The notes beneath the pieces were generated by a model that did no database searches, was not told the origin of the DNA, and was given only the letters and a program-made list of their open reading frames with translations. A stretch of 54,426 nt of DNA, the filler included, from Jimgerdemannia flammicorona (lineage: Eukaryota), in assembly GCA_003990765.1 (NCBI GenBank). It is 2 parts of 2 records of this genome, joined end to end, with 100 filler letters (N's around TTAATTAATTAA, not from the genome) between each part and the next. Parts side by side here need not be neighbours in the genome. Positions count along the whole stretch, not along the records: positions 1 to 27,176 come from RBNJ01000656.1; 1 more part is not named here. One strand, 5' to 3'. How positions within the stretch are numbered: the stretch's first letter is position 1; the number at the start of each line of letters is the position of its first letter. This document shows positions 1-54,426 of the stretch, in pieces. The position numbers were made by a program, and so were the translations under genes.

Positions 1-129
1 AAAAAAAAAATTATGACAAGATAGAGTTTTATATATAAAATATTAGTACATGGTCTTGAGATTTATAAGGAAAGATTTTGAACCTATTTATATATATTTT
101 AGAATTTAATTCAGAATTATTTTAGTATA

Positions 130-1040
130 AATAAATTTATATTATATTTAAATAGAGTTTGGATATATTGTATACTATAAATAAGCAACAGAGTGGTTTA
201 TCTGAAGAATATAATAATAATTTGAATTAATTTGCTAATTTCTCAAGCCTTTTGCCAAATTGATAACTGTAATATGTATCAGCTTCAAAGTATCATATAA
301 TAGTAGCTATAGTTTCACTATTTAATTAGCTATATAATTATTTTAAATATATTATCAATATGTATCAAATCAGTAAATATTTTAATTATGTATTAATATG
401 ATTTTTAAATTAATTTTATTTTAAATTTAGAAACTAATTTAGTAAGTAATTGGAAAGTAATATATACATATTAAAAATATATATATGAAACTTCTAAACT
501 ATTACTGCAAGATAATACTATTATATTATATAGCTTTAGCTTTAGATCTATATATCAATATATATAATGTTAATTATAAATAATGAAAAAATCCTTAATT
601 GATAAATAGAAGAATCTGATGGAATATATTTGGAAGAAGAAGAATAAGTCTGTTAATGCTCTCATTATACATATTCTCAATATCTCATAACATTAATAGT
701 TTTATTAACTAAATATATATAAGAAGAAATAGTATATTGAGGTGAATTATGAGCTTAAATAGTAGGTAGTATTATTATGTTTTTAGTTAACTTAGTTAAT
801 TTTTACTCATATTTCTCTGTTTTAGTTATTTTGCAGAAAATCTAGCTAATTCTTATAAAGATATATACACTGGAATGGTAGTAGTGAAATCAGTTAGTAT
901 ATGCAATTATTTTATTATTTTAATGATATCCATTTTATTAGAATATATTTTTTTTATTATTAGTGAGCTGGTGACTAAATGTAGAAATAGCTAATATATG
1001 AATACAATTGTATATATATGTATTAAGATTCTTGGTAGTG
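130..1040 (+). pseudogene. Heavily decayed hAT-family transposase, C-terminal half including dimerization domain
   Basis: Manual translation gives hAT-like motifs in the expected order: FLKPF (~239-253), SASKY..I...V..FN*L (~276-335), YIALALDL (~528-550, cf. A..LDPR), LEW***NQ..Y (~870-902, cf. PLxWWxxN..YP), and SILLEYIFF..SELVTKCRNS..TI..DSW (~928-1036, cf. SVxSERxFS..G.xxTxxRN.L). Many stops; no TIRs found. Confidence 0.55.
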
Positions 1041-1894
1041 TTCACTTTTAATTACTCTGAATATATATTATCTAAAAATTATCTAAATTATTTTTCAGAG
1101 CAGAGTTCAGAGGGTTGAGTTCTGATTCTGAGTAAAGAGTAGGCATCCTTTTCAGTGACAGAGTTGAGTTTTCTATTGTCTACACAGAGTCTCCATCCTT
1201 CTTTCTTTAGTATGATAATTATGGAGCTGGTCCAAGGGCTGGTTGAGGATTGGATGATTCCATTGTCTAAGAGTTCCTGAATTTAATATCTTTAGATGAT
1301 GGGGTATTCTATAGGGTTTCTGCCAAATGGGTGTTACATTTTCTGTATTTATACTATAGTGATATGAAGGGTTGTATGGCAAGTTTCCAAAGTCTGTAGT
1401 TAAGATATCTTGATATTTGTTGAGGAGTTCTACTAATTGTTACATTTGCTAGATTGTCAATTCTTCTCCAATGTTGGTGGAAGGCTTTACTGTCTCCTGG
1501 GTCACAAAGAGGCCTTCTCTTTCTTCTGAGACCTTTTGCTATTTCACAATAGGTTTAGCTTAAAGAATTCTCTGTAGGTTTGGTTGAGGAATGGTACCAA
1601 ATGTCCTATGATGATTCCTTTTGGCAAGATAATGCTCTCCCAACTTTAGTTGGTTGCTTGGAAGTGTACTAGATTCATCTTATCAGGAAATATATGTCCT
1701 TCTATATCCAGATTTGAGATATCTTTATTGAGTTCAAAGAAGATATTTCTGGGGTCGGGTGGTGCAATGATTTCGAAGGTGGTTTGCTCTCCAGGCTCCA
1801 GGATGAGATTGTTGTGTAGTTTGACTGATTGGTAGTATACTTTTTAGAGAACATTCTACTTAAGATGGTTGATCTGAAAGAAATGCACTTTCTT

Positions 1895-2310
1895 TTTATC
1901 TGAGCTTCCAAATTCTTCAGTTTGTCTTATTCCTTCAGTCAGTTTGGAGACTTCTTGTAATTGTGAGGTCTTGACTTTCAAGAAGACTGCTTGGGCAATC
2001 TTCTGTCCTCTCATGATTCAGTACCATTTTATACTACTATTATATAAAATAATCTTGATTTTACCTATATATCCTAGATCGATGATTTCTCCTTCTACAG
2101 TTATTTCTTATCTAGTAAGTCTGACCCTTGAGGTCAGTTGGATATAAGTTCCTTGAGGTGGCTGCATAGCTAGTCTGGTTCTGATTATCAGTATTCTTTC
2201 TGGCTTAATAGGTTCATCCTCCAGACTGTAAAGATTATTTCATATATATATCTTCTTGGTAAGCTTTGGTCAGAAGTTTGACCTTAGAATGTAGCAGGGC
2301 ATACTGGGCA
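1895..2310 (-). pseudogene. dUTPase domain of element A pol
   Basis: Aligns to the element B dUTPase (MQPPQGTYIQLTSR..., IDLGYIGKIK, GQKIAQAVF, FGSSD); contains stops. Confidence 0.8.
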
Positions 2311-3629
2311 AAATCTTTGCAGAGTTCAGCCTGTACTTGAGCTGAGGCTCTACTAGTAAGAAGTCTCTAGACTCTTGGATTGAGGTGCAGCCATCCAGCT
2401 CCAGTAGAGGAATCTTAGAGATAGTTGATTTCTCTCTTTTCAGTAGGGTCTAGGGCTTCTATAAAGTTGGTGGCATCTTCTATCCATCCTTTGTAGGTTG
2501 TATGTCTGATAAGAGCTAGGATGTCTTCTCCCAAATTATAAATCTTAAGGGTCCTTCTTCCTTGCTTCTTGGTTTAGCTTTTTTGGATCTGGTCTCTAAA
2601 ATTTTCTCTCTTCAAAGTGTGAATTGCAATATTCTGGCTGAGATGATTCTTCTGGTGTCTGCAGTCTTGGCAGTCTGGGTGTCTTCTATGGTTGCAATAT
2701 CCTATTGCTCAGAAATGCTATTTCTGGTTATTGATCACTTATTATCTTGGGAATTGGTATCCATTTTGATCATAAGTTAGGGGATGGGTGGCTAAGAGTT
2801 ATACTTCTGTTTATTTAAAGAGACCTTGTTCTCTAAATTGGCTTTGCAACTTAGTGATAACTTCTTGAAAGGTGGTTCACTGTGTAACTGTAGTTGGGGG
2901 TTCTAATCTTCAGAGTCTCTATCTTTCTTATTGGTCTAATAGGTGGCACTTATAGCAGTAGTCTTGAAGAGAGTGGAAGACCATTTGATGTTGACATCTT
3001 CATAGCTGAAAAGCTCTTTCTTAGTATATCTCTTGCTTAGAAATAATGGAGATTATATTGAATCCTTTTTCCATATTCCATGGATCATTATTTTTGAGTG
3101 GTATCCAGGAAGAGTAATCTCAGGAAATAAGTTCAGGAACCTCTTCTTTCTCAGATACTTCTTGTTCAGAAACCTCCTATTCAGGGCTTTTTTTCTCTTC
3201 AGATGATTTTTGATCCTAAATTACTTATACTTCTACACCTTTCACTATAGATGTTTCTGAAATATATCTATATTTCTTCTTCTTCCTTCTGCACTCAGGA
3301 AAGGCTGTACCATGCAAATTCCTTATCCTAATTATCTTGAAGGATTGCTCAGGGCACTTGTATCTCTTGAGGCAGATGGGGCATCCTTTGATTTCTCCTG
3401 CAATGGCTCTAATGGTGATGGGGATAGTGTTCTTATTCTATATATTGTCTTCTGACCTATTATCCACCAGATTGATTTGGGGATTGAGCCTGAGACCATT
3501 TCCATCTTCAGATTCTTCTTTCTTCTCTATGGTAGATTCTTCACTACTGGCATATTTCTTCTAGATAGTGACCTTCTTCATCTTGTTTTATTACTCATAG
3601 CTAGTCACCTTTACTCTGTACTTCTTGTC

Positions 3630-3960
3630 TCAGTAGTCAAACTTAAGTACTTGTTGACTGATATCAATAACTGCATTCATTTCCTTCATCCAGTTGGTGC
3701 TAAGAATCATATCATAGATGACAGCTTTAGTAACAACAGCTTTGAGATTGGAGAACTGAATGTATCTAAGAGAGATAGTGATGTTTCATATATCTCCAAG
3801 GGGTTGGGTTCAGGCTCCATCTGCTACTATGATACTGAGGTTGAATGGTCTATCATTGGGCTATTGGAGGGTATTCAGGAATTATTTAGCAATAATACAG
3901 ATAGCTGCTCCTGTATCTATGAGGATTTTTATCTTTTATCCTCCAATATCTCTATGTATG
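3630..3960 (-). pseudogene. Aspartic protease of element A
   Basis: ILIDTGAAI motif (~3900-3927) and downstream ILSTNWMKEMNAVID. Confidence 0.8.
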
Positions 3961-4168
3961 TAGGAGCTAATATGTCTTTCTGTAGCTTGGATAGAGATGG
4001 GAGCTGGCTCTTACTGTGGGATTGGAACTTGACCAGTACTAGACCTGGTAGTTCTTAGCAATTTATTCCAAACTCTAGCTAGCATTAGTTGCAGAAACTG
4101 CAGGAGAGAAACTTCTATCTTAGCTTTTGGATCTTTTGCCAGACTTTATTATAGATATCTCTAGGCAT

Positions 4169-4171
4169 TCC

Positions 4172-4210
<39 letters not shown>
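4169..4210 (+). mobile_element. Minimal poly(A) retro-insertion (TCCGTT + A36) with 15-bp TSD
   Basis: GATATCTCTAGGCAT at 4154-4168 and 4211-4225. The homologous site in element B (~14734) is empty. Confidence 0.85.
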
Positions 4211-4212
<2 letters not shown>

Positions 4213-6048
4213 TATCTCTAGGCATAGTCTTCAGAGTATACTTCTTCTTGGGCTTTAGGGCAGTAGGTTCTCATTCTTCTGGTTCTATTTCTTCATCCTC
4301 TAGAGACAACTCATTTATCTTATAGACAAAAGATAAGAGAGACCAAGAAGGTATTTCTATTTGCTCCTCTTCATCTTCTTTATCCTCCTCTTGGATTCTT
4401 CTGCTGATATTCCTGGATAGCCTTCCTATAGGTCTCTTCCTTTTCTCTACTGGATAGACTGTCTTTCTGATAGTGACTTTGGCTGGGTACAAATCTAGAT
4501 CACTGTAGTCTTTACTATTGCTTTCTTCTTCAAAATCTTCAACAGGGTGGGCTTCAGTCCTCTTATACTGGGTGTCATTCCTTCAGTTTGATAGTTCTGA
4601 GTCTCTTTGATTACTTCTTTTATTGTCACATTCAGTGGCATAGTGTCTATAGAAGTATTTAACTTGGGATCTATCTCAGACAGAATATCTTCTTTCTTCT
4701 TGCTGGTAGTTTCTATTATCTCTGGGTGAATAACCTTGGCTCCTCTGTGGTGGGTATTCTCTGTTGTCTTGATAACTCTGATTTTTACATATAGTGAGTT
4801 TTTCAATCTGTCTAACCAATTGGTCCAACTTGGAACTGAGGTCTTGAATTTTACTTCTGTCCTTCTTTTCTTCTATGGCTGGTCTTCTTTCTTCTGATCT
4901 CTCCTGTCCTTAAAGGAGTCCTTGCATGGCTTTGACCAGGATGTCTTCTTTATCATCTTTCTTATTATGGTCATTCTAGGTAGCTCTTTGACTGATATTA
5001 CAGAATCCTTGGACTACATCTACTTGCTCTTTGGACCTTCTGATACCTAAGGTACAGATATGCTGGGCAATGTTTGGGAGAATTTCATTCATAAAGGTCA
5101 TTTGACCTATAATATTATTATTAGTAGTACTGAATCCTGCTGTATACATTCTCTTCTAGATTCTTGTAAAGTTCATCTTCATTCCTATGATAGATTCTTG
5201 AGCCTTGTGGCAGGTTTCATTTCCTGCATATTTTTTGATAAGCCAGTAGACCATGGCTATATATTTCAGCTGGTATAATACTACTACCTGTATTTCTACT
5301 AAAAGGTTAGAATGTGGGTCATTTACTACTTAGTGGAAAATTCCTCTAGCCGGTTCTCTGAGCTGGGCCTTATAGATGACAATTTTCCTTTCATCTGAGA
5401 GGTTTCTTAAAGCTGTGATTCCCTCAATTCTATCAAGGAATTCTCTAGGATCTTTCTCTGAATATTCTATACAGATTGGTAATATAGTGGTCATTTTATT
5501 ATCACTTTCTTCTAATTGTGGTTCTGGTCTGGATTCCAATTTCAATTTTGACTCTGATTTACTTTCAGAACTATTACTGGATATAGAGGTACTTAGATAT
5601 CTTGAGGATAGTATTATGGACCTCAGATCAAGTAGAATGAGCCTAGATATTCTTGAAGGAGCTTTTTCCAATCATGCAAGGGCTGCTGATAAAGATTCAA
5701 TGGGTGAGATTGGTGGGACCTCTCTGGGGTATCTAGCTGCTGGATGCTAGGCTTGTGTAATGAGATCTTCTAGTTCTTATGTAAGTTCTTCCAAGTTTTC
5801 AACAGGACTACCTGCATTATTGGTTGGGGATTCTATACTATAATGGCTTCTGATTGAGATTATTCTGATACTATATAGTTGGTAAATCTTGAGGTGATTA
5901 CTTCTCTTTCTGTCCAAATGCTAGTGATAATTAGTTCTCCTATAGTAGCAGAGATTGGTATTATATCAAATATATCCAGTTAGACTATAAGTTCTTATAA
6001 GCTGAAAATTGATATTGATTTTGAAATTTTCTCAGTTGAGCTCTGAAA

Positions 6049-7233
6049 TGTAACATGTCTGGCTCAATAGAGACAAATTACAAAATTGGAGATGGTGTAG
6101 TTTGGCTTGAGCCTCCATTTACTTTGTTAAAAAGCAATAAAATGTTCTAAGATTTCTGAGATCCTTCATGTTTAGTGGTATAATAGTTAAGTCTGAATAT
6201 AATACTAGTTCCTCTGTTCATATGGCAGTCAATTTAAATTTATATAGATTTCCTTATTAGGATAGATCTCTGGGTATAACAGTAATTTGTATAGTATAGG
6301 TGACTTGTATGATGATCTCTATATAGCATGATGATCCCTATATAGCATGATGATCTTCTTATGTATGATTGTCTGAGAATTTAGCAGTTTTTCTTATACA
6401 ATTTCTGTATGGTGATCTTGTGTAGCATGATAGATTCCTATACAGATTTAGTGGATAACTTAATTTGGCAGATAACTTGATTTTGGCATAGATTCTCCTA
6501 AATTGGCAGACTTCTTGAATAATAACTTGGATGTCATAGATTCTTTCTGAATCAGCAGACTTACTGGAAACAGGTGAATAAATTGGGTAGTATATATAAT
6601 ACAAATAACTTAGATGATGTGAATTCTTTCTGAATCAGTTCTTTGGGAATATAGATTTCCTGAGCAAAGTTACATTAAGTCTGGCTTCGTTTGTATGAAC
6701 AAGTTCAATGTAAAGTTGTGTCAACAGACTGGCTTTACAAGAAGATGATGGATTTCTTCTTGAAAATAGTGGTGAAGTTCTTCCTTAAACTTGACAGATT
6801 TCTTTAGGCTTATCTGGCAAGCAAACCAAAAATATAACAGACTCTTCTTTATATCAAAAAGTGGACCAGAGTGGAAATGGAAATGGCAAAGCTCACAATC
6901 TCCTATCAGTGGCTGTAGAGTTCCTCTCAAAGTATAGTAGGCAGACTTGTCTTTTGCTTTGGGTTCAAATTTTGGACTAAGGTTTATTCACTCTAATCTC
7001 TGGAGTATTTTATATAATTATGGTTGCTATATAGTTACTATGTTGCTAACTATAGATTGCTATCTATGACAAGTATTCCTGAATAGTATAGTGTACCTAC
7101 TCAGTATAGATAAATAGTATCTTTGGCTAATTATACAGACTAACTCAGTAAAGCTGTCTTAGTTGCTTAGTGTACTAGATATAGTATATGGCCAATTTAT
7201 TATTTCAGCAGTATAATTCTGCTGCTTATCACA
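6049..7233 (-). repeat. 5' LTR of element A
   Basis: Starts TGTAACA on + like the B LTRs and shares internal blocks with them. The right end (..TATCACA, 7233) is less certain. Contains ~19-bp tandem repeats TAGCATGATGATC(T/C)CTATA at ~6305-6360. Confidence 0.75.
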
Positions 7234-7771
7234 ATATATCTCCATAGAAATATTATGAATTCTGCTAGTACCTTTTAGTATATATATATATACTATATAC
7301 TCTGAAGATAGAAAAGAATCTCTTTTCAATTAGTAATATGATAATCTATAATAAAAATATATATTTACCTAATGAAAGCAATAGAATATAGTTTGAAGAA
7401 TGATAAGAAGATAATAACAGTATTGAAACAAGATAATCTTTATATAATAAATAGTATATCAAGTAGTATAAGACCACTATATATATATAATAACTATGCC
7501 TGATATATCTAAAATACAGCATTAATACTTAGAATATATAGAGAAATTGAGCTTATTATTAATAATTAGAATTAGATCAATATGAGAATTACTAATAATA
7601 TATCTTGATGATAAATTCTGTGAGAATTTTATAGCTAATAAAGTATTCTAATATCCATTTCAGATATAGACAAAATATATATTTGATAATCTATATAGAT
7701 ATATATAGTATGATATGTATAACTTCTTATAGAGAGAAGAGATATTTTATCACATTTATTAATAATGATAT
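7234..7771 (+). pseudogene. Ty1/Copia pol relic, part 1 (post-protease region, pre-integrase domain, integrase N-core)
   Basis: EKNLFSI (~7310), DNLY (~7432), decayed WHxRLGH (~7517-7540), FCE..K...PF (~7615-7660), and LIxxDI..M..TS..EKRYFITFINND ending at the B insertion. Confidence 0.65.
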
Positions 7772-9059
7772 TGTAACATACCTGGCTCAATGGAGGCAAA
7801 TTACAAGATTGGGGATTGATGTAGTTTGGCTTGAGCCCCCAGTTACTTTGTCAAAAAGTAACAAAATGTTCTATGATTCTTGAGATTCTTAGTGTTTAGT
7901 GGTATAATAGTCAAAAGCTGGATATCTGCAAGTGATTTCCTTATTGGGATGGTTCTCTGGGTATGGCAACAATTTGTGTGTAAATGGGTTTCCTTCTTGG
8001 GTTAACTGGGAATTGGTGAGATTTGTATAGTATAACAATCTCCAAAAAGTATGCAATTTCTGAGTGATGATATTATGTAGTGTGATGATCTCTGTACATG
8101 ACAGTCTGGTAATTTAGTGGTTCTCCTTCTTGGGTGGTGGGTGATCTTTGTGTAGTGTGACTGGTTCCTTATACAGGATATTTGGGAATTATACTGGTGG
8201 TAGATAACTCAATAACTCAGGCTTACTGGGAATAATGAATAACTGAGATGTTGTGGATTCAGCTTCAACTGGGAATACTACTCAAATGGCATGAGTTCTT
8301 CTGAATCAGGCTCTTCTGGAAATATGATGGCATGGATTTCTGGGAATGCAGATAACTCAAAAGTGGTAGATGATGTAGACTCTTCCTAAATTAGTGACTT
8401 TCTGGGGAATAACTCAGATGGTGCAGATTCTTCTGAATCGATGGCTTCAACTGAGAAATGGTGGCAAAGTTTTTCCTTAAACTTAGATGGCAAATCTTCA
8501 GGCTCATCTGGCAAGTGAACCAAAAATAAACTTATTCTTTGTATCAAAAAGTGGACCAGAGTGGAAAAGAGAACCAATGCTCACAATCTCCTAGTAGTGG
8601 CTTTAGAGTGGGTGTTTCTCCTAAGTATTGCAATCCTTCTTGGATCAAGTGGCTTTTGGCAGATATATCCCTCGAAGTGTAATAGACAGACTTGTCTTTT
8701 GCTTTTTGGATTCAATTTTGGACTGAGGTTTATTCACTCTTGTCTTTGGGGTAATTTGTATAAGTTGGTTGCTATCTGGTTGCTACATGGCTAACTATAG
8801 ATCTGCTACTTATGACAGGTATATAGAGTCTGTATAGTATACAGGTCCTGTACAGTATACAGAGTCTGTATAATATACAGATTCTGTATATATAAACAGA
8901 CCCTATCTGGTATGTCTGGCTAATTATATGTATGATGGCATGAGTAACTATGATATATTGGATGTCATGCTGAGAGCCTACATCATCTGGTTAAGTATGC
9001 CAATTGTTTGTATTATCTAGCAAAGTTATAATTTGGGTAGTATATTTTGGTCTATTACA
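7772..9059 (-). repeat. 3' LTR of element B (1288 bp)
   Basis: TG...CA termini; direct repeat of 22369-23654; about four 18-bp tandem repeats (TATACAGAGTCTGTATAG-like) at ~8820-8895. Confidence 0.92.
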
Positions 9060-9073
9060 TCAGCCCCCACTGA
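9060..9073 (-). other. Polypurine tract of element B
   Basis: AGTGGGGGCTGA on the minus strand, directly before the 3' LTR TG. Confidence 0.6.
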
Positions 9074-9098
9074 AGGATAGTCTGTCTCAGACTGTTCT

Positions 9099-9614
9099 TT
9101 AGTCATCATCTCAATAAGTGTAAGCTACTTCTGCATCTATACCAGTTCCAACATCTTTGTTATCTATACTAGGGTCACTCCATTCTATGGGATCTTCTTC
9201 TTCTTCAAAGAATAGAATTTCAACAGAATTGATGATACTCCAATAGGTAATAGGGTTCATTCCTTAAATGTTATTCAGGGAGAACTATGCCTGTGTCAGA
9301 GTGGTGACATTTTGTTTGTAAATAGTATATAATCTGTCTGCAGTAGTAATGTCTCTTCTGGTCAGACCTATGGTATTCCTGATGTAGGTCTGCTCTGGGG
9401 CTGGAAGGCTCTGTAATTATTCACCAATTGCATAATAGGCCTGCAGTTGGTGGACTTGTAGTAGATGTCTGGCCAGGGTGAGATTTTCTTAGTGAACTTA
9501 GATCTTCTGAAGGGAGTTTCCATTGGCTTGACTGAATTGAGGTATAGGAACTGGTAGAGCCTGAAAGGAGCTGAGGACCAATTTCTGGAGGCACTGATCA
9601 ATCCTTTGACTCAT
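9099..9614 (-). pseudogene. Extra 3' ORF (env position) of element B, ~170 codons, unknown function
   Basis: Not in the ORF track. Manual translation MSQRIDQCLQKLV...QLQAYYAIGE*L...LTRRDITTADRLYTIY...EEEEDPIEW. No frameshift; five internal TAA/TAG stops, each restorable to Gln; the ATG overlaps the integrase stop (ATGA, 9611-9614). Confidence 0.65.
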
Positions 9615-10620
9615 AGTGTAGGGAGAAGATATAGTTTGAGGTGATTGACATATACTAGTATTCTCAGGGTTTGTCCATCCATGCTTCTTAAATAGATGCT
9701 GGTTCCTCTAATGTTGTGTATAAGATAAGGTCCTTCCCATTTGGGTTCCAGTTTGGCAGCAAAATTCATTTCAATCATACTTCTCCAAATTAGTACTTGA
9801 TCTCCAATCTTGATCTTCTGATCCTTTTGTCTTTGGTTATAGTACTTCTTTTATCTTTCTTGGGCTTTGATAATCTGTCCTTGGGCTTGATTATGTAGCT
9901 GTTCTGCCTTCTTGAGGAGGTCTCTAAGATTCTCATGGTCAGCAGTTCTGGTTTTCTTAGCAAACATCATTTCGAATGGCTTTTGTTTGGTGAAGGCAGC
10001 AGGGGTGTTCTGAATTTCCCATAGAATCTCAGGTAAGCAGAGGCCCAAGTAGTAGAATTGACTTGAGCAAGTCCTTTCTTAATGGTCTGATTCATTCTCT
10101 CTGTTATACCATTGGTCTGAGGGTGGTATGATGTGGTCCTTTTGAGGTGGATCTTGTGAATTTGGGCATAACTTGTGATTATGTTATTGATGAATTCCAT
10201 GCCTCAGTCAGAGATAAGTTCTTCTAAAGGTCCATATCTGAGTGTGAGTCTATGGAGGAGGCCTACAATAATTATGGCATCTGTAATTTCCATTGGAAAA
10301 GCCTTGGGCCACTTGGTCAGATGTTCTACAAATATAAGGATATATTTGTTTCTTCTTGGTGTAACTGATTGAGGTCCAATTACATCTACTCCCCATCTCT
10401 GAAAGATGTTGTCTGGTGGTATGATAGGATACAATGGTGCTTGATGTTCTTCTTTTCTTGGTACTTCTGGCAGGTGTCATATTTCTTGAGTATGTCTCAG
10501 ACTTGTGTTTTGAGATTGGGCCAATGTTGGTGTATTGTTTGCAACTTCTCTTCTATGTTTGCTTGTCTCTGATGAGCTTTCTGATGTTCTTTCCAGATGA
10601 GGTCTTCTTGAGCCTTGATT
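9611..10620 (-). pseudogene. Integrase of element B
   Basis: HHCC-type N-terminus, RWGVDVIGP, ELISD, YHPQTNGITERMNQT, LEPKWEGPY, ending VNHLKLY..PTL*. No chromodomain. Confidence 0.9.
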
Positions 10621-10689
10621 GTCTGAAGAGATTCCTTTAGGTTATAGTTCCTTGAAACACCCTTCTTCTGGTTCATTGGGGCCAGGGGA

Positions 10690-11900
10690 AAGAACATCAA
10701 CATTGTTGTGGGCTTTCTCTGCTTTGTAAATGATGGTGATTTTGTAATCCTAAAGGATAAGGATCTAGTAGGCTAGGATTCTGGTACATTCTTTGTAGTT
10801 GAATAGCCATTTGAGGGCTGTATGGTGTGAACCTTTTTCCAATGAGGTAATGCTTGAACGGAGTGACCACCCATATGACTGCAAGGCATTCCAGTTTGGT
10901 ACTACCATAGTTTATCTGCTGCTGATTGGTAGCTCTGCTTGTATAAGCTATCATATAGTGCTGTTGATTGGGTCCTTCTTGGGCCAGAACTGCTCCTAGG
11001 CCATCTTTGGAAGTATCTGTATACAGGATGAATGGCTTTTGTAGATTGGGGTGTATAAGGATTGATGCTGTAGTCATACAGTTCTTGAGTTCTCTGAAGG
11101 CTTTTTCTTGTGTTTCTGTCTATTTGAATGGCACTCCTTTCTTGAGAAGGATTCAGATTGGAGCAGCAATTTGGGTAAAGTCTTTGATGAACCTTCTGTA
11201 GTAGGATACTAGCATTAGGAATGATAGTGTTACCTTTGGGGTTTTAGATACCGGCCAATTATTGATCTTCTTGGTTTTCTTTGGGTCTGCATGGGTTTCT
11301 TCTTTTGAAACTATGAATCCCAGGAAATCAAGTTTCTGTTTCCCAAAGTAGCATTTCTTTGCATTCAATCTCAAGTGGTTCTTGCAGGTAAGCTTGAAGA
11401 ATTCCTCCAGGTAGTGCAGGTGTTCTTCGAAATTTGCTGAATAGATGTTGGAATCATCCATGTATACAATCAGATAGTGGTGGACTAAAGGAGCATAGAC
11501 TGAATTCATCATCCTCTGGAAGGTGAGGGGTGTATTGCAAAGTCCAAAGGATATTTGGAGATATTCAAACAGTTTTCCTAGAGTAAGGAAGGCTGTCTTT
11601 TGAATGTCTTTGGAGTCCATGGGGATCTCATGGAATCCTGTGAAGAGGTCCATACTGCTGAAGTATCTGGCATCTTATAACTGGTCCAAAAGGTCATTGA
11701 TTCTGGGCAAAGGATAGGCATCTTTTTCAGTGACTGAATTGAGTTTCCAGTAATCCACACAAAGTCTCCATCCTTCTTTCTTTGGTATAATAAGTATAGG
11801 GCTGGCCCAAGGGCTGGTAGATAGTCGGATGACACCATTGTCTAAGTGTTCTTGGATATGCTCTTTTTGAATGTTTTCAGGTAATGGGGTATTCTATAGA
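10690..11900 (-). pseudogene. Reverse transcriptase and RNase H of element B
   Basis: DLFTGFHEI, KTAF, FGLCNTPLTFQR, YMDD, YYRRFIKDF; RH motifs FILYTDTSKDGLGAVL and NYGSTKLECLAVIW; stops present. Confidence 0.92.
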
Positions 11901-12479
11901 GTTTCTGCTGGTTGGGTACTGCATTTTCTGTATTTATGCTGTGGTGATATGATGGGTTGTATGGCAGGTTGCCATAATCAGTGGTGAAGATATCTTGATA
12001 TTTGTTGAGAAGTTCTACTACTTGTTGCTGTTGTTGGGGTGTCAATTCTTCTCCAATATTGGTGGAAGGCTTCACTGTCTCCCGGGTCGCAGAGGGGTCT
12101 TTCCTTTCTTCTGAGACCTTTTGCTGTTTCTCAATAGGTTTAGTTCATAAACTTCTCTATGAGTTCGGTTGAGAAAAGGTACCAGATGTCCTATGATGGT
12201 TCCTTTTGGCAGGATGATAGTCTCCCAACTTTGGTTGGTCACTTGGGAGTGTACTGGATTCATCTTGTCAGGGAATGTGTGTCCCTCTATGTCCAGATGT
12301 GGGATATCTTCCTTGGGTTCAAAGAAAAGGTTCCTGGGGTCAGGTGGTGTAAATATTTCGAAGATAGTTTGTTCTCCAGGCTCCAGGATAAGATTCTTAT
12401 GCAGTCTGACTGGTTGCTAGTATACTTGCTGGAGAGCATTTCTCTTGAGGTGGTTGACTTGAAGGAGATGTACTTCCTT

Positions 12480-12890
12480 CCTATCTGAACTTCCAAATTA
12501 CTTGGCTTGTCATATTCCTTCAGTTAGTTCAGAGACTTCTTGTAACTGTGGGGTCTTGACCTTCATGAAGACTGCTTGGGCAATCTTCTGTCCTCTAATG
12601 ATTTGGTGCCATTCTGCACTGCTGTTGTGTAGGATAACCTTGATTTCACCTATATATCCTGGGTCAATGGTTCTTCCTTCCACAGTTATTCCTTGTCTGG
12701 CATATCCAGACCTTGAGGTCAGTTGGATGTAAGATCCTTGAGGTGGCTGCATGGCTAATCTGGTTCTAATCATGAAGGTTTTTCCAGGTTTGATAGATTC
12801 ATTCTCCAGACTGTGAAGATCATACCCTACATCTTCTGGGTGGGCTTTGGTCAGGGGTTTGGCCTTGGGGTACAGTAGGGCATACTGGGC
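12480..12890 (-). pseudogene. dUTPase domain of element B (between PR spacer and RT)
   Basis: Motifs VGYDL, SRSG, TIDPGYIGEIK, GQKIAQ, FGSS. Confidence 0.88.
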
Positions 12891-14199
12891 AATATCCTTG
12901 CTGAGTTTGGGCTTCCCTAAGGCTGAAGCTCCACTAGCAGAGAGCCTCCAAGCTCTGAGGTTGAGGTATGGCCATCTGGCTCCAGTGGAAGGGTATGGAG
13001 GTAGTTAATTCCCCTTCTTCCTGTAGGGTCTAGGGCTTCCATGAAGTTGGTGGCATCTTCTGCTCATTCTTGGTGAGTTGCATGTCTGATGAGAGCTAGG
13101 ATGTCTTCTCCCAAATCATAAATCTTGAGAATCCTTTTTCCTGGCTTTTTGATCTGGCTTTTTTGGATCTGGCTCTAGTTATCTCCTTTCTTCAAAGTAT
13201 GGATTGCAATATCATGACTGAGATGAATCTTCTGATGTTTGCAGTCTCAGCAGTTGGAATGTCTTCTATGGTTGCAATATCCTATTACTTGGAAATAATG
13301 TTCTCAGTTATTGATCTCTTGTTGCCTTGGGAATCAGTACCCATCTTGATCATAAGTGGGTGAAAGAGTAGACAAGGGATATATTTCTGTCTAGGTGAAG
13401 AAGCCTTGCCCTCTGAATTGTCTTTGCAACTTGGTAGTGACTTCTTGAAAGATAGTTGACTATACAAGTCTATTCAGGGGTTCTGGTCTCTGGGGTCTCT
13501 GTCTCTCCTGTTGGTCTAGTAAATGGCACTGATAGCAGTAGTCTCAGGGAGAGTAAAAGACCATTTGGTGTGGGCATCTTCCTAGCCAAAAAGCTTTTTC
13601 TTGATGAGTTTCTTTCTTGGGGATAATGGTGATTGTACTGAGTCCTTCTTCTGTATTCCAAGGATCATTGTCTTCAAGTGGTGTCCAGTGAGGGTCATCC
13701 CAGGGAATGAGTTCAGGGACCTCTTCTTCTTCAAGTGCTTCTTGTTCAAGAACTTCCCAGTCAGAAGTTTCTTCTTCCTCAGATGATTCTTAACTACAAA
13801 TCACTTGTATTTCTGTAGCTTCAGCTACAGGTGTTTCTGGGACATGTCTGCATTTCTTCTTCTTCTTTCTACACTCTGGGCAGGCTGTGCCAGGCGATTT
13901 CCTTATTCCCATGATCTTGGAGGAGTGCTCAGGACACTTGTGTCTCTTGAGACAGGTAGGGCATCCTTTGGCTTCTCCTGCAATAGCTCCAATGGTGATA
14001 GGGATGGTGTTCTTGGCCCACACATTGTCTTCTGGTCTGTCATCCACTAGGTTAATTTGGGGATTGAGTCTGGGATCATTTCCATCTTCAGATTCTTCTT
14101 TCTCTTCTGTAGTAGACTCCTCACTACTGGCATATTCTTCCTAAATAGTGACCTTCTTCTTCTTTTTTAATTGTTCATAGCTAGGTACCTTAACTCTAT

Positions 14200-14540
14200 A
14201 CTTCTTGCCTTAGTAGTCAAACTTGAGTACCTGTTGACTGATGTCAACAACTGCATTCATTTCCTTCATCCAGTTGGTTCCAAGAATTATATCATAGGTG
14301 ACAGCTTCAGTGACAATAGCTTTTGGGATAGAGAACTGAATGTGTCCCAGGGAGATGGTAATATTTTGTACTTCTCCAAGGGGTTGAGTTTGGGCTCTAT
14401 CTGCCACTATGATGCTGAGGTTGGATGGGCCATCAATGGGTCATTGGAGGGTGTCCAGGAACTATTTGGCAATGACACAGACAGCTGCTCCTGTGTCTAT
14501 GAGAATCTTCAACTTTTGTCCTCTAATATCTCTGTATAAG
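14200..14540 (-). pseudogene. Aspartic protease of element B
   Basis: LIDTGAAVS and DIILGTNWM. Confidence 0.88.
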
Positions 14541-16216
14541 TAGGTGCTAATATGTCTTTCCATGGCCTGAATAGGAATGGAAGCTGGTTCTTGCTATGGG
14601 ATGAGAACTCAGCCAGTGCTAGACCTGGTGGTTCTTAGCAATTTGTTTCAGACTCTAGCTGGTGTCAGTTGCAGAAACTGCAGGAGGGGGACTTCCATCT
14701 TGGCCTCTTGAATCTTCTACCAGGCTTCATTATAGATACCTCTAGGTATGGTCTTTGGGGTGTACTTCTTCTTGGGCTTTAGAGCAGCAGGTTCCCATTC
14801 TTTTTGTTCCATTTCTTCATCTTCTAGTGATAACTCATTTGTCTCAGGAACAAAAGGGGAGGGGGTTCAGTGAGGTATTTCTACCTGTGCCTCTTCATGT
14901 TCTTCATCCTCCTCTTGGATAATTCTTCTGCTGATGTTTCTGGATGGCCTTCCTCCAGATCTCTTCCTCTTCTCTGCTGGGTAGACTGTTTTTTGGATGG
15001 TAACTTTGGTATGATATAAGTCTAGGTCACTATAGTCTTCACTATTACTGGCTTCCTCGAAATCTTCAACAGGATGAGCTTCTGTCCTCTCGTACTGAGT
15101 GTCATTCCTTCAGTTTGGTGGTTCTGAATCCCTTTGGTCACTTCTTTTATTGTCACATTCAGTGGCATAGTATCTGAATTGCCCACAGTAGAAGCATTGG
15201 ACTTGGGCTCTGTCTCAGACAGAGTACCTTCTTTCTTCCTGCTGATAATTCCTATTATCTATTGGTGGATAACCTTGGTTCCTCTGTGGTGGGTGTCCTC
15301 TGTTGTCTTGGTAGCCCCAATTTTTGTATATGGTAAGTTTTTCAATCTGTCCAACCAATCAGTCCAATTTGGAGGTAAGGTCTTAGATTTTGCTTCTGTC
15401 CTTCTTTCCTTCCTTGCCTGGCCTTCTTTCTTCAGATCTTTCTTGCTCTTAAAGGAGTCCTTGTAGGTTTTAGACCAGGATGTCTTCTTTATCTTCTTTC
15501 TTATCATGATCACTCCAGATAGTTCCTTGTCTAACATCTAAGAATCCTTGGGCTGCATCTACTTACTCTTCAGACCTTCTAATGCCTAGAGTGCAGACAT
15601 ACTGAGCAATGTTTGGGGGAATTCCATTCATGAAGATCATTGGACCTATGATATCCTGATTGGTGACATTAAACCTGGCAGCATACATTCTCTTCTGGAT
15701 TCTTGTGAAGAAGGCTCTGAGTGATTCTCCAAGATTCATCTTCATCCCTATGATGGATTCCTGAGCCTTGTGGTGGGTTTCATTTCCTGCATACTTTTCA
15801 ACGAGCCAGTGGACCATGGCCTCATATTCTAACTCATAAGGCATTGCTGCTTATATCTGTCTTACCAGTTCTGAATCTGGGTTGTTTGCTGTTTAATGGA
15901 AAATTCCTCTGACTGGTTCTCTGAGCTGAGCCTTGTGGATGGTGATTTTTCTTTCATCCAAGAGATTTCTCAAGGCTGTGATTCCTTCAATTCAATTATG
16001 GAATTCTCTGGGATCTTCCTCCAGATATCCTCCAAAGGTTGGCAATGAGGTGGCCATTTCATCATCACTTTCGTCTGATTCTGATTCACTTTCTGAGCTA
16101 TAACTGGAGATAGGGGTGCTTGGGTATCTTGAGGATGGTGTTCTGGACCTTGGACTCTTGGACTGCCCTTTATTACCGAAGTCTATAGTGTTAACAATAT
16201 AATGTCACCAACCTCC

Positions 16217-19200
16217 TCAACCAATGCCCCGGGGGCCCAACCCCCCTCTCTCAACCTTCCCCTGCCCAAGCACCACCCGATTGCCCACCACCTGAACCCT
16301 CCCATCACTCTTCTGGGAGATACACTGCACCAAACCCCTGTAGTACCCCCCACCCATACCCCAACCCCACCACCAGCTATTTAAAATGTCCAACAGCAGC
16401 CATTCCCACTGTGCCACCTTTTCACCAACCCCAACCTGACACCTGTCCTCAAATACATGCACCCAATGCCCCGCCAACCCAACCCACATAGCCAAGGCCC
16501 AACCAAGGATCAGCCATTCATCCCCGACCCCCCCCACTAAACGCTGGCGAAGCTCTCCCCATCTCCCCCCTCCCTCCCCTCCTTCAGTCCCCAACCCTAA
16601 CCTATCCCTTACACCTCTCCAAAACTCCCCCAAAACCTCACACTCGCCAAGCCAATGTTCAGGCATTTGTACCACTCCCCCCTCCTGACTGATATTGAAA
16701 CAATCCTCGCACTCGAATACCCCACTGGCCACCAAGTGACCAGACCGATAATTCAGCATCACATTCCGCCATAGGATTCGCCACCATGCCAACCAGAACT
16801 TGGGGGGCAGCCACTGCCTCACCTGTCTGCTCCAAAGCCAGAGCCCATTCCAATCCCATTCTTCCCTGATTCCAACCCTCTGCCAGGCTTCAGGCCACAG
16901 GTCTCCACCTAGGCCTCGCAGGCACTCCAGGCCCTCGCCAAGCTGAAAGTCCTCCACCAGAACACCGCCCACTAGAAGCCTGTCCCATCTCCACATCTGC
17001 GGTCCCCAAACCTCCTCGGCCTCGTCGCCTCGCCACCGAAGGCTGATTTTCCTAGCACCTTCCACTGCTCCCCACCAAAAGCCAGTAAACCGCATCTTCC
17101 GGCTCCCTTCCATGGCCACCATTGCGAGCAGATCGCCGGAGCCACCACGTGGGGAGTATCGAACCTCCCACAACCTCTGCATGAGTGGCACCCACTCCTG
17201 ACCTTGAAGCTCACTTGCCCTCCTTAGCCACCAGGCCCTCAGACATAAAAGCCGCTTATTAAAGTCCACTAAGCCCAGTCCACCTCATTCCAAAGGCAGT
17301 GTGAGCACCTCCCAACCAACCTGGCTCTGCCGCCCTCCCCAAATCCACGACCTCGCCATCTTCAACAACCCCTTAACCACCTACAGTGAGAAATCCAAGT
17401 GGTATCCAACATACCACAGCTTTGGCATCCAGTACACATTCAACACCATCACCCTTCCAGCAAGGGACATATGCCAGCCTCCCCATTGCATCAAGACATC
17501 ACCCTACTCCAGCAGTTTACGGTCCCACCATGCCCGGGGGAGAAGAGACCCGAACACTGAGAAGTAGATCCCCAAGTAGCGCACTGGATCACCAGCTGGA
17601 ACCACCATTCCAATAATATCACCACTTACAATTCCAGCACCCAGCACCATCATTTCACATTTGTGCCAGTTCAATTTAGCACCAGAACCCCGCTCATACC
17701 ATTCCACCGTCCTCTGCAGCTCTCCCACATCCCCCAAGGAACCCAGTCCGACCACCATGTCATCGGCAAAGGCCCCAACCTTCCAGTTCACCCCCAAAAT
17801 GTCCAATCCTCCAATCTTATGCCGAATCCTGTCCAGTAGTGGCTCTAGGGAAAGGGCATACAATATGGGTGACAAGGGGTCCCCTTGTGGCACCCCTTGG
17901 CCCAGGGGGAAGGTCACCCCCCGGTGGCCATTGATGACCAATGCCACCTGACTGTCCTCCAAGAGGCTAATCAACGAACCTCGGAACCCCGGGGGGATAC
18001 CAATCCGCTTCAGCACTCCCTGCAGCCATATTCTCCGCACTCTATCATAAGCCTTCTCCTGGTCCAGAAATACCAATCTGCCATCCACCCCTATAGCCCG
18101 GGTACCTTCAATCACCCCATGAACCCAGGCCATCCCATCTCGAATCAACCGGCCACTGACAAACCCACATTGCTCCAAACCAAGCATCTGCTGTGCGATC
18201 CCTTGCAACTGCAGCACCAAGATCTTCGTCACCAGTTTGCGGTCCATGTTCAGAAGCATGATTGGCCTCCAGTTCTTCCAATCCTCCCTCCTGCCCTTGT
18301 TCTTATACAGCAAGGAGACCAGCCCCAAGCGCTGTCCCCCAATCCAGGCACCAGACTGGAGAACTTCATCACACATAGCCACCATTTCTTCTAGTACCTC
18401 ATGCACCCCCGTCATCTTCTGCCAAAAATCCCAGGGGAGTCCATCTTCTCCTGGGGCTGTCCCTTTACTCGTAGAGGCCACCACCTTGCGAATCTCCTCG
18501 CTACCCACTGGGTCCCCCAATGCCATAAGTCCCAAGGCAGGGTCCGGGTGCCAATCCTCCAGCTGCCTTTCAATGTCCAGAGCATCCAGTCCCCCTTCCT
18601 GCTCACTCTAAAGGTTTCCCCACCGGGTTCGCAATAGGCCCAGAATCGCCAGAGTCCCCACCACCAGCTCGCCATCCTCATCCAAAACTCCCTCCCACCG
18701 CTGCCTCGTTCGTCATACCTGTAGCAGCCGTGACAAGAACCTGGTAGGTCTCTCCCCTTCCTCAAGCCCCTGCCATCACAAGCGGGCCACCATCCCCTGT
18801 AACTGCTCCTCTTCCTCCCTCCGTAGTACCCCTTTAAGCTCCTCCACCTCCTGCCGCATCCTCGCAATTCGCCAATCAGCCTCGGCCCTATCCTCCAGCA
18901 CACCAGCCCATCGCTCCATGAGCCCTGCCAAGCGCCGCGATGCCCACATCACCCGCCGCCTTCGCTGAGCACTCTTTCCTTTTCCCACTTCCCGCCAATA
19001 CCCCTGAGCCTTTATCTTCAACCTTCTCCAGCAGTCTCCAATTGCCAGCCCTTGATCCTGCCACCTGCCGACAGCGCCAACCACCTCTGCTTCCCAACCC
19101 TCCCACAATGCCCTATCCTCCAAAAAGGAAGAATTTATCCGCCAATGTCCAGGCCCATCCTCATTTCCCCCAAACCTCCCCCCTCCAAGTAAACCCCAGT

Positions 19201-19879
19201 GATCAGACCATGGACACCACATGACTCCCAGCACTGTCCAGACATCTGCTCCCCAACACTCTGCTGTTAGAACCCAGTCAATCCTAGAGCCCAGTCCTGC
19301 TGCCCAATGAGTATACACCTGCCGGTCAGCCCAAAAATATCTCCCTGAGTCTACTAAAGAACACAACCTTTCCATCTCCAACCAGTCCACCTATCCACCA
19401 CTTTCACCTCACATGCCTCTCTCTCCATCAGTTTTGTCCAACTCCTTATCCCATACCATGTTGAAGTCTCCCCCCATACAGTCAAACCCAACTTCCCCCA
19501 ATAAACCAGTCTCCTTCAATCAGCGAATCCAATCCACCCTCTCCCCTCTCTCAGCCGGGCAGTAACAAGACCCAACCATCAGCGAGCCCCATCCAGGCCT
19601 CTTCCATACTCTCAACACCACCCGAGACCCCCAATGTCCAATGTCCCCAATGTCCCCCATCCCTTTCCGAACAAGAATACCGACTTTCCCCCTCCAAACT
19701 GCTGCACCCCCCCATTCCTTAGTCCAATTCTGTAAGTCCACATCTGCATCATACCAAACATCCTGTAACAAGAAGAGGTCCGCATCCAGACCCCAAAGCC
19801 AGCCAAAGATGAACTTCCTCCTAGCTGCCCCCCGTAACCCATTAATGTTCAGTGAGAATATCCTAGTTGTACTGTTCAT
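16217..19879 (-). pseudogene. LINE ORF2: APE endonuclease, RT, C-terminal CCHC
   Basis: SLNINGL, GDFN, SRIDW, SDH; PGEDGLP, NWRPIMLLN, LDQEKAYDRV, GVPQGDPLSP, FADD; CEDC...EHWLGEC. Broken by a few stops/frameshifts. Confidence 0.92.
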
Positions 19880-19910
19880 ATTGAGTAGATATTGTAAAAG
19901 AGACCTTAAC

Positions 19911-21838
19911 CTATAATTCCATGCTCATCTCATCCCTCGCCAAGTCCAAGAGCCGCTCTGCTTCCACTTCACCCTCCACAATATCCCGTGCATCCAGTGC
20001 CCCCAAGATTTCCTGACACTCCACCCTGTCCACCTCCTCCATATCTGCCCTGTAATCCAAGCAAACTGCACGCCACTTCTCTAGTCCCTTCCTCGAGTTC
20101 CACAAGACAAGTGCCCTGTCACTCACAATCCTTCTAAGCTCCTCCTCTCGCTGATCATCAACCTGATACTCGACTGACTCCAGGAGGACAGCCAGGATCT
20201 CATTTCTCATCTTCCTCGGCACCTCTTCCCTGCATAGAATCTCCTCCCAATGCCTCTCCTCCATCACCCTGAAGTCCTCACCCCCCAACTCTTTGGCCGC
20301 TACCCCTTCCAGGGTCTTCCACATCCACTTCTCTTCATCTACCGCCTCCGCCACCCCCTGAGCAATTCATCCCCCATCCACCTCGGGGTCCACCAGTGCG
20401 CTCCTCCTCCCTGACTCATCCCACTCCTCATCCGGCACATCCATCAGCTCCTCCTCATCGCCCGCCCCATTTGGGACACTATACTGAGGGTGCCCACCTT
20501 CTCCCATTTCGGCATCCACCTCCAAGTGATCCTCCCTCCGCTCCCCGACCCCAATCCCAGCCCCGCCCTGGGCCATCTCTCCCCCTTCAGACCAGGCGCT
20601 CTCCTGTAGCCCTGCAGTCCCTTCCCCGGAGCTTCCACCAGCCCTACCCCCGCCCAACGTTGCCAACAACTCCTTCTGAATCTTCCTCCCCTGCATCTTC
20701 TCCCAGGCCCCCTTCGCCATCCGAACCTTCTTCCCATCCACCTCCCCCACTACCGTCCTGGCCTCAAACTCCATCCAGGCTGATCTCCTCCTCGCAACTG
20801 CCCCTTCCAGGTCCTCCAGAGCCTCCAACAGGTCCTCCTCCTCCTCCTGAGTCCCCTTTATCCTAGTGACCTTACACTCCACCGGTCCCCACCTCAGCGC
20901 TGCTGGCCAGTCCCTCGACTTCCCCATATTCTCCTTTCCAGCCCGTCTCACCCTGACATCGACATCCCCAGTTCTAAGCTCTGTGCCCTCCCAGACCTTA
21001 AACCCAACATCCACAATCTCGCCATACTCCTTGATCGCCTCCACAACCAACTCCCTGGTCCTTTCCTTCGACACTGTAGGGAGGTCCAACACCGTCAACT
21101 GCACCACCCGGGGGTCCCAGCACATACACCGGGCCATAGGGACCACAACCCCGCCAACCATCACCCCCTTCTCCATGGCTGCCAACAAGGCGTCTTCCTC
21201 CTCAAACCCCACCTCAACCCCTTCCTTTCCCCTCAAGAACTTCACCGACACCGCTCCCTTAGCCTCCTGCGCCACCAGCCCCAGAATCATCCTCGCTGTC
21301 ACTGCCAAGCCCTGGAAGCACATCGTGACTGCGAATTCGGACCTTGACTTCTTGAGTAACGGGGCCGACACCATGCCCGTCACCCCATCCGCCAGGTCCC
21401 CGGGCCTCGTGCCCACTCCAAGTCCCGAATTGCTAACTGCTGTCACATCTGGATTTTTGCCAGATTCCCAGTCACAGCCCCATCAACAGTCACATCTCCA
21501 GCCCCTACTCCGGCCCCTTCCCTACCACCAGAAGTACCCTGAGGTGCACCTCCCTGACCCCCAGCAGTAGCCATCAATGCCTTCCCCAGGCCCAGCCAAC
21601 CATCCAGCCCAGAGGCCATCTTCCCTATCCTGACCTTGTCAGCAAAGGTTGACCTCTCCCCTCCTCTCTGCCTCAGACCTCCCCTCCCTCCACTGCTGGG
21701 GCCTCGGCTAGCCATCGAGGCCCCTGGCATCTCCAAACCATCTCCCCTCCTCTCCACCTGCTGCCAGCCAAAGGCACCGTCACCCCCCTGGCCAGTACGC
21801 TCACCAGATCGATCATTGCCGTCCGTGTTGTTAGTCAT
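19911..21838 (-). pseudogene. LINE ORF1, copy 1
   Basis: Three ORF-track pieces (21443-21838, 20367-21446, 19911-20354) are colinear with the intact 638-aa ORF1 of copy 2; one frameshift and one TGA. Confidence 0.88.
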
Positions 21839-22354
21839 CAGACACCAAAAACGTTGTAAAAAGTGTTGTCCGAGTCTTGTGTCACCCGAATGTTACTGGT
21901 GAAAAGGCGTGTTCCTCGTTCTGGACCTTGGATGAAGTGAGATAAGTCTAGGTATTCTTGTGGGAGCTACTTCTAACTCTACAAGGGGTTGTGGTAAAGG
22001 TTCTATTAGTGAAATTGGTGGAACTGGTATGGGGCATCTGGCTGTAAGGTCTCAGGTTCATATAATAAAATCTTCTTGTTCTTGTGCAAGTTCTTTGAAA
22101 TCTCTAGCAGGACTGTCTGTATTGTCTGGTTGATTTGGTTGGGGATTTCGGGCTATACTACCTTCTGGTTCTGGTTGGGATCCTTCTAATACTGGGTAGT
22201 TGGCAAGTCTTAATATGATTACTTCTCTTTCTATCCAGATGCTGGTAACAACTGGTTCTCCTGTAGTGGCAGAGGTTGGTATTGTATCAAATATATCCAG
22301 TTTGACTGTGGGTTCTTGTGAGCTGAAAAGTTACATCAATTTGAAATCTTTCCA

Positions 22355-22366
22355 GTTAAGGCTCCA
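22355..22366 (-). other. Putative primer-binding site of element B
   Basis: TGGAGCCTTAAC starts 2 nt after the 5' LTR; cognate tRNA not identified. Confidence 0.45.
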
Positions 22367-22368
22367 AA

Positions 22369-23654
22369 TGTAATGTGCCTGACTTAACAGAGACAAATTA
22401 CAAGATTGGAGGTTGATGTAGTTTGGCTTGAGCCCCCAGTTACTTTGTCAAAAAGTAACAAAATGTTCTATAATTCCTAAGGTCCTTGGTGTTGAGTGGT
22501 ATAATAGTCAAAAGCTGGATATCTGTGAGTGATTTCCTTATTGAGATGGTTCTCTGGGTGTAGCAATGATTTGTGTGTAAATGGGTTTCCTTCTTGGGTT
22601 AACTGAGAATTGGTGATATTTGTATAGTGTGAAAATCTCCAAAAGTATATAATTTCTAGGTGATGATCTTGTGTAGTGCAACAATCTCTATACATGATAG
22701 TCTGGTAATTTAGCAGTTCTCATTCTTTGGTGGTGGGCGATCTTTGTGTAGCACAACCAGTTTCTTATGCAGGACATTTGGGAATTATACTGGCAGTGGA
22801 TAACTCGATAACTCAGACTCACTGGGAATAACAAATAACTCAGATGTTGTGGATTTGGCTTCAACTGAGAATACTACTCAAATGGCACAAGTTCTTCCAA
22901 ATTGGACTCTTCGGGATATATGATGGCATGGATTTCTGAGAATGTGGATAACTCAAAAGCAGTTGATGATATGGACTCTTCCTAAATCAGTGGCTTTCTG
23001 GGAAATAACTTGGATGGTGTGGATTCTTCTGAATTGATGGCTTCAACTGGGAAATGGTGGCAAAGTTCTTCCTTGAACTTAGGCAGCAAATCTTCAGGCT
23101 GATCTGGCAAGCAAACTAAAAATGAACTTGTTCTTTGTATTGGAAAGTGGACCAGAGTGGAAAAGAAAACCAATGCTCATAATCTTCTAGTAGTGGCTTT
23201 AGAGTAGGCATTTCTCCTAAGTGTTGCAATCCTTCCTAGATCAAGTGGCTTTTTGCAGGTATATCTCTTGAAGTGTAATAGGCAGACTTGTCTTTTGCTT
23301 TTTGGATTCAATTTCGGACTGAGGTTTATTCACTCTTGTCTCTGGGGTAATTTATATAAGTTGGTTGCTATCTGGTTGCTATGTGGCTAACTATAGATCT
23401 ACTACTTATAGCAGATGTATAGAGTCTGTATAGTATATAGGTCCTGTTTAGTATACAGAGTCTATATGGTGTACAGGGTCTATATAGGTAAACAGACCCA
23501 TCTGGTATGTCTGGCTAATTATAAGTATGGTGACATGAGTAACTATGATATACTGGATGTCATGCTGGGAGCCTACATCATCTGATTAAGTATGCCAATT
23601 GTTTGCATCATCTAGCTAAGTTATAATTCAGATGGTATGTTTTGGTCTGTTACA
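22369..23654 (-). repeat. 5' LTR of element B (1286 bp)
   Basis: Direct repeat of 7772-9059; TGTAA...TTACA. Confidence 0.92.
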
Positions 23655-23940
23655 ATATATATATGACATATGTATATATATTTCTTATCTGTAAACAATA
23701 AAGTCTTAGATATATATAAAGAATTTAAAGTAATTATAGAGAATGAAACAGAATGTAGAATATATACTATATACTCAAATAATAGATATAAATATATTAA
23801 TAGTATATTCAAGCAGTACTAAGAAAATATAGTATATATCCTCTATTGAAATATCTTAGTTATAGTAACTCAATATTTGATGATATAGTTGCAGTCTAAT
23901 TATATTATTATATAAATATTTTTAATATATAAAGTATATA
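23655..23940 (+). pseudogene. Ty1/Copia integrase relic, part 2 (continues 7234-7771)
   Basis: VLDIYKEFK..ENETECRI..IYSNNRYKY, cf. FKxxxENxxGxxIxxIRSDNGxEY. Confidence 0.65.
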
Positions 23941-24119
23941 AGATATTAATAAACAATTACTACTTCTCTCTATCTATCTTCCAAGTATTCTATACAAATA
24001 TTATAAGCTCTACTAGTGAAAGCTGATAACAATAAAGACACTTCTCCAATATATAAGCTATACTATATAAAGAAGATATTACATCAATTAAATGTATCAA
24101 ATCTAAGTTTGCTAAGTAA

Positions 24120-25660
24120 TACAAGTAGAATGGGACCCAGAACAGATATCAGTAACATAAGCATCACAACAATGACCATTTTTGTAGTAGAACTAACAAT
24201 AGTAAAGTGAATGATTCTTGTCTTTAATGAAAAGATCAATATTATATAGGTATACTATATAAAGATTTTTTGTGAGAATATAGTCTGGAGAACTACTGGA
24301 AGCCATAGATACAAATAATGAGATACCTTACTATGAAGGATTAAAGAGTTCTAAGAGAGATTACATTTACTCTTTTAAATATACAATAAAAATTATCATC
24401 AATACTATAATAGTGAATGAAGTTTGAAGATATTATATAATCACTATCAATAGATATTTATATCAAAAATTTTCTACCTGAAAGTGCAACTATTCAATCT
24501 CTGAATAAAGTCTAAGAAGAGTATCTAGAATAATGTAAACTGTATCAATAATTGGCAAATTAAGTGAATACTCTTTCTATGCTGACAGATCTCATCAAAG
24601 ATGAAAACAAGGTCCTGAATCTTATATATAGTCTTCTTGAGATATATAATGTAGTTGTTACTACTATCAGAGAATCTGGAAAACTATCAGACTATAAGAA
24701 TATTATTATAAGTCTCTTAAATAAAGAATTAAGACTGGGTGGTAATAATAATAATAATAACAATGAGAAATCCTTTTATAGAGTATGTGAATGAGGTAAA
24801 GTCAAGCTAAAAAAGAGGCAAAGTCAGTAGTATAATAGTCAGCATGATAGTCAATAAGCCAAATTCAATATTAAATACTTTTACTATAATAAGTATAGAT
24901 ACTATAAGTATGACTGTAATTGTAAAAAGATAAAAAATAACAGCCAAGATGAGCATTAATGTTATGAATATTAATAATAATAAAAGTGATAGCAGAGGTC
25001 TATTCTTTACTGAAGAAGCAATCTATCTATATATAGAAAGATATATAGGGGTGAATTTAGAAAATACTTTTATATTGACAAAAAATACTCTAATTACCAG
25101 GTTATCAGTTTTAGTACTATTGCTAATGTAAGCTATATGCTAAGTACTTATATATATAGTGAAGAAGTCTGGTATATAGATTCTAGTCTAATATAGTATA
25201 TGACAATACACTATGAGTATTTCTCTATATATAAGAAGTTCAAGGATCCTATATATATCAAACTGAGTAATAATAATATAATTTATACTCAAGACAAGAG
25301 TAATATTGATATATCTATATAGAAATATTAATAAACTCTCAGATATCTTTATAGATACTATATATACCAGATATGGAAAAGGACCTCTTCTTAATAGACT
25401 GGATGATGGCTTGAGGAAATAAAGGAGTAAATATATATATAAATAGTATAATGGTGATCAATTTAAAGAATAATAAATAGCTAATATATATCAAAAATAC
25501 AGAATCTATATATAATTGACAGTATACTGAATGGTATATCATCTGTATATTTTACAATAGTAACTAATACCTAGTATATATAGTATAAATACTTAGGATA
25601 TATTGGTAAGATGAGCTTAGATTAATTCTCATGCTCCTCTACTATTCTATTATGAATACA
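24120..25660 (+). pseudogene. Second Ty1/Copia relic: gag, zinc knuckle, protease, pre-integrase domain
   Basis: DENKVLNLIYSLLEIYNVVVTTI...SLLNKE (Copia gag), eroded CCHC at 24876-24917, EVWYIDS..MT (~25164-25204), YIPDMEKDLF (~25360-25390), decayed WHxRLGHIG (~25581-25607). Confidence 0.7.
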
Positions 25661-25691
25661 TATAAGTACACAATCTTCAAACCACCAAAAC

Positions 25692-27176
25692 TGTAAGCGC
25701 ACAACCTCCAAGCCACCGAAATTACACATCACCCTCTGAACAAAGCCACTGAAATCACATGCGACCTCCAAACAAATCTGGAAATCACCTGCTTGATCAT
25801 GAAGCTGAGTCAAACCGAAGTCACAGCGCACAAAGCTGAGTCAATACGAAGTCACAGAACACAAGATCTACACAAATGGAACCTTACCAATCAGGACCAA
25901 ATGCATATATACTGAGCACTGAGATGCGTCGAATCAGAAAACCAATACAAACAACAACCACAACTTCCAAACACACAAACATGACCACTGAGATCTACAA
26001 CCGCATCCGTGCTGACATTTGGAATGCCATTGTCAACCGAGCCACACCCCCTCTGCCTCTCATGAATATCCATAGCCTGGCACCCCTCTACTTCATGGAA
26101 GCCTGATGGAATGCCCTGAACATGCTTAGCGAGGCCCACCGAATCGGACAAATCTCAAGCTACTACCAGATCGGCCGCCTCTTGGAAGACATGGTCGAAC
26201 ACCACCACAATACAGACATGACCCAGATGTCTCAACACCAGAAGCTCATCGCCCGCAAACATCGAGAACTCTTCTATGAGTACAACACCTTTATTCCCCG
26301 CCTCCGAGTTACTACCAGCAAAATGGTTGCTACCCTGTCCTATAGCCAAATCGATGACATGATACAAGAAATCAACCACAAGTACCTCGAGTATGTCGAA
26401 ACCACAGACAGAACCTTCCCGCACCCCGATGACCATATCCTGCAAATGCCTCAAGTCGGATATACCATGAAGGACGTCTACGATATAATCCACTTCGATG
26501 AAGACGAAGCAGAAGACAACGACCCCTCTGACGCCGACATGACCTCTAGCCAAGGATCTCTGCCAACCCTGATCACCCTGCCAAACTTGCCGATGAACTT
26601 GCAGCAGTTCATAACCACATACGAGACTTATTGGAACAATGACCACTGGCACGAATACCAACCCACGTTTACCCCCAATTACTTCAACTACAATGAAGAG
26701 ACCGGAGAACACAATCTGTACCTTCAGACAACTCTCGAGATTGAACCAACCACTCCACCACCCAAGTACGAGCGACTTGAATCACAGCCACCAGCTTACT
26801 ACAACCCTGTGACTCATAGTGCTGTAACCTATAGAAGGTATGCAGATAGCGAATCCGATGAAAGCGAAGACAGTACACCCATCCTTCGCCCACCAACACC
26901 TTATCCAGCGTACGAAACAGATGATGCTATCCTGTGGGACGGAGATGAAGTCCCAATGTATTACTACCTCAGCCAACAAGGAAAAGTAATCCATGAACCA
27001 TTATTCCTAGATGACTACTTCATCAGAGATGATGCAATCGATGGTGATGTCATCGAAGACTACCCAGATAGTGCCTAAACCTATAAATAGTCTAGCAGTC
27101 ATAGTATAGATAGATTAGCCTTGTACGACGTGACTGTGAACTGACTCAGCAGTCAGACGATCTCTTGACATGTCAG
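25692..27176 (+). repeat. Young LTR E (relative of the element C LTRs), truncated by the assembly gap
   Basis: Starts TGTAAGCGCACAACCTCCAAGCCACC like 39808 and 44607; 27040-27176 matches ~40550-40688; CpG-rich; 30-bp tandem duplicate at ~25802-25862. Confidence 0.8.
25876..27078 (+). CDS. LTR-embedded ORF of unknown function (~400 codons with one in-frame TGA at 26104-26106; 318-aa open part 26122-27078)
   Basis: The ORFs 25876-26106 and 26122-27078 are in the same frame. Helical-looking N-domain with QISSYYQIGRLL, and an acidic, Pro/Tyr-rich C-terminal half. Confidence 0.7.
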
Positions 27177-27276
27177 NNNNNNNNNNNNNNNNNNNNNNNN
27201 NNNNNNNNNNNNNNNNNNNNTTAATTAATTAANNNNNNNNNNNNNNNNNNNNNNNNNNNNNNNNNNNNNNNNNNNN
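27177..27276. other. Assembly gap with artificial linker (N44-TTAATTAATTAA-N44)
   Basis: Symmetric 100-bp block containing a six-frame stop spacer. Confidence 0.95.
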
Positions 27277-29520
27277 TCCGAACAAGAATACCCACTTTCC
27301 CCCTCCAGACTACTGCACCCCCCCATTCCATAGTCCACTCCTGTAAATCCACATCCACATCATACCAAACATCCTGCAATAAGAAGAGGTCCGCATCCAG
27401 ACCCCGAAGCCAACCAAAGATGTACTTCCTCCTAGCTGCCCCCTGTAACCCATTAACATTCAATGAGAATATCCTAGTTATATTGTTCATATTGAATAGA
27501 TATTGTAGAAGTGACCCCAACCTATAATTCCATGCTCATCTCATCTCTCGCCAAGTCCAAGAGCTGCTCAGCTTCCACTTCCCTCTCCTCAATATCCCAA
27601 GCATCCAGTGCCCCCAAGATCTCCTGACACTCTACCCTGTCCACCTCCTCTATATCTGCCCTATAATCCAAGCAGACTGCATGCCACTTCTCCAGTTCCT
27701 TCCTTGAGTTCCACAAGACAAGTGCCCTCTCACTTGCAATCTGTCTAAGCTCCTCCTCATGCTGATCATCAACCTGATATTCAACCGACTCCAAGAGGAC
27801 TGTCAGGATCTCGTTCCTCATCTTCCTCGGCACCTCTTTCCCATGTAGAATCTTCTCCCAATGCCTCTCCTCCATCACCCTGAAGTCCTCACCCCCCAGC
27901 TCTTCAGCCACTACCCCTTCCAGGGTCTTCCACATCCACTTCTCCTCATCGACCACCTCTGCCGCCCCCTGAGCAATTCGTCCCCCATCCACCTCGGGGT
28001 CCACCAGTGTGCTCCTCCTTACTGACTCATCCCACTCTTCATCCGGCACATCCATCAGCTCCTCCTCGCCTCCTGCCCCACTTGGCACACTATACTGAGG
28101 GCACCCACCATCCCCCATTTCAGCATCCACCTCCAGGTTAACCTCCCTCTCCTCCCTACCTCCAATCGGAGCCCCACCCTGGGCCATCTCTCCTCCTTCC
28201 GCCCAGGCACTCTCCTGCAACCCTGCAGTCCCCTCCCTGGAGCTTCCACCAGCCCTATCCCCATCCAACTTTGCCAACAACTCCTTCTGAATCCTCCTCT
28301 CCTGCATCTTCTCCCAGGCCCCTTTCTCTATCCGAACCCTCTTCTCATCCACCTCTCCCACTACCGTCCTGGCCTCGAACTTCTTCCAGGCTAATCTCCT
28401 CCTTGCAACAGCCCCTTCCAGGTCCTCCAGAGCTTCTAGCAGGTCCTCCTCCTCCTCCTGAGTCCCCTTCACCATAGCGACCTTACACTCCACCTGTCCC
28501 CACCTCAGTGCTGCTGGCCAGTCCCTTGACTTCCCCATAATCTCCTTTCCAGCCAGTCTCACCCTGACATCGACATCTCCAGTTCTAAGCTCCATGCCCT
28601 CCCAGACCTTGAACCCCACATCCACAATCTCACCATACTCCTTTATCGCCTCTACAACCAACTCCCTGGTCCTTTCCTTCGACACTGTAGGGAGGTCCAA
28701 CACTGTCAACTGCACCACCCAGGGGTCCCAGCACATACACTGAGCCATAGAGACCACAACCCTGCCAACCATCACCCCCTTCTCCATGGCTGCCAACAAG
28801 GCATCTTCCTCCTCGAACCCCACTTCAACCCCTTCCTTTCCCCTCAAAAACTTCACCGACGCTACTCCCCTAGCCTCCTGCACCACCAGCCCCAAAATCA
28901 TCCTCGCCGTCACTGCCAAGCCCCAGAAGCACATCGTGACCGCAAATTCAGACCTCGACTTCTTGAGTAATGGGGCTGACACCATGCCCGTCACTCCATC
29001 CGCCAGGTCCCCGGGCCTCGTGCCCACTCCAAGTCCTGAATTGCCAACTGCCATCACATCTGGATTTTTTGCCAGATCCCCAGTCACAGCCCCATCAACT
29101 GTCACATCTCCAGCCCCTACTCCAGCCTCTTCCCTACCACTAGAAGCACCCTGGGGTGCACCTCCCTGATCCCCGGCAGTAGCCATCGATGCCTTCTCCA
29201 GGCCCAGCCAACTATCCAGCCCAGAAGCCATCTTCCCCATCCTGACCTTATCAGCAAAGATCATCCTCTCCCCTCCTCTCTGCCTCAGACCTCCCCTCCC
29301 TCCGCCACTGGGGCCCTGGCTAGCCATCGAGGCCCCTGGCATCCCCAAACCATCTCCCCTCCTCCCCACCTGCTGCCAGCCAAAGGCGCCGTCACCCCCC
29401 TGGCCAGTACGCTCACCAGATCGATTGTTGCTGTCCATGTTGTTAGTTGTTGGACACCAAAAATGTTGTAGAAAGTGTTGTCTGAGTCTTGTGTAACCTG
29501 AATGTTATCGGAGAAAGATG
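27277..29520 (-). mobile_element. LINE copy 2 (5' UTR, ORF1, start of EN; remainder lost in the gap)
   Basis: Colinear with copy 1 ~19667-21910. Confidence 0.9.
27522..29438 (-). CDS. LINE ORF1 protein, open (638 aa)
   Basis: Uninterrupted ORF directly upstream of the EN start; Gly-rich N-terminus, RRM-like middle, acidic helical C-terminus; no CCHC knuckle seen. Confidence 0.85.
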   Translation of the reverse strand: MDSNNRSGERTGQGGDGAFGWQQVGRRGDGLGMPGASMASQGPSGGGRGGLRQRGGERMIFADKVRMGKMASGLDSWLGLEKASMATAGDQGGAPQGASSGREEAGVGAGDVTVDGAVTGDLAKNPDVMAVGNSGLGVGTRPGDLADGVTGMVSAPLLKKSRSEFAVTMCFWGLAVTARMILGLVVQEARGVASVKFLRGKEGVEVGFEEEDALLAAMEKGVMVGRVVVSMAQCMCWDPWVVQLTVLDLPTVSKERTRELVVEAIKEYGEIVDVGFKVWEGMELRTGDVDVRVRLAGKEIMGKSRDWPAALRWGQVECKVAMVKGTQEEEEDLLEALEDLEGAVARRRLAWKKFEARTVVGEVDEKRVRIEKGAWEKMQERRIQKELLAKLDGDRAGGSSREGTAGLQESAWAEGGEMAQGGAPIGGREEREVNLEVDAEMGDGGCPQYSVPSGAGGEEELMDVPDEEWDESVRRSTLVDPEVDGGRIAQGAAEVVDEEKWMWKTLEGVVAEELGGEDFRVMEERHWEKILHGKEVPRKMRNEILTVLLESVEYQVDDQHEEELRQIASERALVLWNSRKELEKWHAVCLDYRADIEEVDRVECQEILGALDAWDIEEREVEAEQLLDLARDEMSMEL

Positions 29521-32500
29521 CCCATCTCCTCCCTCCCTCTCCTCCCCTAACCCCCAACCCTATTCTATCCATAATACATCTCCAGAACTCCCCCAAAATC
29601 TCATACTCGCCAAGCCAATGTTCAGGCATTTGTACCATTCCTCCCTCCTGACCAACATTGAAACAATCCTCACACTCGAATACCCCACCATCCACCAAGT
29701 AATCAGACCAATAGTTCAGCATCACATTCTGCCATAGAATCTGCCACCATGTCAACCAGAACTTGGGGGGCAGCCACTGCCTCACCCATTTGCTCCAAAG
29801 CCAGAGCCCATTCCAGTCCCACTCTTCCTCAATTCCAACTCTCTGCCAGGCTTCAGGCCACAGGTCTCTACCTAGGCCTCGCAGACACTCCAGACCCTCG
29901 CCAAGCTGAAAGTCCTCCACCAGAACACCACCCAATAGAAGCCTGTCCCATCTCTACATCTGCAGTCCCCAAATCTCCTTGGCCTCATCACCTCACCACC
30001 GAAGGCCAATTTTCTTAGCACCATCCACTGCTCTCCACCAAAAGCCAGTAAACCACATCCTCTGGCTCTCTTCTATGGCCACCATTGCAAGCAGGTCACC
30101 GGAGCCACCATGTGGGGAGTATCAAACCTCCCACAACCTCTGCATGAGTGGCACCCACTCCTGATCTCTAAGCTCACTTGCCCTCCTTAGCCACTAGGCC
30201 CTCAGACATAAAAGCCACTTAGTAAAGTCCACTAAGCCTAGCCCACCTCTTTCCAAGGGCAGTGTGAGCACCTCCTAACCAATCTGGCTCCACCGCCCTC
30301 CCCAAATCCATGACCTCACCATCTTCAACAACCCCTTAACCACCCAAGGCAGGAAATCCAAATGATATCCAATATACCACAGCTTCGGCATCCAGTATAC
30401 ATTCAACACCATCACCCTTCTGGCAAGGGATATATGCCGGCCTCCCCATCACATCAAGACATCACCCCACTCCAGCAGTTTACAGTCCCACTATGCCCAG
30501 AGAAGAAGAGATCTGAATACCGAGAAGTAGATCCCCAAGTAGCGTACTGGTTCACCAGCTGGAACCACCATTCCAATAACATTGCCACCAACAATTCCAG
30601 TGCCCAGCACTAGTGTCTCACATTTGTGCCAGTTCAGTTTAGCACCAGAACCCCACTCATACTATTCCACCATCCTCTGCAACTCTCCAACATCCCCCAA
30701 GGAACCCAGTCTGACCACCATATCATCGGCAAAGGCCCCCACCTTCTAGTTCACCCCTAAAACATCCAAACCTCCAATCTTATACCAAATCTTGTCCAGT
30801 AGTGGCTCCAGGGAAAGGGCATACAATATGGGTGACAAGGGGTCTCCTTGTGGTACCCCATGGCCCAGGGGGAAGATCACTCTCTGGTGGTCATTGATGA
30901 TTAATGCCACCTGACTGTCCTCTAAGAGGCTGATCAATGAACCTCAGAACCCCGGGGAGATACCAATCTGCTTCAGCACTCCCTCCAACCATATTCTCCA
31001 CACTCTATCATAAGCCTTCTCCTGGTCCAGAAATACCAATCTGCCATCCACCCCTGTAGCCCGGGCATCTTCAATCACTATGAACCCAGGCTGTCCTATC
31101 TTGAATTAACTGACCACTGACAAACCCACATTGCTCCAAACCAAGCACCTGCTGAGTGATCCCTTGCAACCTCAACACCAAGATCTTCATCACCAGTTTA
31201 CAGTCCATGTCCAGAAGCATAATTGGCCACCAGTTCATCCAATCCTCCCACCTGCCCTTGTTCTTATATAGTAAGGAGACTAGCCCCAAGCACTGTCTCC
31301 CAATCCAGGCACCAGACTGAAGAACTTCATCATACATAGCAATCATTTCCTCTAGTACCTCATGCATCCCTGTCATCTTCTGCCAAAAATCCCAGGGGAG
31401 TCCATCCTCTCCCAGGGCTGTCCCTTTACTCATAGAGGCCACTATCTTGCAAATCTCCTCGCTGCTCACCAGGTCCCCCAATACCACAAGTCCCATGGCA
31501 GGGTCCAGGTGCCAATCCCCCAGCTGCCTTTCAATGTCCAGAGCATCCAGTCCCCCTTCATCCTCACTCCAAAGGTTCTCCCACTGAGATTACAATAGGC
31601 CCAAAATCGCTGGGGTCCCCACCACCAGCTCACCATTCTTGTCCAAAACTCCCTCCCACCACTGCCTCATTCGTCATGCTTGTAACAATCATGACAAGAA
31701 CCTGGTAGGTCTCTCCCCTTCCTCAAGCCCCTGCCATCGCAAGCGGGCTACCATCTCCTGGAGCTGCTCCTCCTCCTCCCTCCATAGCACCCCTTTGAGC
31801 TCCTCTACCTCCTGCTGGATTCTCGCAATATGCCAATCAGCCTTGGCCCTATTCTCCAGCACACCCACCCATCTCTCCATGAGCACTGCCAGATGCTGCG
31901 AGGCCCACATCATCTACCACCTTCGATGGGCACTCTTTCCTTTCCCCACTTCTCTCCAATATCCCTGAGCCTTCATCTTCAACCTTCTCCAGTGGTCCCC
32001 AATTGCCAGTCCTTGATTCCGCCACCTGTCGATATCTCCAACCACCTCCATTTCCCAACCCTCCCACAATGCCCTATCCTCCAATAAGGAAGAATTTAGC
32101 TGCCAATGTCCGGGCCCATCCTCATTTCCCCCAAACCTCCCCCCTCCAAGCAACCCCCAGTGATCAGACCATGGACACCATACAACTCCCAGCACCATCC
32201 AGACATCTGCTCCCCAATACTCTGCTGTTAGAACCCAGTCAATCCTAGAGCCCAGTCCAGCTGCCCAGTGGGTATATACCTGCCAATCAGCCCAAAAATG
32301 TCTCTCTGAGTCCACTAAAGAACACAATCTTTCTGTCTCCAACCAGTCCACCAACCTACCACTTTCACCTTGCATGCCTCTCTCTCCATCAGTTCTGTCC
32401 AACTCCTTATCTCATACTATGTTGAAGTTCCCCCCCATACAGTCAAACTCAACTTCTCCCAATAAACCAGCCTCTTTCAATCTGCGAATCCAATCCACCC

Positions 32501-34870
32501 TCTCCCCTCTCTCAGCCAGGCAGTAACAAGACCCAACCATCAGTGAGCCCCATCCAGGCCTCTTCCATACTCCCCACACCACCCATGACCCCCAATATCC
32601 AATGTCCCCAATGTCCCCCATCCCTTTCCAAACAAGAATACCTACTTTCCCCCTCCAAACTACTACACCCCCCCATTCCTTAGTCCAATCCTGTAAATCC
32701 ACATCTGCATCATACCAAACATCCTGTAACAAGAAGAGGTCTGCATCCAGACCCCGAAGCCAACCAAAGATGTACTTCCTCCTAGCCACCCCCCGTAACC
32801 CATTAACATTCAATGAGAATATCCTAGTTGTACTGTTCATATTGAATAGACATTGTAGAAGAGACCCCAACCTATAATTCCATGCTCATCTCATCTCTCA
32901 CCAGATCCAAGTGCTGCTCAGCTTCCAATTCATTCTCTGCAATATCCCGAGCATCTAGTGCCTCCAACATTTCCTGATACTCCACCCTGTCCACCTCCTC
33001 CATATCCACCCTGTAATCCAAGCAGACTGCACACCACTTCTCTAGTCCCTTCCTCGAGTTCCACAAGAAAAGTGCCCTGTCACTCACAATTCTTCTAAGC
33101 TCCTCCTCTCACTGATCATCAACCTGATACTCAACGGACTCCAGGAGAACAGCCAGAATCTCATTTCTCATCTTTCTCAGCATCTCTTCCCTATGTAGAA
33201 TTCCCTCCCAATGCCTCTCCTCCATCACCCTGAAGTCCTCACCCCCCAGCTCTTCAGCTGCCACCCCTTTCAGGGTCTTCCACATCCACTTCTCCTCATC
33301 TACCGCCTCTGCCACCCCCTGAGCAATTTGTCCCCCATCTACCTCGAGGTCCACCAGCGCACTCCTCCTCACTGACTCATCCCACTCCTCATCCAGCACA
33401 TCCATCAGCTCCTCCTCACCTTCTGCCCCATTCAGAACACTATACTGAGGGTGCCCACCTTCACCCATTTCAGCATCTGCCTCCAAATTATCCTCCCTCC
33501 TCTCCCTGACTCCAATCTGAGCCTCGCCCTGGGCCATCTCTCCCCCTTCAGCCCAGGCACTCTCCTGCAACCCTGCAGCTCCCTCTCCGGAGCTTCCACC
33601 AGCCCTACCCCCACCCAACTTCGCCAACAACTCCTTCTGGATTCTCCTCTCCTGCATCTTCTCCCAGGCCCCCTTCTCCATCCGAACTCTCTTTCCATCC
33701 ACCTCCCCCACCACTGTCCTGACCTCAAACTCCTTCCAGGCTAATCTCCTCCTCACAACTGCCTCTTCCAGGTCCTCCAGAGCCTCCAACAGGTCCTCCT
33801 CCTCCTCCTGAGTCCCCTTCACCCTAGTGACCTTATACTCCACCGGTCCCCATCTCAGCATTGCTGGTCAGTCCCTTGACTTCCCCGTATTCTCCTTTCC
33901 AGCCAGTCTTACCCTGACATCGACATCTCCAGTTCTAAGCTCCATGCCCTCCCAGACCTTAAACCCAACATCCACAATCTTGTCATACTCCTTGATTGCC
34001 TCCACAACCAACTCTCTGGTCCTTTCCTTCGACACTATAGGAAGGTCTAACACCATCAACTGTACCACCCGGGGGTCCCAGCACATACACTGGGCCATAG
34101 GGACCACAACTCTGCCAACTATCACCCCCTTCTTCATGGCCGCCAACAAGGCATCTTCCTCCTCAAACCCCACCTCAACCCCTTCCTTTCCCCTCAAGAA
34201 CTTCACTGACACTGCTCCCTTAGCCTCCTCCACCACCAGTCCCAAAATCATCCTCGTCATCACTGCTAAGCCCCGGAAGCACATCGTGACCGTGAATTCT
34301 GACCTCGACTTCTTGAGTAATGGGGCCGACACCATACCTGTCACCCTATCCGCCAGGTCCCCAGGCCTTGTGCCCACTCCAAGTCCCAAATTGCCAATCA
34401 CCATTACATTTGGATTTTTTGCCAGATCCCCAGTCACAGCCCCATCAACAGTCACATCTCCAGCCCCTACTCCGGCCCCTTCCCTACTACCAGAAGTACC
34501 CTGGGGTGCACCTCCCTGACCCCCAGCAGTAGCCATCGATGTCTTCCCCAGGCCCAGCCAACCATCCAGCCCAGAAGTCATCTTTCCCATTCTGACCTTG
34601 TCAGCAAAGGTCGACCTCTCTCCTCCTCTCTGCCTCAGACTGCCCCTCCCTCTGCCGCCAGAGCCTCGGCTAGCCATCAAGGCCCCTGGCATCTCAAACC
34701 ATCTCCCCTCCTCCCCACCTGCTGCCAGCCAAAGGCACCATCACCCCCCTGGTCAGTATGCTCACCAGTTCGATCATTGCTATCTATGTTGTTAGTTGTC
34801 AAACACCAAAAATGTTGTAAAAAGTATTGTCTGAGTCTTGTGTCACCTGAATGTTACTGGTGAAAGGTGT
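29521..34870 (-). mobile_element. LINE copy 3, degenerate, lacking the last ~400 bp
   Basis: Colinear with copy 1 from ~16558 to its 5' end; fragmented ORF1 and ORF2. Confidence 0.9.
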
Positions 34871-37800
34871 GAAATCCAAATGATATCCAACATACCATAG
34901 CTTTGGTATTTAGTACACATTTAACACCATCACCCTTCTGGCAAGGGACATATGCTGGCCTCTCCATCTCAGCAAGACATTACCCCACTCCAGAAGTTTA
35001 CAGTCCCACCATGTCCAGAGAAGAAGAGATCCAAACACTGAGAAGTAGATCCCCAAGTAGTACACTGGTTCATCTGCCGGTACCACCATCCCAATAACAT
35101 TGCCACCAACAATTCCAGTACCCAGCACCAGTGTCTCACATTTGTGCCAGTTAAGTTTAGCATCAGAACCCCGCTCATACCATTCCACAGTCCTCTATAA
35201 CTCTCCCACATCTCCCAAGGAGCCCAGCCTGACCACTATATTATCAGCAAAGGCCCCCACCTTCCAGTTCACCCCTAAAATGTCCAAGCCTCCAATCTTA
35301 TGCCAAATCCTGTCCAGTAGTGGCTCCAGGGAAAGAGCATACAATATGGGTGACAAGGGGTCCCCTTGTAGCACCCCATGTCCTAGGGGAAAGGTCACTC
35401 CCTGGTGGTCATTGATGACCAATGCTGCCTGACTGTCCTCTAAGAGGCTGATTAATGATCTTCGGACCCCTGGCGGGATGCCAATCTGCTTCAGCACTTC
35501 CTCCAGCCACATTCTCCACACTCTATCATAAGCCTTCTCTTGGTCCAGAAACACCAATCTGCCATCCACCCCTGTTGCCTGAGCACCTTCAATCACTCCA
35601 TGAATCCAGGCTGTCTCATCTCGAATCAACCAACCACCAACAAACCCACGTTGCTCCACACCAAGAACCTGCTGAGTGATGCCTTGCAACCTCATTACCA
35701 AGATTTTCGTCACCAATTTGCAGTCCATGTTGAGAAGCATAATTGGCTGCCAGTTCTTTCAGTCCTCTTGCCTAATCTTGTCTTTAAAGAGCAAAGAGAC
35801 CAGCCCTAAGCGCTGTCTCCCAATCCAGGCACCAGACTGAAGAACTCCATCACACATAGCAGTCATTTCCTCTAGCACCTCACCCACCCCAGTCATCTTC
35901 TGCCAAAAATCCCAGGGAAGCCCATCCTCTCCCAGAGCTATCCCCTTACTTATTGAGGCCACAACCCTGCAAATCTCCTCACCACTCACCGGGTCCCCCA
36001 ATGCCCCAAGTCCCATCATAGGGTCCAGGTGCCAATCCCCCAGCTGTCTTTCAATGTTCAGGGCATCCAATCTCCCATCCTCCTCACTCCAAAGATTCCT
36101 CCACCGGGTTCGCAGTAGGTCCAGAATCACCAGAGTCTCCACCACCAGCTTGCCATTCTTGTCCAAAACTCCCTCCCACTACTGCCTCATTCATCGTACT
36201 TGTAACAACCATGACAAGAATCTGGTAGGTCTCTCCCCCTCCTCAAGCCCCTACCACTGCAGGTGGGCCACCATTCCCTGCAACTGCTCCTCCTCCTCTC
36301 TGTATAGTACCCCTTTGAGCTCCTCCACCTCCTGCCGGATCCTTGCAATACACCAATCAGTCATGGCCCCATTCTCCAGCACACCTGCCCATCTCTCCAT
36401 AAGTACTGCCAGATGCCGTGAGGCCCACAGCACCCACTGCCTTCACTGGGCACACTTCTCTTTTCCTGTTTCCCTCCAATACTCCTGAGCCTTCGCCTTC
36501 AGCCTTCTCCAGTGGTCTCCAATCTCCAGTCCTTGTTCCTGCCACCTGCCTATATTTCCAACCACCTCCGATTCCCATCCCTCCCACAATACCCTATCCT
36601 CCAACAGGGAAGAATTTAGTCACCAATGTCTAGGCCCATCCTCATTTCCCCCAAACCTCTCCCCTCCAAGCAGCCCCCAGTGATCAGACCACGGACATCA
36701 TACAACTTCCAGCGCTAACCAGACATCTGTTTCCCAACACTCTGCTGTTAGAACCCAGTCAATCCTGGAGTCCAGTCCTGCTGCCCAGTGGGTGTACATC
36801 CGCCGATCAGTTCAAAAATGTCTTCCTGAGTCTACTAGAGAATACAACCTCTCCATCTCCAACCAGTCACCCAACCTACCACTTTCACTCTGCATGCCTC
36901 TCCCTCTATCAGTTCTGTCCAACTCCTTATCCCGTACTATATTAAAATCACCCCCCACACAGTCTAACCCAACTTCTCCCAACACACCAGCCTCTTTCAA
37001 TCTGCGAATCCATTCCACCCTCTCCCCTCTCTCAGCTGGACAGTAACAGGACCCGACTGTCAGTGGGCTCCATCCAGGCCTCTTCCACACTCCCCACACC
37101 ACCTGAGACCCCCAATGTCCAATGTTCCCAATGTCCCCCATCCCTTTCTGAATGAGAATATACACTTTCCCTGCACCCCCCCATTCCTTAGTCCAATCCT
37201 GTAAGTCCACATCTGCCTCATAACAAACATCTTGCAGTAAGAAGAGGTCTGCATCCAGTCCCTTAAGCCAACCAAATATATACTTTCTCCTAACCAACCC
37301 CCATAGCCCATTAACATTCAATGAGAAAATCCTAGTTATACTGTTCATATTGAAGAAATGTTGCAATAGAGACCCCAACCTATAATTCTATGCTCATCTT
37401 ATCTCCTGCCAGATCCAAGTACTGCTCAGCTTCCAATTCACCCTCTGCATTATCCTGAGCATCCAGTGCTCTCAAGATTTCCTGACATTCCACCCTGTCC
37501 ATTTCCTCTATATCAGCCCTATAGTCTAAGCAGACAGCAGGCCACTTCTCCAGTCCCTTCCTCAAATTCTACAAGAAAATTGCTCTGTCACTCACAATCC
37601 TCCTAAGTTCCTCCTCCTGCTAATCATCAACCTGATACTCAACCGACTCCAGGAGGACTGCCAGGATCTCATTCCTCATCTTTCTCGGCACCTCCTCCCC
37701 CCATAGGATCTCCTTCCAATACTTCTCCTCCAACACCCTGAAGTCCTCACCCCCCAGCTCTTCAGCTGCTACCCCTTCTAAGGTCTTCCACATCCACTTC

Positions 37801-39357
37801 TCCTCATCCACTACCTTCGCCACCCCCTGAGCGATTTGTCCTCCATCCACCTCGGGGTCCACCAGCATGCTCCTTCTCACTGACTCATCCTACTCCTCAT
37901 CCGGCACATCCTCTCTCTCTGCCCCATCTGGAATACTATACTGAGGATACACACCCTCACTCATTTCGACATCCACCTCCAAATTGCCCTCCCTCCCCTC
38001 CCCATCTCCAATCTGAACTCCGCCCTGGGCCATCTCTCCCCCCTCAGCCCAGGCACTCTCCCATGACCCTGCAACTCCCTCCCCTGAGCTTCCACCAGCC
38101 CCATCCCCGCCCAACTTCGCCAACAGCTCCTTCTGGATCCTCCTCCTCTGCATCTTTTTCTAGGCCCCCTTCTCTATTCAGATCCTCTTCCCATCCACCT
38201 CCCCCACCACCATCCTGGCCTCAAACTCCTTCCAGGCCAATCTCCTCCTTGCCACTGCCCCTTTCAGGTCCTCCAGAGCCTCCAATAGGTCCTCCTCCTC
38301 CTCTGGAGTCCCCTTCACCCTGGTGACCTTATACTCCACCGGTCTCCACCTCAGTGCCACTGGTCAGTCTCTTGACTTTCCTGTATTCTCCTTCCTAGCC
38401 AGCCTCACCCTGACATTGACATTACCAGTTCTAAGCTCTGTGCCCTCCCAGACCTTGAACTCAACATCCACAATCTCACTATACTCCTTGACCGCCTCCA
38501 CAACCAACTTCCTGATCCTTTCCTTTGATACAGTCGGGAGGTCCAACACTGTCAACTGCACCACTCGGGGGTCCCATCACATGTACTGGGTCATAGGGAC
38601 CACAACTCCACCAACCATCACCCCCTTCTCCATGGCTGCCAACAAGGCATCTTCCTCCTCAAACCCCACCTCAACCCCTTCCTTTCCCCTCAAGAACTTC
38701 ACTGATGCTGCTCTCTTAGCCTCCTGTGCCACCAGCCCCAAAATCATTCTTGCTGTCACTGCCAAGCCCCGGAAGCACATCATGACCATGAATTCTGACC
38801 TTGACTTCTTGAGTAATGGGGCTGACACTATGCCTGTCACTCCATCAGTCAGGTCCCTGGGCCTCATGCCCACTCTATGTCCTGAATTGCCAACTGCCGT
38901 CATATTTGGATTTTTTGCCAGATCTCCAGTCACAGCCCCATCAATAGTCATATCTCCAGCCTCTACTCCGGCCCCTTCCCTACCATCAGAAGTACCCCGG
39001 AGTGCACCTTCCTGACCCCCAGCAGTAGCCATTGATGTCTTCCCCAGGTCCAGCCAACCATCTAGCCCAGAAGCCATCTTCCCCATTCTGACCTTGTCAG
39101 CAAAGGTCAACCTCTCCCCTCCTCTCTGCTTCAGACCGCCCCTCCCTCTGCCACCAGGGCCTCAGCTAGCCATCGAGGCCCCTGGCATCTCCAAACCATC
39201 TCCCCTCCTCCCCACCTACTGCCAGCCAAAGGCGCCATCACCCCCCTAGCCAGTATACTCACCAGTTTGATTATTGCCATCCATGTTATTAGTCATCAGA
39301 CATCAAAAATATTGTAAAAAGTGTTGTCTGAGTCTTGTGTCACCTGAATGTTACTAG
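34871..39357 (-). mobile_element. LINE copy 4, more degenerate, lacking the last ~1.2 kb
   Basis: Colinear with copy 1 from ~17390 to ~21900. Confidence 0.9.
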
Positions 39358-39597
39358 ATATCTCAGATTACCTATCATTTGTCATATTATTAGTCTCTTT
39401 TCTCCAAAAACAATATTGTAAGTACTTTTTAAAGATTGTGTAACCTGAATAGTACTGGAGAAAGATGATCTTTTAAATAATTGTCAGCATCTAAATTACT
39501 GTTCTCTAGATCACTATATTTCAGATTGCTATATTCTAAATTACTTTCTTCTTTATTGTCTAAATCTTCTTTATTGTCTGAATTATTATTAATAATT

Positions 39598-39719
<122 letters not shown>

Positions 39720-39807
39720 TAAAGAATATGAAGATATATTTGACATTAATTCAATCTTTTTATATTTAATAAGTAATAGTAAAAGTTGAGAGATAAATGA
39801 GTAATAA

Positions 39808-41267
39808 TGTAAATACATAACCTCCAAGCCACCAAAATTATATATCATCCTCAGAACTAATTTAGAAACCATATGTGAGACTACAAAACAAATTACTGAA
39901 GAGATCATCTGGTTATACAAAATATGCCAGCAAGTACAAGAACCTATTGCTAAGATATAAGAATACTAGAAGAAGTACTACAACCATAAGACTAACTCTG
40001 AACCTCTATAGCTAGTTTGGTGTAATGTACTATTATAAAAGAAAACTGAAAGTACTAAACTCAAACTGAGATAAGAAGAACCCTATCTCATCCATCAAAG
40101 GTTCATGAACTGCACTTATTAACTCAAGACCAAAATACATTACAACTATACAAGACCTCATTACTTAGTAGAAGTAAAATACATTTGAATAACTCTATTC
40201 ACTCTATCTATATCACCTCTATTGAAGAGTGATGGATACTTCATCTGAACTTAAGAAAGCCGACATTGTCGAAACCAATCTCAAGCCATCCACATGATAG
40301 ATATTACTATTAGAAATTACCTCAGATTATAGAAAATATCATTTCTGAGAGATTCAAACCCCCAGCTGCAATATTGGGAGCCCTTGCCTTAGACAAGAAT
40401 GGCCAGGAGAACCAAGACCTATTATCCTTATATAACTACTGCCACCAAGGATAGTCTTAATCTTGCAAAAGATAGAAGTAATAATACCTTAGAAACTGAT
40501 AATATCAGAAGTCAGAAAACTACTTAGACTTTGCCAGAGATAATGTCATTAATGGTGATATCATCGAAGACTATCCAGATAGCATCTAAATCTCAAAATA
40601 GCTTAGCAGTTATAGTATAGTTAGATTAGTCTTGTATAATGTGACTATGAATTGACTCAACAGTTAGATGATCTCTTGATATGTTAGATCACACTTGTAC
40701 TATGTGACTGCATTCTGACTCAGCAAGGTACTAAGTGCTATATCCATATTCAGCATAGCCCAGATAGTCCCTCACTAGTATAAATATCCCCTCCTCCAAA
40801 CCTCAAAATCTCAGACTTGAACAATTCAAATACAACTCTTAAGTACTTCTCCACAATATCCCTTCACATAACTACTACTAGTATAGCAATATCATGAATA
40901 GCAAATAAATCTATTTAATAACCCATAAACTACTCTTAAGTAAATCTACTCTCCATTAGGTCTCACTCCTAACCCTATTATGAAATTTCCTAATTAGGTA
41001 TTTTCTGCAGTGATACACCGATTCAACTAAGCTGGTCTTAGTTTCTTGAACTTTCTGAAATATGGAAAATCCTGAATATTCAGAACTAGTCTGAAAAAGG
41101 ACTTTGATTGAGATATCAACCCAATCTTGAAATCAATAAACATAGAGGATATACTCCATATGAAATTGATCTTGACCTTAAGAAAACAGTCTTTCAGAAT
41201 ATCCAGAACTTCCAGAAAACTCTTCCAGAACTATATAATAGTTACTCTAATAAGTAACTCTCTTACA
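39808..41267 (+). repeat. 5' LTR of element C (1460 bp)
   Basis: Direct repeat of 44607-46074; TATAAATA at 40779-40786 and AATAAA at 40904-40909. Confidence 0.88.
39924..40589 (+). pseudogene. Decayed ORF in U3 of the element C LTR (222 codons)
   Basis: ATG to TAA spans 666 nt in one frame with many internal stops, ending RDNVINGDIIEDYPDSI*, cf. RDDAIDGDVIEDYPDSA* of the LTR E ORF. Counterpart at ~44724-45392. Confidence 0.45.
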
Positions 41268-41270
41268 ACT

Positions 41271-41282
41271 TAGTAGTAGCAG
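41271..41282 (+). other. Decayed tRNA-iMet-type PBS of element C
   Basis: TAGTAGTAGCAG is the element D PBS TGGTAGCAGCAG with two transitions; lies 3 nt after the LTR. Confidence 0.6.
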
Positions 41283-41299
41283 TTTACAATTTAATTCTG

Positions 41300-44200
41300 C
41301 TTTAAGATACTTCCTCACCCTGCTATAAACCCCTCTGAGAATTCCTACAAGTTGGTATAAAGCTCAATCTCTGAACTGAAATTTATCCTGAACCATCTGA
41401 CAATCTGGAGAGAATTGAATCTGACTTATAAGGACAATTTGACCTCCATACTTATAACAAGTGGGACAAACTTTATTTAAAGAAAGAAGTACTCTAATTA
41501 AATCAGCAGATAGACAAAACCTTATTTATCAAACTTCTTGCTCTATACTCCATAAGTTAAGATAAAGAAGGTCTTATTGAAGTCTTCTTTACTCTTCTCA
41601 ATAAGAGTTTTGTCAGTTCCACAAATCTGAGCATAAAGCCCAAGCCTCTGTAGCCAAGTGGCTCAACTCTACTAACTTTCACCATACTAGGACCAAGACT
41701 ACATTATACTACTGATTCCAGAATAGCAAGGCCTGCCATATTCTTAAGGAAGAAGCAAGAGAAACCCTTCATCAACAACCTGACCCTGAACTAGAAGCAG
41801 ACCCTACTACAGCTCTATCTGAACCTGAAACCAACACTGAACCAGAACTTTATTTTGAATTAAGTCTATCTGAAATCAGATATATAACTGATTCTATCTA
41901 CTTCAATGCTGAGCAAACTCAATTACATAGAGATCAAACTAAAGAAGAGGAGGAGTATCTCAGTGAATTCAATCCTAGATATATCACCAAAGGAGACACA
42001 CCCCCATCAGGACAGAATACACCTATACAGTAACAGACAGCTATCTATTGAGCTCTTACTCTAGACCTACAACTATTACTCCAGCAACTTACACAGATCC
42101 AAAGAACCCCATCACACTCTGCACCAGTATCTCAAGTAGTACCAGTAATACTACTACCAGTAGCCCAACTGTCTCTAGCAAACAATATAACAAATCAACA
42201 GATTCTAGACCTTATAGCCCAGGTAGTAATAATGGCAGCAACCATTACTGCCTTAGCTGAACAGACCTGACCTACCAAAAATCTGAGTCTACTTACCTTC
42301 AATAGTACTATACAAGAAGTCCAAAGCTTTATTAGTGTAGTTGATACTAACTTTGAAGCCAATCAATGGATCAATGAGTGAGTTTCTGACTGCCTTCTAA
42401 CAAACAATCAAGAACACACTCTGGAACAACTCTTTACTACTACTACAGCCTATATCTATTGAGTTGTTATATTCTTCTGAGGACCTGCTGAAGAATAGTG
42501 GCAAATCCTTTCTGAAAAATCTCTCACATAGGACACCCAATCTGCAGTAGTTGCTCAGAATACAGCAAACAATGCTCTAGGATATGGAGCTCATCCTACA
42601 GCCCCTGGACTGAAACAACTCATAATTGCTCAATACCGCAGCAAAACCATGATTGCCGAATTCTAAGTAAAACTCTGCAACCTCAAATTTGATATATATG
42701 GCAAGGAAGAATTTGAAACTTTCTGTACAAACTCAAGTCACTCCTGAACACTGTTGGCTTAGAATATATTGCTAATGATGAAACACAAAATGGTACAAGA
42801 GCAGACTATTTATTCAATGCACTATCTGAATGGCTTATAAGAAAAATCTGATAACAAGGATGCCCAGTTGGTTGCAATCACTAATAATGGTACCTAGTAA
42901 GAATCAAGACTATAGTCAAGTAAATTCTAACAGCTGGACCAATTCTGCCCTGAAGACAATTTAACAATAAAAAAAAGACTTAGACTAAGAAAGAAGAACC
43001 CAAGTATGAAGCATCCTGAGCTCCCTCAACATCCACCTCATGGACACCCAGAAATCATAAACCCACTCAGCCGAGTAACTCACTAAAGAAGAAAGGAATG
43101 AACTTCAAAGAAGCAGAGCATACTTCTATTGCCAAAAGACAGGATATATGGCCAGTGCCTGTCTCAATCAAAAACCCCAAACAGCAATATGAGCAACTGT
43201 TACTACTCTGTACCACCTCAATAACCTGACCACCAGAATACTAGACTTCATCAAGTTAAGACAAACTATCAAGGCCCCAAGTAAAGAAAGTCAAAAGGCA
43301 GCTGGATATGACCTGTATGCAGCTAAAAAAGCTACAGTTTCCAACTGAGAAGTCAAGTAAGTCTACACAGAAATCAGTATCCAAATCTCTAAAGGACATT
43401 TGGAAGAATATGCTGTCACAGCAGCCTAGCATTGAAAGAACTCTCAGTTGAAGGAGGAGTCATTGATGAAGATTATACAGGTGAAATTATTGTCCTCATC
43501 TGAAATCATAGTTGGATATCTTTCAAGATCTCCATTGGCTTCTATATTGCTCAGATCCTATTTGAGAAAATTGAGTCAACTCTGATAGTCAAGGAAGTCC
43601 CTGAACTACTGCCCACTATCCAAGAATCCAAAGGATTTGGCTCATCAAATAAGGCCCCAGCCCAACCTACTATGAATAAGGAAGAACAGTTCTATAAGAA
43701 AATTGAAGATAGATATATACCAAGTAGCTAATATCTCTATAACATTGGAATGTACTCTTCCTGAATAATTGATGATTACTTCTATTGTGTCAATGAACTG
43801 GCTCAAAGAAGAACCAATAGAAGGAAAGCTCTTATAACTGAAATCACTACTATTAGATCAGACAAACTGCTTACACTTCAAGCTTTTGTCAACCGAGTAC
43901 CTGTCAAGATTATGATAGATAGTAGTGCCTCAGGCAACTTCATCAATGAAGAAATAGCCAACAGTCTCAAGGTCTTCACCTCTCTGGTATAATAAACTCA
44001 AGCAGTTACCACAGCTGATAGAACCTCATATATTATTAGCAAGGAAGTCTGCAATCTACCCTTCCAAATTAGTGACTACTGAGTATATATTATCCTCCAG
44101 ATCATACCACTTCCTGACAATGAAATCACTCTTGGAACTCCATGGTTGAAACAAGAGAACCCCATGATTGATTGGGTAAACCATTCTCTGACCATCAAGA

Positions 44201-44520
44201 AAGGATACCACAACTTCAAACTGCCAAGATGAAAAGAACCCACTCAGCTTTAGTAACCCTAGACTAAAGATCACCCATATTAATAAGTTACAGCTTAGGA
44301 AATTGGTCAAGAAATGACCTCTCTTTGCCATCTCTATCCACCCATCCAAAGGAAAAACCAACAACTCTGAAGAAGACTTTTCCAAAGTTGACAGCCATGT
44401 TAGACCCCTACTCCAGAAAGTCTGAGATATATTTCTAAACCAAACTACAGAACTATCTGCATCTGTCATTATTAATAACCAAGAAGAATACAAAGTTGAA
44501 CAAATCCTAAACAAATATAG
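41300..44520 (+). pseudogene. Element C gag-dUTPase-protease-chromodomain stub
   Basis: Knuckle YFYCQKTGYMASAC (~43121-43162); dUTPase AAGYDL, GGVIDEDYTGEI, IAQI, KGFGSS (~43250-43650); PR IMIDSSASGNFI (~43908-43944); EEYKVEQIL (~44483-44510). Confidence 0.82.
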
Positions 44521-44592
44521 CCATAAGAATCATTCAAATAGTATAACAATACTAGATCAAATTAGAAGATCTCAATAAGAACATTGATAGCT

Positions 44593-44605
44593 AAGAAGGA
44601 GAGAG
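44593..44605 (+). other. Polypurine tract of element C
   Basis: AAGAAGGAGAGAG, 1 nt before the 3' LTR. Confidence 0.75.
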
Positions 44606-44606
44606 T

Positions 44607-46373
44607 TGTAAGTGCACAACCTCTAAGCTACCAAAATCGCATATCATCCTTAGAACTAATTTGGAAACCACATGCAAGACTATAAAACAAGTTACTGAAG
44701 AGATCATCTGGTTACACAAAATATACCAGCAAGCATGAGAACTTACCGCCAAGACACAAGAATACTAGAAGAAGTACTACAACTATAAGACTGACTCTGA
44801 ACCTCTATAGCTAGTTTGGTATACTGTACTATTACAAAAGAAAACTAAAAGTACCAAACTCAAACTGAGACAAGAAGAACCCTATCTCATCTATTAAAGG
44901 TTCATGAACTGCACTTATCAACTCAAGACAAAAATACACTGTAACTATACAAGACCTCATTACTTAGCAGAAGTAAAATGCATTTGAACAACTCTATTTA
45001 CTCTATCTGTATCACCTCTATTAGAGAGTGATAGATGCTTCATCTGAACTCAAGAAAGCTGATATTGTTGAAACCAATCTCAAGCTATCTTCATGACAGA
45101 TATTACTACTAGAAATTGCCTCAGATTATAGAAAATATCATTTTTGAGAGATTCAAACCCCCAGCTGTAACATTAAGAGCTCTTACTCTAGACAAGGATG
45201 GCCAGGAGAACCAAGACCTGTTATTCTTATACAACCACTGCCACCAAGAATAGTCTTAATCTTGTAAGAGATAGAAGTGACAATATCTTGGAAACTGATA
45301 ATATCAGAAGTCAGAAAACTGCTCAGACTTTGCTAAAAATAATATATATTATTAATAGTGATGTTATCAAAGATTATCTAGATAGCATCTAAATCTCAAA
45401 ATAGCTTAGTAGTCATAGTATAGTTAGATTAGTCTTGTACAACATGACTGTGAACTGACTCAGCAGTCAGATGATCTCTTGATATATCAGATCACACTTG
45501 TACTATGTATGTAACTGTATTCTGACTCAGCAAGGCACTAAGTACTATATCTATATTCAGTATAGTCCAGATAGCCCCTCACTAGTATAAATACCCCCTC
45601 CCCCAAACCTCAGAATCTCAGACTTGAACAATCTAAACACAACTTCTGAGCACTTTTCCACAATATCCCTTCATACAACTACTCCTAGTATAGCAATATC
45701 ATAAATAGTGAATAAATCTATTTAATAACCCACAAACTACTCTTAAGTAAATCTACTCTCTATTAGGTCCCACTTCTAACCTCATCATGAAATTTCCTAA
45801 TTGGGTATTGTCTATAGCAATACACCAATTCAACTAAGCTGATCTTAGTTTTTTGAACTTTCTAAAATACAGAAAATTCTGAATATTCAGAACTAGTCCA
45901 AAAAAGGACTTTGGTTGAGACATTAATCCAATCTTAAAATCAATAAGCATAGAGAATGTACTCTATATAAAATTAATCTTGACCTTAAGAAAATGATCTT
46001 CCAGAATATCCAGAACTTCTAGAAAACCCTTCCAGAACTATGTAATAGTTATCCTAACAAGTAACCCTCTTATAACTACCCTATTACAAAATTTCCTAAT
46101 TGAGTATTATCTACAGCAATATACCAATTCAACTAAGCTGATCTTAGTTTCTTGAACTTTCTGAAATATGGAAAATCCTGAACATCCAGAACTAGTCCAA
46201 AAAAGGACTTTTGTTGAGACATCAATCCAATCTTAAAATTAATAAGTATAGAGGACATACTCTATATGAAATTGATCTTAATCTTAAGAAAATGGTCTTT
46301 CAGAATATTCAGAACTTCCAGAAAACCCTTCCAGAACTATATAATGGTTACCCTAACAAGTAACTCTCTTACA
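44607..46373 (+). repeat. 3' LTR of element C (1767 bp; last ~300 bp tandemly duplicated)
   Basis: Matches the 5' LTR; ~45778-46074 is repeated at ~46078-46373. Confidence 0.88.
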
Positions 46374-46806
46374 AATAATAAATAGATAATCAATAGTAGA
46401 GATTGGAAAATAAATGATAAGAGATAAATAATAAATAAATAATAGTAGAAGTTGAGAGATAAATAAATAATAATAATAAATAAGTAATAGTAGAAGTCAG
46501 AAAACAAATAAATAAGTAATAATAGATAATAGATAATTGATAGTGGAGGTTGGGAGATGAATAATAAATAAGTAATAGTAGAAGTCAGAAGATAAATAGA
46601 TAATAGTAGAAGTTAGGAAATAAATAAGTAATAGTAAAAGATGGAAGATAAACAAGTGATAGTAGAAATTAAAAGACAAATAAGCAATATTAAAAGTCAG
46701 AGAATGAACAAGCAATGGTGGAAGTCAGGAGACAAATGAGTAATAATAAATAATAAATAATAATTAATGATAAAGATTGAGAGATAAATAATAAGAGATA
46801 AATAAC
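46374..46806. repeat. Degenerate A-rich minisatellite (core AATAGTAGAAGT(C/T)(A/G)GA..ATAAAT)
   Basis: Many imperfect units; the same motif occurs at ~39770-39807 and 52839-53200. Confidence 0.65.
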
Positions 46807-47209
46807 TGTAATGGTTCTAGTTTCTAAATGAGGAAGTGACTAATTCTGGTGGTCCTAAGTAGCTTGAAGAGATACTAAGGATTCAAGTATTCTCAAAGGA
46901 TTTCTGAGAGAAAATATTCTGAGGCTTTATTCATGAGAACAAAGGGGATATTTATACAAGATCTGAAAGAAGGATCCAGAAGGATCTGAGAAATCAAAGG
47001 AAAATACCAAGAGGAAAGTTCTCAGCAAAGATGACAAATGGTGACAAATAAAGTTCTACAAGTTTCCAGGACATTCAGTGACTAACTAAATAAGTACTAG
47101 TTAATGCTCGGCACTAAGAAAGGATTTCTAAGCATTCAGAAAGTATCAGAAGGTTGTAGAATATTGAAGAAAGACAAAGAAAAGGAATAAACTATGCTAA
47201 AATATTACA
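46807..47209 (-). repeat. 3' LTR of element D
   Basis: TG...CA; TATAAATA (46949-46956) and AATAAA (46926-46931) on the minus strand. Confidence 0.95.
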
Positions 47210-47221
47210 TCTCCCCCTCCT
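47210..47221 (-). other. Polypurine tract of element D
   Basis: AGGAGGGGGAGA abutting the LTR. Confidence 0.85.
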
Positions 47222-47524
47222 TAAGAATCAATGTTCTCATTGAATTCTCAAAGTTACATATAATAAACAATAAGACTAAAAGAAACTTCAAATTAAATAT
47301 ACCGACTCATTGGCAAGAATTGGCTGTCCTTGTATAAGATGAGGGCCAAAGTATCATCTTGATCAGATGAGAACTGGTTCGAATCTCATTGGTTGCAGGA
47401 TTTATAGGGTTCTCCTGTATCTCTTACTTCTGATACTGTATCCCTTAGAGAGCCCTGATGCGTAATGTGCCTGATCAGTACAGTAGGTCATCTACTATCC
47501 AAGAAGAGAACCTCATGGGCAGTC

Positions 47525-49292
47525 AATGAGTTCCTTTTTGCTCAAACTCTTGAATGAGGTCTTGGGAGTTCTTGAGGTTGGCGGCAGGTTCCCAGGTGGC
47601 ATCATATTCAGAGTAGCCCATCTACTTGACTAGGTATTCTGTATGATGGTATTGGACTTGTTTGTCTAAGATTTTCTTGACTTCATACTCATTGTGGTCT
47701 TCAACTATGACTGGTGCTAATGGTGTCAGAATTCAGCCAGGGTATGGGGGTGACTGGTTCCAGATCTTGAGTTGTGACACATAGAATACTGGGTGTATAC
47801 GCATGGTTGTTGACAAGTTGAGACAGTAAGACCACGTAGAGACTTGCTCAGTAATCTTGAAGGGTCTAAGGTACTTGGGCTGGAATTTGGCTAACTGGTG
47901 GTTGACTTGAGATTGAGCCTTGATGTTGTTGGCTTTGAGTAGAACCATATCACCAATGTTGTATGTGACATCTCGCTGCTTCTTATCTGTATACTTAGCT
48001 TGATGTTGCTGAGCCTTTTGCAGGTTTGTAGTAGCAATCTTGAGAAGGAAATCCATTTTGTCGATAAGGTTCTGGGCTGTGGGGACTTGTGTGTGACTGG
48101 ATTGCTAGAATTGGACTAGACTTGCAGGGGTCTCAGGGTTTTGATCATGAAGTAGCTGAAATGGGGAAAGGCCAGTTGATGATTGGTTGGCATTATTATA
48201 GGCGAACTCGGTATAAGTCAGATAGTGGTCCCAATCATCTTGCTCATAGGACACATAGTTTCTGAGCATTTGTTCAAGTGTTCTGTTCATTCGCTCTGTC
48301 TGTCCATCAGTTTGAGGATGGAAAGCCATAGACATAGCAATTTGGGTTCCAAGGGTCTTGAAGAGTGCTTACCAGAAGTGACTTGTGAACTTGGGGTCAC
48401 AGTTGCTGATAATTACTTGGAGAAGTCCATAATGGCGGAAGACAGTCTTGAAGAAGATTCTTGCAATTTCTGGGGCAGTGGCATTGGTTGTGGTTGGCTC
48501 GGCAATTGTAATCTTGGTGAGATGGTCCACAAATACAACAATAGCATCATAGCCTGTTTTGGTTCATGGGAGTTGTACAATGAAGTCCATTGTGACTTGT
48601 TTGAACTTCTTGGTTGGAATTGACAAGGGTTGTAAAAGACCAGCAAGTGCTTGGTTGCTTGACTTGTTTCTTTGGCAAAGATCGCAGCTTTAGACATACT
48701 CCTTAATTTCCTTGAGCATGTTTGGCCAGTAGTAGTCTCATTGGATATTCTTGATGGTCTTCTCAGTTCCAAGGTGGCCAGCTAGTGGAGAGTCATGGTG
48801 TTCATGAAGAATCTTGTATCATAGTTCAGGGTTGGCAGGAATATATACTTTGTCTTGATAGTATATGAGGTTGTCCTTGATGGTATACTTTTCCTTGAAT
48901 TTCTTGGTGTTCCTTTGTAGAACCAGAGAGTCTTGTTTGTACACCTTCTTGATCTGGTTGAGGAATTCAGGTGCTATGGTGACTTGTAAAATTGCAGCAA
49001 GGTCAGGTCTCCTTGAAAGTGCATCTGGTACAACTAGAGTTTTGCCAGGCTTGTAGATGATGTTTGGGGTAAAGGTCTGAAGCAGTTGACTCCACTTGGC
49101 TTGTTGGCGAGAAAGGGTTAGTTGAGTATTGATGTACTGAAGGGATCTGTGATCAGTGATCACATCGAACTCAACTCCTTCTAGATAGTGTCACCAGGTC
49201 TTGAGGGCATATATGATTGCCAGGAGTTCCTTTTCATGAGTAGCCAGCTTTTGTTCTACTGGGGACAATTTTCTTGACTCAAAGGCAATAGG
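47525..49292 (-). pseudogene. Element D RNase H C-part, integrase and chromodomain
   Basis: TDHRSL, PDALSRRPD, FHPQTDGQTERMNRTLEQMLR, IHPVFYVSQLK, and EYEVKKILD...YLVK*MGY..YDATWEP..NL (chromodomain ~47570-47690). Confidence 0.9.
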
Positions 49293-51263
49293 TCAGTATC
49301 CTTGACCATCATCTTGAGAAATGACTGCACCAATGGCAAAGTTAGATGCATCTGTAGTAACTGTGAACTTCAAGTTTGGGTCTATGTTTCTAAGGACAGG
49401 TGCATGGGTCAGGTGGTTCTTGAGTTCTTGAAAGGCTTGTTGACAGAAGACATCCCAGATGTAGGGAACATAGAGGTCAGAGTTGGATTCCTTTCGCAGG
49501 AGGTTTGTCAAAGGTTCTGCGATGCTAGAGAAGTTCTTGACAAATTGACGGTAGTATCCAGCCAGACCAAGGAAGGACCTAAGTTCAGTGAGGTTTGCAG
49601 GTACAGGCCACTGTTCAATGGCTTGTATTTTCCTTGGGTCTACTTGAATTCCTTTGGCTGATACAATGTGTCCAAGGTATTTGACTTGATCCTTGAAAAA
49701 TTCACATTTCTTGAGCTTTGCATAGAGCTTGTTCTCACGGAGGATCTTGAGGACTTGTTCGATGTGCTTGAGGTGTTCTTCTTTGATGCTACTGAAGATC
49801 AGGATGTCATCAATATACACAAGTATAAAGATATAGAGCTGATCCTTGAAGACAGTTTGCATGAGGTCTTGAAAGGTTGCTGGTATATTGGTGAGACCAA
49901 AGGCCATGACTAGAAACTCATAGAGTCCAAAGGGTGTCATGAAGGCAGTCTTGGATATATCTTCTGGCTTGATTCGAATTTGGTGATACCCAGAGGTGAG
50001 ATCAATCTTGGTGAAGTACTTTGCATTCTTGAGTGTATCAAAGATTTGATCTATGAGTAGTAGTGGATAGTAATTCTTAACAGTGATCTTGTTGAGTGCT
50101 CGGTAGTCTATGCACATTTGCAGAGTATCATCCTTTTTCTTGACAAATAGGACTGGGGAGCCAAAGGGTGACTTGCTTGACTGAATGGCTCCTCGCTCGA
50201 TGAGTTCGTTGAGTTCCTTCTTGACTGCTTCAATTTTGAGTGGAGACATGTGGTACATTTTCTTCTTAGGTATAGCTGCATTAGATACCAACTTGATTTC
50301 GTGGTCATGGTCTCTTGAAGGTGGTAGACCAGGTAGTTTGTCTGGGAAGACATCCTTGTACTTGTTCAGCAGTAACTTGACGCTTTCATCAATTGATAGC
50401 TTCTTGTCTTCTTTCTTTGGTCGGATCAGTATCACAAAGGCACAGGTAGCTTTCTTGAGGGCCTTCTTGAACTGGATTGCTGAAAGGGTAGCAATTGGGG
50501 TTCTTGTCTGAGTCTTGTCTGGCTTGATGGTAATGTTGACTCCATCTTGAATCAAGGTGACTTCATTCTTGGTCCAATCAATCTGGGGGTTGTGCCGCAT
50601 AAGCCAGGGTTTGCCTAGGATCAGGTCATGGTCTCCTAGTGGTGCTACCTCGAAATCTAAATGTTCCCAGTACTTCTGGATCTTGAGGGAAAGTTTAGCG
50701 GCAATTGAGTCAATTGGTAAGATGGTGCCATCTGCAGTGACAACTCCACCATTCTTGCCAGCTGGTTTGGTGAGAATCTTGAGCTTATCGATGAGGTTCT
50801 TGTTGATGAAGTTCCCAACAGCTCCACTGTCTATGAGAACATCTAGTTCTTGTCCCTTGACTAGACCTTTGAAAATGAGCATTGAATTGGCTTGGTTCTC
50901 AGCTATGTTTGTAACTTTGTCAGTACTGCCAAAGTCTTTCTGATCTCGCTTAGTGGAAGATAGCTTGGTAACTTCTTTGACAACTGATAGGGTGGCTTGC
51001 TCTAGAATGAGCTGTGCAATTCTATCTCCTTCATTGATGGTATATGGCTGGTTCTTGTGGTTGACTAGCAGAACTTGCATTTCACCTCGGAAGTCAGGGT
51101 CTATGACTCTAGCACCAACATCCAATGAGTGCTTGAAGCTAAGGCCAGATCTTGGTGCAATTCTTATATAATGTTCCTTGGGGATTTCGACTAAAAGGCC
51201 AGTTGGAATGAGCCTTCTTTCATGTGCCGGAATAGTGACTTTTTGTACTGCTTGAAGGTCCAA
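49293..51263 (-). CDS. Open 656-aa segment of element D pol: dUTPase-protease-RT-RNase H start
   Basis: [54 protein letters not shown]. In frame with upstream gag across a single TAG (51282-51284). Confidence 0.92.
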
Positions 51264-51281
51264 ACCAATGGCTCCTTCTGA

Positions 51282-52367
51282 CTATACTTGAGGGATCTGG
51301 GCCTTGGGGTTGACTCGCATGAAATTGAGTATAACTTCTTGTTCGACTGGTTGACCTTGAGTGTCTTTGGACAGGACCAGGATCCTCTTTGGTTCTGCAG
51401 TTTTCTTGGGACATTTGGTTGCAATGTGACCAGGCTGACGGCAAAAGAAGCAGGCTCCAGCCTTCTTGAGGCGCTCCTTTTCCTCAGGTGTAAGTTTGCC
51501 TTTCTTGCTCTTGTTGATGGTGTCTAGGTCCATGGGGGCAGGTCCAACAGTTCTGACTTTGGGTTCCTCCCTTCTGTGGTTATTGTTGTTGTTGAAAGGC
51601 AGTCTCTTCTGTTCAAAGCGGTGACCATAGGTAATGACATCAAACCTATCAGCAATTTTCATTGCTGTGTCTAGGTCCTTGGGTTCTTCTAGTTCAACAC
51701 GAACTCAAGTTTGGCCTTTCAAACCTCGGATGTACTTGTCAACCTTCTCATCTTCAGTGACATGTGGTAATTCTAGCAGAATTAACAGGAATTGTGCATT
51801 ATATGCTTGTACAGACTTGAGTTGTTTGACGTTTACCAGACAGTCTCGTGCAGTCTTGGTGCTGTTGACTGGTTTGAATTGGCCTTAAATAGTATCAGAG
51901 AATTCGCCCCAGGTCTTGATTTGGCCAGAGAATCTGGTATTCTGGACATGATTTCACCACCAGATTGCAGCATTCCCTCAGAGGAGTGTGGTGGCAAATT
52001 GGACTAGTGTTGTTTCTTCCAAATTGATCAGTTCTCCATATTGCTCTAATTGGAAAAGCCAGGTGTCAGTAGACAGTCCTCCTCTTTGATCATCAAAGGT
52101 GTCAGGCTTCTGAGGCTTGATAGTGACTGCTGTCAGATGTATTGATGTCAGTGGAGGTATGGAGGTATGAGCGGAGGCCTTGCTTTCCTTTCTTTCTACA
52201 CATTCTTGAAGTTGGATAATCTGAGCTAATGCAGTTTGCAAAAGACTCTCGATGGACTCAGTTGACTGGGTGGAAATTAGCTGTTCCTCTTCTTCTTCTT
52301 GCTGGTGGTAAGAGGCATTGCCTGGACCATAGGTACTGTATGAAGGGTTTCACCCATTGTCCTCCAT
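51282..52367 (-). pseudogene. Element D gag with zinc knuckle
   Basis: KPDTFD...TWLFQLEQY, GPAPMDLD, CFFCRQPGHIATKC; internal stops. Confidence 0.88.
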
Positions 52368-52421
52368 AGTGTTATGACTGATATCTTGAGAGGTGTCTTG
52401 ATAAGGCGAGGTGTAACTTCA

Positions 52422-52433
52422 CTGCTGCTACCA
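52422..52433 (-). other. PBS of element D (tRNA-iMet type)
   Basis: TGGTAGCAGCAG, 2 nt after the 5' LTR; complementary to the ...GCUACCA end of eukaryotic initiator tRNA-Met. Confidence 0.8.
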
Positions 52434-52435
52434 AG

Positions 52436-52838
52436 TGTAATAATTCTAGTTTCTAAATGAGAAAGCGACTAATTCTGGTAGTCCTAAGTAACTCAAAGAG
52501 ATACTAAGGATTCAAGTGTTCTCGAAGGATTTCTGGGAGAAAATATTCTGAGGCTTTATTCATGAGAACAAAGGGGATATTTATACAAGATCTGAAAGAA
52601 GGATCCAGAAGGATCTGAGAAATCAAAGGAAAATGCCAAGAGGAAAGTTCTTGGCAAAGATGACAAATGGTGACAAATAAAGTTCTACAAGTTTCCAGGA
52701 TATTCAGTGACTAACTAAATAAGTACTAGTTAATGCTTGGTGCCAAGAAAGGATTTCTAAGCATTCGGAAAGTACCAGAAGGTTGTAGAATATTGAAGAA
52801 AGACAAAGAAAAGGAATAAACTATGCTAAAATGTTACA
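52436..52838 (-). repeat. 5' LTR of element D
   Basis: 403-bp direct repeat of 46807-47209. Confidence 0.95.
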
Positions 52839-53200
52839 ATAACAATTGATGATTGAGAGAGAGATAAACAAACCAATAATAGTAGAAGTCAGAAGACAAA
52901 CAAATAATAATAGATAATAGAAGACAATTGATAGTAGAGGTTAGAAGATAAATAATAAAGAGTAATAATAGAAGTTAGAGAATAAATGAGTAAGATAGAT
53001 AATGATAAATAATGGTAAAGATTAGATAAGAATAAATGAGCAATAAAAGGACAGATAATAGTGAAAGTTAAAGAATGCTATATAGCAAGGTAACAATAGA
53101 GAGATTAATGGAGTGAGTCAGTACAGAGGATGAATGAACAAGTAAGTAATAACAGAGAATAAATAAGATAATAATAGGATAAATAAGTGAGCAAAACCCT
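52839..53200. repeat. Continuation of the A-rich minisatellite
   Basis: Same AATAGTAGAAGT-type units as 46374-46806. Confidence 0.6.
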
Positions 53201-53279
53201 TCAATCTCTGCAATGTGCTTAATACTTACTCTCAAGACTAGATGTACTATATAGTGAGAGTAATAGAGACAAACAAGTA

Positions 53280-54426
53280 GCAGCTCCTTTCTCCGCTATC
53301 TTACCAGTCACAAGGTTTGGTAGGTGACCTTCCGAGTCCCCTTTCCCCTAATATTACCCCCTCTACCTCGGATTGGTTTGCTGTGCCTGCAGGGGTATGG
53401 TGGGAGGAGGGCAATGGTGATGAGTTGCCTCCTTATTGGTGTCAGATCGGTACTTCCTCCACTTTTTCGTAGATTCTGATGCCTTCAGCTGCGTCTGGGG
53501 TGTACTTGTTTTGGTGCGGCACCTTCTTCCTTTTGCCATCGCCAACAAGGTGTTGTCTCAGTATGTCTTGGGCTACGTAGGGAGTTGGCCGATCTTGGGC
53601 ATCAAGTGCCCAGTATAGGTTACCTGCAGGTCTTCGGTGCCTGTGGTGGGGCCCTCTGGCTTTGGTGAGCTTCCCGGCGAGTGTGGTTCTGGCATAGGTG
53701 ACTGCTTTTTGGGTGTTGTCAGGTTGGGAGGGGAGATGGCCATCACAGATAGGAGGAAGGGCAATAATGGTGGACCAGTAGGGTGCCAGGCTGGGGGCGG
53801 TCATTGGGGCTGAGGCAGGTGCTGCTTCGGTGGGGCCTTTTGATTGGTGCGGCGCAGTTAGGTGGTAGGTGTCACTCTCGGCTTCTTTTGGCGAGTAGCA
53901 GGGTGAGGCCCCAGTCGTCAGGGGGGGTCGGGGGCCTGAGGCTACTCATTTCAGGCATCTTGGCTGCACTTAACTGGAACAAGCTGACATGGCAACGTGA
54001 TCGAGGCCCACAGGCTTGAGTAGTGGGGTATTGGGGGTTTCCTCCCACCTCATGTGTAAGTCCTTTACTCACCTTGACTGGGAGAACCAGGCCCTACCCA
54101 CCATGTTGTGCTTTGATGAGGGTTTTTTCTTTGCCTGTCATTCTCTTTGGGGTGGCAGGGGCTATTCTATTCAGCTCGGGCATAGCCTTGTACATACGTT
54201 GGGTTCTCGGGCATACGCTTTTGGTTGTTGGCATATGGCTGGGTTTCCCCTGGTAGTAGGGAGAGCATGGTGTGCAGAATGAGGTATGGGCTTATCAGCC
54301 CTGCTGCGTCTGGCATGGTCGAGCTGCTGGACAATAGCTAGCCTAGGTTTATGGGGGGGCAGTGCTTGGTGGGTGGTGGGGGAGGGTTTTGGCCTATACA
54401 GTCTAGGTTCCCTTCCAATAAAATTC
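53280..54426. other. Unidentified GC-rich segment running off the window
   Basis: Abrupt compositional shift with CpG retained; short ORFs (e.g. 53442-53804 on minus) without recognisable motifs. Confidence 0.3.

Follow-up and report, generated by a model that had tools for sequence, protein, structure and literature searches.

Accessory genes are what separates complex retroviruses from simple retrotransposons. To our knowledge, very few have been described in retroelements outside animals and plants, and a role is known for almost none of these. Some retroviral ORFs, such as MMTV sag and HIV nef, lie inside or overlap the U3 part of the LTR. In plants, sense-strand additional ORFs located after pol are, by the account of one report, well described (PMC7264820). 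A survey of fungal Gypsy elements, in which dUTPase is reported, lists an "additional ORF with unknown function" in a figure legend (Novikova et al. 2010, PMC2864245). The env slot of the C. elegans Gypsy element Cer1 codes for CERV, a regulator that is not an env protein and is described as exporting the genomic RNA (PMC10309623). In bdelloid rotifers, LTR retrotransposons carry varied ORF3s that are reported to be common to different lineages (Rodriguez et al. 2017, PMC5408684). Translation by termination-reinitiation is described for calicivirus VP2, influenza B BM2 and ORF B of the fungal hypovirus CHV1 (PMC10275272), and stop-start coupled translation is described for the non-LTR retrotransposon SART1 (PMC2699510).

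Here we describe ORF-B, a frame that follows the integrase in a Gypsy element of Jimgerdemannia flammicorona. The element is contained in a 54,426-nt stretch of DNA, hereafter the window, to which all coordinates refer. In literature searches on fungal elements and on reinitiation in LTR retrotransposons, we found no description of the ORF-B protein or of a stop-start junction between pol and an additional ORF.

Position and coding status of ORF-B

Gypsy B lies on the minus strand of the window, between a 5′ LTR at 22369..23654 and a 3′ LTR at 7772..9059 that share 87.6% identity. The internal region runs from 9060 to ~16100, and a nested insert, GC-rich and carrying an RT, interrupts the element at 16558-21911. 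The polyprotein consists of many broken frames. It includes a dUTPase domain (12510..13004, minus strand; PF00692, E=1.1e-21) and, at its end, a C-terminal piece of the integrase (9611..9850, minus strand), which features a GPY/F-type module (..KLEPKWEGPYLI..VNHLKLY..), gives a weak match to MLVIN_C (E=0.0064) and is closed by a TGA.

ORF-B (9099..9614, minus strand) is a frame of 172 codons read from 9614 to 9099, with a terminal TAA at 9099-9101. It is in the -1 frame with respect to the integrase, and its ATG has three bases in common with the integrase TGA (9611-9613), the two forming the overlap ATGA at 9611..9614 of the minus strand, where the first-pass annotation had placed an ATG overlapping the integrase stop. 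Downstream, a spacer of 39 nt (9060..9098, minus strand) separates the ORF-B stop from the 3′ LTR. The spacer ends with a G-run (..AGTGGGGGCTGA), presumed to be the polypurine tract, and the LTR, the boundary of which was set from the LTR pair, begins with TGTAAT just after it. ORF-B therefore has the sense orientation and lies in the env slot, downstream of pol and ahead of the polypurine tract/3′ LTR. The frame occupies the whole space between the integrase and the polypurine tract.

The copy in the window is interrupted by TAA or TAG at codons 39, 42, 66, 110 and 117 and by TGA at codon 168. The five TAA/TAG stops had been noted in the first-pass annotation, which gave five as the total; the TGA is a sixth. 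All five were read there as former Gln codons, and all five align to Gln in database homologs, while the TGA aligns to Trp. The absence of frameshifts, also noted, was borne out over the 171 residues compared with intact homologs. The window copy is dead, inactivated by six transition-type nonsense changes. RIP was considered as their cause and rejected: the index values of Gypsy B do not resemble those of RIP (TpA/ApT 0.70; (CpA+TpG)/(ApC+GpT) 1.55), and the nonsense changes are therefore described only as transitions.

Relatives of ORF-B were searched for in proteins and in DNA. A word-index search, in which the query was the ORF-B frame read through with X at stops, returned 6 proteins at E<=0.1. 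Two of these are full length (171 and 172 aa) and show 68% identity over 99% of the query. Intact relatives of this size come from metagenome data. A profile search of 1.84 billion representatives, run without a length limit, gave 6 matches at E<=0.001; since all are 65-168 aa long, none is fused to Pol. The profile search detected P0011, a distant family member of 168 aa (E=6.7e-6), which matched nothing except itself when used as a bridge query. P0011 is encoded on a 13-kb contig, and P0007 on one of 11.8 kb. A scan of metagenome contigs revealed two loci, both short, L001 (1569 bp) and L002 (2297 bp), in which the integrase lies directly upstream of ORF-B, as in the window. No match was found in scans of viral contigs with either the ORF-B alignment or an alignment of ORF-E, an LTR-borne frame of the window described below. 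ORF-B is thus present and coding in several copies and lineages, as represented by 3 DNA copies, 11 database proteins (P0002-P0010, P0012 and P0013) and the distant P0011.

L001 and L002 are 92-100% identical throughout pol and the first ~45 nt of ORF-B, and 53-78% identical thereafter. The drop is a recombination breakpoint and both copies are mosaics. It follows that the 3′ module is exchanged between lineages, and that a pN/pS test on three copies mixes different histories. Taken for this reason as a frame-specific signal only, pN/pS values in the ORF-B frame (0.23, 0.37 and 0.32 in pairwise comparisons of the three DNA copies) are well apart from those of the two shifted frames (0.70-2.46). 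Between the window and L001, differences at the three codon positions amount to 0.31/0.12/0.55. The sole sequencing run in which the sequence was found (X1) is of soil DNA and yielded 2433 short contigs of the element family, covering all 30 bins. In this run, codon 42 is CAA in 5/5 contigs, and the 10 best-supported differences inside ORF-B, from a list containing 681 more, include 6 synonymous and 3 non-synonymous changes and 1 change from stop to Gln. The substitution patterns indicate that ORF-B is conserved and under purifying selection.

These data bear on two accounts in which ORF-B would not be a gene of the element. One is that the 3′ region of the element is non-coding and the frame arose by chance. 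Considered by itself, the window copy does not stand out from chance: its 172 codons include 7 stops, an ordinary count relative to 5000 shuffles (10.4±3.1; P(<=7)=0.17), and a plus-strand frame over the same stretch likewise has 7. The account is nevertheless refuted, and we give it practically no credence, as intact homologs of 171-172 aa exist, pN/pS is frame-specific and Gln or Trp is found opposite each of the six nonsense codons. The other is that a few copies captured a fragment of a host gene. LTR retrotransposons with transduced ORFs are indeed on record (PMC7264820), but ORF-B directly follows the integrase, with ATGA unchanged, in every one of lineages that are only 60-71% identical in ORF-B DNA, and no longer or stand-alone cellular relative occurs among the 1.84 billion representatives; host capture is accordingly very improbable. 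ORF-B is almost certainly a genuine gene, of which the window carries a decayed copy. The intact relatives, purifying selection confined to one frame and the retention of ATGA lend strong support to the hidden accessory gene that the first-pass annotation had proposed for the env slot.

The ATGA junction and the expression of ORF-B

Four-base overlaps between a stop and a start codon are a hallmark of termination-reinitiation. ATGA is kept in 3/3 DNA copies (window, L001 and L002), although they differ by a 3-nt indel immediately before it, and in each copy the stop and the start overlap out of frame. The N-terminus is covered by eight database proteins, seven of which begin at the corresponding Met. 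The exception, P0005, features an extension of 41 residues upstream in the same frame, possibly reflecting another ORF-B start.

Three routes of expression can be weighed against these observations. ORF-B could be a C-terminal domain of Pol, reached by -1 ribosomal frameshifting near the end of the integrase. It does lie in the -1 frame, and the open stretch of that frame before the ATG measures 32 codons in the window, 21 in L002, 8 in L001 and 41 or more in P0005. However, none of the three copies has a slippery heptamer of the form X XXY YYZ in the phase of the integrase (200 nt upstream searched), the ATG is kept at the integrase stop in all of them in spite of the adjoining indel, and no long fused form is present among the 6 profile matches, so that frameshifting is improbable. 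One CCCAAAT is found upstream of ORF-B in the window, in a phase other than that of the integrase. The lack of an in-phase heptamer and of a fused long form, together with the start at Met in 7/8 proteins, favours a separate cistron. Combined with its status as a gene, this makes ORF-B probably a genuine third gene of a chromodomain-less, dUTPase-bearing lineage of Ty3/Gypsy elements.

Such a cistron might be translated from the genomic RNA: ribosomes would terminate at AUGA and then reinitiate at ORF-B, and the yield of ORF-B would, as a consequence, be proportional to that of Pol. Alternatively, ORF-B might be expressed from a spliced or subgenomic mRNA, ATGA representing mere tight packing of adjacent genes. 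Spliced mRNAs are reported for the additional ORFs of retroviruses and Cer1 (PMC10309623), and RNA structures that could promote reinitiation were not detected at ATGA. Folding of 130 nt around the overlap gave z values of 0.64, -0.62 and -1.64, none significant, in three sequences, which are too few for covariation. The sole UGGGA near the overlap is 125 nt upstream, inside the conserved codons for KWEGPY. The lack of significant structure and the distance of this UGGGA make a spliced mRNA a serious rival. Against it stands the retention of an exact four-base overlap between lineages that are 60-71% identical in ORF-B DNA, as do the coupled translation through such overlaps described in fungal RNA viruses (PMC10275272) and that of SART1 (PMC2699510). 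We consider a spliced mRNA a possibility of modest weight. Stop-start reinitiation, which had been suggested in the first-pass annotation, agrees with ATGA in 3/3 copies and with the lack of an in-phase heptamer, and is not helped by the lack of significant RNA structure nearby; on these sequence features, reinitiation at AUGA and the resulting proportionality to Pol have about an even prospect of being correct. With its AUGA junction, ORF-B would allow coupled translation to be tested in an LTR retrotransposon.

The ORF-B protein, its slot and its resemblance to ORF-E

Intact ORF-B proteins, 171-172 residues in length, share one layout. They begin with a helix; a Pro-rich linker (LPxPLP) connects it to a long second helix, at the end of which stands the motif Q-L-x-x-Y-Y-x-I-G. 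Residues 1-135 form a helical domain that is rich in Gln and Leu and mildly basic (pI 8.9-9.6). The last 36-37 residues constitute an acidic tail, which contains 15-18 Asp/Glu, zero Lys/Arg and conserved aromatics. The tail features the motif P-[ILV]-[EV]-W-[SC], followed at the C-terminus by G-x-G-[IV]-D-A-x-x-A-Y-x-x-W-D-D-D. This motif and both Trp positions are kept in 5/5 sequences that reach the tail, if TGA or X at the Trp column is counted as kept in two decayed copies.

Two AlphaFold models, both of low confidence (pLDDT 53.0 and 54.4), are all-helical with a disordered tail and agree on helices at 2-18, 34-69, 72-81 and 86-100 and on short ones up to residue 134. Confidence is higher for the Atlas model of P0002 (pTM 0.68, pLDDT 0.76). 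The structure predictions and fold searches proposed in the first-pass annotation revealed no known fold. The best TM in the Atlas structural search with P0002 was 0.37, with feature matches only to unnamed or unrelated clusters. In the fold search, none of 48,161 PDB representatives reached Z>=5, and the highest Z, 4.5, carries no meaning for a helical model of low confidence. No Pfam family was at or near cut-offs for ORF-B, its homologs, P0011 or ORF-E, and the best hit of the ORF-B profile among PDB sequences had E=0.21; neither resource provided a match to a characterised retroelement domain. By these sequence and fold comparisons, the ORF-B protein appears to be a new family that belongs to none known.

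ORF-B had been called not env-like, and the analysis agrees. A transmembrane stretch was not found in three intact homologs, the top Kyte-Doolittle mean over 19 residues being 0.94-1.17, and ORF-B has neither the signal peptide and transmembrane anchor of an Env nor a match to a fusion-protein family.

Acidic stretches with Trp serve as activation domains or docking motifs. By analogy, the helical domain of ORF-B might bind the nucleic acid of the element, or a protein, and the acidic-aromatic tail might recruit a host factor, ORF-B acting as a small adaptor or regulator. As this picture is drawn from composition and motifs rather than from a match, such a role is inferred. A part resembling that of a transactivator or of an RNA-export regulator, the two taken together, is ranked as the most likely function and is possible rather than probable. 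Integration targeting in place of a chromodomain, ranked second, is a more distant prospect. The protein is small and under selection, and its sharply conserved tail motif can be mutated, which makes ORF-B tractable to study.

In a sister Gypsy element with dUTPase (46804-52838), a chromodomain directly follows the integrase (47535..47687, minus strand; PF00385, E=5.8e-14). In contrast, none was detected at E<=1 in the Gypsy B slot (Pfam, three frames of 9060-9614). ORF-B therefore stands exactly where a relative carries the chromodomain that steers integration, and the shared slot suggests a related task. A similarity between VEILF..EWSDP in ORF-B and VEKIL..TWEP was examined as a possible chromodomain relic and discarded, as no frame gave a Pfam match and the stretch is predicted to be helical or disordered.

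A second frame in the window may be related to ORF-B. ORF-E (25981..27078, plus strand) comprises 365 codons, with one internal stop, when read from the Met selected in the first-pass annotation, and 323 open codons from 26107. Beyond its first ~130-175 residues, the protein consists of a long acidic extension rich in Tyr and Pro. ORF-E has one database relative (64% identity), which has the same C-terminal end, and a best feature score of 0.86 in the Atlas. The frame is embedded in LTR-like stretch E (25692..27176, plus strand), which ends at runs of N from 27177. The first 53 nt and the last ~150 nt of this stretch match an LTR pair (39808-41270 / 44607-46077) that flanks a plus-strand gag-dUTPase-protease remnant and, of an E-like frame, retains only the final ~17 codons. 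Given these matches, and the dUTPase Gypsy that its nearest relatives flank, stretch E is LTR-like, in sense orientation, and of a lineage that is not unrelated to Gypsy B. The first-pass annotation, which had called LTR E unrelated, was not quite right on this point, as Gypsy B also has a dUTPase. The place of ORF-E within the LTR points to U3; if so, the frame would lie 3′ of pol in the genomic RNA, like ORF-B, the difference being its place relative to the LTR boundary.

The homology between ORF-B and the LTR E frame that had been proposed is suggestive and not established. The shuffle check recommended for it gave z 1.4-2.7 in pairwise alignments of ORF-B and ORF-E. An independent origin, the collinear resemblance being due to convergence or composition, agrees with several results: tblastn returned nothing at E<=10, an HMM built from ORF-B sequences alone scored ORF-E at 5.0 bits (E=0.92 over 1038 window pieces), hhalign assigned the pair a probability of 1-7% (P=0.005-0.018), the 1.84 billion representatives of the profile search yielded no E-like match, and the Met at which the alignment starts had been picked among three in-frame Mets. 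When P0011 was added to the HMM, however, ORF-E became the best non-self match (10.5 bits, E=0.019 over the 1038 pieces; next 7.0 bits), with a collinear alignment of residues 4-131 to residues 4-128 of ORF-E, and 0/3000 shuffles of ORF-E reached this score. Moreover, every family member tested individually scored above its shuffles (z 2.4-4.6): z was 4.55 for P0008 (score reached by 3/2000 shuffles), 3.73 for P0011 (15/2000), 2.59 for P0003 (42/2000) and 2.40 for P0002 (59/2000). Shuffling loses helical periodicity, and the significance of these B-E values is consequently overstated. In ORF-B, P0011 and ORF-E alike, a helix at the N-terminus precedes a Pro-rich linker, after which come Q-[LI]-x-x-Y-[YF]-x-I-G (residues ~56-65) and, later, an acidic region. 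On balance, ORF-E may well begin with the ORF-B domain, which would then also reside within the U3 side of a related LTR, a reading to which we lean slightly; a lack of relationship has a considerable chance, short of even. If the link is true, it would show how a gene can cross the LTR boundary, which is one step by which LTR-encoded genes arise.

Comparison with known systems

The widest reading of the data is that ORF-B represents an undescribed accessory family of fungal-type Gypsy lineages with dUTPase. This family would have replaced the chromodomain, would be expressed by reinitiation at AUGA and be mobile through recombination, would reside upstream of the polypurine tract or, in an acidic-extended form, in U3, and would recruit an essential host factor through its Trp-containing tail. 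As a whole, this reading is tentative and somewhat doubtful.

The chromodomain of chromoviral integrases (PF00385) resembles ORF-B in its slot, directly after a GPY/F-type integrase end. In contrast, ORF-B is in another frame, is helical and does not match the chromodomain family. The LTR-borne MMTV sag and HIV nef resemble ORF-E as sense ORFs in an LTR, and differ in that their sequences are unrelated to it and that the U3 place of ORF-E is deduced.

Like the stop-start cistrons described in viruses and SART1 (AUGA or UAAUG), ORF-B has a start codon that overlaps, out of frame, the stop codon with which a long upstream ORF closes towards the 3′ end. The known cistrons are reported to need an RNA element (TURBS, pseudoknot or downstream structure), whereas none was detected at ORF-B.

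CERV, as reported for Cer1, is similar to ORF-B in position and kind only. Both are non-env proteins associated with the env position of a Ty3/Gypsy element, and neither has relatives outside its host group. However, CERV has 517 aa, is expressed from a spliced mRNA and has only its C-terminal half in the env slot, whereas ORF-B has 171 aa and abuts the pol stop. The rotifer elements with ORF3 are likewise described as dUTPase-bearing, Gypsy-like and chromodomain-less, with a third ORF (PMC5408684). According to the same report, their ORF3s, unlike ORF-B, either encode enzymes (GDSL esterase or DEDDy exonuclease) or are env-like, and their dUTPase is located between protease and RT (PMC5408684), whereas that of the window is located before protease. 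This placement of dUTPase, like the chromodomain of the sister element, agrees better with fungal than with rotifer elements.

ORF-B is closest to the additional ORFs of LTR retrotransposons, with which it shares the location after integrase and before the polypurine tract, the strand and the conservation across copies. Relative to these ORFs, as far as they are described in the reports cited and, for the fungal one, in a figure legend only, ORF-B lacks transmembrane or env-like features and relatives in any named family, and its start overlaps the pol stop. ORF-B is thus an additional ORF of a known kind, the protein family of which is new. What is unusual about it is the AUGA junction, the place it takes in a chromodomain slot and, possibly, a relative located in an LTR.

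Recombination and reading frame of the accessory gene

The two metagenome loci in which an integrase is followed by ORF-B, the accessory gene of the Gypsy B element, are 92–100% identical across pol and for ~45 nt into the gene. Beyond that point, identity drops to 53–78%. The drop marks a sharp recombination breakpoint within ORF-B (L001:1216-1569 against L002:1790-2297), so the 3' module of the element, presumably along with the LTR, is exchanged among lineages.

Upstream of its ATG, the ORF-B frame is open across the integrase codons (9615-9740, minus strand), and features an in-frame ATG at −126 from the ORF-B start, within the conserved KWEGPY codons. One database homolog, P0005, is called from the ATG in the KWEGPY codons. 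A longer form of ORF-B, overlapping the integrase, is therefore possible.

Related elements and remnants

A second Gypsy B-family copy (1123-5524), 79% identical to 11698-16087, has neither ORF-B nor the end of the integrase. GC content is 19% over the opening 1100 bases of the window. The stretch at 23655-25600 is AT-rich (24% GC), contains weak matches to copia gag and to a Pol beta-barrel, and exhibits RIP-like dinucleotide indices (TpA/ApT, 1.09; (CpA+TpG)/(ApC+GpT), 0.98). The corresponding values in Gypsy B (0.70 and 1.55, respectively) are not RIP-like.

A third Gypsy element maps to 46804-52838 on the minus strand, and carries an intact 662-aa dUTPase-protease-RT-RNase H frame (49293-51281, minus) and, after the integrase, a chromodomain (47535-47687, minus). 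Its LTR matches span only 406 nt (46804-47209 and 52433-52838, 94% identical).

An element remnant at 39808-46374 (plus strand) includes a flanking pair of 1463-bp LTRs, 87.6% identical, related to LTR E, the LTR-like stretch carrying ORF-E. Its interior, only 3.3 kb in length, encodes gag-dUTPase-protease and lacks the region from RT to integrase. Each LTR retains ~17 codons from the end of an ORF-E-like frame (40530-40580). A tandem repeat of the LTR's final ~297 bp occupies 46078-46374.

A GC-rich RT-bearing unit

Two N runs (27177-27220 and 27233-27276) directly follow LTR E, so neither the 3' end of this LTR nor the point where it meets the GC-rich array can be read. The GC-rich (52–57%) unit, which is ~5.35 kb long, carries RT and lies on the minus strand, is present as a single copy inside Gypsy B (16558-21911) and recurs at 27277-39355, where about 2.5 copies, 85–90% identical, are arranged head to tail. 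Pfam gives no match for most of the unit's long frames. The head-to-tail tandem layout is unusual for a LINE-like element.

Follow-up and report, generated by a model that had tools for sequence, protein, structure and literature searches.

Can a long terminal repeat (LTR) of a fungal retrotransposon hold a complete protein gene of its own? The question is raised by positions 25692-27176 (plus strand) of a 54,426-nucleotide stretch of Jimgerdemannia flammicorona DNA, referred to here as the window. An earlier note, made from the sequence alone, had described this segment as an LTR with a gene of about 400 codons in its U3 part. Comparison with other copies in the genome makes it virtually certain that a selected gene lies inside the LTR. 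Its promoter, its relatives and its role are discussed below with less confidence.

The repeat and the element that carries it

The window is composed of two contigs of 27,176 and 27,150 bp, separated by a strandless N spacer (27177-27276) that carries a linker with stops in all frames. The physical link between the two halves is without support. The ORF-bearing LTR opens with TGTAAG at 25692 and is located on contig G000:C656 (1-27176), while element C, an ORF-less relative, sits on the other contig, C657. Position 27176, formerly taken for the end of the repeat, is the end of the contig. Copies having both ends are 2,061-2,093 bp long and terminate in CA; the segment makes up the initial 1,485 bp of a TG...CA repeat of about 2,062 bp, and some 580 bp of the LTR are absent from the window. 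The 5' terminus (25692-25744, plus strand) is 81% identical over 53 bp to the element-C LTR at 39808-39860. The resemblance resumes at 27024-27176 (plus strand, 82%), a stretch that contains the last ~17 codons and the stop of the ORF, a TATAAA at 27082 and a TGACTCA at 27142. The common TGTAA terminus and the return of homology near 27040 had both been noticed earlier, and both are borne out.

The CpG observed/expected ratio is 0.72 in the LTR segment and 0.00 in the 1.5-kb flank. Relative to its flank the insertion is thus recent, as had been concluded from its CpG retention. On average, 68 transitions and 5.5 transversions in ~1,485 bp separate the window copy from its 29 nearest relatives. 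The insertion site (~23700-25691) is a heavily decayed, CpG-free element, copia-like by eye. Elsewhere in the window, GC-rich repeat copies at 16217-21904 and 27277-39355, tandem or nested, have an RT domain, end near a long poly(T) and are probably LINE-like. Two more gypsy families (46804-52838, minus strand; L108-L119) have a dUTPase, recognized by Pfam in the first and by eye in the second. A 3-kb repeat (1123-4168 and 11698-14749) was considered as an LTR and rejected, as it is pol.

A DNA search in which the best 40 of 4,590 candidates were scored gave, besides the window copy, 39 full-length matches at 94-96%. When 55 loci were classed automatically, 14 were found after a PPT, nine before a PBS and six as solo LTRs with a 5-bp TSD; one of the others had both ends without a TSD, and 25 were missing one end. 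An additional solo LTR, L021, was recognized by eye. The window copy has no PPT upstream and reaches the contig end downstream, so that it is either a 5' LTR or a solo LTR. The element at C4334:3366-13598 has the ORF-bearing repeat at both ends, as its 5' and 3' LTR, with 73 transitions and 3 transversions between the two over 1,642 sites. The comparison of copies proposed in the earlier note therefore gave an ORF in both LTRs of a full element. The full-length matches and the PPT, PBS and solo-TSD flanks reject a one-off insertion into an LTR and an ORF lying outside the terminal repeat.

The ORF-bearing LTR belongs to an autonomous fungal Ty3/gypsy chromovirus. The fungal nature of the genome is borne out by 44 matches to PF04082, a family of fungal transcription factors, as opposed to none in 14 control genomes. 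The internal region encodes a zinc knuckle, dUTPase, protease, RT, RNase H, integrase and chromodomain; Pfam recognizes the dUTPase, protease, RVT_1, RT_RNaseH, SH3_Tf2-1 and Chromo, as well as rve as a partial match below the cut-off. The PBS is complementary over 12 nt to the 3' end of the initiator tRNA-Met of this genome. Self-priming of the Tf1 type was rejected, because there is no good complement within the LTR and the tRNA match is better. All four public runs that were compared, from three studies, contain related sequence over 28-30 of the 30 bins of the LTR and gag start. One ORF-bearing LTR (L092, G000:C16056) has a PPT before it and a PBS after it, as in a tandem element sharing one LTR. 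At L035, L036, L063, L074 and L085 young ORF-bearing LTRs lie within or beside older LTRs of the same family. A 231-codon open frame at L034:4059-4751, upstream of the recognizable gag, is possibly a long N-terminal extension of Gag.

The reading frame, its selection and its decay

The long frame at 25876-27078 is interrupted by a single in-frame stop, at 26104, as described in the earlier note. Its start had to be moved. Only 9 of 30 close copies have the ATG at 25876, which coincides with a CpG site, while the ATG at 25981 is found in all 30. The 47 in-frame codons before the latter are unconstrained, having no excess of changes at third positions (0.19 versus 0.22 events per site). A start at 25876, giving about 400 residues, was accordingly rejected, and the accessory gene is a frame of 365 codons at 25981-27078 (plus strand). 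The terminal stop is conserved in 29 of 30 close copies. The stop at 26104 is found in four of the 30 copies; the other 26 have a sense codon, as had been anticipated, and 11 of the 30 have an uninterrupted 365-codon frame. The ORF is situated wholly within the LTR, downstream of the PPT and outside the internal region, unlike the position of conserved aORFs.

Among close copies, 658 of 1,431 changes are CpG transitions. Since decay is mostly CpG deamination, the test for selection was restricted to transversions. It used 18 older copies, leaving out the locus of the query itself and L063, which consists of two nested copies. In the ORF frame 48 of 129 distinct transversions are synonymous, compared to 19.6 expected (z 7.1), which gives a transversion omega of 0.30. 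The other two sense frames have omega values of 0.99 and 2.10, and one antisense frame has the expected shadow (z 3.8). Both halves of the ORF are constrained, with omega values of 0.45 and 0.24. Restricted to the close copies, the test does not reach significance (p 0.19 and 0.07). A database relative, P0001, retains the ORF frame at 65-66% identity.

At six CpG codons able to decay to either a stop or a missense codon, 14 nonsense and 15 missense outcomes were counted, and the older copies with the ORF have decayed severely and contain many stops. Taken together with the omega of 0.30, these outcomes show that purifying selection acted on the ORF in the replicating lineage and that inserted copies decay neutrally. 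As part of the repeat, the gene is copied by reverse transcription into both LTRs, and each solo LTR keeps it. The earlier suggestion that solo LTRs spread the gene stands insofar as solo LTRs carry it; most copies, however, are decaying, with no selection after insertion.

Putative promoters and element C

The ORF is preceded by motifs that might form a promoter, P1. A pair of TGAGTCA sequences (25806-25812 and 25837-25843, plus strand), presumably AP-1/Gcn4-type sites, is followed by TATATA (25906-25911, plus strand; LTR position ~214), the putative TATA box. The two TGAGTCA sites are conserved in 28 and 29 of 29 close copies, respectively, and in 10 of 18 older copies each, where the other states are nearly all single or double transitions. 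The TATATA is unchanged in all 29 close and all 18 older copies. Shuffling the 288-bp stretch upstream of the ORF 3,000 times produced two or more TGASTCA sites in 7 cases. Constraint at the motif sites does not clearly exceed that of the surrounding sequence, with a transversion at 1 of 20 sites versus 39 of 208. This arrangement makes it likely that the ORF has a promoter of its own.

Further motifs are found downstream of the ORF stop. The TATAAA at 27082, just past the stop, is TATAGA in 11 of 15 older copies, and the TGACTCA at 27142 follows it. Beyond the contig end there are a second TATAAA at LTR position ~1576, conserved in all 25 close ORF-type copies and in 10 of 11 older ones, and an AATAAA at ~1698. 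The LTR would thus have two promoters, P1 with its TGAGTCA pair and TATATA for the ORF, and P2, formed by the TGACTCA and the TATAAA at ~1576, for the genomic RNA. If the P1 transcript ends at the LTR's own poly(A) signal, each LTR would be a complete transcription unit.

Element C (39808-46374, plus strand) is a relative from which RT, RNase H and integrase are deleted. Its internal region has 84-86% identity to that of the full element and retains gag, dUTPase, protease and part of the chromodomain. The RT-integrase deletion is common to all eight C-type 3' LTR loci, whereas 11 of 11 informative ORF-type 3' LTR loci, one of them the reference, are intact across that junction (15 were examined, of which four were too short). 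In the C-type U3 a replacement of ~720 bp is bordered by the opening ~50 bp of the LTR and by the final ~17 ORF codons. C-type LTRs lack the TGAGTCA pair and the TATA at ~214 but have the downstream TATAAA. Stops are present in all six frames of the C-type U3, each in at least half of the copies. The possibility that it is a second gene with a common tail was rejected, as there is no codon periodicity (12, 11 and 8 events, p 0.66, in a test of low power). In element C itself ~300 bp of the 3' LTR end are duplicated (46078-46374), and the element is flanked by a matching 5-bp duplication, judged by eye. A genome search gave 1,860 candidates for C-type elements.

The simplest reading is that element C is a non-autonomous derivative of the ORF-LTR family that lost the gene and P1 together. 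It would amplify on P2 with proteins borrowed in trans, making the gene and P1 dispensable. The joint loss of the ORF and of RT-integrase fits a trans-acting product. The loss of the ORF and the loss of autonomy were probably one ancestral event, which counts once. Because C-type elements amplified without P1, P2 would drive the genomic RNA, and we infer that the ORF lies in U3. Of the earlier claim to this effect, the position inside the LTR and upstream of both later TATA candidates (LTR ~1390 and ~1576) is confirmed; the assignment to U3 comes from the motifs.

The protein, its relatives and its possible role

The U3 protein is acidic (pI 4.3) and lysine-poor, with an acidic, aromatic C-terminal half. 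The highest 19-residue Kyte-Doolittle mean is 0.77, so that there is no hydrophobic or transmembrane segment, and the copy analysed has no cysteine. The N-domain (residues ~1-170), with a pI of 5.8, is not basic, and a search of the protein for NLS-like motifs gave none. Windows 309-356 satisfy a rule for acidic residues with W, F or L that we take to mark activation-type tails, and P0001 satisfies it too. Two AlphaFold models have pLDDT values of 32 and 48 and are unreliable; both are helical in residues 1-170. A Foldseek search of viral and PDB structures with the pLDDT-48 model gave no match at E≤0.001. Sequence and profile searches of Pfam, PHROGs and the PDB gave no match, the ESM Atlas no usable match, and metagenome contig scans no confirmed relative. 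Weak PDB sequence matches were to SKA1 (E 0.18-0.34). Two ideas were abandoned: that of a PPxY late domain, both motifs being altered in P0001, and that of a DUF1016-type helical module in the N-domain, a likeness for which Pfam gave no support.

Database protein searches gave two true relatives, P0001 and P0002 (91-94%). P0003 (E 2e-15) was rejected as a bacterial-type RTX repeat protein whose score came from six repeated weak stretches, and P0004 as a match in composition. Weak profile matches in flanks pointed to two gypsy families of the same genome, A and B. Family A has a 171-codon ORF3 between integrase and the PPT. A decayed copy of it with six stops is present in the window (9099-9614, minus strand), ~40 bp before the PPT and the 3' LTR, which starts at 9059. 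Family B has a 1.54-kb LTR with an LTR ORF of ~250-300 codons and a different PBS, and bears no nucleotide likeness to the ORF-LTR family beyond 13 nt. Upstream of the LTR ORF, all 18 copies have TATAWA at ~156, and 17 of the 18 have TGASTCA before position 140. First-look counts gave 5,172 candidates for the ORF-LTR family and 5,896 for family B (L147-L170, e.g. L149:989-2529), many copies of which are flanked by runs of AT dinucleotides.

A combined profile found 11 further database proteins, one of B type and ten of family-A type, the latter at 51-84% identity. Pairwise hhalign comparisons of the U3 gene with the other two families gave E values of 0.015 and 0.11, and 0.0018 with a deeper profile, while pairwise BLOSUM shuffles with the U3 protein were not significant (478 and 125 of 2,000). 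Profiles made from A only and B only were run on 3,498 six-frame segments. At least 4 bits were reached by 86 and 82 of 168 N-domain segments, copies that are not independent of one another, and by 10 and 6 of 3,323 other segments. The protein P0012 beats 300 of 300 decoys against the U3-gene profile and again against the family-B profile. A test of low power gave no selection signal in the A and B frames among the closest copies (z -0.5 and 0.95). The family-A ORF3 and the family-B LTR ORF are probable distant relatives of the U3 gene through the helical N-domain. All three families have acidic tails, with 12-18 D/E in the last 40 residues.

We tentatively favor the interpretation that the protein is a trans-acting, transactivator-type regulator of the element's own transcription. 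By analogy, it would have a role like that of Tas and a position like that of MMTV sag, with a helical N-domain and a tail resembling an activation domain. This is suggested by the helical domain, probably common to the relatives, together with the acidic aromatic tail, by the putative two-promoter layout and by the loss in element C. Acidic tails, however, are too common to prove much. The non-basic N-domain and the lack of an NLS-like motif make the protein a poor candidate for a DNA binder, which argues against a regulator.

The protein might instead be expressed from every LTR as a counter-defence factor against DNA methylation, RNAi or heterochromatin silencing, in the manner of VANC of VANDAL or of foamy-virus Bet. 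This seems unlikely, but it is the most serious of the alternatives. The heavy CpG deamination of repeats by the host, evident from the 658 transitions and the CpG-free flank, implies strong silencing pressure. Both families with an LTR ORF are very abundant, and anti-silencing aORFs have been proposed for other elements in the part of PMC11728184 cited here. Against it, the many stops of older ORF-bearing copies are evidence that there was no lasting protection in cis, and no likeness to known suppressors was found.

Rather improbable is a post-transcriptional or particle helper, either in RNA export or processing, as with CERV or Rev/Rem, or as a partner of Gag, integrase or dUTPase that would serve as an acidic chaperone or mimic nucleic acid. 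A precedent is CERV, an orphan protein required for genomic RNA export of the LTR retrotransposon Cer1 according to the part cited of PMC10309623. The low pI of the whole protein would suit a mimic or chaperone, and its action in trans would account equally well for the loss in element C. Nevertheless, the protein has few basic residues for RNA binding, and the one element scanned has no branch-site and acceptor pattern between pol and the ORF.

The ORF would have a different setting if it were part of a long R region, with P1 as the sole promoter of the autonomous element. The TATATA at ~214, unchanged in 47 of 47 copies, would be expected then. However, C-type elements have amplified with the downstream TATAAA and without P1, the TATAAA at ~1576 is well conserved in ORF-type copies, and a genomic RNA started at P1 would place a 365-codon ORF before gag. 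The arrangement is very unlikely. A captured host gene or domesticated cassette serving the fungus would go with the very high copy number and with the 11 of 30 open copies, yet there is no selection against stops after insertion. The database searches gave no named cellular homologue either, although a divergent single-copy one could hide, as the genome searches scored the best 40-150 candidates. Such an origin is still harder to credit. An Env-like or fusogenic protein is scarcely credible despite the env position, after integrase, of the related family-A ORF3, because there is neither a hydrophobic segment nor, in the copy analysed, a cysteine.

Returning to the trans-acting regulator, a broader and more doubtful proposal is that several gypsy lineages share an undescribed family of trans-regulators that moved from the env position into U3. 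Each LTR, even a solo one, might then be a self-contained, signal-responsive unit, with promoter, gene and poly(A) site, that switches the element on or shields it from silencing. Such a circuit would resemble that of complex retroviruses but have evolved independently in retrotransposons, and a genome would have hundreds of copies of it or more.

The usual view of LTRs is that they do not encode proteins, and the divergence between two LTRs serves as a neutral clock. Of the 2-kb LTR described here, more than half is a gene formerly selected in the replicating lineage. Solo LTRs are generally regarded as dead ends, but if P1 is real they are complete genes. A literature search covering titles and the starts of abstracts, with partial coverage of subscription journals, gave no retrotransposon with a gene inside its LTR.

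Among fungal elements, the dUTPase chromoviruses of Postia, Phanerochaete and Tuber have the same Ty3/gypsy order with a dUTPase and a chromodomain, but the part cited of PMC2864245 mentions no LTR-encoded gene. The crapaud element of Podospora is likewise a fungal chromovirus with subfamilies differing in the U3 half of the LTR. As described in the part cited of PMC10787394, its LTRs are 339-443 bp long and it has two internal ORFs, whereas the U3 variation found here is the presence or absence of a 1.1-kb gene. Retrotransposon aORFs, such as the plant env-like and antisense ORFs, the Tekay 5' ORF, that of Boty and the ORF3s of bdelloids, are described as internal, either ahead of gag or between pol and the 3' LTR, in the cited parts of PMC7264820, PMC11728184 and PMC5408684. 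The U3 gene resembles them as a conserved orphan extra gene present in most copies of a family and, as in rotifers, probably common to different lineages. The family-A ORF3 is by position an ordinary 3' sense aORF. Unlike the internal aORFs of those sources, the U3 gene lies inside the LTR, with a putative promoter of its own and a poly(A) signal.

The closest parallels are found in retroviruses, although no sequence match of the U3 protein to Tas, Sag or Nef was found. In foamy viruses two promoters, one internal and one in the LTR, are activated by Tas (PMC3185757, in the part cited). The fungal LTR would similarly have two promoters, and foamy viruses have 3' accessory ORFs, one reaching into the 3' LTR. 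The foamy internal promoter, however, is situated within env, and Tas is encoded outside the LTR, whereas the fungal gene and its putative promoter are wholly within the LTR.

The three families described here form a natural series, in which the gene, probably homologous in all three, lies after integrase in one and inside U3 in two, and is lost together with RT-integrase in a parasitic derivative. This series bears on the route by which accessory genes come to lie in LTRs, as they do in MMTV and lentiviruses, and on the roles of orphan retrotransposon ORFs. The U3 region of MMTV contains an ORF for Sag and Naf and a U3 promoter, according to the part cited of PMC9412291. As in MMTV, the fungal element has a complete ORF, apparently in U3, that is copied to both LTRs, and a U3 promoter, here putative. 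The resemblance is one of position: the fungal element is a chromovirus without env, its protein has neither a transmembrane segment nor a detected sequence match, and a superantigen would be meaningless in its host.
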